From assembly GCA_964587395.1 (NCBI GenBank), contig CAZPMD010000009.1:1507-65506 (forward strand): a stretch of DNA of 64,000 nt, given 5' to 3'. The translations under genes were made by a program, and so were the position numbers. The notes below the pieces were generated by a model, which did no database searches, was not told where the DNA came from, and saw only the letters and a list, made by a program, of their open reading frames with translations. The stretch's first letter is position 1; each line of letters opens with the position of its first letter. This DNA comes from an uncultured Hyphomicrobiales bacterium. GTDB lineage: Bacteria > Pseudomonadota > Alphaproteobacteria > Rhizobiales > Phreatobacteraceae. Shown here piece after piece: positions 1 through 64,000 of the stretch.

Positions 1-48
1 CCTCCCGTGGATGTTGTCCGCCGGTTCGCCCGGCCTGTGCTGGACAGT

Positions 49-558
49 CTATCCGACCTTGAGATAGGCGAAACCCTTGCTCTGCAAGGCCGCCACGGTG
101 GCGACGCCCGAGGGCACAAAGGTGATGAAGTCGGCTTTCCGCACCTTCGAGCGATCGAGGTTCAGGCGCTGGAAGGTGATGTCGCACAGATGGACCTTCA
201 GGCCGTTCTTCGCCTGGGCGAGCACGCGGTCGAAGATCTGCGGGACCATCGCCTCGTCCCGCCAGTTCGTCCCCTCAAGGCTTTCAAGGAAGAACTTGAC
301 GCCGGGGCCATGGGCCACGATCACCAGCTGGACGGCGAAGGGATCGGCGCCGTAGGCGGAGAAGTGGTTGCCGACGTTGGTGAGCATCTGCACGAAGCGC
401 GGCGGGTCGCCAAAATCGCAATGATAGACGCAGGCGACATCGGCCTCCTTCTTCAGGTCGGACAGCTGCAGCATAGGCGTCGCGGCGGCCGTCGTCGCCA
501 CGGCTGCCGAAGCCAGCACGGCTCCGCCGAGAAGCACCCTGCGATCAATGTCCGACAT
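49..558 (-). CDS. DsrE/DsrF-like sulfur-relay-fold protein with a twin-arginine signal (predicted periplasmic); last gene of the soxYZBCD-side operon
   Basis: ORF 49..603(-). ATG at 558 preferred because of the upstream AGGAGATGGAGAAAGCC. N-terminus MSDIDRRVLLGGAVLASAAVA looks Tat-like. HGPGVKFF...VPSGVATVAALQSKGFAYLKV resembles DsrE/DsrF-like (COG1416-type) proteins. Cys residues in YHCDF and HLCDI. Confidence 0.7.
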   Translation of the reverse strand: MSDIDRRVLLGGAVLASAAVATTAAATPMLQLSDLKKEADVACVYHCDFGDPPRFVQMLTNVGNHFSAYGADPFAVQLVIVAHGPGVKFFLESLEGTNWRDEAMVPQIFDRVLAQAKNGLKVHLCDITFQRLNLDRSKVRKADFITFVPSGVATVAALQSKGFAYLKVG

Positions 559-592
559 GGCTTTCTCCATCTCCTGGCGATTCTTGCGCCGG

Positions 593-922
593 CTAGTTCC
601 CACGCGGACGCAGACTGCCGAAATAGGCCGCCAGCGCCGCCACTTCCTCCGCCGTCAGCCGCGCGGCCATGGCCTGCATGACCTGATTGTCCCGTTCGCG
701 GCGCCTATAGCTGTCCATCAGGGCGACGAAGGCGTCCTGCGGCAGGCCGATGATCGCCGGGATGCCGCCGACCTGCTGTCCCGAGACCTGGTGGCAGGTG
801 ACGCATTCCGAGGCCAGATACTCGCCGAGCGCCGCATCGCCGCCTCGGGCCGGGACCACGGCCACGGTGGCGCAGGCCAGTGCCGCGAGGGCCAGCGCGG
901 GGGATCGCCGGCCCTGTCTCAT
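593..922 (-). CDS. Small monoheme c-type cytochrome with a signal peptide, translationally coupled to soxD
   Basis: 109 aa with a single CVTCH heme motif and a hydrophobic N-terminus. Its ATG overlaps the soxD stop (ATGA at 919-922). Confidence 0.8.
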   Translation of the reverse strand: MRQGRRSPALALAALACATVAVVPARGGDAALGEYLASECVTCHQVSGQQVGGIPAIIGLPQDAFVALMDSYRRRERDNQVMQAMAARLTAEEVAALAAYFGSLRPRGN

Positions 923-1644
923 TCGACCCTCGGACCGCTGCGGCCTTCCGGCGTGACGTCGATCACGCGGGCACGGCCGGTGACCTGCGGCGCCGTCGGC
1001 CGGCAGTTGGTCATGCAGGGATTGGTGTTCCAGAAGGCGCGCTCGGTGGTCTCGCGGTCGTCGTCGTAGAAGTTGTCGACGTTGGGCAGGCGCACCGACG
1101 TGAAGTTCTCCCTGCTCAACTCGAAACTCTCCGGCACGATGTCGTTGAGGAAGAGGAGATAGGCCGTCAGGGCATAGACGTCATCGTTCGACAGCGACTG
1201 GGCGTTGCCATAGGGCATGGCGCGGCGGACGTAGTCGAAGGCTGTCGACAGATAGGGCCAGAAGGATCCGATCGTCTTCTCCGGGCTCTCGCCGCGGAGT
1301 GAACCGCGCCCGCCGGCCAGGACCGGCCAGCGACCCGTGCCCTCGCCGAACTCGCCGTGACAGGCGGCGCACTGGGCCTGGTAGACCTCCTCGCCGTGCT
1401 TCACCGTCCCGCGGCCCGGCGGCAGGCCCTGCCCGTCCGGACGGACCGCGATGGCCCATGCGGCAACCTCCGCGGAATGCGCCTCGCGGCCGAGGCCGAC
1501 CTTTTTCGGGGTGGCCGCAGCAGCTGGCGCGGCGGGTTGCTGCTGACGCTGCGGTTGCGGGCGCTGCTGGGCCAGGACCAGGCTCGCGCCCGACAGGCCG
1601 ACCACGATCGTCAGCGCCGTGAGGAGCTTAGCCGATCTCGACAT
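919..1644 (-). CDS. soxD: SoxD-type cytochrome c subunit of sulfane dehydrogenase SoxCD (monoheme version)
   Basis: ORF 919..1716(-). Start at MSRSAKLLTALTIVVGLSGASLVLA (ATG 1644). Single CAACH motif. Lies directly downstream of soxC and overlaps its 3' end. Confidence 0.8.
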   Translation of the reverse strand: MSRSAKLLTALTIVVGLSGASLVLAQQRPQPQRQQQPAAPAAAATPKKVGLGREAHSAEVAAWAIAVRPDGQGLPPGRGTVKHGEEVYQAQCAACHGEFGEGTGRWPVLAGGRGSLRGESPEKTIGSFWPYLSTAFDYVRRAMPYGNAQSLSNDDVYALTAYLLFLNDIVPESFELSRENFTSVRLPNVDNFYDDDRETTERAFWNTNPCMTNCRPTAPQVTGRARVIDVTPEGRSGPRVE

Positions 1645-2905
1645 TTTCGGTCTCCCCGTTCGGACGCACCAGCCAGGTCTGGATGCCGTTGTTGTGGTAG
1701 ATGGAATTGGTGCCACGAACCTTCCGCAGCTCGTCCTTGCTGGGCTGGACGTAGCCGGTCTCGTCGATGGCGCGGGACTGGATCATCAGTTCCTGGCCGT
1801 TCCAGTCGAAGTCGACATAGAAGCGCGTCAGCGACATCGGCAGCACGGGACCGTCGATCCGCGCTGTCTGCCAGTTGCGGCCGCCATCCAGGGACACGTC
1901 GACGCGGCGGATCTTGCCGCGACCCGACCAGGCCAGCCCGGTCAGGACGTTGGGGCCCTTGTGCTTCAGCGGCGCCTGCGGCGAGGGGTTGGTCACCACG
2001 GACTTGGCATCCATGATGAAGGTGAAGCGGCGGGACCGCCCGTCGGCGAGCAGGTCGGTATATTTCGACGTCTCCTCGCGCTGCTGCCAGGGCATGTCGC
2101 CGACCTCGATCCGGCGCAACCACTTGATCCACATGTTGCCTTCCCATCCGGGCACCACCAGGCGCACCGGATAGCCCTGTTCGGGTCGCAGCATCTCGCC
2201 GTTCATCTTCCAGACGACGAGGCAGTCCTTGAGCCCCTTCTCGAGCGGAATGGAGCGCGTCATGCCGGATGAATCGCCGCCCTCGGCGAGCAGCCACTTG
2301 GCGTTGGTCTTGACGCCGGCCTCGTCCAGCAGGGTCTTCAGCGGAACGCCTGTGTACCAGACGTTGTGGACCATGCCGTGGGTGAACTGGCAGCCGTTGA
2401 GCTGGGCGCCCCGCCACTCCATGCCAGAATTGGCCGCGCATTCGAGAAAATAGGCGTGGTTCTGCCGGCCGGGGAAGCGCTTGAGGTCGTCGAGCGTGAA
2501 CACCAGCGGCTTGTCGACGAGGCCGTTGATCATCAGGCGGTACTTGGCCGGGTCGATCTCGGCGATGCCGCCATGGTGGCGTTCGAAGCAGAGGCCCGAC
2601 GGGGTGATGATGCCGTCGAGCTCATGCAGCGGCGTGAAGTTCACCGAGGACTCACGGCTGGCGGTCAGCCATTCGACGTCGCGCCGCACGACATGCCTCT
2701 CGAACTGCGACGGGCTGCCATAGGGGCGGGCCTGGACGCCGTCGCCGAGCGTGCGGGCCCAGTCCTGGACATCGGTGATGAGCGGGTCCGGGGTGGCGGG
2801 GGGGGCGGCCACGGCGGGAACCGATGCGGCGGCGACGCCGGCGCCTGCCAGGCCGGCGGCTCCCAGAAACCTGCGCCTGTTGAGAATGGTGGCTTCGCTT
2901 GTCAT
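1628..2905 (-). CDS. soxC: SoxC, molybdopterin subunit of sulfane dehydrogenase (sulfite-oxidase family), Tat-exported
   Basis: ORF 1628..2935(-). ATG 2905 is preceded by GAGGAGGTGCGC; ATG 2935 (overlapping the soxB stop) is the alternative. Tat motif NRRRFLGAAGLAG. Sulfite-oxidase-like sequence, positioned between soxB and soxD. Confidence 0.9.
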   Translation of the reverse strand: MTSEATILNRRRFLGAAGLAGAGVAAASVPAVAAPPATPDPLITDVQDWARTLGDGVQARPYGSPSQFERHVVRRDVEWLTASRESSVNFTPLHELDGIITPSGLCFERHHGGIAEIDPAKYRLMINGLVDKPLVFTLDDLKRFPGRQNHAYFLECAANSGMEWRGAQLNGCQFTHGMVHNVWYTGVPLKTLLDEAGVKTNAKWLLAEGGDSSGMTRSIPLEKGLKDCLVVWKMNGEMLRPEQGYPVRLVVPGWEGNMWIKWLRRIEVGDMPWQQREETSKYTDLLADGRSRRFTFIMDAKSVVTNPSPQAPLKHKGPNVLTGLAWSGRGKIRRVDVSLDGGRNWQTARIDGPVLPMSLTRFYVDFDWNGQELMIQSRAIDETGYVQPSKDELRKVRGTNSIYHNNGIQTWLVRPNGETENVEIG

Positions 2906-2931
2906 GCGCACCTCCTCGGGGGGGATCCTCT

Positions 2932-4629
2932 TCATGCTCCGGTCACCTTCACGGCGGAGTTGGGGTCGATGCGGACCGTCTTCAGCCGGGCGACGTGCGC
3001 CTGCACGACATCCCAGATCGGCGGCCCCTGTGTGCCCTGGTTGACGCTGGCCCAGCCAGCGACGGTGTAGGATTTCGATGCCTCGAGCTGTTGCCCTGTC
3101 TTCAGCAGCGTCAGCTCGGAAATGCGCCGGCCCATAGGCGCGGAGACATCGATCGCATAGCCGACGCCGCCGACGCGCACCATGTCGCCACCGCCCTGGA
3201 AGTAGGGATCGGGGTGGAAGATGTTGTCGGCGACATCCTCAAGGATCTCCTTCAGCTGTGCGCCCGTCATCTGCATCCGGTAGCAGGCCGGATAGGTCAT
3301 GGCGGTGGCGTTGGCGATGGCCTCGAAGGTGATGGGATCGCCCGGCAGCAGTGTTCCGCCCCAGCGGAATCCGGGCGAGAGGGCGATTTCGGCGTCGCGT
3401 TCTGCCAGCATGGCCTGGGCGATCAGGTCGTCGAAGGTGCCGTTGAAGTTGCCGCGCCGGTAGAGGAGGCTCTCGGTCCTGCCGACCTCGCGCGCGAGGT
3501 CCGCCGCGAAGGGCTTGCGGACGGTCTCGACCAGCGACGTCATCGCTGCATCCGGCTGGATGGCGTCGGTGAAGACCGGCATCAGCTTGAACCGATAACC
3601 AGCCACCTTCTTGTCACGGATGTCGAGGTCGAGGCGCGACACGAACTTGCCGTGCGAGCCCGAGCCGATGAGGATGGTCTTGCCGACTGTGACGACGCCG
3701 GGCATGGCGTCATGGGTGTGGGCTGTGAGGATGACGTCGATGCCGCTGACGCGGGTCGCGAGCTTGGCATCCACATCGAAGCCGTTGTGCGACAGCAGCA
3801 CCACGACATCGGCACCTTCGGCGCGCGCCTCCTCGACCTGCTTGCGCAGGTCGTCCTCGCGAATGCCGAACTCGAGGTCCGGGAACATCCAGCGCGGATT
3901 GGCGATGCCGGTGCGCGGCAGGGCCTGGCCGATGACGGCGACCTTGGCGCCGCCCTTCTCGTACATCTTGCGCGCCTCGAAGACCGGCTCCTGCCACTCG
4001 ATGCTGCGGATGTTCTGCGCCAGGAAGGCGATCTTCGACTTCTCGGCGATCTCCTTGACACGGTCCTGGCCGAGGGTGAACTCCCAGTGCGACGTCATGG
4101 CGTCGACGCCGAGCGCCTCCATGGCGGTCACCATATCCTGGCCCTTGGTCTGAAGCGACGACCAGGACCCCTGCCAGGTATCGCCGCCGTCGAGCAGCAG
4201 CACGCGGTTGTCGCCGCGCTCGGCGCGGATCGCCTTCACCAGGCGCGCGATCCGGTCCATGCCGCCCATGCGGCCATAGTTGCGGGCGAGCTGGGTGAAG
4301 TCGTCGGCGGTCAGGGCGTGAGCTTCAGCGGAGCCGGCGGCGAGCCCGAAATGGTCGCGGAACGCCTTGTCGGTGAGATGCGGCGGCTTGCCCTTGGCCT
4401 CGCCGACGCCGAGATTGACCGACGGCTCGCGGAAATAGAGCGGCATGAGCTGGGCGTGGATGTCGGTGACGTGAAGGATCGTCACCTGTCCGAGAGGCTC
4501 GAAGCGCAGGATGTCCTGCTCCGTGAGACGCTGCTGCGCGGCGGCGCGGCCGAGAGGCCCGAGGCCCGACGCAAGCGTCAGGGCATGGGCAGCCGCCGTC
4601 GCCTGCAGGAAATGCCTGCGCGAGATCAT
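2932..4629 (-). CDS. soxB: SoxB thiosulfohydrolase (5'-nucleotidase/metallophosphoesterase fold), Tat-exported
   Basis: 565 aa. MISRRHFLQATAAAHALTLA Tat signal. DIHAQ...GGDTWQGS...SHNG metallophosphatase motifs. Position after soxZ. Confidence 0.92.
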   Translation of the reverse strand: MISRRHFLQATAAAHALTLASGLGPLGRAAAQQRLTEQDILRFEPLGQVTILHVTDIHAQLMPLYFREPSVNLGVGEAKGKPPHLTDKAFRDHFGLAAGSAEAHALTADDFTQLARNYGRMGGMDRIARLVKAIRAERGDNRVLLLDGGDTWQGSWSSLQTKGQDMVTAMEALGVDAMTSHWEFTLGQDRVKEIAEKSKIAFLAQNIRSIEWQEPVFEARKMYEKGGAKVAVIGQALPRTGIANPRWMFPDLEFGIREDDLRKQVEEARAEGADVVVLLSHNGFDVDAKLATRVSGIDVILTAHTHDAMPGVVTVGKTILIGSGSHGKFVSRLDLDIRDKKVAGYRFKLMPVFTDAIQPDAAMTSLVETVRKPFAADLAREVGRTESLLYRRGNFNGTFDDLIAQAMLAERDAEIALSPGFRWGGTLLPGDPITFEAIANATAMTYPACYRMQMTGAQLKEILEDVADNIFHPDPYFQGGGDMVRVGGVGYAIDVSAPMGRRISELTLLKTGQQLEASKSYTVAGWASVNQGTQGPPIWDVVQAHVARLKTVRIDPNSAVKVTGA

Positions 4630-4693
4630 CGTTCTGTCCTGTCGTTGGGAAGCGGCGGACCACGGGCGCCGTGCGGCGCCCGCAGTCGTCCGG

Positions 4694-5023
4694 TCAGCTC
4701 ACCGCGATGCGGCTGGTGGCCGTGTATTCGGAGCCGTCGTCATCCCGCCACACCATCTTCAGCTCGCCGGCTTCGGTCGCCTTGAAGAAGAAGGACTGGT
4801 AGGGGTTGGCCGAGATCGCCGCATGCCAGTCCGCCTCGAAGACGGGCTTGCCGTTGAAGGTGGCGGTGAAGCGGTTGATGATCTTGCGCGGGATCGGCTT
4901 GCCGTCGGAGCCGCGGCGCTGGCCGCTCTCCATCTCGTGCGAGATCAGCGTCTTCACCTCGACGACGTCGCCGGCCTTGATGTTGCCGGGAACGCGGACA
5001 CGGGGAGTGGGTCGCGTGGTCAT
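4694..5023 (-). CDS. soxZ: SoxZ, sulfur-compound chelating partner of SoxY
   Basis: 109 aa. MTTRPTPRVRVPGNIKAGDVVEVKTLISHEMESG is typical SoxZ. GGGAGG SD upstream. Directly follows soxY. Confidence 0.9.
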   Translation of the reverse strand: MTTRPTPRVRVPGNIKAGDVVEVKTLISHEMESGQRRGSDGKPIPRKIINRFTATFNGKPVFEADWHAAISANPYQSFFFKATEAGELKMVWRDDDGSEYTATSRIAVS

Positions 5024-5037
5024 GTGTTGATCCTCCC

Positions 5038-5502
5038 TCAGCCGCCGCAGCCGCCGATGGTGACCTTCACCTCGGCCTTCGTCGTGAACAGCGATCCATC
5101 CGACATCTCGGCGACCGCGATGATGTTCTGGGTCTGGGCAAGCCTCATGCGGGTCGATGCCGAGGCGCGGCCGGACATGGGCGTGAAGCGGAAGGTGAGC
5201 ACGCCGGGCAGCGGATTGCCGTCGGCGAAGACATGCACCGCTTTCACGTAGTTCTGCTCCGTCATCGGGCTCTCGACATCGACCGTGATCGGCACGACGA
5301 GACCGTTCTCGGCGATCTGCGGCACGTCGAGCTTGACGCGCCCATCGGCCATCGTCTTGCCGTCGTAGAGCTTCTTGAGTTCGGCCTCGACGGCCTTGGC
5401 ATCGGCGTGGGCAAGGCCCGGTGCGATGACTGATGCGGCGGCCGCGAGAGCCGCGAAACGCAGCACGCTGCGCCTCGTCTGATGGACGATTGGACCCGCC
5501 AT
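5038..5502 (-). CDS. soxY: SoxY sulfur carrier protein (C-terminal GGCGG swinging-arm motif), Tat signal
   Basis: ORF 5038..5745(-) trimmed to ATG 5502 (GAAAGGAGGTCC SD). TRRSVLRFAALAAAASV Tat-like signal. C-terminus ...KVTIGGCGG. Confidence 0.9.
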   Translation of the reverse strand: MAGPIVHQTRRSVLRFAALAAAASVIAPGLAHADAKAVEAELKKLYDGKTMADGRVKLDVPQIAENGLVVPITVDVESPMTEQNYVKAVHVFADGNPLPGVLTFRFTPMSGRASASTRMRLAQTQNIIAVAEMSDGSLFTTKAEVKVTIGGCGG

Positions 5503-5598
5503 GGGGACCTCCTTTCGTGTTTCCCGACCAGGACGGCTCTCTTGCGGAACCGCTCCATCTTCTTCTTGACGCCGCAATCCGACGACTGCAAGCTTGGA

Positions 5599-5612
5599 TA
5601 TATTGGTATATA
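5599..5612. promoter_or_regulatory. Inverted repeat TATAT-N4-ATATA in the AT-rich core of the divergent soxY/soxA control region (candidate SoxR operator)
   Basis: gga TATAT TGGT ATATA g sits in the only AT-rich patch (about 5590-5630) of the 196-bp soxY-soxA intergenic region. An ArsR-type soxR is encoded in the locus. Confidence 0.3.
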
Positions 5613-5698
5613 GTTTTTCGTGAATGTAAAGCGCGAAACGATGCCAGATGGATCGCCCCGGCAGAGGGCGACCGGGAGAACGCAAAGGAGGAAAAGCG

Positions 5699-6529
5699 AT
5701 GGGTCGCAGGCTAGGTCTGTTTGCCCTGATGGCCGCCGCCGTCACCCTCGTCGGTATTGCTGGCGTGATGGCTCAGGCGCAGGACGAGAGCGAAAAGGAA
5801 ATCGAGCGCTATCGCGCCATGATCAACGACCCGATGGCCAATCCCGGCTATCTGGCGGTCGATCGTGGCGAGATCTTGTGGGCGCAGGCGCGCGGCTCGA
5901 AGAACGTCTCGCTCGAGACCTGCGATCTCGGTGAAGGACCAGGCAAGCTGGAGGGCGCCTATGCCAAGTTGCCGCGCTTCTTCGCCGATGCCGACAAGGT
6001 CATGGACATCGAGCAGCGGCTCCTGTGGTGCATGGAGAAGATCCAGGGGCTGGACACGGCCGATGTGATTCGCCGGCGCTTCTCGGGCCCGGGCCGTGCC
6101 TCCGACATGGAGGATCTCGTCGCCTTCATCGCCAACAAGTCGAACGGGATGCGCATCCAGCCGCAGACGGCCCATCCGCGCGAGCGCGAGATGACGGCCA
6201 TCGGCGAGGCGATGTTCTATCGCCGCGCCGGCGTCATGGACTTCTCCTGCGCCACCTGCCACGCCGAGCCCGGCAAGCGCATCCGCCTGCAGGGCCTTCC
6301 GGACTTTTCGACGCCCGGCAAGCAGGCGCAGGAAACCATGGGGTCCTGGCCGACCTACCGCGTCTCGCAGAGCGCGCTCAGGACCATGCAGCACCGGCTG
6401 TGGGACTGCTTCCGCCAGCAGCGCTGGCCGGAGCCCGCCTATGCATCGGACGGCCTGACGGCCCTCCACATGTTCCTCAATGTCCAGGCTGCGGGCGGTG
6501 AGATCACCGTCCCCTCCATCAAGCGCTGA
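5699..6529 (+). CDS. soxA: SoxA cytochrome c, monoheme type
   Basis: ORF 5648..6529 trimmed to ATG 5699 (AAAGGAGGAAAAG SD). Signal peptide, a single CATCH motif, and a conserved Cys in [10 protein letters not shown] (candidate heme-ligand Cys). Followed by soxX. Confidence 0.9.
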
Positions 6530-6541
6530 GCGGGGGTCGCC

Positions 6542-7177
6542 ATGTTCCGAACTTTCTCGAAGTCCCTCCGACTGGTGCTGGCCTGCGGGCTTGTGCTTTC
6601 CGTCACCTCGGTGACGGCGCAGGACCATCCGGCCGCCGATCCGGCCAAGGTGGACGCGCTGATGCGCGCGATGTTCGCGCGGGTATCGCCGGAGTGGCAG
6701 GCGCAGGCGCAGCTCGACGAGACGCAGAGGGCCTGCACCGAACGCCGCAACCAGGTCTCGGCGGCGGAAGCCGATGCGATCCAGGCACGCGAGCGCAGCG
6801 CGGTGGTCATGCCTTCCGACGGCAATTTCCTCGGCGACTGGCGCAAGGGCTTCCAGATCGCCAACAACGGCCGCGGCTTCCAGTTCTCCGACGGACCGGG
6901 AACCGTTGCCGGGGGCAATTGCTACGCCTGTCACCAGATGGATCCGAAGGAGGTCAGCTTCGGCACGCTCGGGCCGGGTCTCGCCGGCTATGGGCGTGAC
7001 CGCAACTACGACCCCGAGGTGATCCGCGACACCTATATCAAGATCTACAATTCGCAGGCGGTCGTGGCCTGTTCGAACATGCCGCGCTTCGGTGCCCAGA
7101 AGGTGCTGACCATCGAGCAGATCAAGGACGTCATGGCCTATCTGTTCGACCGCCAGTCGCCGGTGAACCAGCCCTGA
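6542..7177 (+). CDS. soxX: SoxX cytochrome c (long form), partner of SoxA
   Basis: 211 aa with a signal peptide and a single CYACH heme motif. Immediately downstream of soxA. Confidence 0.88.
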   Translation: MFRTFSKSLRLVLACGLVLSVTSVTAQDHPAADPAKVDALMRAMFARVSPEWQAQAQLDETQRACTERRNQVSAAEADAIQARERSAVVMPSDGNFLGDWRKGFQIANNGRGFQFSDGPGTVAGGNCYACHQMDPKEVSFGTLGPGLAGYGRDRNYDPEVIRDTYIKIYNSQAVVACSNMPRFGAQKVLTIEQIKDVMAYLFDRQSPVNQP

Positions 7178-7190
7178 CGGAGCTTGACGC

Positions 7191-7598
7191 GTGAGACGGC
7201 TGGTCTGGATCGTCGTCCTGTCGCTGATCTTCGGCGGCGGAGCCTTGCGCCCCGCCGCCGCCCTCGAACTGCTGATGTTCGAGCGCGCCGGCTGCCCCTA
7301 TTGCCTGCGCTGGAACCGGGACGTCGAACCGGCCTATACCGCCTCCGAAGAGGGGAGGCTCGCGCCTCTGCGCCGGATCGACATGGACCGGCGCGAGGAC
7401 CCGCGCGTCGCACTGAAAGTGCCGGTCCATTATTCGCCGACCTTCGTCCTCGCGGATGAGGGGCGAGAGATCGGCCGGCTGATCGGCTTCATTGACGCCG
7501 CCACGTTTTGGGGGTTGTTGAGCAAGATGATCAGCGATCATCGCAGCCGGCCCGGAACGACCCCGACGCCCGGACCAACGGGGGGGCGCCCAGGATGA
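7191..7598 (+). CDS. soxS: Periplasmic thioredoxin-like protein (SoxS-type)
   Basis: GTG start, signal peptide, and a CPYC redox motif in ERAGCPYCLRW. Its stop overlaps the soxR start (ATGA). Gene order S-R-T matches described soxSRT clusters. Confidence 0.65.
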   Translation: MRRLVWIVVLSLIFGGGALRPAAALELLMFERAGCPYCLRWNRDVEPAYTASEEGRLAPLRRIDMDRREDPRVALKVPVHYSPTFVLADEGREIGRLIGFIDAATFWGLLSKMISDHRSRPGTTPTPGPTGGRPG

Positions 7599-7984
7599 CG
7601 GAATCGATCGTTCCTGCCTCGATCGAGGAGCAGCTGAGGAACGGCCCGGAGTACTCGGTGGAGCTCGAGGAGCTCATGCGCAACGCGCGCGATGCGAGCG
7701 ACTTCCTGAAGGCACTGGCCCATGAAAGCCGGCTGCTCCTGCTCTGTCTCATCTCGGAACGCGAACGTTCGGTCGGTGAGCTGGAAGCGATCCTGTCGCT
7801 GCGCCAGCCGACCGTCTCGCAGCAACTGGCCCGCCTGCGCTACGACGAATTGGTGACGACCAGGCGGGACGGCACGACCGTCTACTACAGCCTCGCCAAC
7901 GAGGATGTTCGACAGGTCATCCGCGTCGTGTACAATATTTTCTGTCAGGGCGGCAGCAAGACCGCCTTGTGCCGGCCCACCTGA
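7595..7984 (+). CDS. soxR: ArsR-family transcriptional repressor (SoxR-type)
   Basis: ORF 7508..7984 trimmed to ATG 7595. LKALAHESRLLLLCLISERERSVGELEAILSLRQPTVSQQLARLR is a typical ArsR/SmtB helix-turn-helix. Sox locus context. Confidence 0.8.
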   Translation: MTESIVPASIEEQLRNGPEYSVELEELMRNARDASDFLKALAHESRLLLLCLISERERSVGELEAILSLRQPTVSQQLARLRYDELVTTRRDGTTVYYSLANEDVRQVIRVVYNIFCQGGSKTALCRPT

Positions 7985-8032
7985 GCGAAGCGGCACGATA
8001 GGGGGCTCCTTCCGGCCCCCGAGGGAGGATGC

Positions 8033-9142
8033 ATGTCTGGTCTTACGGCTGTTGCCGTGGGGCTGGTCGGGTTGGCCGTCGGCTTTGCCGCGGGCTTCAC
8101 CGTTCAGCGTGCGCGGCTCTGCACCTTCGGGGCGCTGGAAGATGCTTTGATCGGCGGCAACTGGCGTCGCCTGCGTGCCTTCGGACTGTCGCTCGCCATT
8201 GCCATCGCCGGCACGCAGTTGCTCATCCTCGTCGCGGGTTTCGATCCGGCCGCGACCACCTACATTCCCAGCCGCGTCGCGCTGGCCGGGATCATCGCCG
8301 GTTCGATCATGTTCGGCCTCGGCATGGCCCTGGTGGGGACCTGTGCCTTCGGATCCCTGGTGCGGCTGGGGACCGGTGACCTGCGCAGCCTGGTGACCCT
8401 CCTGGTCTTCGGCCTGGCGGCCTACGCCATCCTGCGCGGCGCACTCGCCGGGTTCCGGGTCGGAACGGTCGAGGCCCTCGCCCTGTCGATGCCAGGCGAC
8501 ACTCCGGGCTCCTACGGGTCGCTCGCCGCCGCCCGGTTCGGACCGGCTGCCGCCATGGCGCTCGTCTTCGGTCTCGTTCTCCTTCTCCTCGTGCTGGCGG
8601 CGCGCGATGCCCGCCTCAGGGCATCGCCACGGCTGCTGACGGCCGCCGTCACCCTCGGCCTCGGCGTCGTGGCCGGCTGGGCGGCGACCGCCCTGTTCGT
8701 CGATCCCTTCGAGGAGGGTGTGCGGGTCCAGAGCCTCACCTTCGTCGCGCCCGTGGCCCGGGGGCTGGCGGCGGTCCTCTTGAGCGAGGGCTCGCTGGTC
8801 GACTTCGGCGTCATGAGCGTGATCGGCGTGCCGCTCGGCGCCGCGACGGCGGCGCTGCTGGCGCGGGAATATCGCTGGGAGGCGTTCGACGATCACCGCG
8901 AGATGCGGCGCCATCTCGCTGGTGCGGTCCTGATGGGCCTCGGCGGCGTGCTGGCCGGCGGGTGCACGATCGGGCAGGGCCTCACCGCGGGGTCGCTGGT
9001 CGCCGCCTCCTGGCCGGTGTCGGTCGTCGGCATGGTGCTGGGCGCGCGCCTCGGGATCGCCATGCTCCTGGAAGGATCCATTCTCGGATGGCTGCGCGCC
9101 ATGGCCAGACCCGGCCAAGGCGGTCGCTTCCCCGCAGAGTGA
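8033..9142 (+). CDS. soxT: YeeE/YedE-family sulfur-compound permease (SoxT-type)
   Basis: 369 aa polytopic membrane protein. GFTVQRARLCTFGA and GGCTIGQG motifs are typical of the YeeE/YedE family. Follows soxR. Confidence 0.75.
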   Translation: MSGLTAVAVGLVGLAVGFAAGFTVQRARLCTFGALEDALIGGNWRRLRAFGLSLAIAIAGTQLLILVAGFDPAATTYIPSRVALAGIIAGSIMFGLGMALVGTCAFGSLVRLGTGDLRSLVTLLVFGLAAYAILRGALAGFRVGTVEALALSMPGDTPGSYGSLAAARFGPAAAMALVFGLVLLLLVLAARDARLRASPRLLTAAVTLGLGVVAGWAATALFVDPFEEGVRVQSLTFVAPVARGLAAVLLSEGSLVDFGVMSVIGVPLGAATAALLAREYRWEAFDDHREMRRHLAGAVLMGLGGVLAGGCTIGQGLTAGSLVAASWPVSVVGMVLGARLGIAMLLEGSILGWLRAMARPGQGGRFPAE

Positions 9143-9149
9143 CCGCTGC

Positions 9150-10061
9150 TCAGGCCATGGGCACGAAACGATAGGCCGTGCCGGATGCCTCCACATGCCC
9201 GAGGCCGCCGCGCGGCAAGTGGTAGGCGGCGAGCGGGATCTTCTCGGAGACGAGCCTCGACAGGAGCCGCCTGCGGCTGACGGCTGCCTTCTCCGGATCC
9301 TGGTCGAAGCCGCCCGCCCAGTCGGGCCGCGCGAAGGAGAGGACGGGATGGGTGACGGCATCGCCCGCGACCAGGAAGGGCGCGCCTCCGAGCCTGACCT
9401 CGAAGGCGACGTGGCCGGGCGTGTGGCCGGCGGTGTCAACGGCCGCGACACCCGAAATCACCTCGTCCCCCGGCTTGAAGCGCTTGATCTGCGGTTCGAG
9501 CGCCTTCAGCACGCGCTGGGCCCCGGCGGCGAAGGCCTGCCTGTCCTCGGGAAGCTGCGAGAAGATGTCCGCGCGGAACCAGAAGTCCCATTCGGCCTGG
9601 GCGATGTGGTAGGTCGCATTCGGGCAGGCGGCGGTGTCGAAATCGTCGAGCGCCCCCCAGAGGTGATCCGGATGGGCATGGGTGAAGAACACATGCTTCA
9701 CCTTCGCCGGGTCAATGGCGGCCTTCTCCATGGAATCGGGCAGCCGCCCCGTGGTCGGCATGAAGTTCTTGCCCGAGCCGCTGTCGAACATGACGAGATC
9801 GTCGCCGACGCGCACGACGGGAACGTTGAGACTGTTGGTCACCTCGTCGAGCGGCAGTCCCGCCTCCGTCAGGAGCCGCGAGACCTCCTCCCGCGGCGCG
9901 CTGCGTGCGAGGAGCGAGCCCGGCAGGGTGATGGTTCCGTCGTCGAGGATGAGGACTTCCGCCTGGCCGATGCGGGATCGGGCCGTCTGGGCGCGCAGGC
10001 TGGATAAGGACATCGTCCACGCTGCCGCAGCATATGCGAGATCACGACGAGTGAGCGCCAT
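9150..10061 (-). CDS. soxH: Periplasmic metallo-beta-lactamase-fold hydrolase (SoxH-like), Tat signal
   Basis: ORF 9150..10187(-) trimmed to ATG 10061 (GGGAGGAACCG SD). MALTRRDLAYAAAAW Tat-like signal. THAHPDHLWG metal-binding motif. Convergent with soxT. Confidence 0.6.
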   Translation of the reverse strand: MALTRRDLAYAAAAWTMSLSSLRAQTARSRIGQAEVLILDDGTITLPGSLLARSAPREEVSRLLTEAGLPLDEVTNSLNVPVVRVGDDLVMFDSGSGKNFMPTTGRLPDSMEKAAIDPAKVKHVFFTHAHPDHLWGALDDFDTAACPNATYHIAQAEWDFWFRADIFSQLPEDRQAFAAGAQRVLKALEPQIKRFKPGDEVISGVAAVDTAGHTPGHVAFEVRLGGAPFLVAGDAVTHPVLSFARPDWAGGFDQDPEKAAVSRRRLLSRLVSEKIPLAAYHLPRGGLGHVEASGTAYRFVPMA

Positions 10062-10456
10062 CGGTTCCTCCCGGCTTTTGGTGATCATAGCGTGGGGATG
10101 GAAGCTTGGGGATAAAAATTCGCATATCAGAATAAAGCTGGCTCCGGCATCGAGGCCCAGCCCCGGGATCGTCACTCCGTGCTGCACCGGGCCCTAAAGC
10201 AACGTCCTTGCCTGTCGGGCATTCGCAAGCAACTCAAGCGACATTTTGTCGCTAGTTGTAGCGGTCGGCGCGGCAGAGACAGCGCCTCGGGCCAGGCATG
10301 GCCCATGGCCTGAGCATGCAATCGCCGTTTCTCTCATGCATTTCACCGAGCGACACGCGAAGCCGCGGCCACGGGAGCGGCGATACAGGCAAATCTCATC
10401 GGTTACTGCAGCAACTTCAGTGTATTCGAAGAGCGTGCGACTGGAGTGACAATTGT

Positions 10457-10474
10457 GGGAAACTGCCGTTTCCC
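10457..10474. promoter_or_regulatory. Perfect palindrome GGGAAAC-tgcc-GTTTCCC upstream of the chemoreceptor gene
   Basis: 7-bp arms with a 4-nt spacer, about 135 nt upstream of ATG 10611, in a 420-bp lower-GC intergenic region. Confidence 0.3.
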
Positions 10475-10610
10475 GTACGTTTCTCCTGAGCGGAGACGTC
10501 TGTGTAGAAAAAAATCAACCGTCTGCACTCTTGTCCGGCCAAGTGTTAACGCCCCCTTCACTACTTCGCATCAATCTTCCATCATTCCCCAGCGACAAAA
10601 GGCCGCGAAC

Positions 10611-12091
10611 ATGTTCGGATTCGGAAATAGCAAGGATGGTTCGGCGAAACTCGCGGCATTGGACCGTTCGCAGGCGATCATCGAGTTCGAAACCGACGGC
10701 AAGATCGTCACGGCCAACCAGAATTTCCTCGATGCGCTCGGATATTCCCTTGGGGAGATCCAGGGCAAGCACCATTCGATGTTCGTCGAACCGAAGGAGC
10801 GCGACGGCGTCGAGTACCGCCGCTTCTGGGACGACCTGCGGGCCGGCAAGTTCCAGCAGGCCGAGTACAAGCGCATCGGCAAGGGTGGCAAGGAAATCTG
10901 GATCCAGGCGACCACAATCCGCTGCTGAACAGCGCCGGCAAGGCCTTCAAGGTGGTGAAGTTCGCCACCGACGTGACCGCAGAGAAGCTGAAGAACGCCG
11001 ACCAGCAGGGCCAGCTTCAGGCCATCCACCGCGCCCAGGCGGTGATCGAGTTCGACCTCACCGGCAAGATCCTCACCGCCAACGACAATTTCCTCAAGAC
11101 CCTCGGCTATCGTCTCGAGGAGATCGCCGGCCAGCACCACCGCATGTTTGTCGCACCGGAGGATCGCGACAACGCGGCCTATCGCGAGTTCTGGGTGGCG
11201 CTCGGCCGTGGCGAATTCCAGTCGGCTCAGTACAAGCGCATCGGCAAGGGTGGCAAGGAGGTCTGGATCCAGGCGACCTACAACCCGATCTTCGACATGA
11301 ACGGCAAGCCGTTCAAGGTGGTGAAGTTCGCCACCGACATCACCGCCGAGATCATGGAGCAGCAGCGGCGCAAGCAGGTGCAGGGCCAGATCGACACCGA
11401 CCTCAAGTCGATCGGCGAGGCGGTGACCAGCGCCACCAGCGAGGCGACAGAGGCCGCCGCCGCTTCGACCCAGACCAGCGGCAACGTCCAGGCCGTCGCG
11501 GCCGGCGCCGAGGAGCTCGCCGCCTCGGTGAGCGAGATCAGCCGCCAGGTCACCCATTCCCGCGAGATCTCCATGCAGGCGGTCGAGCAGGCGGCCAAGA
11601 CCAACGATATCGTCGCCAGCTTGTCGGTAGCGGCCCAGCGCATCGGCGACGTGGTCCAGCTCATCAACAACATCGCGGCCCAGACCAATCTCCTGGCGCT
11701 CAACGCCACGATCGAGGCGGCGCGCGCCGGCGAGGCGGGCAAGGGCTTCGCGGTGGTCGCCTCCGAGGTGAAGAGCCTCGCCAACCAGACCTCGAAGGCG
11801 ACCGACGAGATCAGCGCACAGATCGCGTCGGTCCAGTCCTCGACAGAGGGTGCCGTGAACGCCATCGGCGACATCTCCTCCACCATCTCGACCATCAGCG
11901 AGATCGCCACGGCCATCGCCACGGCCGTCGAGGAGCAGAGCGCGGTGACCGCCGAGATGTCGTCGAACATGCGCGTTGCCGCCGAGGGCGTGACCGCCAT
12001 CTCGCAGTCGATGAGTGCCATCGCCCGCTCGACCAGCGAGATCGACGTCTCCGCGCAGAAGGTGCGCGAGGCGTCGCGGTCGATCGCCTGA
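10611..12091 (+). pseudogene. Soluble methyl-accepting chemotaxis protein with two tandem PAS domains, interrupted by a 1-nt frameshift (or a sequencing error)
   Basis: ORF 10446..10928 (real start [10 protein letters not shown] at 10611) ends ...[12 protein letters not shown]. The second PAS repeat reads [30 protein letters not shown]. Shifting frame at about 10913 restores ...IWIQAT(Y/H)[21 protein letters not shown], which continues as ORF 10952..12091 with the MCP signalling domain ([31 protein letters not shown]). No TM segments. Confidence 0.8.
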
Positions 12092-12108
12092 CGCGGCCGA
12101 AGCGCATC

Positions 12109-12387
12109 ATGGGCGAGCCGCCTGCCGACAATGTCGCCCCGTTCCCCTGGCGGGAGCGGGCCGACCTTCAGGCTTCCGTCCACGGCCCTGTGCTCCGCGG
12201 CTTTGATCTGACGATGCGACAGATCAATGCCCTCTCGGTGATGATCCTGGAGACAGAGCTCGGGGCCGAGGACAAGAACGAGGCGTTGGAATACATCTCC
12301 ACCGCCGCCACGCGGATGCTGCAGGCCAATCTTCTCTATGTTGAAAGATGTGTCCTGAGGGACGGGGTGCCGTCGGGGAAGGCCTAG
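12109..12387 (+). CDS. Hypothetical protein (92 aa)
   Basis: C-terminal part of the spurious 644-aa ORF 10453..12387. From ATG 12109 the third-codon positions are strongly G/C, as in real genes here. No clear SD and no recognisable family. Confidence 0.3.
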   Translation: MGEPPADNVAPFPWRERADLQASVHGPVLRGFDLTMRQINALSVMILETELGAEDKNEALEYISTAATRMLQANLLYVERCVLRDGVPSGKA

Positions 12388-12512
12388 GCGGCATGCCGTC
12401 TGTTCGAGAAGAGATTTCGGGGTGGCGCGCTTCCTGAACAGGGGTCCATGGGACGCCAGCCGGGCCATCTGACCTTGGCGATATACTGAAATTGACGATG
12501 GCGGTGATCTGT

Positions 12513-12535
12513 GAATCAATCGCGCATGTTGATTC
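12513..12535. promoter_or_regulatory. Inverted repeat GAATCAA-N9-TTGATTC just upstream of the AraC-family gene
   Basis: Perfect 7-bp arms, 14 nt upstream of ATG 12549. Confidence 0.3.
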
Positions 12536-12548
12536 CAGGTTCTGAATA

Positions 12549-13421
12549 ATGTCGCAAATCCTTGTTACATCCCTCAAGCCAGCCGCCCCCGGACCGCTGG
12601 AGCGGACCGTCTCAGCCGCCTGGTCCGGGCTGGTCGTGCAGTCGAGCCGCCGCACGTCCGACTACAGCATCAGCTACAAGAGCCGCGCGACGCAGCATTA
12701 TCTCGGGCTCCACCACTTCGTGCGCCGCGAGGGCGAGACCCGGATCGAGGGCCTGCCACCGTCGCCCCTGACGGACCTGCGCGGCAAACTCACCCAGATC
12801 CCGGCCGGCTATTCCGCCGAGGGCTGGACTGTGGAACCCTCGAACGGCGGTCATGTGACCATGCTGTTCTTCGAACCTGAGAAGCTGTCGGAGGATCTCG
12901 GCAAACTCTACAAGGCGGCGGCTCCGCGCCCGCGGCTCTATTTCGAGGACGCGGACCTTGCCGATGCCCTGATGAAGCTCGATCGCCTGCTGACCAGGGA
13001 TGGCGACCTGACCGATCTCTATGCCGAGTCGCTCGGTCTTTTCATCAGCGCCCGCATGCTGGAGCTGTCGCGTGCCGACGTCGAACCTCCGCGCCCGCAC
13101 TCGGGCTCGCGTTCACGGATGGCGGTGCTGGAGGACTATCTGCGGTCCAATATCGGCAAGCCGGTGTCCATCGAGGATCTGGCCGGGATGGCTGGCCTCT
13201 CCCGCTTCCACCTGATCCGGTCCTTCCGCGATGTCTTCGGACAGACGCCCTACCAGTATTTCCTGCGGCTGAGGATGGACGAGGCCCGACGCCTGCTGCA
13301 ATCGACGAACCTGCAGGTGTCGGAGATCGGGGCACGGGTCGGTTTCTCCAGCAGCACGCAGTTCGTGAAGATGTTCCGCGCCCTCGAGGGCGTGACACCG
13401 GGCAGCCTGCGCCAGCGCTGA
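12549..13421 (+). CDS. AraC-family transcriptional regulator
   Basis: 290 aa. C-terminal double HTH: LAGMAGLSRFHLIRSFRDVFGQTPYQYFLRLRMDEARRLL...IGARVGFSSSTQFVKMFR. Confidence 0.85.
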   Translation: MSQILVTSLKPAAPGPLERTVSAAWSGLVVQSSRRTSDYSISYKSRATQHYLGLHHFVRREGETRIEGLPPSPLTDLRGKLTQIPAGYSAEGWTVEPSNGGHVTMLFFEPEKLSEDLGKLYKAAAPRPRLYFEDADLADALMKLDRLLTRDGDLTDLYAESLGLFISARMLELSRADVEPPRPHSGSRSRMAVLEDYLRSNIGKPVSIEDLAGMAGLSRFHLIRSFRDVFGQTPYQYFLRLRMDEARRLLQSTNLQVSEIGARVGFSSSTQFVKMFRALEGVTPGSLRQR

Positions 13422-13441
13422 ACGGGACAATGCGTCCCGCC

Positions 13442-13621
13442 TCAGCCCGCAGGCGGTTCGGCGTCCTTCGTCCCGGGCTTCGGGAACATGCCCGATCCAG
13501 GCGTCTTCTCCCCGTCGATGAGGTCTGGACGGGCGTGCGGCCCTTCAGGCGGAGTGCCCCTGCGAACCGGCTTCGGGGGGCTCGTCCGCGAGGCGGGTTG
13601 CGTCGGTACGGTCTTGGTCAT
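13442..13621 (-). CDS. Small Pro/Gly/Lys-rich hypothetical protein (59 aa); below the ORF-track length cutoff
   Basis: Read from the minus strand: MTKTVPTQPASRTSPPKPVRRGTPPEGPHARPDLIDGEKTPGSGMFPKPGTKDAEPPAG*. High GC3. 37 nt downstream of the ATPase stop. No SD. Confidence 0.35.
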   Translation of the reverse strand: MTKTVPTQPASRTSPPKPVRRGTPPEGPHARPDLIDGEKTPGSGMFPKPGTKDAEPPAG

Positions 13622-13658
13622 GACGGATCAATGCGCCGGAGGCTCCGCGGTTCCAGCA

Positions 13659-15512
13659 TCAGCCCGCTGTCCCGATCGCCTTTCCGCCGTCGCCGAGCGC
13701 CCGCAGCGCATTGAGGATCACGGCGACGTCGATCACCTCCTGGAGCAGGGCGCCCTGGACAGGGGAGATCAGTCCGAAGGCGGCGGCGATCATGCCGACC
13801 ACAGACAGGCCGATGCCGGCCGCCACGCTCTGGAGAGCGATGTCGCGGGACCGCACGGCGATCGCCAGCGCTTCCCGTACACGTCCGAGGTGATCGACGA
13901 GCAGCACCACGTCGGCCGTCTCGGACGCGGCGGACGAGCCGGTGGCGCCCATGGCGACGCCGACATCGGCGACGGCCAGGGCCGGGGCGTCATTCACGCC
14001 GTCGCCGACCATCATCACCGGCCCCCGTTCGCGCTCGGCCAGCACCACCGCCACCTTGTCCCGGGGGGCAAGTTCCGAGTGGATGGCGTCGACCGACAGG
14101 TCGGCCGCCATGGCCTCGGCCACGCCGCGGCGGTCGCCGGTCGCCAGAACGACACGCGTGATCCCCTGGGCGCGCAGGCCCGCGAGAAGCTGTGGCGTGC
14201 CCTTGCGCAATTCGTCGATCAACAGCAGGCCGCCGGCCAGCTTCCCGTCGATGGCCACCGCCACCACGACGCCGTTGCCGGTCTTGAGGCTGCGCAGGCG
14301 GGCGGCGTCCTCGTCTGCCGACTGGGCGGTGACGTAGCCGATTCCCCCCACCGAGACGGTGCGGCCGTCGACGCGACCGGTGACGCCCTCGCCGGGGCTC
14401 TCGTGGGCGTCTCGCGGAATGGCAAGGACGAGGCCCCGTTCCGCGGCTTCGGTGACAAGCGTGCGGGCGAGGACGTGCTTGGAGACCTGATCGACGGAGG
14501 CCGCGAGGCGCAGGAGCTCGTTGGGGGTCATGCCGTCGAAGACGACCTCCGAGACGATGCGCGCCTGTCCGTGGGTGAGCGTGCCGGTCTTGTCGAGGAT
14601 CAGTACGCGGACGCGCGCGAGGGCCTCCAGTGCCTTGCCGCCCTTGATCAGGATGCCTCGCGCGGCCGCGCGCGACAGGCCCGCGACGATCGCCACCGGC
14701 ACGGCGAGGATGAGCGGACAGGGGGTTGCGACGACCAGAACGGCGACGGCGCGCACCGGATCGCCCGTGGCGAGCCAGGCAGCCACCGCGATCACGACGG
14801 AGACCACCAGGAAGACGATGGCATAGCGGTCGGCGAGGCGGGACATCGGCGCCTTGGAGCGCTGCGCCTGTTCCACCATGCGGATGATGCCGGCGAAGGT
14901 GCTCTCCTTCGCCACACGCTCGGCACGCATGTCGAAGGGGCCGCCGACATTCAGCGAGCCCGAGATGAGCGCCTCGCCCATGTGCCGCTGGACCGGAAGC
15001 GACTCGCCGGTGATGGCGGATTCGTCGATGACCGCGACCGAGGCGCTGACGGTGCCGTCGACCGGCACGACATCGCCCTGACGGACCAAGATTCTGTCAC
15101 CGACGGCCACGGCGTCGAGCGGGATTTCCTGCAGACCGCCGTCGCCGTAGCGCATCGCCTTGCGCGGCGCGCGCGCGAGCAGGGCCGACATCTCCCGTTG
15201 CGCCCGGCGCTCGGCAAAGGATTCGAGGTTCTGGCCGCCGGCATACATCAGCGCGACGACCGCAGCGGCCAGCGTCTCGCCGACGGCGAGGGCCGCCGTC
15301 ATCGACAGGAGCGCGACGATGTCGAGCCCGACCTCCCCCCGCCTCAGGCTGGTGACGATCTCCGCGGCAAGGGCGAGGATCACCACCACGGTCGCCGCGG
15401 TCCAGACCGGATCGGACCACTCCGGCTGCCCCAGCCAGCGGGCAAGGAGGCCCGCCACGAGGCCGGTGGCCGGGACGACGACGAGTAGGGACTTTAGCCG
15501 CGTCAGCAGCAT
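13659..15512 (-). CDS. Heavy-metal P1B-type ATPase with a TPCP transmembrane motif (P1B-5-like); no N-terminal metal-binding domain
   Basis: ORF 13659..15617(-). The TTG-start extension has poor codon usage, so ATG 15512 (MLLTRLKSLL) is preferred. DKTGTLT, GDGVNDAPAL, TGES motifs. The TM motif VVATPCPLILAVP replaces CPC/SPC. Confidence 0.85.
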   Translation of the reverse strand: MLLTRLKSLLVVVPATGLVAGLLARWLGQPEWSDPVWTAATVVVILALAAEIVTSLRRGEVGLDIVALLSMTAALAVGETLAAAVVALMYAGGQNLESFAERRAQREMSALLARAPRKAMRYGDGGLQEIPLDAVAVGDRILVRQGDVVPVDGTVSASVAVIDESAITGESLPVQRHMGEALISGSLNVGGPFDMRAERVAKESTFAGIIRMVEQAQRSKAPMSRLADRYAIVFLVVSVVIAVAAWLATGDPVRAVAVLVVATPCPLILAVPVAIVAGLSRAAARGILIKGGKALEALARVRVLILDKTGTLTHGQARIVSEVVFDGMTPNELLRLAASVDQVSKHVLARTLVTEAAERGLVLAIPRDAHESPGEGVTGRVDGRTVSVGGIGYVTAQSADEDAARLRSLKTGNGVVVAVAIDGKLAGGLLLIDELRKGTPQLLAGLRAQGITRVVLATGDRRGVAEAMAADLSVDAIHSELAPRDKVAVVLAERERGPVMMVGDGVNDAPALAVADVGVAMGATGSSAASETADVVLLVDHLGRVREALAIAVRSRDIALQSVAAGIGLSVVGMIAAAFGLISPVQGALLQEVIDVAVILNALRALGDGGKAIGTAG

Positions 15513-15547
15513 GGCGCGACCCGCCGCGCCGGGGCTTCGGGGAACAT
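15503..15547 (-). CDS. 14-codon leader ORF (MFPEAPARRVAPCC) overlapping the ATPase start codon
   Basis: Minus strand reads ACAGGAGGTGCCG-ATG TTC CCC GAA GCC CCG GCG CGG CGG GTC GCG CCA TGC TGC TGA. AGGAGG lies 5 nt before this ATG. The ATPase ATG (15512) lies inside the leader ORF (ATGCTGCTGA) and has no SD of its own. Confidence 0.45.
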   Translation of the reverse strand: MFPEAPARRVAPCC

Positions 15548-15582
15548 CGGCACCTCCTGTAACGGTCGACCTTCCATCGATC

Positions 15583-15600
15583 GCTACAGGAGGCTGTAGC
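15583..15600. promoter_or_regulatory. Perfect palindrome GCTACAG-N4-CTGTAGC upstream of the ATPase leader (candidate operator)
   Basis: Plus strand gctacag gagg ctgtagc: 7-bp arms, located between the lower-GC putative promoter region and the leader-ORF SD. Confidence 0.35.
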
Positions 15601-15661
15601 AGGATAGAATGATTCAAAACAAATCGCCGCGCTGCAGGACGGCTCCGTCCGGCTCCGGCTC

Positions 15662-17212
15662 TCAGGCCCCGGCGCGCGCCTTCGCCAGATAGGCGTCACG
15701 CAGATGCCGCTTCACCAGCTTGCCGGTCGGCGTGCGCGGCAGCTCGGCGAGGAAGTCGATGGTGCGGGGGCACTTCAGCGCCGACAGCCGGCCGCGGCAG
15801 AAGGCGATGAGTTCGGCCGCGAGATCCGGCCCGGCGAGCGCCATGTCGCGGGGTTGGACGACCGCCTTCACCTCCTCGCCCATCTCGGCGTTGGGAACGC
15901 CGAAGACGGCGACGTCGGCCACGGCCGGATGCAGGATCAGTGCGTCCTCGGTTTCCTGCGGGTAGATGTTCACCCCGCCGGAGATGATCATGTAGGCCTT
16001 GCGGTCGGTGAGGTAGAGATAGCCCTCGGCGTCGAGATAGCCGATGTCGCCGAGCGTCGACCAGCCGCGGTCATTGTAGGCGCTGGCCGTCTTCGCGGGA
16101 TCGTTGTGATAGGCGAACGCCGGGCCGTCTGCGAAATAGACGGCGCCGATCTCGCCGGCGGGAAGCTCCTCGCCGTCCTCGCCGAGGATCTTGATCTTGC
16201 CGACCAGGGGACGCCCGACGGTGCCCCGATGGGTGAGCCAGTCGGTGGAGTTCACGACGGTGACGCCGTTCGCCTCGGTGCCGGCGTAGTATTCCATCAG
16301 GATCGGTCCCCACCACTCGATCATCGCCGCCTTGACGTCGACCGGGCAGGGAGCGGCGGCATGGACGGCCGCCTTCAGCGACGACAGGTCGTAGGCATGG
16401 CGGACCGCCTCGGGCAGCTTCAGCATCCGCACGAACATGGTCGGCACCAGCTGCGAATGCGTTACGCGGTGCTTCTCGACGAGGCGCAGGAACTCCTCGG
16501 CGTCGAACTTCTCCATGATCACGGAGGTGCCGCCGAGGGAGGCCACCATCATGTTGTAGCGCAGCGGAGCCGCGTGATAGAGCGGCGCCGGCGAGAGGTA
16601 GATGCTCCCCACCCCCATGCCGCACATGTCCTGGCAGAGCAGCTTCAGGAGTGGCGAGAGCTGGCCGATCGGCTGAAGCTCGAAGGGCTTCTTGACCCCC
16701 TTGGGCCGGCCGGTCGTTCCCGACGAATAGAGCATGTCGAAGCCGCCGGTCTCGTCGGTGATCGGCGTTGCCGGCATGGCGGCGCGCTCGTCGTTCCACG
16801 CGCGGAAGCCGTCGCGGCGGCCACCGGCGATGAACAGGGCGAGGCCCTTGTCGCCACGCACGGCCTCGACCTGGTCCGCCGTCTGCGGCGTCACCACCAG
16901 CACCTTCGCGCCGCAGTCGCGGACGATGTAGGCGATCTCGTCGGTGGTCAGATAGCGGCTGATGGCGGTGTAGTAGATGCCCGAGCGCTGGCAGGCCCAG
17001 CAGAGCTCCATGAAGGCGAGCGAGTTCTCCATGATGAAGGCGATGTGGTCGCCCGCCTTGAGGCCGAGGCGGCGCAGGAGCTGCGCGCCCTGGTTCGAGA
17101 GTCGGTCGAGTTCGCCATAGGTCAGCGCCTCGCCGGAGCCGGCCATCCGATAGGCGATGCGGTCCGGCGCCACGACGGCATGGCCGGAGGGATGGGTGAT
17201 GGGCGCACTCAT
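15662..17212 (-). CDS. Acyl-CoA synthetase (AMP-forming adenylating enzyme family)
   Basis: 516 aa. AMP-binding signature YSSGTTGRPKGV, plus GDIGYLDAEGYLYLTDRK and PRTPTGKL motifs. Confidence 0.88.
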   Translation of the reverse strand: MSAPITHPSGHAVVAPDRIAYRMAGSGEALTYGELDRLSNQGAQLLRRLGLKAGDHIAFIMENSLAFMELCWACQRSGIYYTAISRYLTTDEIAYIVRDCGAKVLVVTPQTADQVEAVRGDKGLALFIAGGRRDGFRAWNDERAAMPATPITDETGGFDMLYSSGTTGRPKGVKKPFELQPIGQLSPLLKLLCQDMCGMGVGSIYLSPAPLYHAAPLRYNMMVASLGGTSVIMEKFDAEEFLRLVEKHRVTHSQLVPTMFVRMLKLPEAVRHAYDLSSLKAAVHAAAPCPVDVKAAMIEWWGPILMEYYAGTEANGVTVVNSTDWLTHRGTVGRPLVGKIKILGEDGEELPAGEIGAVYFADGPAFAYHNDPAKTASAYNDRGWSTLGDIGYLDAEGYLYLTDRKAYMIISGGVNIYPQETEDALILHPAVADVAVFGVPNAEMGEEVKAVVQPRDMALAGPDLAAELIAFCRGRLSALKCPRTIDFLAELPRTPTGKLVKRHLRDAYLAKARAGA

Positions 17213-17306
17213 GATGGTCCTCCCGGGGGCGGCGGCTTCGGGCCGCTCTTGCTCGGTCTTGCAGAAACGACGAAGCCGCCCGTGGGCGGCTTCGGGAAGG
17301 TCGGGC

Positions 17307-18467
17307 TCAGAGGGCCTCGACGATGGTGACGTTGGCGATGCCGCCGCCCTCGCACATGGTCTGCAGGCCGTAGCGCTTGCCGCGGGCGCGCAGGGCGTGG
17401 ACGAGGGTCGCCATCAGTTTGGTGCCTGAGGCGCCGAGCGGGTGGCCGAGGGCGATGGCGCCGCCGTTGACGTTGAGCTTCGCGGGATCGGCGCCGGTGT
17501 GCCTCAGCCAGGCGAGCGGCACCGGCGCGAAGGCCTCGTTCACCTCGTAAAGGTCGATGTCGCCGATGGTCATGCCGGCGCGCTTCAGCGCGCGGTCGGT
17601 GGCGGGAAGCGGCTCCTCCAGCATGATGACGGGGTCGCCGGCGGTCACCGTGAGGTTGTGGATGCGGGCGATGGGCTTCAGGCCATGCGCCTTCACCGCC
17701 CGCTCGTTGGCGATGATGACGCCCGAGGCGCCGTCGCAGATCTGGCTGGCGTTCGCAGCGGTGATGACGCCGCCCTCGACCAGGGTCTTCACCGAGCCGA
17801 TGCTCTCCATGGTGGCGTCGTAGCGGATGCCCTCGTCGCGCAGATGCGCTTCGCCATCCACGTCCACGCCGACGATCTCTCGTCCGAAGGCGCCGGCCTC
17901 CGTAGCCGCAGCGGCCCGGCGGTGGCTCTCCAGCGCGAAGGCGTCGAGCTCGTCGCGGCTGAAGCCGTACTTCTTCGCGATCATCTCGGCGCCGGTGAAC
18001 TGGCTGAAGCCCTGCACGCCGAAGCGCTTCTGGATGCGCTGGGAGAAGGGCCCCTCGCCGACACCCGCCTTCGCATAGAGAGCGACGTTGGTGCCCATCG
18101 GCACCCGCGTCATGCTTTCGACGCCGGCGGCGATGACGATGTCCTGCGTGCCCGACATCACGGCCTGCGCCGCGAACTGCATCGCCTGCTGCGACGAGCC
18201 GCACTGGCGGTCGATGGTCACGGCCGGAACGCTCTCGGGCAGCTTCGAGGCCAGCACGATGTTGCGGCCAACATGGAAGGCCTGCTCGCCGCCCTGGGTG
18301 ACGCAGCCGACGATGACGTCGTCGATGGCGGCGGGATCGACGCCGGAGCGGTCGACCAGGGCGTTCAGCACCTCGGCGCCGAGATCGGCCGGGTGCCAGC
18401 CGGCGAGCTTGCCGGCGCGGCGGCCGCCGGCCGTGCGCACCGCTTCGACGATATAGGCCTCGGCCAT
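17307..18467 (-). CDS. Acetyl-CoA C-acyltransferase (thiolase)
   Basis: 386 aa. RQCGSSQQA active-site Cys region and the C-terminal MCEGGGIANVTIVE thiolase signature. Confidence 0.9.
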   Translation of the reverse strand: MAEAYIVEAVRTAGGRRAGKLAGWHPADLGAEVLNALVDRSGVDPAAIDDVIVGCVTQGGEQAFHVGRNIVLASKLPESVPAVTIDRQCGSSQQAMQFAAQAVMSGTQDIVIAAGVESMTRVPMGTNVALYAKAGVGEGPFSQRIQKRFGVQGFSQFTGAEMIAKKYGFSRDELDAFALESHRRAAAATEAGAFGREIVGVDVDGEAHLRDEGIRYDATMESIGSVKTLVEGGVITAANASQICDGASGVIIANERAVKAHGLKPIARIHNLTVTAGDPVIMLEEPLPATDRALKRAGMTIGDIDLYEVNEAFAPVPLAWLRHTGADPAKLNVNGGAIALGHPLGASGTKLMATLVHALRARGKRYGLQTMCEGGGIANVTIVEAL

Positions 18468-18521
18468 CTCTCGATCCTCCCTTGTGGGGCGCCCCGTTGA
18501 CGGGAGCCCTCGTTCATCCGC

Positions 18522-19712
18522 TCACAGCGCGTGGTCGTGCTTCCAGTCGTGCTTGATCTTCTTGGCCAGCGACCATTTGTGCACCTCGGTAGGGCCGTCA
18601 TAGATGCGGAAGGCGCGGACCTCGCGGAACACCTGCTCGACGATGGTGTCGCCGGAGACGCCCATGCCGCCCATCACCTGCACGCAGCGGTCGGCGATGC
18701 GCATCAGTGCCTCCGAGACAGAGACCTTGGCCATCGAGCTCTCGGTGGTGCCGAGCGAGCCGGAATCGAGCACGCCGGCGCACCAGTCGATCATCAGTTC
18801 GGCCTGCTTCAGGTCGATGAGGTTCTCCGCCAGCATGAATCCGACGCCCTCGTGATCGACCAGAAGCTTGCCGAAGGCCTCGCGGCGGCAGGCATAGTCG
18901 GTGGCGATCTCGTGTGCCCGACGACAGGCGCCGAGCCAGCGCATGCAGTGCGACAGGCGCGCGGGCGACAGGCGAACCTGGGCATATTTGAAGCCCTCGC
19001 CGCTCGCCCCCAGCATCTGGTCGGCGGGGACGCGCAGGTTGTCGATGGTGATGACGGCATGGCCGCCGGGCATGGAACTGTCGATGGTGTCGAGGACGCG
19101 ATCGATTCGGATGGCCGGGTCGGGCAGGTCGACGAGGAACATGCAGGCGCCGTCGTCGGACTTCGCCATGACGATGCCGACCTTCGCCCCTTCGGCGCCG
19201 GTGATGAAGGTCTTGCGGCCGTTGATGACCCAGTGGTTGCCGTCGGGGCGGCAGGTGGTCGTCATCATCGAGGGGTCGGAGCCGGCGCCGCCGTCGGGCT
19301 CGGTCATGAAGAAGGCGGAGCGCGAGCGGCCTTCCACCAGCTGCTTCAGGAAGCGCTCCTTCTGCGGCTCGGAACCGACCTTGCCGAGGAGGTACATATT
19401 GCCCTCGTCGGGGGCGGCGGTGTTGACCGCGACAGGTCCCAGCGGCGACAGGCCGCTGCGGATCAGCACATAGGCGGTCTCGACCTGGCTCAGGTGGTCG
19501 CCGTCGCCGAGGATGTGCGGGGTGAGGACGCCGGCGGCGCGCGCCTTCTCCCTGAGCTCGTGGACGAGGTCCTCAGAGGGGCCGTGGGGCCCAAGGCGCG
19601 GATCGCGCTCGTAGGGCACCACGACCTCGCGCACGAAGGCCTCGACCTTCGCGGCGATGGCCTTGGCGCGGGGCGTCGCGCCCGCCGCTTCCGGCGCCGG
19701 ACCGGCGCTCAT
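18522..19712 (-). CDS. Acyl-CoA dehydrogenase
   Basis: 396 aa. ACAD-type sequence (FFMTEPDGGAGSDPS..., YDGPTEVHKWSLAK). Overlaps the upstream SDR gene by ATGA. Confidence 0.88.
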   Translation of the reverse strand: MSAGPAPEAAGATPRAKAIAAKVEAFVREVVVPYERDPRLGPHGPSEDLVHELREKARAAGVLTPHILGDGDHLSQVETAYVLIRSGLSPLGPVAVNTAAPDEGNMYLLGKVGSEPQKERFLKQLVEGRSRSAFFMTEPDGGAGSDPSMMTTTCRPDGNHWVINGRKTFITGAEGAKVGIVMAKSDDGACMFLVDLPDPAIRIDRVLDTIDSSMPGGHAVITIDNLRVPADQMLGASGEGFKYAQVRLSPARLSHCMRWLGACRRAHEIATDYACRREAFGKLLVDHEGVGFMLAENLIDLKQAELMIDWCAGVLDSGSLGTTESSMAKVSVSEALMRIADRCVQVMGGMGVSGDTIVEQVFREVRAFRIYDGPTEVHKWSLAKKIKHDWKHDHAL

Positions 19713-20470
19713 TTGGGCGACATGCGGATGGCGCCGTCGAGGCGGATCGTCTCGCCGTTCAGCATCGGGTTGTTGACGATGGCCTCGACCATCATGGCGT
19801 ACTCGTCCGGGTGGCCGAGGCGCGAGGGGAAAGGCACCTGGGCGCCGAGGGAGTCCTGGGCCTCCTTCGGCAGCGAGCCCATCAGCGGGGTGAGGAAGAG
19901 GCCCGGGGCGATGGTGACGACGCGGATGCCGAAGCGGGCGAGTTCGCGCGCGATGGGCAGGGTCATGCCGACGATGCCGCCCTTCGAGGCGGCATAGGCC
20001 GGCTGGCCGATCTGGCCGTCGAAGGCGGCGACCGAGGCGGTGTTGACGATGACGCCGCGCTCCTCGCCGATCGGATCGGCGGTGTGGAGGCGGGCGGCGA
20101 ACTTCGACAGCACGTTGAAGGTGCCGATCAGGTTGACCTGGATGATCTTGTTGAAGTCGGCGAGCGGCAACGGCGAGCCGTCGCGGGCGATCACCTTCGC
20201 CGGCGGGCCGATGCCGGCGCAGTTGACGCAGATGCGCGCCTTGCCGTGCAGGCCCTCGGCCTCGGCGAGGGCCGCGTCGACGGCGGCGTCATCCACCACG
20301 TTGACCTTGACGAAGTGGCCGCCGATCTCGGCGGCGTGCTTGCGGCCGAGCTCCTCGTTCAGGTCGAAGATGGTGACCTTCGCACCGGCCTTAGCCAACC
20401 GCGCCGCGGTTGCCCCGCCGAGCCCCGAAGCTCCGCCCGTGACGATTGCTGCCGTGCCCCGTGCATCCAT
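19709..20470 (-). CDS. Short-chain dehydrogenase, 3-hydroxyacyl-CoA dehydrogenase type-2-like
   Basis: 253 aa. TGGASGLG Rossmann motif and YAASKGG catalytic motif. Strong similarity pattern to the HSD17B10/FadB2-type SDR. Confidence 0.85.
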   Translation of the reverse strand: MDARGTAAIVTGGASGLGGATAARLAKAGAKVTIFDLNEELGRKHAAEIGGHFVKVNVVDDAAVDAALAEAEGLHGKARICVNCAGIGPPAKVIARDGSPLPLADFNKIIQVNLIGTFNVLSKFAARLHTADPIGEERGVIVNTASVAAFDGQIGQPAYAASKGGIVGMTLPIARELARFGIRVVTIAPGLFLTPLMGSLPKEAQDSLGAQVPFPSRLGHPDEYAMMVEAIVNNPMLNGETIRLDGAIRMSPK

Positions 20471-20775
20471 GATCCGCTGCCTCCCGCGCCCTGCCCATCG
20501 GCTTGCCCGATGGCGGCGCTGCTCTGCCTGTTTGACCGGCCAGCACCTTTGTCGGGGCAGGGCAGATGGTCAATCGGTCGAGCGGGGGATGGCCGCCGCG
20601 GCGGCCCTGTCGGCTGCTGTCATGATCCTGTGACGGGCAGGCGTAACATGCCGGTGAAGCATGGCGCCTCGTCTTGTTGCGCCGGACAAATGCCCATACA
20701 TACGCAGCCTGACATTTTTCATCACGATTGCCGCCTGCCGTTCCCCCGAGGACTTTGGGCAGGATCGAGGACATC

Positions 20776-21948
20776 ATGCGCATTGTTCGTTTGTGTGCCG
20801 CCGCGGCGCTGACCCTGGGGCTTTCCGCCTGCAATGACAGCGGAAGCAAGGCGCCGCAGCAGGCGGCGGCTCCTCCGCCGGCTCCCGTCGGCATCGTCGA
20901 GGTCAGGGCCGAGCCGGTCCCGATCGTCAGCGAGCTGCCGGGCCGCATCGCGCCGACGCGCATCGCGCAGGTGCGCCCGCGCGTCTCCGGCATCCTCATC
21001 GCCCGCGTCTTCCAGCAGGGCAGCCTGGTGAAGGAGGGCGACGTCCTCTACCGCATCGACCCGGAGCCGTTCCGCGTCGAGGTCGAGCGGTCGAAGGCCA
21101 CGATGCAGCGCGCCCAGGCGACGCGCCTGCTCGCCCAGCAGCAGAGCGACCGCGTGGAGCAGCTGCGCGAGCGCAACGTGGCGAGCCCGCAGCAGCTCGA
21201 CAGCGCCGTGGCGACCCTCGCCCAGGCCGACGCCGACGTCGCCAGCGCGCGGGCGGGTCTCGCCGCCGCCGAGCTCAACCTGAAATATGCCGACATCACG
21301 GCACCGATCAGCGGCCGCATCGGCCGGGCGCTGATCACCGAGGGCGCGCTGGTGGCCGCCAACGGCGCCGAGGCTCTCGCCACCATCCAGCAGCTCGACC
21401 CGATCTATGCCGACTTCACCCAGTCGGCGACCGACCTCATCCGCCTGCGCCGGGCCATGCAGGCGGGGGCGGTGACGCCCGACAAGACCGACGAGGCCGC
21501 CGTCAAGCTGCTGATGGACGACGGCAGCGCCTATCCTCACATGGGCCGGTTGCTCTTCTCCGAGGCGACCGTCGATGCCGGCACCGGACAGGTGACGCTG
21601 CGCGGCGAATTCCCCAATCCGAACGGCGATCTGTTGCCAGGCATGTATGTCCGCGTGCTCATCGAGCAGGGCATCCAGCCGGGCGCCATCACCGTGCCGC
21701 AGCAGGCGATCCAGCGCGACACGGCCGGCCGCGCCCAGCTCTACGTGGTGAAGGCGGACGACACGGTCGAGGTCAGGGTGGTGCGCACCTCGCGGGTCGT
21801 CGGCACCAATGCCGTCATCGACGAGGGGCTCGCCGCTGGCGACCGCGTGGTGGTGGACGGGTTCCAGCGCCTGCGCCCCGGCGCCAAGGTGACGGTGCGG
21901 CCGTGGTCCCCCGGTCCGCAGGCGGCCGCCGCGACACCTGCCCGGTAA
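20776..21948 (+). CDS. RND efflux periplasmic adaptor (membrane fusion) lipoprotein
   Basis: ORF 20728..21948 trimmed to MRIVRLCAAAALTLGLSAC (lipobox). AcrA/MexA-like sequence (ITAPISGRIGRALITEGALV). Confidence 0.88.
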   Translation: MRIVRLCAAAALTLGLSACNDSGSKAPQQAAAPPPAPVGIVEVRAEPVPIVSELPGRIAPTRIAQVRPRVSGILIARVFQQGSLVKEGDVLYRIDPEPFRVEVERSKATMQRAQATRLLAQQQSDRVEQLRERNVASPQQLDSAVATLAQADADVASARAGLAAAELNLKYADITAPISGRIGRALITEGALVAANGAEALATIQQLDPIYADFTQSATDLIRLRRAMQAGAVTPDKTDEAAVKLLMDDGSAYPHMGRLLFSEATVDAGTGQVTLRGEFPNPNGDLLPGMYVRVLIEQGIQPGAITVPQQAIQRDTAGRAQLYVVKADDTVEVRVVRTSRVVGTNAVIDEGLAAGDRVVVDGFQRLRPGAKVTVRPWSPGPQAAAATPAR

Positions 21949-21961
21949 GGACGCCAGCATC

Positions 21962-24900
21962 ATGCCCCAGTTCTTCATCAGCAGGCCGATTTTCGCCTGG
22001 GTGATTGCGATTCTCATCATGCTGGCGGGGCTGATCTCCCTGCCGCAGCTGCCGATCGCCCAGTACCCGGAGGTCGCCCCTCCGCAGATCACCATCAACA
22101 CCTTCTACCCCGGCGCCTCGCCGGAGGATGCCTACCAGGCGGTGACGCGGCCCATCGAGGAGGAGCTCAACGGCATCCAGGGGCTGCTCTATTTCGAGTC
22201 CGTCGCCGACACGACCGGCTCCATCCAGATCACCGCCACGTTCCAGCCGGGCACCAGCGGGGCCTCTGCCGCCGTCGAGGTGCAGAACCGCGTCAGGCGC
22301 GTCGAGCCGAGGCTGCCGCGCGCCGTCACCCAGCAGGGCGTGCAGGTCGATCAGGCCCGATCCAACTTCCTGCTCGTGGTGACGCTGACCTCCACCGACG
22401 GCATGCTCGACGCCATCGGCCTCGGCGACTACATGAGCCGCAATGTCATCGGCGAGATCCGCCGCGTGCCGGGCGTCGGCCGCGCCCAGCTCTTCGCCTC
22501 CGAGCGCGCCATGCGCATCTGGCTCGACCCGGACAAGATGGTCGGCCTCAACCTGACGGCCAGCGACGTCACCGCCGCCGTCACGGCGCAGAACGCCCAG
22601 GTCGCCGCCGGCTCCATCGGCTCGCTGCCGAACCCGATCAACCAGCAGGTCACGGCCACCGTCATGGTGCGGGGCCAGCTCACCTCGCCCGACGAGTTCG
22701 GCTCCATCGTGCTGCGCGCCAACCGCGACGGTTCGCTGGTCAGGCTGCGCGACGTCGCCCGCATCGAGGTCGGGGCCCAGGCCTATTCCACCTCCGCCCG
22801 CCTCAACGGCAAGCCGGCCGCCGCCATCGCCGTGCAGTTGTCGCCGACCGGCAACGCCATGGCGACCGCCGATGCCGTCCGGAAGCGGATGAACGAGCTG
22901 GCCGGCTTCTTCCCGCCGGGCGTCGAATACGCGATCCCTTACGACACCTCGCCCTTCGTGAAGGTCTCCATCGAGAAGGTCATCCACACGCTGCTCGAGG
23001 CGATGGTGCTGGTCTTCCTGGTGATGTTCCTGTTCCTGCAGAACCTGCGCTACACGCTGATCCCGGCCATCGTGGTGCCTGTCGCCCTGCTGGGCACCTG
23101 CGCGGTGATGTATGTCACCGGATTCTCCATCAACGTGCTGACCATGTTCGCCATGGTGCTCGCCATCGGCATCCTCGTCGACGACGCCATCGTCGTGGTC
23201 GAGAACGTCGAGCGCATCATGTCGGAGGAGGGGCTGCCGCCGAAGGAGGCGACGCGCAAGGCCATGGGCCAGATCACCGGCGCGGTCATCGGCATCACCA
23301 CCGTGCTGGTCTCGGTGTTCATTCCGCTCGCCTTCTTTCCAGGCGCCGTCGGCATCATCTACAAGCAGTTCAGCCTGACCATGGTGGTGTCGATCCTGTT
23401 CTCGGCCTTCCTGGCGCTGAGCCTGACGCCGGCGCTCGCCGCGACCTTCCTCAAGCCGGTCGCCGCCGGTCATCATCACGCCAAGCGCGGCTTCTTCGGC
23501 TGGTTCAACCGCAGCTTCGACCGCACCTCGCGCGGCTACAGCAGCATGGTCTCGCATCTGGTGCGGCGCGGCGGGCGTTACATGATCATCTATCTCGCCC
23601 TGCTCGCCGGCCTCGGCTACCTCTATCTGCGGCTGCCGACCTCGTTCCTGCCGAGCGAGGACCAGGGCTATGTGATCGTCAACTTCCAGGCGCCGTCGGA
23701 CGCCACCGTGAACCGCACGATGGTCGCCATCGAGGCGGCCGAGAAGCAGTTCGCCTCCGAGCCGGCGGTCGCCCGCATCGTCACCGTGCGCGGCTTCTCC
23801 TTCTTCGGCCAGGGCCAGAACGCGGCGCTGGCCTTCGTCACGCTGAAGGACTGGAGCGAGCGCGGGCCGAAGGACGCCGCCAGCGCCATTGCGCTCCGCG
23901 GCACCATCGCGCTCTCCCAGCTGCGCGACGCTATCGTCTTCGGCCTGTCGCCGCCGCCGATCCAGGGCCTCGGCAATTCCAACGGCTTCTCGTTCCGCCT
24001 GCAGGCCCGCGGCGGCCAGACCCAGCAGCAGCTCGCCGCGGCGCGCGACCAGCTTCTGGGAGCGGCCATGCGCAGTCCGGTGCTGGCGCAGGTCTTCGTC
24101 GAGGGTCTGCCGGACGCGGCCCAGGTCTCCCTGATCATCGACCGCGAGAAGGCGAACACCTTCGGCGTCACTTTCGCCGACATCAACGCCACCATCTCGA
24201 CCCAGCTAGGCTCGAGCTACGTCAATGACTTCCCCAATGCCGGGCGCCTGCAGCGCGTGCTGGTGCAGGGCATCGAGGCGAGCCGCATGCAGACCTCGGA
24301 CCTGCTCAACATCAACGTGCGCAACTCCAACGGCGGCATGGTGCCGCTCTCGGCCTTCGCGCGCATCGAGTGGCAGCGCGGTCCCTCGCAGATCATCGGC
24401 TACAACGGCTACCCGGCCATCCGCATCTCCGGCGCCACCAGGCCCGGCTTCTCCTCCGGCGACGGCATCGCCGAGATGCAGCGCCTCGCCGCCGAACTGC
24501 CACCCGGCTTCGGCTACGAATGGACGGGCCAGTCGCTGCAGGAGATCCAGTCGGGGTCGCAGGTGCCGCTGTTGCTGGCGCTGTCCTGCATCCTCATCTT
24601 CCTCTGTCTCGCGGCGCTCTACGAGAGCTGGTCGATCCCCATCGCCGTGATGCTGGTCGTGCCGCTCGGCATCATCGGCTCGGTGCTGGCCGTGACCATG
24701 CGCGGCATGCCCAACGACGTCTATTTCAAGGTCGGCCTCATCGCCATCATCGGCCTGTCGGCCAAGAACGCCATCCTCATCATCGAGTTCGCCAAGGACC
24801 TCAGGTCGGAGGGCAAGGGCCTGCTGGAGGCGACGATCGAGGCCGCGCATCTGCGCTTCCGGCCGATCATCATGACCTCGCTCGCCTTCGCCCTCGGCGT

Positions 24901-25144
24901 GCTGCCGCTGGCGATCGCGTCGGGCGCCAGCGCCGCCAGCCAGCAGGCGATCGGCACCGGCGTTCTCGGCGGCATGATCTCGGCGACGGTGCTGGCGGTG
25001 TTCTTCGTGCCGGTCTTCTTCGTGGTGGTGAGCCGCGTCATGGGCTGGCGCGACAAGCCGGCGCCGGCCGTCGGGGCGGCCGTGCCCCCGGACGGCGCGG
25101 CGTCCGCGGAGACGCGGGCCGACGAGCCGGCAAAGCATCCGTAG
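21962..25144 (+). CDS. RND multidrug efflux permease (AcrB/MexB family)
   Basis: 1060 aa. MPQFFISRPIFAWVIAILIMLAG N-terminus. Typical HAE1 12-TM architecture. Confidence 0.93.
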   Translation: MPQFFISRPIFAWVIAILIMLAGLISLPQLPIAQYPEVAPPQITINTFYPGASPEDAYQAVTRPIEEELNGIQGLLYFESVADTTGSIQITATFQPGTSGASAAVEVQNRVRRVEPRLPRAVTQQGVQVDQARSNFLLVVTLTSTDGMLDAIGLGDYMSRNVIGEIRRVPGVGRAQLFASERAMRIWLDPDKMVGLNLTASDVTAAVTAQNAQVAAGSIGSLPNPINQQVTATVMVRGQLTSPDEFGSIVLRANRDGSLVRLRDVARIEVGAQAYSTSARLNGKPAAAIAVQLSPTGNAMATADAVRKRMNELAGFFPPGVEYAIPYDTSPFVKVSIEKVIHTLLEAMVLVFLVMFLFLQNLRYTLIPAIVVPVALLGTCAVMYVTGFSINVLTMFAMVLAIGILVDDAIVVVENVERIMSEEGLPPKEATRKAMGQITGAVIGITTVLVSVFIPLAFFPGAVGIIYKQFSLTMVVSILFSAFLALSLTPALAATFLKPVAAGHHHAKRGFFGWFNRSFDRTSRGYSSMVSHLVRRGGRYMIIYLALLAGLGYLYLRLPTSFLPSEDQGYVIVNFQAPSDATVNRTMVAIEAAEKQFASEPAVARIVTVRGFSFFGQGQNAALAFVTLKDWSERGPKDAASAIALRGTIALSQLRDAIVFGLSPPPIQGLGNSNGFSFRLQARGGQTQQQLAAARDQLLGAAMRSPVLAQVFVEGLPDAAQVSLIIDREKANTFGVTFADINATISTQLGSSYVNDFPNAGRLQRVLVQGIEASRMQTSDLLNINVRNSNGGMVPLSAFARIEWQRGPSQIIGYNGYPAIRISGATRPGFSSGDGIAEMQRLAAELPPGFGYEWTGQSLQEIQSGSQVPLLLALSCILIFLCLAALYESWSIPIAVMLVVPLGIIGSVLAVTMRGMPNDVYFKVGLIAIIGLSAKNAILIIEFAKDLRSEGKGLLEATIEAAHLRFRPIIMTSLAFALGVLPLAIASGASAASQQAIGTGVLGGMISATVLAVFFVPVFFVVVSRVMGWRDKPAPAVGAAVPPDGAASAETRADEPAKHP

Positions 25145-25259
25145 GGACAAGGGAGAGGCGGGGCCACCTCTCCCGATCCTCGAAACGATCAGGGCGGCGC
25201 CACGATGACCGTGACGCCGCCCTTGTCTTGTCGGTTGGGAGCGGCTTTCGCCGCTCCGA

Positions 25260-27660
<2,401 letters not shown>

Positions 27661-27688
27661 TTGCTGATTGCGACGATAAGTTCACCTG

Positions 27689-28603
27689 ATGATCAACTTC
27701 ACGTTCAAACAGCTCCGCTATTTCGACGCGCTGGCGCGCCACGGCCATTTCGGCCGCGCCGCGGACGCCTGCGCCATCTCGCAGCCGGCGCTGTCCATGC
27801 AGATCAAGGAACTGGAGGAAGCGCTGGAGATGCCGCTGTTCGAGCGCAGCGCCCGGCAGGTCCGGCTGACCGCCTTCGGCGAGGCGTTCTCGGTCCGGGC
27901 GCGCGACATCCTGCGCGCCGTGGACGAACTGGCCGATCTCGCCCGCGCCTCTCGCGAGGGGCTGGTCGGCCGGCTGCGCATCGGCATCATTCCGACGGTC
28001 GCGCCCTATCTGCTGCCGGCGATCATCGCCGACCTCACGCAGATCCATGCAGGGCTCGACATCCATGTGCGCGAGACTCAGACGCCGAAGCTGATCCAGG
28101 AACTCGCCGAGGGGCGGCTCGACACCGCCATCGTCGCCCTGCCGGTCTCCGAGCCCTCGATGACGGAGGTGGCGCTGTTCTCGGAGGATTTCGTCCTGGT
28201 CCGTCCGGGAGAGGATGAGGGCAAGCCGGTGCCGAGCGGCGAGATGCTGCGCGAGATGCGGCTGCTGCTGCTGGAGGAGGGCCACTGCTTCCGTGACCAG
28301 GCCCTGTCCTTCTGCGGCATGGCGTCGACCCGGCCGAAGGAACTGCTCGACGGCAGCTCCCTGTCGACCCTCGTGCAGATGGTCGGTGCCGGCATGGGCG
28401 TGACGCTGATCCCCGACATGGCGGTGGCGGTGGAGACGCGGTCGGCCCCTGTCTCCATCGCGCGCTTCGACACTCCGCGGCCGTCGCGGACCATCGGCAT
28501 GATCTGGCGGCGGACCAGCCCTCTTTCGGCCCAGCTCTCGCAGATCGCCGAGGTCGTGCGCCGGTCGGCCGAGGCGATGCGAAGACCCTTCCATCAAGCC
28601 TGA
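27689..28603 (+). CDS. oxyR: LysR-family peroxide sensor OxyR
   Basis: 304 aa with an N-terminal LysR HTH. EEGHCFRDQALSFCG contains the two redox Cys at OxyR-typical spacing. Divergent from katG. Confidence 0.85.
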   Translation: MINFTFKQLRYFDALARHGHFGRAADACAISQPALSMQIKELEEALEMPLFERSARQVRLTAFGEAFSVRARDILRAVDELADLARASREGLVGRLRIGIIPTVAPYLLPAIIADLTQIHAGLDIHVRETQTPKLIQELAEGRLDTAIVALPVSEPSMTEVALFSEDFVLVRPGEDEGKPVPSGEMLREMRLLLLEEGHCFRDQALSFCGMASTRPKELLDGSSLSTLVQMVGAGMGVTLIPDMAVAVETRSAPVSIARFDTPRPSRTIGMIWRRTSPLSAQLSQIAEVVRRSAEAMRRPFHQA

Positions 28604-28612
28604 TCGCGTCCG

Positions 28613-28638
28613 GGAACCGCCGGCCTGTTGCGAGCGTT
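28613..28638 (+). promoter_or_regulatory. EcfG-type promoter, exact GGAAC-N17-CGTT
   Basis: cgGGAACcgccggcctgttgcgagCGTTg. The -10 element ends 34 nt before ATG 28673. Confidence 0.6.
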
Positions 28639-28672
28639 GTTCCCCTGACAACGCAACCGAAGGAGACGTGTC

Positions 28673-28759
28673 ATGGGCCTTGGACGTGGTGCTCTCTTGT
28701 GGCTTCTCGGCATTCCCCTGCCGATCATCATCTTGCTGGCCATCTTCTGGGGCAATTGA
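28673..28759 (+). CDS. 28-aa hydrophobic peptide (MGLGRGALLWLLGIPLPIIILLAIFWGN); not in the ORF track
   Basis: ATG preceded by AAGGAGACGTGTC. One TM-like segment. An EcfG-type promoter lies immediately upstream and a hairpin downstream. Confidence 0.5.
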   Translation: MGLGRGALLWLLGIPLPIIILLAIFWGN

Positions 28760-28797
28760 TCAGGCGTAGCGAAGCCCGTCAGCGACAGGCGTGAAGA

Positions 28798-28825
28798 GGC
28801 GGAAGGCAGGTTCCGCCCCTTCTTC
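28798..28825. terminator. Hairpin between the convergent small peptide ORF and HWE kinase gene (candidate bidirectional terminator)
   Basis: GGCGGAA-ggcagg-TTCCGCC followed by CCTTCTTC. Confidence 0.35.
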
Positions 28826-28876
28826 GCGCGTGCTCCACGTTCATACCGAGGACAGGGTCCTGACGGCCCGCCCGGA

Positions 28877-30367
28877 TCAGCGCACCAGTTGCTCGATCGG
28901 TGCGGCGAGAGTGACGCGAAGGCTCCCGGCCGACCAGTCATAGCTCATCACGCCCTTGAGCTGGCGCTGGACACTCATCTCGATGAGCTGGCTGCCGAAG
29001 CCGCGATGGGTCGGAGGATCGTCCGTGGTCGTCGCCGTCCGCTCATGCCATTCCAGCTTGAGGTCGGTCGGGGAGCACCCCCATGAGACGCGGAGCTCGC
29101 CGCTCTCGGCGGCGAGGGCACCATATTTGGCGGCGTTGGTCGCCAGCTCGTGGAAGACGAGGGCTAGGCTGGTGGTGGCATTGGGGCCGAGCATGAGGTC
29201 CGGCCCTGAAACGACCAACTGCTCTGGACGGGCGACATGCGGCGCCAGGATCCGCTTCAGCAGGTCGGCAAGCTGGATCGTCTCGGCCATGTCGGTCTCG
29301 CCGAGCACCGCCGAGCGAATGAGATCATGGGCCGCCGACAGCGCGCTCAGGCGCCCGCGCAGGGCATCCGCCATCTCGCGCGGGCTGGCCGCGCTGCGCG
29401 CTGTCATCGAGATCAGGCCGGAGATCACGGCGAAGATGTTCTTCACGCGGTGATTGAGCTCGCGCAGCAGGATGGAGCGCGCCTCCTCCGATTGCTTCAG
29501 CTCGCTGATGTCGACGATGGCGCCGGGAAAGCGCGCCGGCCGGCCCTCGTGGTCGTAGAGGCATTCGCCCCGCGCGATCACCCAGTGCCAGGCGCCGTCA
29601 TGGCCGAGGAGGCGGTACTCCTCCGAATACTTCTCCTTGTCCGCAATCGCGCGGGCTAGCGAGTCGCGCACGCGCTGGCCATCCCCGGGATGAATCGCAT
29701 CGAGGAAATCCTCGACAGGGATGCCGATGTCGGCTCCGCGCGCCCGGCTGCCGAGCAGTTGCGCAAGGCGTGCATCGGGAAAGAAGAGGTCCGAGGCGAT
29801 GTGCCAGTCGAAGGTGCCGATCATGCCGGCGGAATTCAGTGCGAAGGCGAGCCGCTCGCGACTGCGGACCAGTTCCTGTTCCGCGCGAACCCTGAGGGTC
29901 GTCTCGGTGACAATGCCCAGCACGGCGATCGGAGAGCCGCTGTCGCCCATGACGGGGCTGTAGTGAAGGTCGAACCAGACATCCTCCGGCCCGCCGTTGC
30001 GATAGAGAACGAAGGGTTTGTCTCGGTAGGACAGATCTGCGCCGGCGAGGCACGAGCGCACCACGTTGTCGTTGAAGTCGGTGGCTTCCGGCCAGGCTTC
30101 GCGCACGCCCTGGCCGAGAAGTCCGGGATGGCGCGACTCCGCCATCTGCGCATAAGCATCGTTGTAGATCAGGATGCCCTGCGGCCCGGCGAGGAGCGCC
30201 TGGGGAACAGGGGAGCGGAGGATCGTCATCGCCACCGATCGCAGGGCGAGAGGCCATTCGCCGATGGGCCCGATAGGCGTGGACGCCCAGTCGAAGCCGG
30301 CGACCAGCCGGCCGACTTCGCCGCCGTGCTCTGCGAACAGGTCTTCCCAATCGGTCCTAGCGATCAT
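28877..30367 (-). CDS. Cytoplasmic PAS-domain sensor histidine kinase, HWE/HisKA_2 type
   Basis: 496 aa with no TM segment. PAS-like regions (FDWASTPIGPIGEWP; YRLLGHDGAWHWVIARG). H-box LLRELNHRVKNIFAVISGLI. C-terminal HELATNAAKYGAL and HRGFGSQLI. Confidence 0.85.
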   Translation of the reverse strand: MIARTDWEDLFAEHGGEVGRLVAGFDWASTPIGPIGEWPLALRSVAMTILRSPVPQALLAGPQGILIYNDAYAQMAESRHPGLLGQGVREAWPEATDFNDNVVRSCLAGADLSYRDKPFVLYRNGGPEDVWFDLHYSPVMGDSGSPIAVLGIVTETTLRVRAEQELVRSRERLAFALNSAGMIGTFDWHIASDLFFPDARLAQLLGSRARGADIGIPVEDFLDAIHPGDGQRVRDSLARAIADKEKYSEEYRLLGHDGAWHWVIARGECLYDHEGRPARFPGAIVDISELKQSEEARSILLRELNHRVKNIFAVISGLISMTARSAASPREMADALRGRLSALSAAHDLIRSAVLGETDMAETIQLADLLKRILAPHVARPEQLVVSGPDLMLGPNATTSLALVFHELATNAAKYGALAAESGELRVSWGCSPTDLKLEWHERTATTTDDPPTHRGFGSQLIEMSVQRQLKGVMSYDWSAGSLRVTLAAPIEQLVR

Positions 30368-30652
30368 TCTGCCTCATGCCGTTGACGGAAATTCTGGCAC
30401 TGTGGGGCAGCCCCTCGGGGTTCCCGGCCGGCGATAGGTGATCGTGGAAGGAGACCAGGGCGTGGAGAGCATGCTCGTGGTCCAACGCTGAGCTCTTACA
30501 TGGGCAGCCAAATCCGGCGCTGGTGAGGCGGTTCCCCGACCATGCGCGGACGGGCCGCAGTCGCAGGGCCTGTCGCGCCAGCAACCCGCACCGGCGGGGG
30601 ACCGGGCGGGTTGCAGAGCGGGCGAGGCGGCAGGAAGCAATGTCTGCCGGCA

Positions 30653-30826
30653 TCAGGCGCGGCGTAGCAGGCCGGCGACGACCGAGACGACGAACAGAAC
30701 GATCGCCACCCAGAACAGCATCTGCGCGCCGCCCATGGCCGTTCCGGCGACGCCGCCGAAGCCGAGGAAGGCCGCGACGAGCGCGACGACGAGAAAAACG
30801 ACGGCCCAGTGCAGAAGGGTACCCAT
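30653..30826 (-). CDS. DUF1328/YtjA-like small membrane protein (57 aa)
   Basis: C-terminal part of ORF 30653..31246(-): [57 protein letters not shown]. The FLGFGG...A motif is typical of the UPF0391 family. Confidence 0.75.
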
Positions 30827-30893
30827 GACGTGCTCCTGATGTGGTTGTGACAGGACCTTTGTGATCCCGGCGACATGGAGATGTCTGGCAATC

Positions 30894-30918
30894 AACGTCG
30901 TCGCCCGACCCAGGTTCC
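30894..30918 (-). promoter_or_regulatory. EcfG-type promoter, exact GGAAC-N16-CGTT (minus strand)
   Basis: Plus strand AACGtcgtcgcccgacccagGTTCC. 67 nt upstream of the DUF1328 ATG 30826. Confidence 0.6.
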
Positions 30919-31144
30919 CTTCAAGGCGGACGGAACTTTCTGCAGGGTCGTGGCGTTTGGGCCATCGCGGGCGCGTCCGGGAATGGACGCCAGTCGGCAT
31001 GCACGGAGTCGGAGAGACGAGACATGACGACTGATCGCCCGCCCCAAGCGGCTGCATACCGCTTACCCGATCGCGTGCCCGCCACGCCGGTCTGCCAGAA
31101 CGGCAGGCGCATCGCGACGTCGCCTGACCAGTCAAAGCGTTGCC

Positions 31145-33640
31145 ATGAGTGACGGCCGCCCCGTGGCGGAGAGGAGCGGGCAGGTCCCGCCACCGCATAC
31201 GCAGGTGCAACGGCAGGACGACGGCGACGAACGCAGGCGGCTTCATGCGCTGCGGGTGCGCCTGCTGCTGCTCGTCGGCGGCATGGCCATCCCGTTGCTG
31301 GTGCTCGCCCTCGGAGCCGTGTGGCAGGCGAACCGCAGCGAGCGGGCGCGGATGGAGACGCGCCTTGTCGAGCAGGCCCGGGCGATCGCCGCCAGCGTCG
31401 ACGGCGAGATGAAACAGGCCGAGGTCTATCTGCGGGCACTGGCCTCATCGCCCTCGCTAGCCAGCGGTGACTGGCTGTCAGTTTACCAGCAGGCGACGAG
31501 GTCGACCCGGCGTGGCACCTTCGTGGCCATTCTGGACGAGCACGGGCGGCGGCTCCTCAACACCTACTTTCCCGTCGGCGCGGGCGGCGTCAGCCTTACC
31601 CAGACGCGGGGCATCGACATCGCCCGTCAGGCGCTGGGCGAGGATCGGCTGGCGATTTCCGGCATCCTGACAGGCGACGCCATTGGCGAATCGGCGGTAG
31701 TGGCCGCGTTGGGAGCAGCGACGCGCTCGGGCCAACGGGTGGTGGTCGCGCTCATCATTCCGTCTGCCGTACTTGCCGGAGCATTGCAGGCGCAAAACCT
31801 GCCAGCCGAGTGGATCTCGGCCATCCTCGACGCCGATGGTCTCGTCACGGCGCGGTCCCGCGACAGCGCGCGCTTCGTCGGAACGCAGGCGATCGCGCCG
31901 GTCCGCCAGGTCCTGGCCACGCAGGCGAGCGGGCTGATCCATGCCCGGACCGTGGAGAATCTGACGGCGAGTCTTGCCGTTGCCCGCGCGCCGGAAAGTC
32001 GGTTCGCGGCGGTCATTGCAATTCCGGAAGCGGTGTTCGGGCGCAGTTTCGGCTCGATGCTCGGGCCGGTCGCCCTGATCGGCATCGGTCTCGTTCTCGC
32101 TGCCATGACCATCGCCATGCTGGCCTCGACCCGGATCCTCGCCGCCGTGCGCCGCGGCTATGCGGAAGAGCGCAGCCTCCGCGACGAGGTGACGGAAAAC
32201 CTGCGTGTCGTGGACGCCGAGCTGCAGCGGAGCGAGCGCCGCTTCCAGACCATCGCCGACGCGATGCCGCAGTTGGTCTGGTCGACGCTGCCCGACGGCT
32301 ACCACGACTATTTCAACCAGCGCTGGTACGAGTTCACGGGGATGACGCCCGGCTCGACCATGGGCGAGGTGTGGAACGATCTGCTCCACCCTGACGACCG
32401 GGCGCGCGCAGCCAGGCGCTGGCAGAATTCGCTCGACACCGGCGAGCCCTACGAGATCGAGTACCGGTTCAAGTCGGCCGATGGTGCCTATCGCTGGTTC
32501 ATCGGCCGCGCCATGCCGATCCGTGACCGCTCGGGGCGGATCGAACGCTGGTTCGGGACCTGCACCGACATTCACGACAAGAAGCTGGCGGAAGAGGCGC
32601 TGGTTGCGGCGCAGGGCCAGCTCAAGGCCCGCGTGGCGGAGCTCGCGCAGGAGAAGGCCCGCCTTGAGCGGCTGATGATCTCGGCGCCGAACCTCATCTT
32701 CATCAACGACCTGAAACGGGGGCGGAACGCCTACATCAACCCGCAGGTCTTCGAGGCACTGGGCTACGGCCCCGCCGAGCTGACGGGACGACCGCTCAAG
32801 GCGCTCGGCGAGCTGGTTCATCCAGAGGACCGCCGGCGCGTCGCCGGGTTCGTCGCGCAGATTCGCCGGGTGGCCGATGGCGAGGTGCGCGAGATCGAAC
32901 ACCGCATGCGCCATGCCGACGGCTCCTATCGCTGGTTCCTGTTCCGGGAGACGCCGTTCCAGCGCGATGCGGCCGGCCAGGTGACGCAGGTCCTCGGTAC
33001 GGCGCTCGACATTGGCGCGCGCAAGCAGGCCGACGAGCGCCAGCAGATGCTGATCCGCGAGTTGCATCACCGGGTGAAGAACATTCTCGCCACCGTGCAG
33101 GCGATCGCGTCGGCGACCGGGCGGTCGTCCCGCTCGTTCGAGGCGTTCCGGCAGGACTTCTCCGAAAGGCTGGTGTCGCTCGGGCGTACCCATTCACTGC
33201 TCACCCGCGAGGCCTGGGCCGGCGCCGGACTGCGCGACATCCTGGAGAGTGAACTCGCTCCCTATCTCGACCCGGCGGACGGGCGGGTTGTGATCGACGG
33301 CCCCGCCCTGGTGATCCCGCGCGACATGACGGTGCCGGTCGGCATGGCGATCCACGAATTGACGACCAATGCGGTGAAATATGGCGCGCTGTCGGTGCCC
33401 GCGGGGCACGTCGACGTCACGATCGAGAGCGACGGGGCGGTGCCGGAGCCCCGCATGACCCTGGTATGGCGCGAGAGCGGCGGGCCGCGGGTCGAGCCAC
33501 CGCAGCGCAAGGGTTTCGGCACGCTGCTGCTCAACCGGTTGCTCGCCTCGCAGCTCGGTGGCGAGGTGGCTATCGACTATCGGCCCGAAGGGGTCGTGGC
33601 GCGCCTGGACGTCGTGCTGCGCAAGGACGATCTGCGCTGA
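31145..33640 (+). CDS. Membrane sensor histidine kinase: periplasmic sensor domain, two PAS domains, HWE/HisKA_2 kinase core
   Basis: 831 aa. TM segments around [20 protein letters not shown] and [23 protein letters not shown] regions ([24 protein letters not shown]). H-box [32 protein letters not shown]. Confidence 0.85.
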
Positions 33641-33689
33641 AAGACGCAGCGCAACCGGCCAGCCCATGATGGAAACTCACGGAGTCTGC

Positions 33690-33714
33690 GGAACGATGCC
33701 GGTCCTGATGCGTT
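33690..33714 (+). promoter_or_regulatory. EcfG-type promoter, exact GGAAC-N16-CGTT
   Basis: gcGGAACgatgccggtcctgatgCGTTc. 39 nt upstream of ATG 33754. Confidence 0.6.
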
Positions 33715-33753
33715 CTTCGATCTGAAAACCACCAGCACAGACAGGAGCCATCC

Positions 33754-34113
33754 ATGCCCACTCCCTCAGGCCATACCCGAGCCATCGTCGCCTCGCGCGT
33801 CACCGGCACCAGCGTCTATAATCCGCAGGGTGAGAAGATCGGCCACGTCGAGGACATCGTTCTCGACAAGATGTCCGACAAGGTGATGTTCGCCGTTCTC
33901 GGCTTCGGCGGTTTCCTCGGCATCGGCGAGCGCTATCACGCCATGCCCTGGTCCATGCTCGACTACGACAAGGAGCGCGGCGGCTATGTCGTGTCCCTCG
34001 CCAGGGAGGTGCTGGAGAAGGCCCCGTCCTACGAGCTCAACGACCTTCTCAAGCAGGACGGCGCCGGCCAGGGTCCCTCGCTCGACTACTATGCGAAGTA
34101 CAGCGTCCACTGA
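33754..34113 (+). CDS. PRC-barrel domain protein (cytoplasmic, 119 aa)
   Basis: VTGTSVYNPQGEKIGHVEDIVLDKMSDKVMFAVLGFGGFLGIGERYHAMPW is a typical PRC-barrel sequence. Confidence 0.8.
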   Translation: MPTPSGHTRAIVASRVTGTSVYNPQGEKIGHVEDIVLDKMSDKVMFAVLGFGGFLGIGERYHAMPWSMLDYDKERGGYVVSLAREVLEKAPSYELNDLLKQDGAGQGPSLDYYAKYSVH

Positions 34114-34165
34114 CCCGCGGCGGCGGTGCGACCGTCCGTCGGTCCTCCCTCTTCCGTTTTCCGAG

Positions 34166-34192
34166 ACGGCGGCCCGCAAGGCCGCCGTTTTG
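34166..34192 (+). terminator. Rho-independent terminator after the PRC-barrel gene
   Basis: ACGGCGGCC-cgcaa-GGCCGCCGT followed by TTTT. Confidence 0.7.
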
Positions 34193-34398
34193 GCGTGCGG
34201 CGCCTAACGAAAGCCAAGCCGATGCAGGAAGAAGTTCCGGCTGCGGGAAGTCGTTCCCGCGAGCACCGCCCGGCGGTCCCGAACTGCGAGGCGCATCCGT
34301 GGAAGATCTGTTCACCAGCGTTCATCTGCTGGCTATCGCGGCCATCGCCTTCGCCGCCCATACTCTCTCCACGGGATGAGGGAGACCCGGGAACTGCA

Positions 34399-35193
34399 AT
34401 GCGTCCGGCGCCCCGGCGGCGCCGCATCATGGTCCCGATGAACGCCTCCTCCGCGGCCTGTGCGGCAGTGGCGATCGTTCTTGCCGCCTCGGGCGTCGGC
34501 ACAGTGGCCGGAGCCCAGTCATTGCCCTCCAGGGCTCCCTTGCCACAAAGCCGGCCTCAGGCCGCCTCACCGCCGGCGGTGGCACCGCAGGCACCTCCGC
34601 TCCCGTCTCCCCGTTCCACGACCCGCTCTCCGGCCGTTGCGGCGTCGGCGTGCCAGGCAAGGCTCGCCGTGACCGGTGTCCGCTTCGCATCAGTCGCGGC
34701 AACGGACCCGCGGGTGGACTGTGCGATCGAGGATCCGGTGCAACTCGACAGCATGGCAACGGATGGCGGCGAGGTCCGCTGGCCCGACCGGCCGATCGTG
34801 AGCTGTTCCTTTGCCGGCATGCTCGCCGACTTCACCCGCGACGTTGCAGAGCCCCTCGCCCGCGCCACGACCGGCCGGGCCATCGCCGCCTTCGGCACCG
34901 GCCCGGGTTTCGCCTGCCGGCCGCGCAACAGGGTCGAGGGGGGCCAGATGAGCGCCCACGGCCGCGGGCTTGCCATCGACATTGCCTGGTTCGAGTTCGC
35001 CGGCGGGCATCGCGAGACTGTCGAGGCGCCGGGAGACGAGAAGGTTGCACGCCTCATCCACGCCTTGCGCCGGTCCGCTTGCGGCTGGTTCACGACGGTT
35101 CTCGGACCCGGGTCGGATGCAGCCCATGTCGATCATCTCCACCTCGACGCGGAGCGCCGCGGGCAGCGTGGCGACAGCCGCCTGTGCCAGTAG
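34399..35193 (+). CDS. Extensin-like C-terminal domain protein (secreted, Pro/Ala-rich linker)
   Basis: ORF 34126..35193 trimmed to MRPAPRRRRIMVPMNASSAACAAVAIVLAASG. C-terminus ...MSAHGRGLAIDIAWFEF...GPGSDAAHVDHLHLD resembles the bacterial extensin-like_C family. Confidence 0.7.
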   Translation: MRPAPRRRRIMVPMNASSAACAAVAIVLAASGVGTVAGAQSLPSRAPLPQSRPQAASPPAVAPQAPPLPSPRSTTRSPAVAASACQARLAVTGVRFASVAATDPRVDCAIEDPVQLDSMATDGGEVRWPDRPIVSCSFAGMLADFTRDVAEPLARATTGRAIAAFGTGPGFACRPRNRVEGGQMSAHGRGLAIDIAWFEFAGGHRETVEAPGDEKVARLIHALRRSACGWFTTVLGPGSDAAHVDHLHLDAERRGQRGDSRLCQ

Positions 35194-35309
35194 GAGCCAC
35201 TGTGGGGGATGTGCCCCGCGCCCCCGCTTCCCATCGTGCCTGCTGTCGCCCACGCGAAAGCCCCGCGCCGGTGGGCGCGGGGCTGACTGGTTCGACGAGA
35301 TGGGTTGCG

Positions 35310-35861
35310 TCAGGTGCGGGCGGGCGCGAAGGTCGGCATGTCCTGCAACTGCTTCTTCGTGCTCGTCACGAAGCCGACCAGCGTGCCGTCAGACATGCGC
35401 ATGAGCTTGATGTCGTTCAGGATCAGGGCGACGTTCTTCTCGCCGATGCCGAGGAAACCGCCGACGCCGAGGATGGCATGCGAGATGCGGCCGTCAGGAC
35501 CGATGACGAGATCGTCGATCGTGCCGATGGAGTCGTGGCGGTCACGCATGGTGCGCCACTGCTCGTCGCTCACCGGCGTCACGGCCATGGCGGGCGCGGC
35601 CGGGGTTGAGCCGGTGGTCATCGGTGCAGCCGTGCCCGTCGAGGCCTGGCCCGGCTTCGGCGCATAGACCGAGATGCCGACGATCTTGCCAGTGGTCAGC
35701 TGATGCGCGCCCATCTCCGTCGCTGCCGGGGTTGCCGGACGCATGGGCTGGGTCTGCACCGGAGAAGCCGGCTGCTGCGGCGTCGGTGCCGCCGTCTGGG
35801 CCATCACGCCGGTGGCGAGAAGGGTCGCGACGGATGCCGTCAAAAGAGTGGTCCTGATCAT
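35310..35861 (-). CDS. Secreted PRC-barrel domain protein with a Pro/Thr/Ala-rich N-terminal region
   Basis: ORF 35310..35975(-) trimmed to MIRTTLLTASVATLLATGVMAQ (CAGGAGGCAACTGCC SD). C-terminal IGTIDDLVIGPDGRISHAILGVGGFLGIGEKNVAL PRC-barrel motif. Confidence 0.75.
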   Translation of the reverse strand: MIRTTLLTASVATLLATGVMAQTAAPTPQQPASPVQTQPMRPATPAATEMGAHQLTTGKIVGISVYAPKPGQASTGTAAPMTTGSTPAAPAMAVTPVSDEQWRTMRDRHDSIGTIDDLVIGPDGRISHAILGVGGFLGIGEKNVALILNDIKLMRMSDGTLVGFVTSTKKQLQDMPTFAPART

Positions 35862-35942
35862 GGCAGTTGCCTCCTGTCTGGAAAACCAGCGCGATGGATG
35901 CCGCCTCAGGCAAGATCCGAAGCATCGCGCTGTTGCCATGAC

Positions 35943-35967
35943 AACTGTCCGGGCGGCCCGTTGTTCC
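35943..35967 (-). promoter_or_regulatory. Near-consensus EcfG-type promoter GGAAC-N16-AGTT (minus strand)
   Basis: Plus strand AACTgtccgggcggcccgttGTTCC. 81 nt upstream of ATG 35861. One mismatch in the -10 element (A for C). Confidence 0.35.
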
Positions 35968-36005
35968 GGCGGCAATCGTCGGATTCGGCCGGTGACGACA
36001 TGTAT

Positions 36006-36902
36006 TTAGCCGGCGTCACGAATATCGTTGATGGCCTGCCAGTGCTGCCGGCGGTACTCGGCCGACTGCGGGAAGCGCTCGCCTTCCACCTCCTCGGTGA
36101 TCACGGTGAAGCGCGCCAGGGTATGCGGGCCGAAGGAATTGACGAAGGGCACGTCCGCCGCGTCACGTCCCCGTGCCACGACGATCCGGCCAATCCTAGG
36201 CCGGTTGTGCCGGGCATCGAAGGCGTACCAGGTTCCGTCGAGATAGACTTCGAACCAGGCGCTGAAATCCATGGGATTGGGATCCACCGGCACGCCGATG
36301 TCGCCGAGATAGCCGGTGCAGTAGCGGGCTGGAATGTTGAGGCAGCGACACAGGGTAACGGCGAGATGGGCGAAGTCCCGGCAGACGCCGGCACGCTCCT
36401 GCAGGGCCTCGGCGGCGGTGCGGGTGTGGCGGGCCGCCATGTAATCGAAGCGGATATGGCCATTCACGAAGTCGCAGACGGCCTGGACCTGCTCCCAGCC
36501 AGGACGCAGACCTGAAAAATTGTTCCAGGCAACCGACATCAGGCTGTCGGTCTCGCAATAGCGGCTGCCCAGCAGAAAACTCAGCGTCTCCGGTGGGAGC
36601 GCGTCGGGGGGCATGACCGTCGCCCAGGGCGCCACGGGATCGGGAAAGCCGGAATCGTGGATCTTCCCTTCGGCCGAGAGGCGCACGCCGCCTGCCGGAA
36701 CGGTGATGCGCCGGCAGATGTTGCCGAAGCCGTCGATATAGATCTCCGTCGGGCAGGGCGCCCCCGTCGCGAGCGAAGACGCGGCCATGATGTCAGGTTC
36801 AGAGATGTCGGTACGCCGGTCGGGATGGACGTCGAGCATCAGGATCGCCGGCAGGGTCTGGTCGCAGACGATCTCGATGTCGTAGCCGTAGCGGATATGC
36901 AT
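36006..36902 (-). CDS. Transglutaminase-like (Bact_transglu_N + transglutaminase core) family protein, copy 1; Ser at the expected catalytic His position
   Basis: ORF 36006..36932(-). ATG 36902 has a GAAGGAG SD. MHIRYGYDIEIVCDQ N-terminal domain. Core GVCRDFAHL ... DFSAWFEVYLDGTWYAFDARHN. Confidence 0.8.
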   Translation of the reverse strand: MHIRYGYDIEIVCDQTLPAILMLDVHPDRRTDISEPDIMAASSLATGAPCPTEIYIDGFGNICRRITVPAGGVRLSAEGKIHDSGFPDPVAPWATVMPPDALPPETLSFLLGSRYCETDSLMSVAWNNFSGLRPGWEQVQAVCDFVNGHIRFDYMAARHTRTAAEALQERAGVCRDFAHLAVTLCRCLNIPARYCTGYLGDIGVPVDPNPMDFSAWFEVYLDGTWYAFDARHNRPRIGRIVVARGRDAADVPFVNSFGPHTLARFTVITEEVEGERFPQSAEYRRQHWQAINDIRDAG

Positions 36903-36974
36903 CGGTGGTCTCCTTCGCAGGGATGCGGACATCCGGCCGCATCCGCCGGGCGCGGCAGCTGATCATGATCGGTG

Positions 36975-36999
36975 AACGCCACGCTTGGCCAGCGGTTCC
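36975..36999 (-). promoter_or_regulatory. EcfG-type promoter, exact GGAAC-N16-CGTT (minus strand)
   Basis: Plus strand AACGccacgcttggccagcgGTTCC. 72 nt upstream of ATG 36902. Confidence 0.6.
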
Positions 37000-37234
37000 T
37001 TGCTCGCAGGTGAGCATTCCGCGCGATCAGAGAAAGGTCCGCTGTGTCAGGTCGCGGTCGTACCGGGCGGCGCTCCGTTCGGTGAGATGCGGGTTATCGA
37101 GGGTCGGCGGCCGGCCGAGCCGCGGGCAGGCGTGGCACCAGCGGTGGGTGGTGCCGGGCAGCGTCCTATTCGCGATCATGGGTCCCCTCGGCCTGCGTCC
37201 GCCGGAAAATATGCTGGCGCGACGATCCGCGCAG

Positions 37235-37259
37235 GGAACTCGCGGGCCGCGGTCGCGTT
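37235..37259 (+). promoter_or_regulatory. EcfG-type promoter, exact GGAAC-N16-CGTT
   Basis: cagGGAACtcgcgggccgcggtcgCGTTc. 86 nt upstream of ATG 37346. Back-to-back with the 36975-36999 promoter. Confidence 0.6.
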
Positions 37260-37345
37260 CCGTCCCCTGGCTCTCCTGATGCATTCCGCTGCCGCCGGCG
37301 CGGTGTGGCAGGCCGGGCAAGCTCCACCCGCGCGGAAACCTCTCC

Positions 37346-39151
37346 ATGTCCTCTTCCGAACCCGATGTCGTCGACCGGCCCTACCGGTCGCGATCGCGAT
37401 CCTTCCTGCGCATGGCAACCGGCTTCTGGACGGGGTTCTCCGGGGTACGGGCCTGGCTGCTGACCATCGTGGTTCTCGGCTTCGCCTTCGCGCAGATTGC
37501 GGCGCAGGTCGGCATCAACAGCTGGAACCGCATGTTCTTCGACGCGCTCGAGAAGAAGGAGATCGGCGACGTCGTCACCGCCATCAGCCTCCTGCCGCTG
37601 CTCGTTGGCGTTGCGGCGATCACCATGTCCGGGCTCGTCGTCTCGCGCATGCTGCTGCAGGTGCGTTGGCGCGAGTGGGTCACGCACCGGCTGGCGGGAT
37701 GGTGGATCGCCGACCAGCGCTACTATCGCCTGGGCTTCCTGGCCACGGAGCATTCGGCACCGGAGTTCCGTATCGCCGAGGACGTGCGCATCTCCACCGA
37801 GCCGCTGGTGGAATTCGCCATCGGACTGATATCGGCCCTGGTCACAGCTCTCACCTTCGCGGCCATCCTCTGGACCGTGGCCGGATCCATCACCTTCGAG
37901 ATCGCCGGACGGACGGCCCTCATCCCCGCCTATATGGCGATCGCCGCGGTTCTCTATGCCGTCATCGCCTCGACGACCGCCTACTATGTCGGTCGCGCGC
38001 TGGTGGGAAGGATCGCCACCAAGAACGAGACGGAGGCGCTGTTCCGCGCCGAGATGACACGGCTGCGCGAGAATGCCGAGAGCATCGCGCTGATCAAGGG
38101 CGACGCGGACGAGCGGTCCTCGGTCAAGGACACATATTCAAACGTCGTCCGGGCTTGGATGGCGGTCGTCCGCCGGCAGGGCTTCATCGCGCTGGTGCTC
38201 AACACCAATGGCGCGCTCTTTCCAATCGTGCCGCTGCTGCTGGTGGCGCCGAAATACCTGTCGGGCGAACTGACGCTCGGCGCCGTCATGCAGGTCGCCG
38301 CCGCCTTCAGCGCCGTGCAGGCGGCGCTCATCTGGTTCGTCGACAATTTCGTGCGCCTGTCCGAATGGTACGCCTCGGTGGTGCGCGTCGACGAGTTCGT
38401 CGAGACCCTGGAAGAGGTCGATATCGGCACGATCATGGAGGACGAGCAGCAGATCAGGCTAGGCGAGAGCGATGACGACACCATCCAGATCGACAATCTG
38501 TCGCTCGCCCACCGCAACGGCCGGGTCGTCATCGACGATGCGTCCATCCGCATCCAGCCCGGAGAAAAGATCCTCATCGCCGGGGAGAGCGGCACCGGCA
38601 AGAGCACGTTCATCCGCGCGCTCGCGGGGCTCTGGCCCTGGGGCTCGGGGAGCATCGCCTTCCCGCGCAACACCCCTCATGCCTTCGTGCCGCAGAAGCC
38701 CTACCTGCCGCGCGGCACATTGAAGGACACGCTGATCTACCCCGAAAGCGGGGCTCAACTGGACGAGGCGGTCATCCTGCAGGCCATGGAGCGCTGCGGG
38801 CTCGGTTATCTGGCGAAGCGCCTCAACGAGGAGGACGACTGGGATCGCGTCCTGTCCGGCGGCGAGCGCCAGCGCGTCGCCTTCTGCCGCCTGCTCATCC
38901 ACAAGCCGCCGATCATCATCATGGACGAGGCGACCGCAGCGCTCGACGAGGGCAGCCAGGACAGCCTGCTCTCCCTGTTCGAGAACGAGCTCGCCGCCTC
39001 GACGCTGATCAGCGTCGGACATCGTCCCGGGCTCGAGAGATTCCACGACCGCAAGATCACCCTCGTGCGGCGCCCCGCCGGTGCACGCATGCAGTCGACG
39101 CCGATCCGCAAGTCGATCTGGCGGCTTCTCAGCGGGGGCGAGGTGGCCTGA
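37346..39151 (+). CDS. Fused permease/ATPase ABC half-transporter of the ABCD / YddA / SbmA-BacA-related type
   Basis: 601 aa. N-terminal 5-6 TM region of ABC_membrane_2 style (NSWNRMFFDALEKK, QRYYRL). C-terminal NBD with GESGTGKST, LSGGERQRVAFCRLL and IIIMDEATAALD. Confidence 0.85.
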   Translation: MSSSEPDVVDRPYRSRSRSFLRMATGFWTGFSGVRAWLLTIVVLGFAFAQIAAQVGINSWNRMFFDALEKKEIGDVVTAISLLPLLVGVAAITMSGLVVSRMLLQVRWREWVTHRLAGWWIADQRYYRLGFLATEHSAPEFRIAEDVRISTEPLVEFAIGLISALVTALTFAAILWTVAGSITFEIAGRTALIPAYMAIAAVLYAVIASTTAYYVGRALVGRIATKNETEALFRAEMTRLRENAESIALIKGDADERSSVKDTYSNVVRAWMAVVRRQGFIALVLNTNGALFPIVPLLLVAPKYLSGELTLGAVMQVAAAFSAVQAALIWFVDNFVRLSEWYASVVRVDEFVETLEEVDIGTIMEDEQQIRLGESDDDTIQIDNLSLAHRNGRVVIDDASIRIQPGEKILIAGESGTGKSTFIRALAGLWPWGSGSIAFPRNTPHAFVPQKPYLPRGTLKDTLIYPESGAQLDEAVILQAMERCGLGYLAKRLNEEDDWDRVLSGGERQRVAFCRLLIHKPPIIIMDEATAALDEGSQDSLLSLFENELAASTLISVGHRPGLERFHDRKITLVRRPAGARMQSTPIRKSIWRLLSGGEVA

Positions 39152-39195
39152 CAGAAAGCGGAGTCGTTTCCTGGCGAGGGGCGGGAACCATAGCG

Positions 39196-39220
39196 GGAAC
39201 CATTCCACGCGAGGAGCGTT
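39196..39220 (+). promoter_or_regulatory. EcfG-type promoter, exact GGAAC-N16-CGTT, with a tandemly duplicated -35 region
   Basis: gcgGGAACcattccacgcgaggagCGTTg, preceded by the direct repeat gcgggaaccat (39181-39191 and 39193-39203). Confidence 0.55.
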
Positions 39221-39226
39221 GATGGA

Positions 39227-39297
39227 GCGATCATCGCACGTCCCTTCCCGCGATGTGGACCTCTCCACTCAAGCCGCCTCTGGCGGCTTCTTTTTTT
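39227..39297 (+). ncRNA. Candidate EcfG-dependent small RNA or 5' attenuator (about 70 nt, ends approximate)
   Basis: Directly downstream of the 39196-39220 promoter there is a C/U-rich tract (cccttccc). A hairpin GTGGA-CCTC-TCCAC follows at 39254-39267, then an intrinsic terminator at 39270-39297. The next gene's ATG is at 39354. Confidence 0.3.
39270..39297 (+). terminator. Rho-independent terminator-like hairpin with a U-tract
   Basis: AAGCCGCC-tct-GGCGGCTT followed by CTTTTTTT. Lies 119 nt after the ABC transporter stop and 57 nt before the next ATG. Confidence 0.65.
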
Positions 39298-39353
39298 CAC
39301 CAGGTCCGGGTGCGAAGCTGTGTCGAAGCGCGCCCCGGAGTTTGACGGCCACG

Positions 39354-40235
39354 ATGGATCTGCACCTGCGTCACGTCACGACCTATCAGTATGCGGGGCC
39401 GGTCCAGTTCGGCCCCCACCGGCTGATGCTTCGCCCGCGCGACAGCTTCGACCTGCGCATCCTCGATACGCAGCTGGACATCTTCCCGAACGCCGAGCTG
39501 CACTGGTCGCATGACGTCTATGGCAACCCGATCTGCGTCGCGACCTTCGCCGGGATGGCGGACAGGCTCGAGATCACGTCGGGCCTCGTGCTGCGCCGCT
39601 ATGCCTCCGCCTTTCCGCGCGCCCATACGATGGCCGGTGCAGCCTTCGCTCCCCACTACACCGATGGCGAACGCATCGTGCTGCAGCCCTTCCTGGTCCC
39701 CGCCAGCGGCGACGAGGGCGGGGTGCTCGCCGCCTGGACCGCAGCGGCCCTTTCAGGCGAAGCGCAGGACCTCGATCCGCTGAGCCGCCTGTCGCGGGCC
39801 ATCCATGCCGGCTTCGGCTACGCGGCGCGCTACGAGGAGGGCACCCAGACGCCGGCGCAGACGCTGAACCTGAGGTCCGGCTCCTGCCGGGATCTCGCCT
39901 GGCTGTTCATCGAGGCGGTCAGGCGGCGCGGCTATGCGGCGCGCTTCGTGACCGGCTATCTGCACGACGGCCGCGCCGCCGACCCGTCGTACCGCTCGGT
40001 CGCCGGCCTGACCCATGCCTGGGCCGAGGTCTTCATTCCCGGCGACGGCTGGGTGGAGTTCGATCCCACCAACGCGCTCGTCGCCGACCCGCATCTGATC
40101 CGTGTCGCGGTGGCGCGGGTGCCATGGGATGCGTCGCCTGTGTCGGGCAGCTTCATCGGCCCGGTCGGCGCCCTCATCAGCCTGTCCGTCGGCGTCGATA
40201 TCGCGCCGACGGAGAGCTACGCGAGCGTCGCCTGA
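39354..40235 (+). CDS. Transglutaminase-like (Bact_transglu_N + transglutaminase core) family protein, copy 2, with an intact Cys-His-Asp pattern
   Basis: ORF 39081..40235 trimmed to MDLHLRHVTTYQYAGPVQFGPHRLMLRP. Core GSCRDLAWL ... THAWAEVFIPGDGWVEFDPTN. Confidence 0.8.
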   Translation: MDLHLRHVTTYQYAGPVQFGPHRLMLRPRDSFDLRILDTQLDIFPNAELHWSHDVYGNPICVATFAGMADRLEITSGLVLRRYASAFPRAHTMAGAAFAPHYTDGERIVLQPFLVPASGDEGGVLAAWTAAALSGEAQDLDPLSRLSRAIHAGFGYAARYEEGTQTPAQTLNLRSGSCRDLAWLFIEAVRRRGYAARFVTGYLHDGRAADPSYRSVAGLTHAWAEVFIPGDGWVEFDPTNALVADPHLIRVAVARVPWDASPVSGSFIGPVGALISLSVGVDIAPTESYASVA

Positions 40236-40242
40236 GCAGGCA

Positions 40243-41895
40243 TCAGAGAGGGATGGTCCAGCGCCCAGAGCTGGCGCCGTCCGGCCACTCCGTCTGCGTC
40301 GCGCCGATCTGGCGCAGCAGGCCGACAGCAACCTTGGTGTTGACGGCGCCGGCGCGGCGGTGATCCGTGGCGACGTCGAGCGTCAGGCTGTCGCCGCCCG
40401 ATCCGGTGCTGATCCTGACCGACACGCTGTCCGCCTCATCCTCCTGCAGCGCATGCGACGCAAGCTCGACGACGAGCAGTCCCAGGGGAATGGCGCGATC
40501 GACCACCAGGGCGGCATCGTCCGGAGCGGTGGCGGTGATCCAGGGGCGGCCGGGCTGGAGCAGGCCGTTGAGCATGGCCGCCACCTCGTCGAGGAAGGGC
40601 TTCAGTTCGACGGGCCGCATCTCGCCCTGGGCGAGGGCGTGGCGATAGGCGATCGACAGCACGTGGACCTTCGCCTCGACCGCTGCCAGGACCGGTCGGT
40701 GTTCCGTGCCGTGCTGTCGGCGCGCCAGGCTGAGATAGCTCTGGATCACCTGAAGGCTGTTCTTCACGCGATGATGCAGTTCGCGCACGAGGTGGCGGTT
40801 GGCGCCGATCGTCTGGTTGAGCCGCTCCACGCGGCCAGCCTGGTCGATGACCAGCGTGTTGAAGGCCTCTGAGACCCGGCGGATGTCCTGGGGCATGGCG
40901 GGATCGACCGGCGCGAGTTTGGCCTCGTGCGAGCTTCGCGCCACCGCCGCCGCCTCGATGCCGCGGATCCAGCGCACGATGTTGGCGTCGATGGCCAGCG
41001 AGTAGACCGCGAAGAGCACCATCAGGGTGACAAGCGGTGTGAGAAGAAGCGCGATGAACTGGAGGAACGCGGCCCGCTCGGCCTGCTGGTCGAAACGCGC
41101 GAGGACATAGAGGTCCGGCTCGGCGACCCGCTGCATGCCGTAGGTCGCCGTCTGTCCTGCACGGCTGACGGCCTCCCAGCGCTGCAACTCGCCGGTGTTG
41201 CGCCCCTCCAGGGGAAGCCAACTCATGTCGGATTCGTCCGCGCCACGCGCCGCCACGACGTCGGAACTGCCGCGGACGATGCCGACGATGACACCGGGGT
41301 TGACCACACCCAGTTCGAAGGCGCGATCCATGATGACGGAATCGACGAGCAGCAGGGATTCGAGAACCTGGGTCTGCGGACCGCTGTTGCGGCGCGCATA
41401 GATGACCATGAACCGGCGCTGCCCGATCTGCGTGACACCGTAGCTGGCCTCGGCGAGATCGCTGCCGATCCACGTGCTGCTGCGGCTGCGGGTCCGATAG
41501 TCCTCGACGATACCGACGAGCACGGCCTCGCTGAGCTCCGCGGTCTGTCCCGCCATGCATCCGGGACGATCCCCCGCGCTGAGCGCGATGGCGCTGATCC
41601 CGATGTTGTCGCCGACGATGCGCCGGGCGATGGCGCGGCACTGCTCGGGCGAGGCATCCGTGGCCGCGACGCTCGCCGTCGCGGCCAGGAGCACCCTGAG
41701 CGATTCCCGGAACCAGACGCGGGTCCGGACCGCGAAGTTTCCCACCGTCTGCGACTGCGACGTCTCGATCGAGGAGAGGACCGAGCGATAGGTCGCGGTC
41801 GCCGTCACCGCCGTGATGACGGCGATGGGCAGGATCACCAGGACCATCAGGGCGAGGAGGCGGCCCCGGACGGTGCGGAATACGGTGACATTCAT
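40243..41895 (-). CDS. Membrane HWE/HisKA_2 sensor histidine kinase encoded in the nepR-ecfG operon (PhyK-like position)
   Basis: ORF 40243..42390(-) trimmed to MNVTVFRTVRGRLLALMVLVILPIAVI (ATG 41895, 5 nt after the ecfG stop). Two TM segments flank a periplasmic domain. H-box [20 protein letters not shown]. Confidence 0.85.
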   Translation of the reverse strand: MNVTVFRTVRGRLLALMVLVILPIAVITAVTATATYRSVLSSIETSQSQTVGNFAVRTRVWFRESLRVLLAATASVAATDASPEQCRAIARRIVGDNIGISAIALSAGDRPGCMAGQTAELSEAVLVGIVEDYRTRSRSSTWIGSDLAEASYGVTQIGQRRFMVIYARRNSGPQTQVLESLLLVDSVIMDRAFELGVVNPGVIVGIVRGSSDVVAARGADESDMSWLPLEGRNTGELQRWEAVSRAGQTATYGMQRVAEPDLYVLARFDQQAERAAFLQFIALLLTPLVTLMVLFAVYSLAIDANIVRWIRGIEAAAVARSSHEAKLAPVDPAMPQDIRRVSEAFNTLVIDQAGRVERLNQTIGANRHLVRELHHRVKNSLQVIQSYLSLARRQHGTEHRPVLAAVEAKVHVLSIAYRHALAQGEMRPVELKPFLDEVAAMLNGLLQPGRPWITATAPDDAALVVDRAIPLGLLVVELASHALQEDEADSVSVRISTGSGGDSLTLDVATDHRRAGAVNTKVAVGLLRQIGATQTEWPDGASSGRWTIPL

Positions 41896-41900
41896 CGCGA

Positions 41901-42461
41901 TCAGGTACGCGCCATGTCTGCAGGGGACTGGTGGATGACAGCGGCGGTCCGGCGATCCGGCCCGATCTCGTCGACGCCGGTGATGCCCAGGAGATCGGCG
42001 AGCTTGGCGCGTGCGCGATTGACCCGGCTCTTGATCGTGCCGACGGCGACGCCGCAGATCTCCGCCGCCTCCTCGTAGGACAGGCCGCTGGCGCCGACCA
42101 TGATCAGCACCTCGCGATGTTCCTCCGAAAGCTTGGCGAGCGCCTTGCGGAAATCGGCGAGATCGAGCGCGCTTTCCTGTTCGCCCGACACGGTGAGGCG
42201 CTGGGCATAGGTTCCGTCGCTGTCCTGCACCTCGCGGCCACGCTTGCGGTAGAGCGAGTAGTAGGTGTTGCGCAGGATGGTGAACAGCCAGGCGCGCAGG
42301 CTCGTCCCCGGCTGGAACTTCTCGGAATTGCCCCAGGCCTTCAGCATGGTCTCCTGCACGAGGTCGTCGGCCTGCGTGACCGAGCCGCACAGGGAGACGC
42401 CGAAGGCGCGCAGGTTCGGCAACTCCGCAATCAGGCCTTCGCGGAACTCGTCACTGGGCAT
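41901..42461 (-). CDS. ecfG: ECF sigma factor EcfG (general stress response sigma)
   Basis: ORF 41901..42491(-). ATG 42461 is preceded by AAGGAGCGTCGCA. LVQETMLKAWGN (region 2) and LSYEEAAEICGVAVGTIKSRVNRAR (region 4). Immediately after nepR and divergent from phyR. Confidence 0.9.
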   Translation of the reverse strand: MPSDEFREGLIAELPNLRAFGVSLCGSVTQADDLVQETMLKAWGNSEKFQPGTSLRAWLFTILRNTYYSLYRKRGREVQDSDGTYAQRLTVSGEQESALDLADFRKALAKLSEEHREVLIMVGASGLSYEEAAEICGVAVGTIKSRVNRARAKLADLLGITGVDEIGPDRRTAAVIHQSPADMART

Positions 42462-42648
42462 TGCGACGCTCCTTGGCTTCGAGTTCGGCAAGGAGAACGA
42501 GGAAGCGATCGGGCATCGGCGCCTTGATGAGGTCGTCGTAATGGGCCTTCAGCGATTTGCCGATGGCCTCCTGGATGCGCGGGTCAAGGACGATGTCCCT
42601 GTCGTCGTCCTTCCGGTCCTTGTCGTTGTTGTCCCGAATCTCACCCAT
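42451..42648 (-). CDS. nepR: Anti-sigma factor NepR
   Basis: 65 aa. ...IQEAIGKSLKAHYDDLIKAPMPDRFLVLLAELEAKE matches the NepR core. Overlaps the ecfG start by 11 nt. Confidence 0.88.
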   Translation of the reverse strand: MGEIRDNNDKDRKDDDRDIVLDPRIQEAIGKSLKAHYDDLIKAPMPDRFLVLLAELEAKERRNAQ

Positions 42649-42697
42649 CGACCTCTCCTCGCGTACCTTTTGGAGGCGCGCACCTGATCCAACCCAG

Positions 42698-42722
42698 AAC
42701 GCCCCTTTCCGGCATTGGTTCC
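42698..42722 (-). promoter_or_regulatory. EcfG-type promoter, exact GGAAC-N16-CGTT (minus strand); autoregulatory promoter of nepR-ecfG
   Basis: Plus strand AACGcccctttccggcattgGTTCC. 49 nt upstream of the nepR ATG 42648. Confidence 0.7.
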
Positions 42723-42800
42723 CGGAAAATGGAAAAATAAAAAACTTGCCAAAACAAGGGGTTCCGGGCTGCTCTTGGCGTCATTCGACAGGAGTCTAGA

Positions 42801-43598
42801 ATGACCATTGCTGCGGAAATTGCCCCGCATCTCCCCTATCTGCGCCGCTTCGCCCGTGCCCTCAGCGGCACGCAGGCCGGCGGTGATTCCTATGTGCTGG
42901 CGACGCTCGAGACGCTGGTGGCCGATCCTTCCTCCTTCCCGAGAGACGTGTCCGCCCGCATCGCCTTGTATCGGATCTTCCTCAAGCTCTGGTCGTCCAT
43001 GCCAGTGAACATGTCGCAGCCGACGACCATGCTGGTTCGTGCCGGCGCTGTGGAGCGCAATCTCGAAGCGCTGACGCCGATCTCCCGGCAGGCGTTCCTG
43101 CTCAGGACGGTCGAAGGTTTCTCTGTGGAAGAAGTGGCCGGCGTCCTCAACGTTGACCTCGATCGGGCCGGAGCCCTCATCCAGCAGGCCGGACGCGAGA
43201 TCGCCGAACAGGTGGCGACCGACGTCCTCATCATCGAGGACGAACCGATCATCGCGCTCGACATCGAGACGCTGGTCCAGGAACTCGGCCACTCGGTCAC
43301 CGGCATCGCCCGGACCCACAAGGAGGCCGTCGCCCTCGTCGCGAAGAAGCGCCCGGGTCTCGTCCTCGCCGATATCCAACTGGCCGATGGTTCGTCAGGG
43401 CTGGAGGCGGTCGCGGAGATCCTGGAGAGCATCGACCTGCCGGTCATCTTCATCACGGCCTATCCGGAGCGCCTGCTCACCGGCGAGCGGCCGGAACCGG
43501 CCTTCCTGATCACCAAGCCGTTCCAGCCGGAGGCGGTCAAGGCGGCGATCAGCCAGGCGCTGTTCTTCGACCGCCGGTCGGAGCGGAAGGTGGCCTGA
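42801..43598 (+). CDS. phyR: PhyR anti-anti-sigma response regulator (sigma-like domain + receiver)
   Basis: 265 aa. N-terminal HLPYLRRFARALSG... ECF-sigma-like domain. C-terminal receiver VLIIEDEPIIALDI...LVLADIQLADGSSG...ITKPF. Confidence 0.92.
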   Translation: MTIAAEIAPHLPYLRRFARALSGTQAGGDSYVLATLETLVADPSSFPRDVSARIALYRIFLKLWSSMPVNMSQPTTMLVRAGAVERNLEALTPISRQAFLLRTVEGFSVEEVAGVLNVDLDRAGALIQQAGREIAEQVATDVLIIEDEPIIALDIETLVQELGHSVTGIARTHKEAVALVAKKRPGLVLADIQLADGSSGLEAVAEILESIDLPVIFITAYPERLLTGERPEPAFLITKPFQPEAVKAAISQALFFDRRSERKVA

Positions 43599-43615
43599 CC
43601 GGGGCCGCCCGGTCA
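43596..43615 (+). terminator. Hairpin overlapping the phyR stop codon (TGACCGGG-gccg-CCCGGTCA)
   Basis: Perfect 8-bp stem. Only a weak T-tract downstream (gcgattttcc). Confidence 0.4.
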
Positions 43616-43640
43616 GAAGGCGATTTTCCCCGGACCTTGG

Positions 43641-43665
43641 GGAACCTTGACCGGGGATGCCGGTT
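43641..43665 (+). promoter_or_regulatory. Near-consensus EcfG-type promoter (GGAAC-N15-CGGTT, i.e. GGAAC-N18-TT)
   Basis: ggGGAACcttgaccggggatgcCGGTTg. About 50 nt upstream of ATG 43715. Confidence 0.35.
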
Positions 43666-43714
43666 GTCCGGTTCAGGAATGCGGTTCTCAACCGCTCTTT
43701 GCCCGGATGTCGCC

Positions 43715-43873
43715 ATGGGGATCATGCCCTCGGCCGTGACGATCCTGATGGCCGTTGCCGTCCTGTCTGGCGCCACGGTCAGCCGGACGCCGGTCATCGT
43801 CGACGCGAGCCTGCCTGCGCTCGCGCTGGCCGGATTCCATCTCGCCGTCGGTTTCGCCGATGGCGCCGCATGA
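43715..43873 (+). CDS. Small hydrophobic protein (52 aa), hypothetical
   Basis: Part of ORF 43637..43873: MGIMPSAVTILMAVAVLSGATV...ASLPALALAGFHLAVGFADGAA. Very high GC3 in this frame. Confidence 0.4.
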   Translation: MGIMPSAVTILMAVAVLSGATVSRTPVIVDASLPALALAGFHLAVGFADGAA

Positions 43874-44046
43874 CCCGAGCCGCAACGCGGTCGGAAGGCA
43901 TCGGTCAGAGGTCTCCCGTGTCGGGCGGTTGCGCGCCGCCCGTCCGCGGGAGATCGTCGTTAGTGGTATGTTCGCTTAGAGCTGGTTCTCTGCTCAGGCA
44001 GACCCTGGTGCGATGCGGGGCTCGCTCGCTGAGGCAAGTCAAGGTC

Positions 44047-44478
44047 ATGGTTAGGCAACGCATTCTCATTGTCGAGGACGACCCGTTCATCGCCATGGAC
44101 ATCGAGGCCGCAGTCCTCGAGGACCTCGGGCCGCGGACAGAAGTCATCGTCGTGGACAGCCTGCGCGAGGCGCAGGCCGTCGCCGTCGACGCGGTGGATT
44201 GCGCCCTGCTGGATGTCGATGTGGTCGGCGGCAAGACCTTCGAGGTCGCACTGAAGCTGCGCGAGCATGGGACCCCGTTCGCCTTCGTCTCGGGATCGTT
44301 GCCGTCCGATCTGCCCGCCGAACTCACGGGCGCGACCTTCGTGCGCAAGCCGTTCCACTCCCGTGACATCCTTGGCTTCGTGTCTGCTGCGATAGCGTCC
44401 CGCGAGGTGATGGACGCGGGCGAGGCCATGGAGACGACGCCCGCGGAACCGGTTGGCGGTCCCTTGTCGGGGTCGTGA
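44047..44478 (+). CDS. Single-domain (CheY-like) response regulator
   Basis: ORF 43657..44478 trimmed to MVRQRILIVEDDPFIAMDIE. Conserved acidic pocket, phospho-acceptor Asp in ALLDVDV, then FVSG and KPF. Confidence 0.8.
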   Translation: MVRQRILIVEDDPFIAMDIEAAVLEDLGPRTEVIVVDSLREAQAVAVDAVDCALLDVDVVGGKTFEVALKLREHGTPFAFVSGSLPSDLPAELTGATFVRKPFHSRDILGFVSAAIASREVMDAGEAMETTPAEPVGGPLSGS

Positions 44479-44575
44479 CGCGCAAGCCGGGAGGTTTCGA
44501 GTCGCGCAGGACTCGCGTCGGGTTGCCGGATGCGCAGGCAGGCTTGACCGGCCTTTGCCGTCAGGTCGAGCGATT

Positions 44576-44887
44576 CTAGAACCGGTCCGGTCGGATCACC
44601 TCGACGTCGGTCAGCCAGACACGCAGGCTGTGTGTATCGAGCATGGGTGTCAGCGCCTCGACAATTTCCGCCGCCTTTTCCTCGGTGGTGATGGTGAAGA
44701 TGAGCGTCTTGGCCGAGGCTCCCGACATCTGATCGTCGCTCCAGGTGCCGCGATAGCCCCCGCCCCTCGTCACCGGCATGACGGTATGCCCGGTCACCCC
44801 GCTGCGTTCGATGATCTCGACGATTCGCCGGGCCAGCGGCCGGTCAGCGAGAATGTCGACCTTCCTGCGTCGTTCCGTTGTGGTCAT
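44576..44887 (-). CDS. sbtB: P-II-like signalling protein paired with SbtA (SbtB-like)
   Basis: C-terminal 103 aa of ORF 44576..45892(-): MTTTERRRKVDILADRPLARRIVEIIERSGVTGHTVMPVTRGGGYRG... The start overlaps the sbtA stop (ATGA). Confidence 0.65.
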   Translation of the reverse strand: MTTTERRRKVDILADRPLARRIVEIIERSGVTGHTVMPVTRGGGYRGTWSDDQMSGASAKTLIFTITTEEKAAEIVEALTPMLDTHSLRVWLTDVEVIRPDRF

Positions 44888-45834
44888 GACGACAACCATC
44901 GTGTGAGGGCGGAGACGGCGGGAATGCCGATCGCGATGTTGAAGGGGAATGTCACAGCCAGCGACATCGCCAGGGAAAGCCCCGCATCCGCCTGTGGCAG
45001 GGCGAGGCGCATGGCGGCCGGCACGGCGATGTAGGAGGCACTGGCGGCGAGGATGCCGAGGCCGGCGGCGGAGCCGGCATCGAGCCCGATGAGGTGGCCG
45101 AGCAGCGTCCCGATCGTTCCGTTGACGACCGGCAGGAGGATGGCGAGTCCTGCGAGGCGCAGCGTCAGGGCGCGGGTCTCGCGCAACCTGCGGATGGCGA
45201 CGAGGCCCATGTCGAGGAGGAACAGGCAGAGAACGCCGCGGAACCCGGAGTCGAAGACCGGGGCCACGGTGGCAAAGCCCTTCTTGCCCACGACAAGGCC
45301 GATGACGAAGCTGCCGAGCAACAGGACGACGGTGCCGTTCAGCAGGGTCTCGCGAAGCAGCTCGCGGCGCTCGTGCGCGTCGCCGGCACGCACACCCCTG
45401 GCGAGGAGGAGACCCGCGATGATGGCCGGCGTCTCCATCAGGGCGAGCACGGCCACCATGAAGCCGGCCGGCGGCATGCCCGCCGCCGCCAGCATCTCGC
45501 TGCCCGCCACAAAGGTGACGACGCTGACCGAGCCGTAGTGCGCGGCCACTGCCGCCGCATCGAGACGGGGCAGCCGACCGAGACTCCTTAGCAAGGCGAA
45601 GGCGCCGACGGGAACGAGACAGCTCAGCGCAAGCCCCGCAACCGCGGCAGAGGCCATGAGCGGCGAGAAGCCGCTCTCCGCGACCTGGACGCCACCCTTC
45701 AGTCCGATGGCAGCCATGAGATAGAGCGCCATCCCCTTGGCGATCTGCTCGGGGATGGCAAGGTCGGACCGGGCGGCGGCGGCGAGGACGCCGAGCACGA
45801 AGAAGAGGATGACGGGAGAAAGAAGGACCTCCAT
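44884..45834 (-). CDS. sbtA: Sodium-dependent bicarbonate transporter family permease (SbtA-like)
   Basis: 316 aa polytopic membrane protein. MEVLLSPVILFFVLGVLAAAARSDLAIPEQIAKGMALYLMAAIGLKGG is typical of the Sbt_1 family. Confidence 0.7.
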   Translation of the reverse strand: MEVLLSPVILFFVLGVLAAAARSDLAIPEQIAKGMALYLMAAIGLKGGVQVAESGFSPLMASAAVAGLALSCLVPVGAFALLRSLGRLPRLDAAAVAAHYGSVSVVTFVAGSEMLAAAGMPPAGFMVAVLALMETPAIIAGLLLARGVRAGDAHERRELLRETLLNGTVVLLLGSFVIGLVVGKKGFATVAPVFDSGFRGVLCLFLLDMGLVAIRRLRETRALTLRLAGLAILLPVVNGTIGTLLGHLIGLDAGSAAGLGILAASASYIAVPAAMRLALPQADAGLSLAMSLAVTFPFNIAIGIPAVSALTRWLSS

Positions 45835-45846
45835 GGCGCGACGATC

Positions 45847-46902
45847 CTATGCCATCCGCGCCGCTGTGCTCGCCCGCCTTCGGGTCTTCCACAGGCTGTA
45901 GATCACGCCGCCGGCCAGAAGGCCGAGAGTGACCGTCAGTGACAGGACCGGGGGCAGCTTGTCGATGCCCATGAGGTCCGCGGCGAAGACCTTGCCGCCG
46001 ATGAAGACCAGGACGAGGGCCAGCGCCGTCTTGAGATAGTGGAAGCGATGCATCATGGCGGCGAGGGCGAAATAGAGGGCCCGCAGGCCCAGGATGGCGA
46101 AGATATTCGACGTGTAGACGATGAAGGGGTCCGTGGTGATGGCGAAGATCGCCGGCACCGAATCGACCGCAAATATAACGTCGGCGATCTCGATGAGAAC
46201 CAGGGCCATGAACAGCGGCGTCATGAACCAGACGCTGCGGCCGCTATCCGGCGCCTTGGGATCCGGCAATTTCACGAAGAACTTCTCGCCGTGATGCTCC
46301 TGCGTCACGTTGAAGCGCCGGCGCATGAAGGCGAGGACGGGGTTGGTGGAGATGTCGGTCTTGCCCTCCTTGAACACCAGCATCTTGATGCCGGTGGCGA
46401 CGAGGAAGGCGGCGAAGATGGTGAGGACCCAGGAGAACTGAGAGACCACCGCCGCGCCGACGCCGATCATGATGGCGCGCAGCACGATGACGCCGAGGAT
46501 GCCCCAGAACAGCACCCGGTGCTGGTATTTCCGCGGCACCGCGAAGAAGGAGAAGATCATCGCGATGACGAAGACGTTGTCCATCGCCAGCGCCTTCTCG
46601 ACCGCGAAGCCGGTGAGGTAGTTCATGCCGGATTCGGCGCCCAGCGCCCACCAGACCCAGACGCCGAAGGCGACGCCGAGCGAGATGTAGATGGCGGATA
46701 GAAGGAGGCTCTCGCGTGTCCCGATGTCGCGGTGCCCCCTGTGGAGCACGCCGAGGTCGAGGGCGAGCAGTGCGATGACGATGGCGAAGAAGGCGAGCCA
46801 CATCCAGACCGGCTTGGTCAGCCAGACGGAGAACACGAAGGTGCTGAGAAGTTCCATGACCGGACCCATTCTCTCGAGGTTGACGAGATAATCCGACATC
46901 AT
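45847..46902 (-). CDS. TerC/Alx-family integral membrane protein
   Basis: 351 aa. YLTGFAVEKALAMDNVFVIAMIF and AVDSVPAIFAIT TerC motifs. Its stop is 12 nt before the sbtA start. Confidence 0.85.
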   Translation of the reverse strand: MMSDYLVNLERMGPVMELLSTFVFSVWLTKPVWMWLAFFAIVIALLALDLGVLHRGHRDIGTRESLLLSAIYISLGVAFGVWVWWALGAESGMNYLTGFAVEKALAMDNVFVIAMIFSFFAVPRKYQHRVLFWGILGVIVLRAIMIGVGAAVVSQFSWVLTIFAAFLVATGIKMLVFKEGKTDISTNPVLAFMRRRFNVTQEHHGEKFFVKLPDPKAPDSGRSVWFMTPLFMALVLIEIADVIFAVDSVPAIFAITTDPFIVYTSNIFAILGLRALYFALAAMMHRFHYLKTALALVLVFIGGKVFAADLMGIDKLPPVLSLTVTLGLLAGGVIYSLWKTRRRASTAARMA

Positions 46903-47034
46903 GGCGGGACGCCATCAGAGGGGCCCGGATCGCGGCGGAAGACGCCGCAGGACTGTGGCGACAATCGGGCAGTGCGGCGTGGCTGCGACCAACCGCCTCA
47001 GGATGTGTGACGGACGCAGGGGCGATCGGGGGGC

Positions 47035-47220
47035 TCAGCCACCACCCTCACCGCCGGAGTCACCGCCAGAGGTGTAGGTGTCGCGGGGCGTGGGCGGTGC
47101 CCCATCGTCGCCGGAGACGAGCTCCTGAGAGGCGCCGGCCTCCTGGTTGCGCCCGAACATCCAGTAGAGACCGCCCGCGAGGCCGCCGCCGAGCGCCATG
47201 GCCACGATGATCCAGGTCAT
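47035..47220 (-). CDS. Small membrane-anchored hypothetical protein (61 aa)
   Basis: C-terminal part of ORF 47035..47511(-): MTWIIVAMALGGGLAGGLYWMFGRNQ... followed by an acidic, Gly-rich tail. High GC3. Confidence 0.45.
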   Translation of the reverse strand: MTWIIVAMALGGGLAGGLYWMFGRNQEAGASQELVSGDDGAPPTPRDTYTSGGDSGGEGGG

Positions 47221-47395
47221 CTGCCGATCCCCGTCCGTTATTCCAATACCGTCAGTCAGACGTGCCGGCGACGTCACGTCAAGAGCGCACGGTCCGGCGC
47301 TTCGCAAGGTCCGGCCGGGTTCCCCGCGTCGCGACCGCTCTTGCATCCGCGCGGTTCTCGCAGAAGGATGGCCACCCCATCGTGCAGGAGGCGTC

Positions 47396-48976
47396 GTGCC
47401 CACAACTCGTCTGGACCCCGTCGACGTGGTCGTCGTCGGATCGGGGCTTGGGGCTTCGGCCTTCGTTCGCCATCTCGTCGACACGGCGCCCGGTCTCAGG
47501 ATCGTCGTCATCGAGCGTGGCGGCTGGGTTGACCGCTCGACGCTTCCGGCGCTGAAGGCCGACTTCCAGCGCGACGTGCTGGGCGGCTATGCGACCTCGC
47601 CGAACGTCCGGCTTGCGGCAGGAGGCCACGCGCCCTCTGCCGACTACGCGATCGACGACAGCGGATCGGACTTCAAGCCGCTGATGTGGAGTGGCGTCGG
47701 GGGCTCGACCATCAACTGGGCCGCGCATTTTCCACGGTTCCACCCCTCCGACTTCCGCACCCGGACCCTCGACGGGGTCGGCGACGACTGGCCCTTCTCC
47801 TATGCCGATCTCGAGCCCTTCTACGACCTGAACGATGCACGCTTCGGCATTGCGGGCCTCGCCGGTGACCCGGCCTATCCGCCGAAGCCCGTGCGACCCA
47901 TGCCGCCCATCGGGCTCGGCAAGCTCGGAATGACGGCGGCGCGCGGCTTCGACAGGCTCGGCTGGCACTGGTGGCCGGTCGATTCCGCCATCAACAGCCG
48001 CGACCACGATGGCCGCCCCGCCTGCAATCACTGTGGCCCCTGCCAGCAGGGCTGCGTGACCGGTGCGAAGGCCTCCACCGACATGACCCACTGGCCCTAT
48101 GTTCTCGACCGTGGCGTGGAGCTGCGCACCGGCGCGGTCGTGCTGCAGGTGGAGATCGAGGCGGGCCGGGCGAGGGGCGTGACCTATCGCACGGTCGACG
48201 GTGACGTCTTCCAGCCGGCCCAGACGGTGGTGGTCGCCGGCAATGGTGTCGGCACGGCGCGGCTGCTGCTGGCTTCGGGACTTGCGTCCCCGGCTCTCGG
48301 CAAGAACCTGATGTTCCACGGCGCCGGCTATGTGCGCGGTTTTTTCGCCGAGGAACTCGACGGACCGGTCGGGCCGACGGGCTGCGCCATCTACAGCCAC
48401 GAGTTCTACGAGACCGACCGCTCGCGTGGCTTCGTCCGCGGCGTCCACCTGCAGGTGACGCGGGAGAACCCGCTGGCCGTGCAGGCGGCACGTCTCGCCG
48501 AGCCCTGGGGCGCGGACGCGCACAAGGCGCTGCTGCGGGAGTTCCGTCGCTCCATGGCTATTCTGGTGGTCAACGAGGACTTCCCTGAAGCGGAGAACCA
48601 TGTCGCCCTGACGGGTGAGACGGGGCCGGATGGGTTGCCGGGGGTAAAGGTGGTCTATCGGATCTCGGAGCACACCCGCCGGTCGCTCGACTTCGGTCTC
48701 GACCGCGCCGAGGAGATGCTGCGGGCGGCCGGTGCCATCGAGACCGTGCGCGTGCCGCTTGCGCCCTTCACCGGCTGGCACCTGCTCGGCACGGCGCGAA
48801 TGGGCCTCGATCCCGCCACCTCGGTCACCGACGGGAGGGGCCGCGTCCATGGCGTGGAAGGGCTCATCGTCGCCGACGGAAGCCTCTTCACCACCTCGGC
48901 GGCGGTCAACCCCGGATCGACGATCGGTGCGGTCGCCACCAAGGTGGCCGATGATTTCGCGCGGGAGGCCGCATGA
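47396..48976 (+). CDS. GMC-family FAD-dependent oxidoreductase
   Basis: ORF 47198..48976 trimmed to GTG 47396 (GGAGG 5 nt upstream). VDVVVVGSGLGASAF dinucleotide-binding motif. C-terminal GTARMG...VHGVEGLIVADGSLF GMC signature. Confidence 0.85.
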   Translation: MPTTRLDPVDVVVVGSGLGASAFVRHLVDTAPGLRIVVIERGGWVDRSTLPALKADFQRDVLGGYATSPNVRLAAGGHAPSADYAIDDSGSDFKPLMWSGVGGSTINWAAHFPRFHPSDFRTRTLDGVGDDWPFSYADLEPFYDLNDARFGIAGLAGDPAYPPKPVRPMPPIGLGKLGMTAARGFDRLGWHWWPVDSAINSRDHDGRPACNHCGPCQQGCVTGAKASTDMTHWPYVLDRGVELRTGAVVLQVEIEAGRARGVTYRTVDGDVFQPAQTVVVAGNGVGTARLLLASGLASPALGKNLMFHGAGYVRGFFAEELDGPVGPTGCAIYSHEFYETDRSRGFVRGVHLQVTRENPLAVQAARLAEPWGADAHKALLREFRRSMAILVVNEDFPEAENHVALTGETGPDGLPGVKVVYRISEHTRRSLDFGLDRAEEMLRAAGAIETVRVPLAPFTGWHLLGTARMGLDPATSVTDGRGRVHGVEGLIVADGSLFTTSAAVNPGSTIGAVATKVADDFAREAA

Positions 48977-49389
48977 GCACGTCTTTTGAACGGGCGGTGG
49001 CCGATACGCTGTTTCCGGGGGAGGGGGCCATCCCCTCCGCATCGCGGGCCGGGCTCTCGCTGGCCGCCATCGCGGATCGCCATCGCCCGGTGATGGAGGT
49101 GATTGCCGGAGAGGCTGGGGGCGAGGCCGCCTTCACGGCCGCCGGTGCGCAGCTGCGCGCAGCGGTCCTCCGCACGGTTGCGGCGAGGGAACCGCAGGCG
49201 TTTCAGGCTTTCGTTCTTTCGGTGTCGGCGCTCTATCATTCGAGCGCCGCGGTGCTGGAGGCCTATGGCTGGCCGTCCCGGGCACCGCAGCCCCAGGGCT
49301 TCGCCGTCGGCTTGCCCGCCGACGAGGTCGAGACGGTGCAACTTCTCGGCCGCGTCCGATCACGTCCGCCCCTGTGGCGCAGGGCGTGA
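48973..49389 (+). CDS. Hypothetical protein translationally coupled to the GMC oxidoreductase (possible small subunit)
   Basis: 138 aa. ATG overlaps the GMC stop (ATGA). No signal peptide and no recognisable motif. Confidence 0.5.
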   Translation: MSTSFERAVADTLFPGEGAIPSASRAGLSLAAIADRHRPVMEVIAGEAGGEAAFTAAGAQLRAAVLRTVAAREPQAFQAFVLSVSALYHSSAAVLEAYGWPSRAPQPQGFAVGLPADEVETVQLLGRVRSRPPLWRRA

Positions 49390-49415
49390 CCAGGCGGCTG
49401 TGACGCCCGATGCCG

Positions 49416-49658
49416 TCAGGAGGCGCGAGCGGCGCGGCGTGCGCGGGCCCTGGGAGGGGCCGCCGCGGCCGCCGCACGGGCGACGGCATCCTGCTGTTCC
49501 CGGGCGAGCCTGAGCTGGCGCAGCTTGTTCATGTTGTCGGTGCGCGCCGTGTTCGAATCCGCAATGTCCGACAGGATGCGGTCGCGCGTCATCGACTGCT
49601 TCTGGACCTTGAGGAAAGCGGCGTTGGCCTTCTGGTGGGACGGCGAAAGCGGACTCAT
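49416..49658 (-). CDS. Small conserved-looking hypothetical protein (80 aa), basic C-terminus
   Basis: MSPLSPSHQKANAAFLKVQKQSMTRDRILSDIADSNTARTDNMNKLRQLRLAREQQ... Reasonable codon usage. Family not recognised. Confidence 0.5.
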   Translation of the reverse strand: MSPLSPSHQKANAAFLKVQKQSMTRDRILSDIADSNTARTDNMNKLRQLRLAREQQDAVARAAAAAAPPRARARRAARAS

Positions 49659-49703
49659 GAAGAGACCTCCGGAAGTGTGCTGGCGGCGTGCCGCCTCAGG
49701 AAC

Positions 49704-49731
49704 AAAAAAGGCCAGGCGTGAGCCCGGCCTT
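49704..49731 (-). terminator. Rho-independent terminator of cspA (minus strand)
   Basis: Minus strand AAGGCCGGGC-tcac-GCCTGGCCTT followed by TTTTG. About 65 nt after the csp stop. Confidence 0.7.
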
Positions 49732-49797
49732 CCCCATCAGATCGCCTCGTCGTCGATCCCAGTACATCCGTGGTAACCGGACAGAGGCGAAGTGCAA

Positions 49798-50007
49798 TCA
49801 AGCGGCCTGGAGCTGTTCGGCCGCCATCTTGCCCGACTTGTTGTCGCGCATGACTTCGTAGCCGAGCTTCTGGCCCTCGACGATTTCGCGCATTCCGGCG
49901 CGCTCGACGGCAGAGATGTGGACGAAAACGTCGGCGCCGCCGTCATCCGGCTGAATGAAGCCGAAACCCTTGGTGGCGTTGAACCATTTCACTGTGCCGG
50001 TGGTCAT
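49798..50007 (-). CDS. cspA: Cold-shock protein (CspA family)
   Basis: 69 aa. [34 protein letters not shown] carries the RNP1/RNP2 motifs. Confidence 0.93.
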
Positions 50008-50290
50008 GACAAACCCTCCCTTTTGGCAAATGCAGACCTCCGCGCGAATGCGCGTCGGGGCAGAACGATTTTCGAAGGGGGAAGTTCGTCAGAAGCGCGC
50101 CGAAGCGGCAATAAAACAAAGTTCAGCCGAGCAAACATCGATGGCGCCTTATGAGCCTCAATGGAACCGAACGCAAGGAAAATCGTCATGTGACCTCGAT
50201 CATCGATGATTCTTCCGAGATCACAGTGATGATATCGTTCAGAATTACTGATTTTATTTTGCTCCGACGGAAGTCCTTTCCATAGCCTCT

Positions 50291-50332
50291 CCGGGTCCGG
50301 GTCCGGGTCCGGGTCCGGGTCCGGGTCCGGGG
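50291..50332. repeat. Hexanucleotide microsatellite (CCGGGT)x6 plus one degenerate unit (CCGGGG)
   Basis: ccgggtccgggtccgggtccgggtccgggtccgggtccgggg, read directly from the sequence. Lies in the intergenic region between cspA (-) and the DUF3429 gene (+). Confidence 0.95.
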
Positions 50333-50473
50333 GAAGGGCGCCCGCTCGTCGGGCTGCCCCGGGGATGCGTGCGGCCGCGGGTACGGCGCGGAATCCGGCA
50401 ATGGCCACTGACCCGTTTGCTGCACGGGCTCGTAGAGGGTCGCGTGGATTGCCGGTGACAGGGGGATGAGCCG

Positions 50474-50944
50474 ATGCTGGCGAAAGAGGCGAGCGATGAC
50501 GGCGAGGCCATGCCGGCCGTGACGCTGTGGCTTGGGCTCGGCGGGCTCGTGCCCTTCATCGTGCTGGCGGGGGCGCTCGTCCTCGGCACGTCGCTGCCGC
50601 TGGTCGGCGGCGTCGATGCCATCCGCCAGGCGCTGATGATCTATGCCGTTGCCATCCTGTCCTTCCTCGGTGGCGTGCGATGGGGCATCGCCATGGGCTA
50701 CTCCGACAGCAAGGCGGCGATCCGCGACTTCCTCATCTCGGTCGTGCCAGCCGTCCTGGGCTGGGCCGCGGCGCTGGTGGCGCCGGCCTCCGGACTCTGG
50801 ATGATGACCGTCGCCTTCGTGTTGCTGGGGCTCTACGACTACGGCCTCGCCTGCCGCACGGTGGTGCCGGAATGGTACGGGCGGCTGCGACTCGGACTCA
50901 GCGCCGCTGTTTCGGCGCTGCTGGCGGCTGCGGCTCTGGCCTGA
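50474..50944 (+). CDS. DUF3429-like membrane protein
   Basis: 156 aa with 4 TM segments. LMIYAVAILSFLGGVRWGIAMG matches the DUF3429 signature. Start codon uncertain (alternative ATG at 50510). Confidence 0.7.
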   Translation: MLAKEASDDGEAMPAVTLWLGLGGLVPFIVLAGALVLGTSLPLVGGVDAIRQALMIYAVAILSFLGGVRWGIAMGYSDSKAAIRDFLISVVPAVLGWAAALVAPASGLWMMTVAFVLLGLYDYGLACRTVVPEWYGRLRLGLSAAVSALLAAAALA

Positions 50945-50949
50945 CGGGT

Positions 50950-51495
50950 TCAGGCGCGATCGGCGGGCGGCGTCCTGTCGCCATCGCCGAGCGGCCGCTG
51001 CATCAGCACGCAATCGACCCAGCGGTCCAGTTTCCAGCCGATGGACGGCAGCACGCCGACCACGGTGAAGCCGCAGGCGCGATGCAGCGCGATCGAACCG
51101 TGGTTGCCGAGATTGCCGATGACCGCGATCATCTGCCGGTAGCCGAGCGCGGCGCACTCTTCGATGAGGCGGGTGAGCAAGGCCCTGCCGACGCCCTTGC
51201 CCTGGGCTGCGGGCGAGACATAGACCGAGTTCTCGCAGGCGAAGCGGTAGCCGGGGCGTGCGCGGTAGGCGCTGGCATAGGCATAGCCGGCGACCGCACC
51301 GTCGATCTCCGCGACGAGATAGGGATAGCCGGCGTCGAGGATCGCAGCCTGTCGCTTCGCCATCTCCGCCTGGTCCGGCGGCTCGTACTCGAACGAGGCG
51401 ATGCCGTCCCGGACGTTCGGGCCGTAGATGGCGGTGATGGCGGGAATGTCGGCGGGTGTGGCCGGACGGAGGGACAAGGGAGATCGGACGGACAC
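50950..51495 (-). CDS. GNAT N-acetyltransferase, phosphinothricin/methionine-sulfoximine acetyltransferase-like
   Basis: 181 aa. RPATPADIPAITAIYGPNVRDGIASFEYEPP ... VSPAAQGKGVGRALL acetyl-CoA-binding motif. Confidence 0.8.
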   Translation of the reverse strand: MSVRSPLSLRPATPADIPAITAIYGPNVRDGIASFEYEPPDQAEMAKRQAAILDAGYPYLVAEIDGAVAGYAYASAYRARPGYRFACENSVYVSPAAQGKGVGRALLTRLIEECAALGYRQMIAVIGNLGNHGSIALHRACGFTVVGVLPSIGWKLDRWVDCVLMQRPLGDGDRTPPADRA

Positions 51496-51604
51496 GGTGG
51501 ACCTGTTCAGAGCGGTGACAGGTTCTATTGTCCGCTCACGGCCAACGGCACAAGCCGGTTCGGCCCATCCCAGCCATCGACTATTGACGGAGCGGGCGTG
51601 CCGC

Positions 51605-51802
51605 TCAGCTCACGCGCACGAAGCGGCGGATGCGCGAGCGGGGCTTGGCGACGCGGCGGGTGACGGTGACGCCGCGGGTCGCAACCTCGATGCGGCGATC
51701 CTGCGAGGGCACGAAGAAGCGCGCGGTCTCGGAGGCGCCGTCCACCTTCAGGAAGTCGGCATCGAGGGCGCGCATGAGCGACTTCACCGAACCAAACGTC
51801 AC
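51605..51802 (-). CDS. Hypothetical small basic protein (65 aa, GTG start)
   Basis: ORF 51605..51889(-) would overlap the tRNA. Trimmed to GTG 51802 (GAGGGAG SD): MTFGSVKSLMRALDADFLKVDGASETARFFVPS... Confidence 0.4.
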   Translation of the reverse strand: MTFGSVKSLMRALDADFLKVDGASETARFFVPSQDRRIEVATRGVTVTRRVAKPRSRIRRFVRVS

Positions 51803-51844
51803 GGAAAGCTCCCTCGTCACGCTCGACGACGAACTGAAGAAAAT

Positions 51845-51919
51845 TGGAGCGGGAGAAGGGATTCGAACCCTCGACCCCAACCTTGGCAAGGTTGTGCTCT
51901 ACCCCTGAGCTACTCCCGC
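51845..51919 (-). tRNA. tRNA-Gly (anticodon GCC)
   Basis: Minus strand GCGGGAGTAGCTCAGGGGTAGAGCACAACCTTGCCAAGGTTGGGGTCGAGGGTTCGAATCCCTTCTCCCGCTCCA. Cloverleaf with anticodon loop CTTGCCAAG, T-loop GGTTCGAATCC and encoded CCA. Confidence 0.93.
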
Positions 51920-51960
51920 ATCCGGGTACCCGCCAGCGCCTGGGCGCCGGGGGAGGGCGG

Positions 51961-51990
51961 TTCTATGCCAAAGGACGCCGACGATTGCAA
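51961..51990 (-). promoter_or_regulatory. Candidate sigma70-type promoter for tRNA-Gly (TTGCAA-N17-CATAGAA)
   Basis: Minus strand TTGCAAtcgtcggcgtcctttggCATAGAA, about 40 nt upstream of the mature tRNA 5' end. Confidence 0.3.
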
Positions 51991-52148
51991 TGGCCCGCCC
52001 GCACTTTTTTCCCGGGCGGAAGAGCAGCAGCAATCGCGGCGGCTTTGACGCTGCGGGAACGCCCGGCTATCCCCTTGGGTGACGGCATGACCGGCTGCCC
52101 TGCTGCGGCCGCGAGAAGCCGAGGTCGACGCGGCGGTGGAGAGGTTGC

Positions 52149-53477
52149 ATGGGGTTCGGCTTTCTCGCGCTTCCGGACGCGGCGGACTATGTCCTCCAGG
52201 ATGCGACGGTGCCTGCGAGCCTCGTCGCCGGGAACGCGCCGGCAGAGCCGCGCGACGGCCTGGTGAGGGCCGACATCACCGTGCGGGACGGCACCATCGG
52301 CGCCGTGACGGCGCCGGGCGCGTCGACGCCTGGCGGGCTCGCGCGGGTTCCGCTCGACGGGGCCATGGTCTTCCCCTGCTTCGTCGATGCCCATACCCAT
52401 CTCGACAAGGGGCACATCTGGCCGCGCGCCTCCAACCCGGACGGCACCTTTCCGGGCGCGCTGGCGGCCGTCGGGGCCGATCGCGAGCGCAACTGGTCGG
52501 CCGATGACGTGCGCGCCCGCATGACCTTCGCGCTGAAGGCGGCCCATGCCTATGGCACCGCGGCCATCCGCACCCATCTCGATTCGATTCCGGCGCAGAT
52601 CGACATCTCCTGGCCGCTCTTCGCCGAGATCCGGGAGGAATGGCGGGGCCGCATCGACCTGCAGGCCTCCTCGCTCTGCGGTATCGATATCGCGGTGGAG
52701 CCGGGCTATCTCGACCGCATGGCGTCGGTCGCGAAGGCGACCGGCGGTGGCCTCGGCTGCGTCACCTACATGTCGCCGAACCTGCCGGGGGGACTCGATT
52801 CCATCTTCCGCACGGCGCTCGCTTCCGGCCTGCCGCTCGATTTCCACGTGGACGAGACGCTCGACCCGACGGCGGATTCGCTCAGGCTCATCGCCGAGGC
52901 GGCGATCCGCCACGGCTGGCGGGCCAACGGCGACGGGACCATCGTGGTCGGACATTGCTGCTCGCTGTCGATGCAGGCCGAGGACGTCGTGCAGACGACG
53001 CTCGACCGCATCGCGGAGGCTGGCCTCGCCGTCGTGTCGCTGCCCATGTGCAACATGTACCTGCAGGACCGGCAGGCCGGCCGCACGCCGCGCCGCCGCG
53101 GCGTCACGCTGCTGCACGAGATGAAGGCGCGGGGCATCGCGGTGATGGTGGCGAGCGACAACACCCGCGACCCCTTCTATGCCTATGGCGACCTCGACAT
53201 GCTGGAGACCTATCGCGAGGCGACGCGGATCCTGCATTTCGACCATCCGGTGGGAGACTGGCCGCGGGCCGCCACAGCGACGCCGGCCGAGGCCTGCGGC
53301 TTTGCCGGACGCGGCGTCATCGGGCCCGGGCTCGCGGCGGACCTCGTGGTGTTTCGCGGGCGGAGCTGGACCGAGCTGCTGTCACGACCGCAGTCGGACC
53401 GCACGGTGATCCGTGGCGGCCGCGCCATCGACACGACCCTGCCCGATTATCGCGACCTCGACAGGCTGTGGAGCTGA
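52149..53477 (+). CDS. Amidohydrolase-superfamily protein, cytosine deaminase-like
   Basis: 442 aa. FVDAHTHLDKGHIW metal-binding motif, plus HVDE and VMVASDNTRDPFYAYG motifs typical of CodA/AtzC-type deaminases. Confidence 0.75.
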   Translation: MGFGFLALPDAADYVLQDATVPASLVAGNAPAEPRDGLVRADITVRDGTIGAVTAPGASTPGGLARVPLDGAMVFPCFVDAHTHLDKGHIWPRASNPDGTFPGALAAVGADRERNWSADDVRARMTFALKAAHAYGTAAIRTHLDSIPAQIDISWPLFAEIREEWRGRIDLQASSLCGIDIAVEPGYLDRMASVAKATGGGLGCVTYMSPNLPGGLDSIFRTALASGLPLDFHVDETLDPTADSLRLIAEAAIRHGWRANGDGTIVVGHCCSLSMQAEDVVQTTLDRIAEAGLAVVSLPMCNMYLQDRQAGRTPRRRGVTLLHEMKARGIAVMVASDNTRDPFYAYGDLDMLETYREATRILHFDHPVGDWPRAATATPAEACGFAGRGVIGPGLAADLVVFRGRSWTELLSRPQSDRTVIRGGRAIDTTLPDYRDLDRLWS

Positions 53478-53481
53478 TCCC

Positions 53482-54933
53482 ATGACGACTGGTGAGACGA
53501 CTGCCGGCGCGAGCCGCCCGCGCTACGACATCGACGGGCTGAAGGCGAAGCTCGCGGGCATCAAGTCCGAGGATAATGCCAATCTCGTCCGCCAGAAGAG
53601 CCGCGACTTCTACTGGTACTCGCCGACGCTGAAGCGCCAGCTCGACCATGTCATCGGCGACATCATCGTCTCGCCGGTGAGCGAGCAGGAGGTGGTGCGC
53701 GTACTCGCCGCAGCCCATGATCTCGGCATCCCGGTGACGCCGCGCGGCACGGGCACCGGCAACTACGGCCAGGCCATGCCGCTGTCCGGCGGCATCGTTC
53801 TCGACCTCTCCGGCATGAACAAGATACTCACCGTGCAGCCGGGCCGCTTTGTGGCGGAAGCCGGCACCATCGTCGCCGAGATCGACAAGGTCGCCCGGCC
53901 GCAGGCGCAGGAGGTGCGCATGCATCCCTCGACCTATGCGACCGCCTCCATCGGCGGCTTCATCGCCGGCGGCTCCGGCGGCGTCGGGTCCATCACCTGG
54001 GGTGGCCTGCGCGATGCCGGCAACGTCATCAGCCTCAGGGTCGTCACCATGGAGGCGAGCCCGCGCGTGCTGCAATTGTCGGGCGACGACCTCGCCAAGG
54101 TCGCCCATGCCTACGGCACCAACGGCGTCATCACCGAGGTGGAGATGCCGCTCGGCCCTGCCTACCCCTGGGTCGATGTCTTCCTCGGCTTCGAGACCTT
54201 CGAGCGGGCCGCCGCCTTCGCCAACATGCTCGGCGAGCAGGACGGCATCGCCAAGAAGAACATCTCGGTCATCGCGGCGCCGGCGCCGCAGACCTATTTC
54301 CTGCGCCACCAGGACTACATGCCGCCGGGCCAGCACGTGGTTGTGGCGGTCCTCGCCGACTTCGCCGTGGATGCGGCGCTGAACCTCGCGGCCAAGGCGA
54401 AGGCGGAGCTGCTGCTGCGGTCTGACAAACTCTCTGACGAGGAGCGGCGCAAGCTGCCGCCCGGCTTCGAGCTGACCTGGAACCACACTACGCTGCGGGC
54501 CCTGAGGGTCGATCCGGCCATCACCTACCTGCAGGTGCTCTATCCCTTCCCGAACCAGGTCGCGCTCTCTGCTGCACTGGAGGAGCGGTTCGGCGACGAG
54601 ATGATCAGCCATCTCGAGTTCGTCCGCTTCGACGGCAAGGTCACCTGTTTCGGCCTGCCGATGGTGCGCTTCACCACGGAGGAGCGCCTCGAGGAGATCA
54701 TGAGGATCCACGAGGACATGGGAGCACCGATCTTCAACCCCCACCGCTACACGCTGGAGGAGGGCGGCATGAAGCAGACCGACGAGGTGCAACTCGCCTT
54801 CAAGAAGGAGGCCGATCCGCAAGGCCTGCTCAATCCCGGCAAGATGATCGCCTGGGAGGATCCGAGCTACGACTACAAGGCGGGCGGCACCTTCCTGTTC
54901 AAGGGGCTGGCGGGGGAAGGGGCCAAGGCGTGA
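53482..54933 (+). CDS. FAD-binding (PCMH/FAD_binding_4 type) oxidoreductase
   Basis: ORF 53413..54933 trimmed to ATG 53482 (GGAG upstream). IPVTPRGTGTGNYGQAMP FAD-binding motif. Confidence 0.75.
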   Translation: MTTGETTAGASRPRYDIDGLKAKLAGIKSEDNANLVRQKSRDFYWYSPTLKRQLDHVIGDIIVSPVSEQEVVRVLAAAHDLGIPVTPRGTGTGNYGQAMPLSGGIVLDLSGMNKILTVQPGRFVAEAGTIVAEIDKVARPQAQEVRMHPSTYATASIGGFIAGGSGGVGSITWGGLRDAGNVISLRVVTMEASPRVLQLSGDDLAKVAHAYGTNGVITEVEMPLGPAYPWVDVFLGFETFERAAAFANMLGEQDGIAKKNISVIAAPAPQTYFLRHQDYMPPGQHVVVAVLADFAVDAALNLAAKAKAELLLRSDKLSDEERRKLPPGFELTWNHTTLRALRVDPAITYLQVLYPFPNQVALSAALEERFGDEMISHLEFVRFDGKVTCFGLPMVRFTTEERLEEIMRIHEDMGAPIFNPHRYTLEEGGMKQTDEVQLAFKKEADPQGLLNPGKMIAWEDPSYDYKAGGTFLFKGLAGEGAKA

Positions 54934-54967
54934 CGGCCGCGGATCCCGCGCGAGGGAGCGCGGCCTG

Positions 54968-55549
54968 ATGCGCGTCCTCGTCCTCTACTGCCACCCCAAT
55001 CCCGAGAGCTTCGGCGCGGCCCTGCATCGCACCGTGGTACAGAGCCTCACGGCGGCCGGGCACGAGGTGGACGACTGCGATCTCTATGCCGAAGACTTCC
55101 AGCCGGTGCTGACACGCGAGGAGCGCCTCGGCTACCACGATCTTTCAGCCAACACCCGGCCCGTGCAGGGCCACGTCGAGCGGTTGCGCGCGGCGCAGTC
55201 GCTGGTTCTCGTCTTCCCGGTGTGGAACTTCGGATTTCCGGCCCTGCTGAAGGGCTATCTCGACCGCGTCTTCCTCCCCGGCGTGTCCTTCGGCCTCGTC
55301 GACGGCCGCACCCAGGGCATGTTGTCGAACATCGACAGGATCGGCGTCGTCACCAGCTATGGCGCGACCTGGCTGAAGGCGACCATGATGGGCAATCCGC
55401 CGCGCAAGTTCTGCACGCGCACGCTGAGGGCCGTCACCGGCTTCACCGCCTCGGTCTCCTATCTCGCCCACTACGACATGAACCGCTCGACCCCGGCGAC
55501 GCGCGAGGCCTTCCTCGCCCGCGTGGCGACCACCTACAGGCGATGGTGA
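54968..55549 (+). CDS. Flavodoxin-like-fold NAD(P)H dehydrogenase (quinone), NQO/MdaB-like
   Basis: 193 aa. MRVLVLYCHPNPESFGAAL... and FPVWNFGFPALLKGYLDRV. Confidence 0.8.
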   Translation: MRVLVLYCHPNPESFGAALHRTVVQSLTAAGHEVDDCDLYAEDFQPVLTREERLGYHDLSANTRPVQGHVERLRAAQSLVLVFPVWNFGFPALLKGYLDRVFLPGVSFGLVDGRTQGMLSNIDRIGVVTSYGATWLKATMMGNPPRKFCTRTLRAVTGFTASVSYLAHYDMNRSTPATREAFLARVATTYRRW

Positions 55550-55652
55550 GCCGGCTCGCGGCTGTCATGGTCCTGTCACCATCGTCGGCGAAAGATGTGC
55601 CGGCTGCGCAGTCGCGGTCGCCGGGACGATGCGTCCCGCGAAGGGGGACGAC

Positions 55653-56159
55653 ATGACCCGGCAGAAGGATGCGGAGAAGGTTTCGCGCGAGCCCTACCGC
55701 AAGACCATCGGCGCCCATATCCAGCACGCGGCGAGGCTGCATCGCGCCCTCGTGGCCCGCAAGCTGACGATCCTCGGCCTCTATCCCGGCCAGGAGCAGG
55801 TGCTCAAGATCCTCGCCGAAGGCGGCGACATGACCATGGGCGAACTGGCGGCGGCCCTGAGAGTGCGTCCACCGACGGCCTCGAAGACGGTGGGCCGGCT
55901 CGCGGCCCAGGGTCTGGTCGAGCGGCGCAACGGCGGATCGTCCGATGGCCGCCTGGTCCAGGTCGGCCTGACGGAAGCGGGGATCGCCAAGTCTGAGGCG
56001 ATCGACGATCTCTGGTTCGCGGCCGAGGACGAGATGCTGGCCGATATGGACGGCAAGGACGTCAAGCGCCTGCGCAAGCTGCTGCGTCGCATGGAAAAGA
56101 CCCTGCGTCCGCATGCCGAGGAGCAGCCCGAAGACGAGGACGATGCCGAGGAGGCCTGA
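55653..56159 (+). CDS. MarR-family transcriptional regulator with an acidic C-terminal tail
   Basis: ORF 55629..56159 trimmed to ATG 55653 (GGGGGA SD). LYPGQEQVLKILAEGGDMTMGELAAALRVRPPTASKTVGRLAAQGLVER winged helix. Confidence 0.8.
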   Translation: MTRQKDAEKVSREPYRKTIGAHIQHAARLHRALVARKLTILGLYPGQEQVLKILAEGGDMTMGELAAALRVRPPTASKTVGRLAAQGLVERRNGGSSDGRLVQVGLTEAGIAKSEAIDDLWFAAEDEMLADMDGKDVKRLRKLLRRMEKTLRPHAEEQPEDEDDAEEA

Positions 56160-56165
56160 CCGGCG

Positions 56166-57044
56166 TCAGGCCTTCGGTGCCATGGCCCGATAGGCCTCGA
56201 TCACCAGGGCATCGTCGGCCTTGCCGAGGCCCATGCCGGAGGCCGCCAGGAAGAGCTGGTGCGCCGCGGCCGCCAGGAAAAGCGGCGCACGCGTCGCGTG
56301 GCCGGCGTCGAGGACGATGCCGAGGTCCTTGACGAAGATGTCCACCGCCGATGTGACCGGCGGGTCCTCCATCAGCATGCGTGGGCCGCGATTGTTCAGC
56401 ATCCAGCTGCCGGCAGCGCTGGAGCCATAGATCTCCAGCAACACCTTGGTGTCGAGGCCGGCCCGCTCACCAAGCGCCAGGGCCTCGGCGGCGGCGGCAA
56501 TGTGCACGCCGCAGAGCAACTGGTTGATGGTTTTCACCATGGCGCCGTCGCCGGCCTTCCCGCCGACGCGGAACAGGCGCGAGCCCATGACCTTGAGTAC
56601 CGGCTCGGCGGCGTCGAGCGTTGCGGCCGTGCCGGAGGCCATGATCGTCAGGGTGCCGGCTTCCGCGCCCACCACGCCGCCGGAGACGGGCGCATCGACG
56701 AAGCGACGCTGGGTCGCCTCCACCTTCGCACCGATGGCGGCGGCCCGGGCAGGGGCACAGGTGGCGCAGAGCACCACGATGGCGTTGGGGGCGAGGGCAT
56801 CGAGCGCGCCGGCCTCGAAAAGCACGGCCTCCGCCTGGTCGGCATTGACCACCATCAGAACCAGCATGTCGGCGCCGGTCGCGGCCTCGCGGGCGGTTGG
56901 GAATGCCTCGCCGCCGTTCTGCCTCAGCCAGTCGAGGGCGGCCGGATTGACGTCGGTGCCGCGGACCGCGTGGCCGGCCTTCACGAGATTGGCCGCCATC
57001 GGGCGCCCCATGGCGCCGAGGCCGGCAAAGCAGATGGTTGTCAT
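56166..57044 (-). CDS. NAD(P)-dependent beta-hydroxyacid dehydrogenase (3-hydroxyisobutyrate dehydrogenase family)
   Basis: ORF 56166..57077(-) trimmed to MTTICFAGLGAMGRPMAANL (Rossmann motif). DAPVSGG and KTINQLL family motifs. Confidence 0.85.
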   Translation of the reverse strand: MTTICFAGLGAMGRPMAANLVKAGHAVRGTDVNPAALDWLRQNGGEAFPTAREAATGADMLVLMVVNADQAEAVLFEAGALDALAPNAIVVLCATCAPARAAAIGAKVEATQRRFVDAPVSGGVVGAEAGTLTIMASGTAATLDAAEPVLKVMGSRLFRVGGKAGDGAMVKTINQLLCGVHIAAAAEALALGERAGLDTKVLLEIYGSSAAGSWMLNNRGPRMLMEDPPVTSAVDIFVKDLGIVLDAGHATRAPLFLAAAAHQLFLAASGMGLGKADDALVIEAYRAMAPKA

Positions 57045-57140
57045 GGGCAAGGTTTCCCGAACATCAGTGGGCGTCACGCCTGACCTCGATGCCCGCCCGT
57101 GGGCGGGACATCCACGCTCAACCGCGCATGGGTCCCCGAC

Positions 57141-58076
57141 CTATTCCTTCACCGCACCGGTCATGGCCGAGACGTAGTGCTCGACGAAGAAAGCGTAGAG
57201 GATGACCAGCGGCAGCGAGCCGACCAGCGCGCCGGCCATCAGCGAGCCCCAGCGGAATACGTCGCCGTCGACGAATTCCGAGACGATGGCGGTCGGCACC
57301 GTCTTGTTGGGGTTCGAGGAGATGAAGGTCAGCGCGTAGATGAACTCGTTCCAGCACAGGGTGAAGGCGAAGATGAAGGCGGAGATCAGCCCGGGAATCG
57401 CCAGCGGGATGATGATCTTGACGAGGATCTGCCAGCGGCTGGCGCCGTCGATCAGCGCGCATTCCTCGAGTTCGTAGGGAATGGTCTTGAAGTAGCCCAT
57501 CAGCAGCCAGGTGCAGAACGGGATCAGGATTGTCGGATAGGTCAGGATCAGCGCGAAGGGCGTGTCGAACAGCCCGTAGACGTGGATGATCGTCGACAGG
57601 GGAATGAAGAGGATCGACGGCGGCACCAGATAGGCGAGGAAGATGAGGCCGCCGACCGTCTGCGCGCCCCTGTAGCGGATGCGCGTGATCGCATAGGCGG
57701 CCAGCACCGAAGCGACGATGGAAAGGAAGGTGGCGCAGACCGCCACGAACATCGTGTTCCACAGCCAAGTCGGATAGTTCGATTCGAACAGCAGCTTGTA
57801 GAAGTGCCGGAAGGTCGGCTCGCCGACCCAGAGCGGATTGCCGCCATGCAGGTCGAGCAGGTCCTGGTCCGGTTTGATGGATGTGATGAACATCCAGTAG
57901 AACGGAAAGAGCAGCACGATCATGATGATGAAGAGCGGCAGGTAGACCGTCACGGTCTTGCGCGGCAGGCTCTCCAGATAGCTCATGCCCTCGGAATGGT
58001 CGTCCCTGGCGGCTGAGCGGCTGAAGGCGCCGCTGGCCGCGGGGTTCTTCGGATCGGTTCCGGCGGTGGCGGTCAT
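57141..58076 (-). CDS. Carbohydrate ABC transporter permease (MalG-like)
   Basis: 311 aa with 6 TM segments. EAA-loop ELEECALIDGASRWQILVKIIIP. Confidence 0.85.
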   Translation of the reverse strand: MTATAGTDPKNPAASGAFSRSAARDDHSEGMSYLESLPRKTVTVYLPLFIIMIVLLFPFYWMFITSIKPDQDLLDLHGGNPLWVGEPTFRHFYKLLFESNYPTWLWNTMFVAVCATFLSIVASVLAAYAITRIRYRGAQTVGGLIFLAYLVPPSILFIPLSTIIHVYGLFDTPFALILTYPTILIPFCTWLLMGYFKTIPYELEECALIDGASRWQILVKIIIPLAIPGLISAFIFAFTLCWNEFIYALTFISSNPNKTVPTAIVSEFVDGDVFRWGSLMAGALVGSLPLVILYAFFVEHYVSAMTGAVKE

Positions 58077-58124
58077 GACAGGGCTCCGTCGGCGGGGAAC
58101 AGGCGGGCGGGCGGGGTGCGGGGA

Positions 58125-59090
58125 TCAGTCATTGCTCTCACCCTGCTGCCATTTGCGGCGCTGCAGCCCGAACCATGAGAACATGATGGCGGCGAGCAGG
58201 AAGGGCACCATGGAGATGGCGATGGCGGCGCCCTCGCCGAGATTGCCGCCGAGAATGCCGCGCTGGTAGGACAGCGTCGCCATCAGATGCGTGGCATTGA
58301 CCGGCCCGCCGCGGGTCATCGCCCAGATCAGCTGGAAGTCGGTGAAGGTGAAGAGCACCGAGAAGGTCATCACCACGGCGATGATCGGCGTCAGCAGCGG
58401 ATAGGTCACATAGCGGAAGTTCTGCCAACGGGTGGCTCCGTCCAGCGTCGCCGCCTCGTAGAGCGAGGGCGAGACGGTCTGCAGGCCGGCCAGCAGCGTG
58501 ATGGCGATGAAGGGGATGCCGCGCCAGATATTGGCGAAGATCACCACGCACTGGGCCATGAAGGGGTCGCCCATCCAGTTGATGGGAGATCCGCGATCAA
58601 TGAAGCCCATCTTCACCAGCCCCCAGGTGATGACCGAGAACTGGGTGTCGAAGATCCACCAGAAGGCGACCGCCGAGAGCACGGTCGGCACGATGAAGGG
58701 GATGAGCACCACGGAGCGGATGAAGGCCTTGAACGGCAGGTTGTTGTTGAGCAGCAGCGCCAGATAGAGGCCGATGGCGAACTTCACCGCCGAGGCGACG
58801 AAGGTGAAGACGATGGTGAAGATCAGAGCCCTGATGAAGTCGCTGTCCTCGCTCAGCCACTCGAAGTTCTCGAGGCCCACGAAGCGTCCCTCGCGCCCGA
58901 TACGGGCGTCGGTGAAGCTCATCCACAGGCCCTTGCCGAGCGGATAGACGAGAAACAGCACGAGGAAGGCCATGGCCGGGACCATGAACCAGAAGCCCAG
59001 CCAGTTGCGGTTGACCTTGAGCTGTTGCCAAGCCGAAGGCGCGCCCGGCATCGGGCGGGCTTCGGTGCGTGCGACGGCGGCATCGGCCAT
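58125..59090 (-). CDS. Carbohydrate ABC transporter permease (MalF-like)
   Basis: 321 aa. EAA-loop SLYEAATLDGATRWQNFRYVTYP. Confidence 0.85.
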   Translation of the reverse strand: MADAAVARTEARPMPGAPSAWQQLKVNRNWLGFWFMVPAMAFLVLFLVYPLGKGLWMSFTDARIGREGRFVGLENFEWLSEDSDFIRALIFTIVFTFVASAVKFAIGLYLALLLNNNLPFKAFIRSVVLIPFIVPTVLSAVAFWWIFDTQFSVITWGLVKMGFIDRGSPINWMGDPFMAQCVVIFANIWRGIPFIAITLLAGLQTVSPSLYEAATLDGATRWQNFRYVTYPLLTPIIAVVMTFSVLFTFTDFQLIWAMTRGGPVNATHLMATLSYQRGILGGNLGEGAAIAISMVPFLLAAIMFSWFGLQRRKWQQGESND

Positions 59091-59173
59091 GGGGCTCTCC
59101 GGGAGACTGTCGGGAACGGGGGCGGCGAGCCGCCCCCGTCCGGGATGCGTCGGGCGGCTCGGCCGCCCGGTCG

Positions 59174-60490
59174 TCAGCGATAGATGCGGCGCAGCTGGCG
59201 CTCGGCGAGGCGGATGGCGCCCTCGACATCCTCCTTGCCGGTGCAGTGGTTGGCGAAGAGGTCGACCACGATGAAGTCGGCGATGGCCGTGGCCGCCTTC
59301 TCGTTGATCGGGCCCTTGTAGCCGGCGGGGAACGAACGCTTCGCCGACTCACGGAACACCCGTGCCTTGGGGTCGCGCGTCCAGACCGGGTTGGCGTCAT
59401 AGGCATTGAGCACGTGCGTCAGGTAACCCTCGGCGGCCTCCAGCCACGGGTTGAAGTTCTCGGCTTCCAGGATGAAGGCCATGAAGGCCTTGCAGGCGTT
59501 GGGGAACCGCGAATAGGTCATGCCGAACATCGGGAAGGCGAGCTGGATTTCCGCCGGCTTGCCGATCGGGCCGATGGGCCAGAAGGCATGGTCCATGTCG
59601 GCGGCGATCTCGCGCTGCTTGGCGTCCTGCGAGACGCGGGCGGCGGCATAGATGGAGATGCCGTTGGCCGTCAGCGAGATTTCGCCTGAGAGGAAGGCGC
59701 GGTTGTTGTTGGAGTCGTTCCACGCCGCGGTGCCGGGAATGAAGGTGTCCCAGAGCTCCTTGGCGTAGCGCAGGGCGGCCCGGGTCTCCGGCGAGTTGAT
59801 CGTGATCTTCTCGTTCTCGTCGACCTGCGCCGCGCCGTGCGACCACAGCAGCCAGTGGGCGAAGGCGTTGCCGTCGCCGGTGGCGCGTCCCAGCGGGAAG
59901 CCGGAGGGCGTGCCCTTGGCCTTGAGCGCCTTGCAGAGCTCGAGGAAGCCCTTGGTATCCTGCGGCACCTCGTTGAAGCCGGCGGCCTTGATCATCGAGA
60001 CGCGGTAGTTGATGTAGCCGCCGTTGACCGCGACCGGGATCGAGATCCACTTGCCGCCGGACTTGCCGTAGGCCTCGGCAAGCGGCACCCAGCCGCCATA
60101 CTTCTTGCCGAGATAGTCGGCGACGTCGGTCACCTCCAGGCACTTCTGCGGGAACAGATGCGGCACGGAATAGAGCGACCAGATGAGGTCGGGCCCGGTG
60201 CCGGTGTTGGCGGCGACAGAGGCCTTGGGCTGCACGTCGTCGAAGCTCTCCGAGGAAACGTTCACCCGGCAGCCGGTCGCCTGGGTGAAGGCCGCCACCA
60301 TCTTGTTGAACTGGGCGTCTTCCGCCTCGACGAAGCGGCGCCAGCGCAGGAGGTTCAGCGTCGCGCCGGCCTCCGGCTTGAACGGCGAGGCCTGCGCCCA
60401 GGCCTTCGCCCAGTCGGTCAGGCCGGAGCCGGTGAGCACGCCGGCCGCAGCGGCGCCTTTCATCAGGGTGCGGCGATTGAAGGTCGTCAT
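59174..60490 (-). CDS. ABC transporter extracellular solute-binding protein (family 1), Tat-type signal
   Basis: 438 aa. MTTFNRRTLMKGAAAAGVLTGSG signal. SBP_bac_1-like sequence. Confidence 0.85.
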   Translation of the reverse strand: MTTFNRRTLMKGAAAAGVLTGSGLTDWAKAWAQASPFKPEAGATLNLLRWRRFVEAEDAQFNKMVAAFTQATGCRVNVSSESFDDVQPKASVAANTGTGPDLIWSLYSVPHLFPQKCLEVTDVADYLGKKYGGWVPLAEAYGKSGGKWISIPVAVNGGYINYRVSMIKAAGFNEVPQDTKGFLELCKALKAKGTPSGFPLGRATGDGNAFAHWLLWSHGAAQVDENEKITINSPETRAALRYAKELWDTFIPGTAAWNDSNNNRAFLSGEISLTANGISIYAAARVSQDAKQREIAADMDHAFWPIGPIGKPAEIQLAFPMFGMTYSRFPNACKAFMAFILEAENFNPWLEAAEGYLTHVLNAYDANPVWTRDPKARVFRESAKRSFPAGYKGPINEKAATAIADFIVVDLFANHCTGKEDVEGAIRLAERQLRRIYR

Positions 60491-60595
60491 GGTGCTATCC
60501 TCCCGATAAGGATTCCGGAGCCCGTCTTGAACGCGGGCCTTGCCGGTTTTTGGTTGGTACGGGTTTGCCCCGCCTGTTGGAATTCTCGGCGCCGG

Positions 60596-61660
<1,065 letters not shown>

Positions 61661-61905
61661 TCACATTCCTCCCATGGGTCGCCTCGACCCTGCCCGGCAC
61701 CGGCCCTTGACCTGGGCTCTGCGATCCGGTCCCGTGGGACGGATGCGGCGACTGGCTGTTCTTCGGCGGGCAGTGTGGCACGCGAAAATCGGAAATCAAG
61801 TGTGATCACGGCTTGGCATGGCTGAAATTCAATCGGTTGAAACTGCGATGGAATGCGTCAGTCTCCCGCCGACAAGCCCAAGCCGCACCCCCAGGGAGAA
61901 ACTCC

Positions 61906-62871
61906 ATGACCAAGCCGGACCTGCTCATGACCGGCCCCATGATGCAGACGATCCAGGACCAGCTGGCGCAGCGGTTCACCGTCCACAAGCTGTGGCTGGC
62001 GGAGGACAAGGAAGCCCTGCTGCGCAAGCTTGCGCCCAGCCTCGTCGCCATCGCATCAGGCAGCCATGTCGCATGCGACCCCGCGCTGATGGGGCGGTTC
62101 CCCGGCCTGAAGATCGTCTCGTCCTTCGGCGTCGGCTATGACCACATCGACGCAGCATGGGCCGGCCGGAACGGCATCGTCGTCACCAACACGCCCGACG
62201 TGCTGAACGAGGAGGTCGCCGACACGGCGCTTGGCCTGCTCCTCTGCACCGTGCGTGAATTGCCGCAGACCGACCGTTATCTGCGCGCCGGCAAGTGGCT
62301 GGAAAAGCCCTATCCGCTGTCGGGGACGCTGCGCGACCGGAAGGTCGGCATCCTCGGCCTCGGACGCATCGGCAAGGCCATCGCCCGCCGCCTCGAGGCC
62401 TTCAACGTCCCGGTCGTCTACCATGGCCGCAGCGAACAGAAGGACGTGCCCTACCGGTACTACGCATCGCTCGTGGAGATGGCGAAGGACGTCAACGTCC
62501 TGCTCATCGTCGCTCCGGGCGGCGCCTCCACCAGCAAGATCGTCAACCGCGAGGTGCTCGAAGCCCTCGGCCCCGACGGCATCCTGATCAATGTCGGCCG
62601 CGGCTCGGTGGTCGACGAGGCGGCGCTGGTCCAGGCGCTGAAGGCGAAGACCATCCGCACCGCCGGTCTCGACGTTTTCGAGGATGAGCCGCGGGTCCCG
62701 GCGGAGCTGATCGCCATGGACCATGTCGTGCTGTTCCCCCATGTCGGGTCGGCCTCCGTCCACACCCGCAACGCGATGGCGCAGCTGGTCGTCGACAATC
62801 TCGTCTCATGGGTCGACGGCAAGGGGCCGTTGACCCCGGTCGACGAGACGCCCTGGCCGGTGAAGCAGTGA
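61906..62871 (+). CDS. D-isomer-specific 2-hydroxyacid dehydrogenase (glyoxylate/hydroxypyruvate reductase-like)
   Basis: ORF 61813..62871 trimmed to MTKPDLLMTGP (GGGAGAA upstream). GILGLGRIGKAIARRL NAD-binding motif. RG...VDE...H catalytic pattern. Confidence 0.85.
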   Translation: MTKPDLLMTGPMMQTIQDQLAQRFTVHKLWLAEDKEALLRKLAPSLVAIASGSHVACDPALMGRFPGLKIVSSFGVGYDHIDAAWAGRNGIVVTNTPDVLNEEVADTALGLLLCTVRELPQTDRYLRAGKWLEKPYPLSGTLRDRKVGILGLGRIGKAIARRLEAFNVPVVYHGRSEQKDVPYRYYASLVEMAKDVNVLLIVAPGGASTSKIVNREVLEALGPDGILINVGRGSVVDEAALVQALKAKTIRTAGLDVFEDEPRVPAELIAMDHVVLFPHVGSASVHTRNAMAQLVVDNLVSWVDGKGPLTPVDETPWPVKQ

Positions 62872-62905
62872 GAGGCAGCCTCGCGGTCCAGCCGCGAGGC
62901 TCCTG

Positions 62906-63547
62906 CTAGGCGAGCCGTCGCGCGACGACGAAGAGCCGAGGGTCCCGTTTCCCGGACCCGTGGCGCCCGCGCTCCTCGATGGCGAAGCCTGCCGCCACCA
63001 TGTCGCCCTCGAGCTTCTCCGCCGTGAAGGACGACACGAAGGGCGCCTTGCCGAGGATCTGCATGACGGGGATGGCGAGGCGGATCAGCGGGTTCATCTC
63101 GGTCAGGCAAGGCGTCTTCGTGATGAACAGACCGCCGGGTTTCAGGGCCTGGTGCACCCGGCGCAGGACGGCCTGGCGATCCGTCACCAGGTGAAGCAGG
63201 TTCAGGGCCAGCACGGCATCGCAGGAGCCGTCCGCTTCGGCCGGCTCGTCCGCGGGACCGACCTCGAAGGAGGCGTTGGGACAGTTCGCGGCGGCGGCAC
63301 GCTCCCTGGCAATGGCGATCATTTCCTCGGAAATGTCGCTGCCGACGATCCGCGCGACGGATGGAGCGAGCAGCAGCGCGCTGGTCCCGGTGCCGCAGCC
63401 GAGTTCGAGCACGCTGTGCGAGGCGGAAAGCCAGTCGCGGGTGCGGGCGATGGTCCGTTCATAGCCGGCCATGTCCCTGATCGGGTCGGCGGCGTATTTG
63501 CGGGCGGTCCGATCCCAGAATCGCGCGTCTGCGGACGTTCTCGACAT
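62906..63547 (-). CDS. Class I SAM-dependent methyltransferase
   Basis: ORF 62906..63577(-) trimmed to ATG 63547 (AAGGAG SD). VLELGCGTGTSALLL motif I. Confidence 0.8.
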   Translation of the reverse strand: MSRTSADARFWDRTARKYAADPIRDMAGYERTIARTRDWLSASHSVLELGCGTGTSALLLAPSVARIVGSDISEEMIAIARERAAAANCPNASFEVGPADEPAEADGSCDAVLALNLLHLVTDRQAVLRRVHQALKPGGLFITKTPCLTEMNPLIRLAIPVMQILGKAPFVSSFTAEKLEGDMVAAGFAIEERGRHGSGKRDPRLFVVARRLA

Positions 63548-63630
63548 GGCGTGCTCCTTCGGGCGATGCCCTAGCACATGCGTGAATGTTCAGAATTGCC
63601 GACAATCGTACCAGTGATATACGAATATGC

Positions 63631-64000
63631 ATGATTCAGATTGACTGGAACCTGGCACGCGCGTTCTGCGCCACGGCGGACGCAGGCTCGCTCTCCGCCG
63701 CCGCCCGCAAGCTGGGACTGACCCAGCCGACCCTGTCGCGCCAGGTTGCCGCGCTGGAGGCGGGGCTCGCGGTCACGCTGTTCGAACGGATCGGCAAGCG
63801 GCTGATCCTCACTCCGGTCGGCCTCGGACTTCTCGACCACGCGCGCGCCATGGCGGCGGCGGCCGACGCTTTCGCCCTGGCAGCCGCCGGGCAGTCGCAG
63901 GACCTGTCGGGAGGCGTGTCGATCTCCGCGACCGACGCCGTTTCCGTCCACATCCTCCCCGACATTGTCGCCCGGCTCCGGCTGCAGGTGCCGCAACTGT
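63631..64000 (+). CDS. LysR-family transcriptional regulator, N-terminal part (runs off the window end)
   Basis: Not in the ORF track because it has no stop codon in the window. ATG 63631: MIQIDWNLARAFCATADAGSLSAAARKLGLTQPTLSRQVAALEAGLAVTLFER... is a typical LysR HTH. Confidence 0.8.
   Translation, partial: MIQIDWNLARAFCATADAGSLSAAARKLGLTQPTLSRQVAALEAGLAVTLFERIGKRLILTPVGLGLLDHARAMAAAADAFALAAAGQSQDLSGGVSISATDAVSVHILPDIVARLRLQVPQL

Follow-up and report, generated by a model that had tools for sequence, protein, structure and literature searches.

One arm of a general stress response (GSR) island, which in both Phreatobacter and Bosea is found alongside the phyR / nepR-ecfG-kinase core, would account best for the region between positions 36,006 and 40,235. 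Instead of three gene promoters, this arm would comprise four units of EcfG type: a transglutaminase-like gene (TG1), an ABC half-transporter gene, an RNA of about 70 nt and a second transglutaminase-like gene (TG2). We consider the regulatory and architectural part of this explanation to be well founded and probable, and favour the explanation as a whole (an island arm with a GsrN-like sRNA plus protein units) with somewhat less assurance; that the transporter is directly coupled in its biochemistry with the transglutaminase-like proteins is a tentative proposal that we find rather doubtful.

The EcfG-type promoter motifs and the GSR core

The features of the region and of the adjoining core, as positions in the window (the whole stretch of DNA that was analysed, 64,000 nucleotides), are:

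36006 to 36902, minus strand: TG1, 298 aa, 3ISR-like transglutaminase fold (Pfam Transglut_core, E = 2.6e-21)
36975 to 36999, minus strand: EcfG-type motif of TG1, GGAACCGCTGGCCAAGCGTGGCGTT, exact N16 match
37027 to 37179, minus strand: remnant of a Crp/FNR-family regulator gene, 50 codons, in-frame deletion (translation compared with an intact homologue)
37235 to 37259, plus strand: EcfG-type motif of the ABC gene, GGAACTCGCGGGCCGCGGTCGCGTT, exact N16 match, 87 nt upstream of the ATG
37346 to 39151, plus strand: ABC half-transporter, 601 aa, TMD-NBD fusion (PF06472, 3.2e-31; PF05992, 7.4e-20; PF00005, 6.7e-21)
39196 to 39220, plus strand: third EcfG-type motif, exact N16 match, 45 nt past the ABC stop codon
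39227 to 39298, plus strand: candidate GsrN-like sRNA, about 70 nt, with an inferred start and its end at the T-run
39232 to 39255, plus strand: predicted 5' hairpin, CAUCGC (39232-39237) pairing with GCGAUG (39250-39255) around the loop ACGUCCCUUCCC (39238-39249)
39271 to 39289, plus strand: intrinsic terminator, 8-bp stem followed by T7 (U7) (terminator scan and fold)
39354 to 40235, plus strand: TG2, 293 aa, Bact_transglu_N and Transglut_core (PF08379, 3.3e-21; PF01841, 6.4e-19)
40243 to 42722, minus strand: GSR core operon including its promoter motif (Pfam and motif scan)
about 41868 to 40243, minus strand: HisKA_2/HWE kinase (Pfam)
42461 to 41901, minus strand: ecfG, within the nepR-ecfG-kinase operon
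42648 to 42451, minus strand: nepR (Pfam NepR)
42698 to 42722, minus strand: EcfG-type motif of the nepR operon (motif scan)
42801 to 43598, plus strand: phyR, divergent from the nepR-ecfG-kinase operon

The initial annotation had assigned an exact GGAAC-N16-CGTT motif to each of the three protein genes, and all three motifs are found where it placed them. The window holds six such sites against 0.31 expected, a count that none of 100 shuffles reached; GGAAC-N17-CGTT adds two sites and GGAAC-N15-CGTT none. All eight N16/N17 sites are intergenic, lie within 28.6-42.7 kb, are oriented toward a downstream unit and have a plausible transcription unit behind them, and those with N16 spacing cluster around the phyR / nepR-ecfG-kinase locus, whose nepR-ecfG-kinase operon, as had also been noted, directly adjoins the module. 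Conservation in relatives, proposed earlier as a check, bears the first two motifs out: that of the ABC gene occurs at -260 to -30 in 56 of 78 related loci (chance, about 0.03 per such interval) and is kept in 11 of the 26 loci that do not adjoin ecfG, and that of TG1 is kept in all eight Phreatobacter loci with a divergent TG1 as well as in most co-directional ones. The third motif has an equivalent position in L001-L008; Bosea has two motifs there, and the second of them corresponds to it. By these motifs, TG1 and the ABC gene are very probably members of the EcfG regulon. The assignment of an own promoter to every gene thus stands for TG1 and the ABC gene but not in this simple form for TG2, where the third motif instead fronts a predicted short RNA that ends at a terminator.

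The divergent region between TG1 and the ABC gene measures 443 bp, exactly as described before. Judged by its translation, this spacer holds what a deletion left of a Crp/FNR regulator gene: the intact counterpart in L001 encodes 252 aa with cNMP_binding and HTH_Crp_2 domains, and more than 40 loci keep the intact Crp/FNR gene in divergent orientation to the ABC gene.

Gene order around the ABC gene

The ABC gene adjoins the GSR core in 51 of 67 informative loci, and 48 of these 51 have TG1 or TG2 next to it (TG2 in 43, TG1 in 12). The complete TG1-ABC-TG2 triad occurs in seven of the 51, all from one Phreatobacter subclade, and the complete genomes of P. aquaticus and P. stygius lack it; synteny of the triad across relatives, on which the earlier reading of a three-gene module had staked itself, is therefore not general. 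Among the loci compared, the recurring pattern is an ABC gene beside the GSR core together with TG2 or TG1.

Such a pattern could also arise if there were no functional module at all, and independent EcfG-regulon genes had accreted beside the core regulators so that their adjacency reflected shared regulation only. This is the most serious of the alternatives, although we consider it distinctly less probable than the arrangement proposed here. Gene content does vary around a constant ABC-GSR junction, the neighbours in the island belong to the usual GSR repertoire and are functionally unrelated (PRC-barrel, DUF1328, small hydrophobic/membrane peptides, HWE kinases), TG1 homologues are also found in quite different operons, some of them elsewhere with EcfG motifs, and 14 of the 16 loci in which the ABC gene lies away from the GSR core are without transglutaminase genes. 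However, the adjacency of ABC gene and TG2 (43/51) extends over two genera, Phreatobacter and Bosea, between which TG2 shares about 57% identity, and in another clade TG1 runs in the same direction as the ABC gene and overlaps or directly adjoins it, as in one operon; together these associations persist beyond what loose accretion would predict.

A candidate short RNA between the ABC gene and TG2

The third motif lies 134 nt from the ATG of TG2, a distance that does not represent a simple 5' UTR because the intrinsic terminator at 39271-39289, the region's one strong terminator, intervenes. The stretch between motif and terminator looks like a conserved, GsrN-like, EcfG-dependent sRNA. Its fold has z = -3.3 to -3.75, and downstream of the 5' hairpin it carries a second CU-rich stretch, ACCUCUCC. 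The candidate is conserved in 10 Phreatobacter loci, whose copies show conservation of the hairpin without covariation. The Bosea homologue covaries in five of the six pairs of hairpin 1 (score 0.179; shuffles give 0.127, with 0/500 reaching the score, and slid controls 0.073 or less), presents the loop (U)CCCCUC on this covarying stem and yields a covariance model that matches the window copy across genera (E = 2e-4). In addition, L009 has a compensating 2-nt insertion in both arms of the hairpin, and the C-rich tract is predicted to be unpaired in every version that has one. The RNA is nearly always found directly upstream of TG2; the only clean exception is L022, whose RNA unit lacks TG2, carries CCUCCCCCCUCC, with six consecutive cytosines, and has the promoter GGAAC-N16-TGTT.

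The criteria given for GsrN-like RNAs are a sigma-EcfG site, proximity to ecfG-phyR and an exposed C-rich 5' loop, along with signs of intergenic transcription or of a discrete RNA (Tien et al., 2018, PMC5869019). The window RNA has the site (39196-39220), a predicted exposed C-rich 5' loop and, like GsrN of Caulobacter crescentus, an intrinsic terminator; a discrete transcript would follow from the predicted promoter and terminator. Its distance from ecfG is about 2.6 kb: TG2 and the kinase are all that separates its end at 39298 from that of ecfG at 41901. It differs from GsrN in that its loop is a mixture of C and U (CCCUUCCC) and in its position between the ABC stop codon and a shared terminator, directly upstream of TG2; moreover, in many Bosea genomes the RNA is truncated and lacks the hairpin. 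Homology to GsrN at the level of sequence is not to be expected, because BLASTn matches to GsrN are confined to Caulobacteraceae (PMC5869019). The short form, present in about 20 Bosea loci, spans 38-48 nt behind a GGAAC-N16-CGTA motif and has no C-rich hairpin, and a GsrN-like function is therefore not universal.

No Rfam family matches the candidate, and an enrichment of targets within the window was not demonstrable. SuhB/MmgR (alpha-r8, RF00519) resembles it in combining a small hairpin with a single-stranded CU-rich motif and a terminator, but the weak cmscan alignment (15.4 bits against a gathering threshold of 41), with hairpin pairs that are non-canonical, excludes the window RNA from this family. 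SuhB itself is under LysR control and depends little on the GSR (bioRxiv 10.64898/2025.12.09.693200).

What does hold throughout the loci compared is the order of promoter, terminator and TG2: in 48 of 48 inspected TG2-bearing loci a promoter is followed by a short RNA, a GC hairpin with a T-run, 28-90 nt and the ATG of TG2 (the T-run ends 28-29 nt ahead of this ATG in L012 and L036). Between the terminator and TG2 (39299-39353) there is no promoter-like site, and TG2, having no promoter of its own, must be transcribed by read-through of the terminator. This order, which includes loci without the C-rich hairpin, along with the lack of any other promoter that fits ahead of TG2, would agree with the short RNA being a cis-acting 5' leader or attenuator, such that the EcfG promoter belongs to TG2 and the terminator makes its expression low or dependent on antitermination. 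However, the folds reveal no evident alternative antiterminator pairing, a ligand sensor would hardly fit into so short an RNA, the unit persists without TG2 in L022, P. aquaticus has TG2 without the unit, and the loop on the covarying hairpin is conserved, in the manner of an sRNA seed region. We thus think a cis-acting leader unlikely, and lean slightly toward a trans-acting sRNA.

The transporter and the transglutaminase-fold proteins

The ABC protein had been described as a fused TMD-NBD half-transporter of the SbmA-BacA/ABCD-related type, and its domains (ABC_membrane_2/SbmA_BacA for the TMD, ABC_tran for the NBD; Pfam) and full-length match to Rv1819c (6TQE; phmmer, E = 5e-77, with ABCD1/ABCD4 next) confirm this. 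The NBD motifs are intact in the translation (Walker A GESGTGKST, signature LSGGERQR, Walker B IIIMDEATAALD). Rv1819c, the BacA of Mycobacterium (6TQE/6TQF), BclA and ExsE share the fusion and both domain types, and, as with BclA, no gene for a substrate-binding protein adjoins the ABC gene; for none of these relatives has control by EcfG been described, nor a link to a Crp/FNR gene, an sRNA or transglutaminase-like genes. Rv1819c imports hydrophilic solutes, ExsE imports gentamicin, and ABCD1-3, to which the ABC protein is related, are peroxisomal acyl-CoA transporters. Identity to rhizobial ExsE-type plasmid proteins is 42-45% (E about 1e-140), which suggests that the protein is nearer to the ExsE type than to the BacA/BclA importers, in a comparison whose reference for the latter was Rv1819c; BclA and the 'Bradyrhizobium homologous clade' are the other candidate classes. 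BclA and BacA import peptides (PMC5567381). The ExsE tested showed little or no complementation for NCR247 and did not rescue NCR-peptide phenotypes (PMC12003926), and the likeness to ExsE therefore weakens the idea of a peptide substrate.

Both flanking proteins had been assigned a bacterial transglutaminase-N domain and a transglutaminase core. For TG2, Pfam finds both domains, and the Cys-His-Asp triad is intact and conserved in 48 of 48 orthologues. For TG1, the assignment fails by sequence, because PF01841 alone is present and PF08379 (Bact_transglu_N) is unmatched in Pfam even at E<=10, but holds by structure: TG1 matches PDB 3ISR, a putative cysteine protease of Cytophaga hutchinsonii, in sequence (E = 5e-34), and the predicted structures of both proteins match 3ISR over the full length of each (AF2 models; TG1, pLDDT 80, TM 0.77-0.81; TG2, pLDDT 66, TM 0.61), sharing its N-terminal beta-sandwich and transglutaminase core. 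The start of TG1 at ATG 36902, behind an AGGAG RBS, fits the lengths of its homologues. No signal peptide is predicted for TG1 or TG2, and both look cytoplasmic.

Judged by their catalytic columns, TG1 and TG2 are not equivalent. In the TG1 family the Cys and the Asp are each present in 121 of 121 members and the canonical His in none (Ser in 88, Asn in 33), as confirmed for the His column by hhalign and the 3ISR alignment; TG1 itself has Ser there and an extra His at Asp+3, whereas 3ISR keeps the catalytic His. TG2, with Bact_transglu_N and its intact triad, resembles the COG1305 proteins of CP-ATP-grasp/Alpha-E/Anbu neighbourhoods, but no CP-ATP-grasp, Alpha-E or Anbu gene lies within the 64-kb window. 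In L085, a TG1 homologue adjoins a Bact_transglu_N/DUF2126 giant and a CP_ATPgrasp/Alpha-E fusion. Against the PADLOC defence models, TG1 and TG2 have no match and the ABC protein only generic matches at the level of its NBD.

The same relationships might be read as a stress-induced remodelling of the envelope or of lipids, in which the cargo of the ABC protein is an acyl or lipid-linked compound, with TG1 as the transporter's Cys-dependent acyl-transfer or hydrolase partner. The ExsE class has been described as related to long-chain fatty-acid transport (PMC12003926), a P. zundukense homologue lies beside EEP, UPF0104 and phospholipase-D-like genes, and translational coupling joins TG1 homologues of Bosea and L083 to genes for a lipid kinase (DAGK_cat) and a PAP2 phosphatase, an operon that in L083 shares its island with the ABC gene and TG2; DAGK_cat is also found near the P. 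stygius island. However, this support is all contextual, the lipid role of ExsE is an annotation by homology, the matches of the transglutaminase-fold structures to NAT acyltransferases are marginal, TG2 has no lipid-related context and the 64-kb window contains no homologue of DAGK_cat or PAP2, so that we judge lipid remodelling improbable. Least probable of these alternatives is that the three genes, each under its own EcfG promoter, form a dedicated module for the import and covalent processing of a peptide or gamma-glutamyl substrate: its exact and enriched motifs, the two-domain 3ISR-like fold of two seemingly cytoplasmic flanking proteins and the import of solutes or peptides by Rv1819c, BclA and BacA speak for it, but the rarity of the triad, the terminator and structured RNA between the third motif and TG2, the missing canonical His of TG1 and the ExsE-like character of the transporter speak against it.

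Discussion

Under stress, phosphorylated PhyR titrates NepR and thereby frees EcfG. In the island arm proposed here, free EcfG would then fire all promoters of the arm. The sRNA would begin just past the ABC stop codon and stop at the terminator, TG2 would be transcribed by read-through from the sRNA promoter, the ABC promoter or both, and the RNA unit may set a high ratio of sRNA to TG2 expression. Like GsrN, the RNA might act in trans, through its C/U-rich loop, on G-rich or Shine-Dalgarno-like sites. As a homodimer, the ABC protein may carry a solute of hydrophilic or amphipathic nature through the inner membrane, in the most likely case inward, like Rv1819c, BclA and ExsE, and the cytoplasmic transglutaminase-fold proteins might act on this cargo or on its cellular targets, with TG2 as an active Cys-His-Asp amidase/peptidase and TG1 as a non-canonical or non-catalytic partner. 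The association of the transporter with these proteins could merely mirror co-residence in the GSR island, as the out-of-island ABC copies (14/16 without them) and the TG1 homologues in other operons illustrate.

A bolder proposal, to which we give little credence, is that the ExsE/ABCD-like transporter, the His-less TG1 and the intact TG2 constitute an unrecognised stress-induced pathway for the transport and processing of an acylated, lipid-linked or peptide substrate, which would be wired to EcfG and a Crp/FNR-type regulator and include a C-rich RNA of dual function, i.e., a GsrN-type trans regulator and a terminator gate on TG2.

The locus shares with known PhyR-NepR-EcfG regulons the canonical GGAAC-N16/17-CGTT promoters, the adjacency of phyR, nepR, ecfG and a HisKA_2/HWE kinase, and the surrounding genes for PRC-barrel and DUF1328 proteins and small membrane peptides. 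It differs in its transglutaminase-like and ExsE/ABCD-type members, whose dependence on EcfG is read from the motifs. Such proteins are not discussed as GSR members in the searchable literature (i.e., outside supplementary regulon tables), which likewise yielded no described pathway linking the three families to the GSR, in agreement with the initial annotation. The Phreatobacter island and its overlooked small RNA would thus be a useful, if unsurprising, addition to a known kind of regulon.

EcfG-type promoter motifs cluster around the general stress response core

The window (GC ~67%) derives from a Phreatobacter species, its ABC protein being 93% identical to the counterpart in Phreatobacter sp. 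HK31-P, and a related MAG contig, L001, is nearly collinear with it. In the general stress response (GSR), stress kinases phosphorylate PhyR, phosphorylated PhyR sequesters NepR, and EcfG is freed for promoters of the GGAAC-N16-CGTT type. The three such motifs named in the initial annotation are exact and correctly placed. Window-wide, this motif occurs at six sites against 0.31 expected in 64 kb, a count reached in 0 of 100 shuffles; GGAAC-N17-CGTT adds two sites and GGAAC-N15-CGTT has none in the window. Because these counts stand far above expectation and shuffles, and all eight sites (N16 and N17) fall within 28.6-42.7 kb, around the canonical GSR core, the motif observation is confirmed far beyond chance.

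EcfG-type motifs, genes and other features of the window
28613, plus: N17 motif, ahead of a 28-aa hydrophobic peptide
30894-30918, minus: motif ahead of a DUF1328-like membrane protein gene (~30653-30826, minus)
30932-30957, plus: N17 motif, ahead of a PAS-HWE kinase gene (31145-33640, 831 aa)
33690, plus: motif ahead of a PRC-barrel protein
36006-36902, minus: TG1, transglutaminase-like; start at the ATG at 36902, preceded by an AGGAG ribosome-binding site
36975, minus: motif ahead of TG1
37027-37179, minus: Crp/FNR remnant; 50 codons, in-frame, N- and C-termini joined
37235, plus: motif ahead of the ABC gene
37346-39151, plus: ABC gene, fused TMD-NBD half-transporter; ABC_membrane_2/SbmA_BacA and ABC_tran (Pfam)
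39196, plus: third motif, ahead of the short RNA
39271-39289, plus: terminator; 8-bp stem, then seven T
39354-40235, plus: TG2, transglutaminase-like; Bact_transglu_N and Transglut_core (Pfam)
42648-42451, minus: nepR (Pfam NepR), followed by ecfG and a HisKA_2/HWE kinase gene
42698-42722, minus: motif ahead of the nepR operon
42801-43598, plus: phyR, part of the GSR core, divergent from the nepR operon

Several smaller units accompany these motifs. The unit at 28613-28760 (plus) consists of the N17 motif, a ribosome-binding site (GAAGGAGA) and the 28-aa hydrophobic peptide MGLGRGALLWLLGIPLPIIILLAIFWGN, and converges on the 3' end of a PAS-HWE kinase gene; in locus L074, too, an EcfG motif precedes a similar peptide. 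The motif of the DUF1328-like gene lies back-to-back with the N17 motif of the PAS-HWE kinase gene. An extensin-like_C gene (34126-35193) is flanked by PRC-barrel genes at 33754-34113 (plus) and 35310-35975 (minus), the latter 31 nt downstream of TG1, so that co-transcription is possible; its counterpart in L002 has an EcfG-type motif of its own.

The initial annotation also described the first two promoters as lying back-to-back in a 443-bp divergent region. That arrangement is real, but it is the outcome of a deletion, since only the 50-codon remnant is left of a Crp/FNR-family regulator (252 aa, cNMP_binding and HTH_Crp_2, with an N-terminal HRWCHACP Cys motif) encoded divergently from the ABC gene. 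The intact gene, about 70% conserved, is present in L001 (7539-8297, minus) and more than 40 other loci of Bosea and Phreatobacter; the window and L005-L007 have lost it.

The ABC gene, and not the triad, is persistently linked to the GSR core

Through the ABC protein we collected 80 related loci, of which 67 had sufficient flanking DNA; the P. stygius and P. aquaticus loci were likewise reached through this protein. The ABC gene lies next to ecfG in 51 of the 67, and 56 of 78 loci have retained the motif upstream of it, where ~0.03 would be expected by chance.

Transglutaminase-like genes adjacent to the ABC gene
ABC next to ecfG (n=51): TG2 in 43, TG1 in 12, either in 48, both in 7
ABC not next to ecfG (n=16): TG2 in 1, TG1 in 1, either in 2, both in 0

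Conservation of a transglutaminase-ABC-transglutaminase triad is thus not borne out: the full set occurs in 7 of the 51 ecfG-linked loci, all from a single Phreatobacter subclade. In most Bosea genomes the ABC gene is joined by TG2 alone, neither P. aquaticus nor P. stygius has the triad, and in another clade TG1 is co-directional with the ABC gene and abuts or overlaps it behind a single upstream motif. Elsewhere, an extended island reads TG1-DAGK-PAP2-Crp-ABC-small ORF-TG2-kinase.

In the translated ABC protein the Walker A, Walker B and signature motifs are all intact. Among solved structures it is closest to Mycobacterium Rv1819c (6TQE; E=5e-77 over the full length) and next to ABCD1 and ABCD4; in plasmid and chromid records, its identity is 42-45% to rhizobial ExsE-type proteins and 55.6% to a Methylocystis protein. 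Upstream of the distant plasmid-borne homologues (42-55% identity), EcfG motifs show no clear conservation. NCBIfam gave only sub-threshold ABC families for this protein and no specific family for TG1 or TG2; matches to the PADLOC defence library were limited to generic NBD ones, and a known defence system was rejected. In one plasmid of Phyllobacterium zundukense (NZ_CP104972.1, 294430-306205; L087), an ExsE-type homologue adjoins EEP-family, UPF0104 and phospholipase-D-like genes, a set that resembles the E. coli ybhP-clsB-ybhN operon; the resemblance hints at a lipid-related context for this homologue. The superfamily classes distinguished in the literature are SbmA/BacA, BclA (including Mycobacterium BacA), ExsE and a 'Bradyrhizobium homologous clade', the last of unknown function. 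When P. zundukense ExsE was placed in a bacA mutant, gentamicin sensitivity was partly restored and NCR247 resistance was not (PMC12003926).

TG1 and TG2 share a predicted fold but differ at the canonical catalytic His

The two flanking proteins had been assigned the same architecture, which holds at the level of the fold, as both predicted models match crystal structure 3ISR, but not in the sense of equivalent enzymes, TG1 being without the canonical His. By Pfam, TG1 yields Transglut_core alone, even at E<=10; it matches 3ISR at E=5e-34, and its AlphaFold model (pLDDT 80) superposes on 3ISR over its full length (TM 0.77-0.81). The TG2 model is weaker (pLDDT 66), with 3ISR again the best structural match (TM 0.61). 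TG2 keeps its Cys-His-Asp triad in 48 of 48 orthologues. In the TG1 family (TG1 and its 120 closest relatives, n=121), Cys and Asp are invariant, the canonical His position holds Ser in 88, Asn in 33 and His in none, and a His stands at Asp+3 in 116 of 121; the column was confirmed by profile-profile alignment and by alignment to 3ISR, which itself retains the canonical His. Judged from these residues, the family may have a relocated catalytic residue or rearranged active site, or may be a pseudo-enzyme. Neither TG1 nor TG2 has a signal peptide.

TG1 homologues elsewhere also lie behind EcfG-type motifs. One adjoins a Bact_transglu_N/DUF2126 giant and a CP_ATPgrasp/Alpha-E fusion, and a Bosea homologue belongs to a PRC-TG1-DAGK_cat-PAP2 operon; CP-ATP-grasp/Alpha-E, DAGK_cat and PAP2 are all absent from the window by tblastn. 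In L081 (6001-8567) and L083 (6001-8598), TG1 homologues are translationally coupled to genes for a DAGK_cat/YegS-type lipid kinase and a PAP2 phosphatase, stop codons overlapping starts, and the L081 operon follows a PRC-barrel gene that carries an EcfG-type motif.

A candidate GsrN-like RNA lies between the third motif and TG2

The third motif had been read as the promoter of TG2. The motif is exact, but a predicted terminator-ended short RNA intervenes: between the motif and the TG2 ATG sits an intrinsic terminator, the one strong example on the plus strand of this region. No promoter fits between terminator and TG2 in the window, and only 28-29 nt remain there in L012 and L036, so TG2 must be transcribed by read-through; the order promoter-terminator-TG2 is invariant in all 48 TG2 loci. 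Because the terminator is common to the ABC gene, the short RNA is laid out as a 3'-UTR-embedded sRNA with its own promoter.

The ~72 nt from predicted start to T-run fold beyond shuffled controls (z=-3.3 to -3.75) and are conserved in ten Phreatobacter loci, with CAUCGC and GCGAUG arms, the loop ACGUCCCUUCCC and a second CU-rich stretch. Within Phreatobacter the hairpin shows conservation and G-U changes only and no covariation, sequence variation there being too low for the test to be informative; L009 carries a compensating 2-nt insertion in both hairpin arms.

Bosea homologues have a longer ABC-TG2 spacer with two EcfG-type motifs, the first ahead of a single-TM ORF of ~92 aa that Pfam does not match and the second ahead of a ~60-nt RNA whose 4-6-bp hairpin presents (U)CCCCUC, followed by a terminator and TG2. 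Across 16 Bosea copies aligned with MAFFT, two-sided changes affect five of the six hairpin pairs, and the covariation score of 0.179 (0.127 for shuffles) is reached by 0 of 500 shuffles and compares with at most 0.073 for slid controls. A covariance model built from these copies detects the Phreatobacter copies (E=2e-4 for that of the window), from which we conclude that the RNAs of the two genera are homologous. About 20 Bosea loci have a truncated form, 38-48 nt long, in which the -10 element is CGTA and the hairpin is missing.

The short RNA and TG2 can each occur without the other. The Phreatobacter locus L022 has no TG2 but retains a GGAAC-N16-TGTT motif, an RNA with CCUCCCCCCUCC and the terminator, immediately next to the kinase gene, and the TG2 of P. 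aquaticus, 7.6 kb away, lacks the short-RNA unit. In a Bosea locus (L024, 12300-12360), the promoter-short RNA-terminator unit is followed by an apparent remnant of the TG2 start (ATGTATCCGCGCATCCGCCA...), and TG2 appears to have been recently deleted. The single-TM ORF (77-101 aa, N-terminal TM, no Pfam match, own EcfG-type motif) directly follows the ABC gene in Bosea, P. aquaticus, P. stygius and other clades; tblastn found no copy of the Bosea ORF in the window.

Copies of the single-TM ORF
L012, 11894-12172
L064, 11837-12142
L091, 9890-10123
L092, 9946-10185

An encoded peptide was ruled out for the short RNA, which has no ribosome-binding site and reads ATG-TAG in L001 (93% identical). 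Rfam scans, broad and RNA-focused, returned no family at threshold, and suhB/MmgR identity was rejected at 15.4 bits against a threshold of 41. An antiterminator pairing was sought in computed folds and not found. Sites complementary to the C-rich loop numbered 12 against 17 expected, no enrichment in a 64-kb window that is too small for target prediction; a second TCCCTTCCC occurs at 54543, within a coding region. A lead from the GsrN pull-down table, CCNA_00166/00167, was a gene-numbering coincidence, the match being a metallophosphatase. In predicting GsrN-like sRNAs across Alphaproteobacteria, Tien et al. (PMC5869019) relied on a sigma-EcfG site, a position close to ecfG-phyR and a C-rich 5' loop that is exposed, and the short RNA shares all three features.

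Discussion

Under stress, EcfG would fire the promoters of TG1, the ABC gene and the short RNA. Transcription from the third motif would mostly stop at the terminator and give the sRNA, whose C/U-rich loop might pair with G-rich or Shine-Dalgarno-like sites in the manner of GsrN; less often it would continue past the terminator, and TG2 would be expressed.

The genes form less of a dedicated three-gene module than had been proposed. We hold only tentatively that the proteins are directly coupled in any way, for instance by import of a hydrophilic solute or peptide that TG2 then processes in the cytoplasm; their mere co-residence in a GSR island is likewise a reading in which we place low confidence. 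A role in lipid or envelope remodelling, suggested by the likeness to ExsE/ABCD proteins and by the DAGK_cat and PAP2 genes that accompany TG1 homologues, strikes us as rather improbable.

That GSR regulons are rich in unknown genes and that GsrN-like RNAs occur beside GSR loci is established. Literature searches turned up nothing relevant linking transglutaminase with EcfG, RpoE2, SigT or PhyR. What is new, as read from sequence, is an unannotated candidate sRNA family in Phreatobacter and Bosea, a predicted ExsE-like ABC gene with a persistent linkage to both the GSR core and 3ISR-like proteins, and a putative His-less subfamily of the transglutaminase fold (TG1).

To our knowledge, no function has been assigned to most members of the alphaproteobacterial general stress regulon, and we know of no demonstrated bacterial function for either ExsE/ABCD-type ABC transporters or 3ISR-like proteins; the persistent pairing of the two gives them a common context that narrows the substrate search. 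A correct promoter motif alone does not tell which transcript results. Here, the motif leads to a structurally supported, locus-linked candidate sRNA for Boseaceae/Phreatobacteraceae, which would extend the GsrN concept to a further part of the Hyphomicrobiales.

Follow-up and report, generated by a model that had tools for sequence, protein, structure and literature searches.

A conserved candidate EcfG-dependent small RNA beside the general stress response genes of Phreatobacter-like bacteria

Gene content and transcription signals of the locus

The window analyzed here is a 64,000-nucleotide stretch of DNA from a Phreatobacter-like bacterium; Phreatobacter belongs to the family Phreatobacteraceae in the order Hyphomicrobiales. 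The element under study lies in the gap between a gene for an SbmA/BacA-like ABC transporter, which ends with a TGA stop codon at 39149-39151, and a gene for a transglutaminase-like protein (TGase) (Table 1). It is 2.6 to 3.5 kb from the general stress response (GSR) genes nepR-ecfG and phyR, and the same arrangement is found in relatives. The alphaproteobacterial GSR is well understood at the level of its central switch, for which partner switching among PhyR, NepR, and EcfG is the established model.

EcfG-type promoter motifs are strongly enriched in the window. The pattern GGAAC-N16-17-CGTT was observed 8 times against 0.51 expected, and none of 100 shuffled sequences reached that count. 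In addition to the motif of the nepR-ecfG operon, the ABC transporter gene has its own (37235-37259), and others occur at a second TGase-like gene (36999, minus strand) and at other window genes. The first-pass annotation had proposed an EcfG-type promoter at 39196-39220, and GGAAC-N16-CGTT is read there exactly. It is the sole EcfG motif in the window, relaxed −10 elements included, that is followed by a terminator within 220 nt. That terminator reads AAGCCGCC-TCT-GGCGGCTT at 39271-39289, then C and seven T's up to 39297. The terminator scan found 8 pairs, 6 of them G-C, and the G+C-rich stem-loop with its U-tract has the form expected of an intrinsic terminator. The strong terminator claimed earlier is thus present, but it starts at 39271 and not at 39270. 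It lies 120 nt past the stop codon of the ABC transporter gene and probably ends the transcript of that gene also.

Table 1. Coordinates of the predicted element and its neighboring genes in the window
Feature	Position	Strand	Remarks
SbmA/BacA-like ABC transporter, upstream	37346-39151	+	Pfam ABC_membrane_2, SbmA_BacA, ABC_tran
EcfG-type −35 element GGAAC	39196-39200	+	Invariant in 16/16 orthologous variants
Promoter spacer, 16 nt	39201-39216	+	Length kept, sequence not
−10 element CGTT	39217-39220	+	GGTT in some relatives
Predicted sRNA, about 69-71 nt	39227-39297	+	Predicted start at 39227-39229
Stem 1, 5′ arm CAUCGC	39232-39237	+	Pairs with 39250-39255
Stem 1 loop ACGUCCCUUCCC, 12 nt	39238-39249	+	Holds CU-rich CCCUUCCC (39242-39249), candidate seed 1
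Stem 1, 3′ arm GCGAUG	39250-39255	+	Pairs with 39232-39237
Hairpin GUGGA-CCUC-UCCAC of the first-pass annotation	39255-39268	+	5 bp in the window; pairing poorly kept in relatives
GGACCUCU, anti-Shine-Dalgarno-like, candidate seed 2	39257-39264	+	Invariant apart from first G
Intrinsic terminator	39271-39297	+	8-bp stem AAGCCGCC/GGCGGCUU, loop UCU, then C and U7
Transglutaminase-like protein, downstream	39354-40235	+	Pfam Bact_transglu_N, Transglut_core; 293 aa
HisKA_2 kinase, in reading frame ending just before ecfG	40243-42390	−	Pfam
ecfG	41901-42491	−	Pfam Sigma70_r2/r4
nepR	42451-42648	−	Pfam NepR
EcfG motif of nepR-ecfG operon	42698-42722	−	Motif scan
phyR	42801-43598	+	Pfam PhyR_sigma2, PhyR_sigma-like, Response_reg

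Conservation of the element among relatives

Plain sequence searches were of little use for tracing the element, as nhmmer and blastn searches against 80 PhyR-anchored loci matched almost nothing. Synteny, protein anchors, and a degenerate pattern were needed to recover homologues, and protein-anchored look-ups together with one degenerate DNA pattern scan of metagenomes gave 16 distinct orthologous variants from Phreatobacter-like genomes and metagenomes. Among the 13 pattern matches in metagenomes, five (L098, L099, L100, L104, and L106) were chance matches inside coding DNA and were dropped. Two further candidates were rejected as homologues: L070 (19.4 bits) has both the EcfG motif and a loop rich in C, yet its alignment rests mostly on the terminator, and L033 (18.5 bits) is without the EcfG motif. 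All true copies sit between the ABC transporter and TGase genes, one per locus, and a covariance-model search of the window found no second copy. The neighboring TGase proteins are 70 to 97% identical to that of the window; the closest relatives of the TGase with a species name come from Phreatobacter (65 to 78% identity), while metagenome proteins reach 91% and a tblastn match in L097 reaches 97%.

The first-pass annotation had made its proposal depend on conservation in relatives, and the 16 syntenic variants reveal a conserved element with sharp boundaries. Mean pairwise identity is 100% in the −35 element, 42% in the spacer, and 88% in the −10 element, where GTT never varies after an initial C or G. 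It is 32% over the 8 nt between the −10 element and the conserved block, 88% over the RNA body to the end of the U-tract, and 40% over the 17 nt past the U-tract. The predicted start of the RNA was placed by the distance of 7 to 9 nt from the −10 element and by the onset of conservation at GATCATCGC (39229). Both the onset of conservation, at about 39227-39229, and its end coincide with the limits expected of an EcfG-dependent transcript.

This pattern bears on a minimal reading of the gap, in which there is only a terminator that ends the ABC transporter gene, and the promoter motif and CU-rich stretch are there by chance. At 120 nt past the stop codon the hairpin is surely able to terminate the ABC transporter mRNA, terminator stems of the GCCGCC/GGCGGC type are common in GC-rich alphaproteobacteria, and the terminator scan taken by itself was not above chance for a 1.5-kb stretch (1 found versus 0.5 expected). 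However, GGAAC and GTT are invariant at fixed spacing in all 16 variants while their surroundings have diverged to 32 to 42% identity, and the 44 nt from the start to the terminator are conserved as well as the terminator itself. Since conservation starts and stops at the limits expected of the transcript and the surrounding intergenic DNA is essentially randomized, a fortuitous promoter beside a plain terminator is excluded, and we consider the terminator-only reading as a whole very improbable.

The variants likewise speak to whether the element is translated, either as a small protein or as an N-terminal extension of the TGase starting from the ATG at 39253. Gene callers did place the TGase start inside the element in two relatives (327-residue models in L081 and L093), and the TGase frame is open upstream as far as 39081. 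Against this, the ATG codons at 39253 and 39354 are 101 nt apart and out of frame in the window, 1- and 2-nt indels among relatives fall inside the element so that no frame is kept, no Shine-Dalgarno sequence precedes the ATG at 39253, and the terminator lies inside the would-be open reading frame. Moreover, the Bact_transglu_N domain already begins at residue 3 of the 293-residue protein. We give a coding function almost no credence.

The next clade beyond Phreatobacter is Bosea, with 76% identity in PhyR. At the syntenic position, Bosea has an EcfG-driven small open reading frame of ∼95 codons and, right after its stop codon, a second GGAAC-N16-CGTT motif. L004 and L008 have this motif in its exact form; in L001 to L003 it is degenerate, with the −10 element off consensus. 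The motif is followed by a 4- to 6-bp hairpin with a CU-rich loop (UCCCUC, UCCUC, or UACCCCU) and a near-identical terminator; L001 is without the CU-rich loop. Covariance-model scores were 33.4, 23.0, 21.6, and 20.0 bits, with much of each score coming from the terminator. In light of these matches at the syntenic position, the family probably extends in a shorter form to the Boseaceae. Units made of an EcfG motif, a C-rich tract, and a terminator were also found in many other Hyphomicrobiales GSR loci (L047, L058, L062, L072, L075, L079, L073, and L077), and the covariance model of the Phreatobacter element detected none of these.

Predicted fold, candidate seeds, and targets

A covariance model was built from 13 variants, and all 16 were then aligned with regard to structure. 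This model-guided alignment replaced two MAFFT alignments (A1 and A2) that had misaligned L086, L093, and L096. The model matched the window at 39227-39296 with 98.9 bits. The 71-nt RNA folds with −24.3 kcal/mol, giving a z score of −4.1 against shuffled sequences, and the RNAalifold consensus of the 16 variants consists of stem 1, a 3-bp mini-hairpin around ACCUCU, and a 9-bp terminator. The terminator stem is invariant in the relatives and nearly identical in Bosea.

Stem 1 is the minimum free energy fold in L082, L086, L090, and L093. Its outer pair changes from C-G to U-A in L086, L093, and L096, where the stem is also longer by 2 pairs, and the other 5 of its 6 pairs are invariant. Support from covariation is thin, because the one compensatory pair represents one evolutionary event and the remaining pairs never vary; 239 of 500 shuffles reached the same count of covarying pairs. 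The window RNA has a different optimum, at −23.3 kcal/mol versus −20.4 for the fold with stem 1 (2.9 better), composed of a hairpin GCGA-UCA-UCGC and the hairpin GUGGA-CCUC-UCCAC. The former was rejected as a conserved structure because of its variable 5′ bases (CC, TC, AC, AT, GT) and because sequences of the L086 clade are unable to form it. The latter had been listed in the first-pass annotation as a small hairpin at 39254-39267; as a key structural element it is only partly retained. It does occur, one base further on at 39255-39268, and the 5′ half, GGACCUCU, has held up as an invariant sequence, but the pairing is poorly kept in relatives. Its 3′ arm reads UCAC, UUAC, UUCAC, UUUCC, or UCCAA elsewhere, and RNAalifold retains about 3 weak pairs, interrupted and including G-U wobbles. 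What is conserved as structure is best described as a predicted 5′ hairpin, CAUCGC/GCGAUG, that displays CCCUUCCC in its loop.

Two CU-rich motifs stand out within the RNA body. The first corresponds to the C/U-rich stretch noted previously, CCCTTCCC, which was found at 39242-39249 and is invariant across the 16 variants save for CCCTGCCC in L089. As RNA, this CCCUUCCC tract is unpaired in every fold, with an unpaired probability of 0.86 to 1.0 in the window RNA. The second contains GACCTCT, invariant in 16/16 variants, with the preceding G changed to A in L107 and L090; its CCUC core is unpaired in every fold examined. As both motifs are complementary to G-rich or Shine-Dalgarno-like sequences, action in trans appears most likely.

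The same features were weighed for a role in cis, with the element serving as the 5′ leader of the TGase gene and the short RNA as its by-product, or with a dual function as sRNA and leader. On this reading the EcfG promoter would exist to drive the TGase gene, and the terminator, as a constitutive or regulated attenuator, would determine the extent of read-through. Several observations are in keeping with such a role. The element is on the same strand as the TGase gene, whose ATG follows the U-tract by only 56 nt; no sigma-70-like promoter was found in 38500-40000, and no other EcfG motif precedes the TGase gene. Furthermore, the element is always upstream of the TGase gene, even in Bosea L008, where there is no ABC transporter gene, and the two loci that have no TGase gene, L006 and L007, have no such element either. 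Some expression of the TGase by read-through is plausible, given this co-occurrence and the lack of a recognizable promoter of its own. However, no stretch of at least 5 nt within the RNA body is complementary to either arm of the terminator, and the best competing duplexes are at −5.2 and −7.4 kcal/mol versus −14.2 kcal/mol for the terminator. This indicates that there is no antiterminator switch, and the terminator/antiterminator leader that the first-pass annotation had offered as an alternative finds no segment to compete with the terminator arms. The terminator is also strong (8 bp, U7) and invariant, the stretch from terminator to ATG is unconserved (40% identity), and in Bosea L004, where that stretch has grown to ∼160 nt, it contains a large, unrelated inverted repeat. 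The window fold did show pairing between the 5′ end of the RNA and the TGase start codon; this candidate was rejected, as the start context differs in relatives and the pairing is not kept there. No Rfam cis-regulatory family matched, and a plain leader would not require 88% conservation of the loop and linker motifs. Overall, a leader or dual sRNA-leader function seems unlikely, though it retains some appeal.

Targets were sought within the 64-kb window, and none was established. Ranking of the neighboring genes with duplexfold was uninformative, with a background mean of about −27 kcal/mol for 46-nt versus 60-nt GC-rich sequences, and complements of the seeds (GGGAAGGG and AGAGGTC) occurred at counts near the expectation for 64 kb with no convincing target among them. 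One site drew attention: in the window, the invariant GACCUCUCC of the RNA is perfectly complementary to 9 nt over the nepR Shine-Dalgarno sequence (42650-42658, minus strand), with a duplex energy of −20.7 kcal/mol that is matched by 0.2% of random sites. As a conserved target, nepR was rejected, for relatives keep just a GGAGA core and their duplex energies fall at background fractions of 0.11 to 0.44. The complementarity is a window-specific lead and not a finding. If the RNA were nevertheless wired into the stress switch in this way, and not simply one of its outputs, an EcfG-induced RNA blocking translation of the anti-sigma factor would provide post-transcriptional positive feedback on the GSR. 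In a related proposal, a dual function as sRNA and as read-through TGase mRNA, the stable synteny would reflect a functional couple. Taken together, we judge these two proposals to be improbable.

Interpretation and relation to known small RNAs

The promoter, terminator, conservation pattern, fold, synteny, and noncoding nature of the element are established by computation. On this basis, the region from 39196 to 39297 is probably an independent gene for an EcfG-dependent, GsrN-like, trans-acting sRNA of ∼70 nt with CU-rich anti-Shine-Dalgarno seeds. The first-pass annotation had offered a similar trans-type RNA as its first alternative, and the kept promoter hexamers, the conservation limits, the single-copy synteny, and the position near the GSR locus all point the same way. 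As predicted from the sequence and the partner-switching model, phosphorylated PhyR would sequester NepR under stress and free EcfG. RNA polymerase containing EcfG would then bind GGAAC-N16-CGTT and would transcribe from about 39227-39229 until stopped by the strong intrinsic terminator. The resulting RNA would comprise three parts: a 6-bp 5′ hairpin with a 12-nt loop exposing CCCUUCCC, a largely unstructured stretch with the invariant GGACCUCU, and the terminator hairpin with a U-tail, a 3′ end typical of Hfq binding. This architecture, with CU-rich seeds in single-stranded regions and a U-tailed terminator, fits that of Hfq-dependent sRNAs, and both the involvement of Hfq and base pairing in trans with mRNA leaders or ribosome-binding sites are suggested by these sequence features. 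In this manner the RNA would extend the GSR to the post-transcriptional level, like GsrN in Caulobacter.

To our knowledge, experimental work on the post-transcriptional arm of the GSR has been limited almost entirely to GsrN in Caulobacter. The element adds a sharply bounded, strongly conserved candidate from another lineage, the Phreatobacteraceae, and Bosea has a shorter version. It is well supported as a sequence family not described before, of a kind already known, namely, a predicted EcfG-dependent sRNA next to the GSR genes. The gene prediction is solid, whereas nothing about the mechanism is remarkable or new. The invariant seeds, CCCUUCCC and GGACCUCU, make target prediction and mutational tests straightforward given whole genomes, and a new Rfam family could be started from the alignment and the covariance model. 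A search of the whole window with Rfam 15 (4,227 models, including AbcR, alpha-r14, and riboswitches) at the gathering threshold found only a tRNA and a terC motif elsewhere, and a permissive scan of 39100-39400 gave nothing better than an E value of 0.84. That best match was to RF00519 (suhB/MmgR), yet its 15.4 bits compare with a gathering score of 41, and membership in that family was rejected.

In enterobacteria, type I 3′-UTR sRNAs such as MicL and DapZ have a promoter of their own. The Bosea arrangement resembles these, with the sRNA promoter right after the stop codon of the small open reading frame and a shared terminator, whereas in the window there is no such small open reading frame and the intergenic gap contains the predicted sRNA by itself. 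The enterobacterial type I sRNAs have unrelated sequences and are controlled by sigmaE or by other regulators.

Within the Alphaproteobacteria, unpaired CU-rich anti-Shine-Dalgarno motifs are the usual sRNA seeds, as in AbcR, MmgR, and NfeR1 (PMC7143759). The element is like MmgR (77 nt)/SuhB (RF00519, alpha-r8), AbcR1/2, and NfeR1/alpha-r14 in its size, hairpin, unpaired CU-rich anti-Shine-Dalgarno motif, and terminator, and it likely shares with MmgR-type sRNAs an Hfq-helped pairing at ribosome-binding sites. Neither SuhB nor NfeR1 is EcfG driven: Sphingopyxis SuhB is under a LysR-type regulator, with a regulon largely separate from the GSR, and NfeR1 has a sigma-70 promoter. In Sinorhizobium meliloti, 23 sRNAs have predicted promoters for RpoE2 (EcfG), with array support for 8 intergenic regions (Schlueter et al. 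2013, PMC3616915). By their description, these are likewise a trans-encoded class with GGAAC-N16-CGTT-type promoters, but none is described at an ABC/TGase locus.

A further comparison is with GsrN of Caulobacter crescentus, a sigmaT-dependent, Hfq-stabilized RNA of about 100 nt with a C-rich seed in a 5′ loop (Tien et al. 2018, eLife, PMC5869019). It is processed to a 5′ isoform of 51 to 54 nt, has a seed of six tandem C's, and activates katG (PMC5869019). The predicted RNA resembles GsrN in its sigmaT/EcfG-type promoter, in the C-rich loop exposed by its 5′ hairpin, and in its intrinsic terminator. It differs in its length, about 70 nt versus about 100 nt, in having the loop sequence CCCUUCCC in place of the six-C seed, and in a second invariant motif, GGACCUCU. 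BLASTn matches to GsrN are confined to the Caulobacteraceae (PMC5869019), and homology of the element to GsrN proper is doubtful.

GsrN-like RNAs have been sought by a near-consensus EcfG site, a position close to ecfG-phyR, and a C-rich loop that is exposed, with predictions in the Rhizobiaceae, Brucella, Rhodopseudomonas, and Bradyrhizobium (Fig. 9 in PMC5869019). Proximity was used as a search criterion in view of GsrN homologues in other Caulobacteraceae that adjoin ecfG-nepR-phyR, and EcfG-regulated sRNAs beside the GSR locus were proposed to be widespread (PMC5869019). The Phreatobacter element has all three of these sequence features: an EcfG site with both hexamers kept in 16 orthologues, a position near ecfG-nepR-phyR, and a 5′ hairpin exposing a tract that is CU-rich and not six tandem C's. 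The comparison with GsrN drawn in the first-pass annotation was apt, and the element lends support to the idea that EcfG-driven sRNAs next to the GSR genes occur generally across the Alphaproteobacteria. It shares these three features, and membership in the order Hyphomicrobiales, with the predicted GsrN-like RNAs and the L047-type units described above. Those units, which span 90 to 135 nt, are found directly downstream of phyR on the opposite strand, whereas the Phreatobacter element is shorter, lies upstream of the TGase-kinase-ecfG block, and is on the same strand as phyR.

Possible sRNA pairing at nepR, and the predicted sRNA promoter

The Shine-Dalgarno sequence of nepR in the window is covered by GGAGAGGUC, a 9-nt perfect complement of GACCUCUCC in the predicted EcfG-dependent sRNA, and the predicted pairing at this ribosome-binding site is strong, at -20.7 kcal/mol. 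The complementarity to the nepR Shine-Dalgarno sequence was not kept in the six relatives compared. The nepR 5' leader itself opens with a strongly conserved CUGGGUUGGAUCAG, immediately 3' of the nepR-ecfG promoter's -10 element and in the same place in the Phreatobacter-like loci L082-L092.

The -35 region of the sRNA promoter is tandemly duplicated, with two copies of GCGGGAACCAT 12 nt apart. No -10 element is suitably spaced from the upstream GGAAC copy at 39184. One relative, L082, carries an additional GGAAC within the promoter spacer.

Genes flanking the predicted sRNA

Public gene calls give the transglutaminase-like (TGase) orthologue a 34-residue N-terminal extension in two relatives, L081 and L093. 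These calls begin at an ATG within the sRNA (GCGATG), and the extension is very likely a misannotation. On the other side of the element, the annotated start codon of the ABC transporter gene is directly preceded by ACCTCTCC, which is identical, not complementary, to part of candidate seed 2, the anti-Shine-Dalgarno-like stretch of the sRNA. No Shine-Dalgarno sequence was found in that interval just before the annotated start, and from the sequence the true start of the gene may lie elsewhere.

In five Bosea loci, a small EcfG-motif-driven open reading frame (ORF) of about 95 codons (MLNDSLAPIKRA...) separates the ABC gene from the sRNA-like element, whose promoter begins directly 3' of the ORF stop codon. 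Neither the window nor its Phreatobacter-like relatives have this ORF.

EcfG-type motifs and other RNA features in the window

EcfG-type promoter motifs are densely clustered at 28613-43665; the window has 8 exact ones versus 0.5 expected. The genes behind the clustered motifs encode a PAS-HWE kinase, a PRC-barrel protein, two TGase-like proteins, an ABC transporter, and NepR-EcfG. Judged by its motifs and gene content, this interval looks like a general stress response (GSR) regulon island. Two Rfam families were also matched elsewhere in the window.

Coordinates of features in the window and in comparison loci
Feature	Position	Strand	Remark
Exact EcfG-type motif	28613	+	
Exact EcfG-type motif	30918	-	
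Exact EcfG-type motif	30932	+	
Exact EcfG-type motif	33690	+	
Exact EcfG-type motif	36999	-	
Exact EcfG-type motif	37235	+	
Exact EcfG-type motif	39196	+	
Exact EcfG-type motif	42722	-	
EcfG-type motif, relaxed -10	43641	+	a little 3' of phyR
ABC start region with ACCTCTCC	37338-37348		
Duplicated -35 region	39181-39204		
GGAGAGGUC	42650-42658	-	
nepR 5' leader, opening with CUGGGUUGGAUCAG	42660-42695	-	
terC RNA motif (RF03067)	46884-46936	-	49.9 bits, above gathering score 39.9; upstream of minus-strand ORF 45847-46902
tRNA gene (RF00005)	51848-51919	-	69.7 bits
Extended TGase call	L081 3011-3994		
Extended TGase call	L093 6001-6984		
Bosea ORF	L001-L004, L008, about 5630-6300		

Related units in other GSR loci

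Units of 90-135 nt consisting of an EcfG motif, a C-rich tract (e.g., CCCCUCCC), and a terminator adjoin the GSR locus in Rhizobium/Agrobacterium (L047, L058, L062, L072, L075, and L079), in Xanthobacteraceae/Pseudolabrys (L073 and L077), and in L035, L051, L054, and L070. Most of these units are convergent with phyR. The units of those loci were not detected by the covariance model built from 13 sRNA variants. They are in keeping with the GsrN-like sRNAs predicted in PMC5869019.
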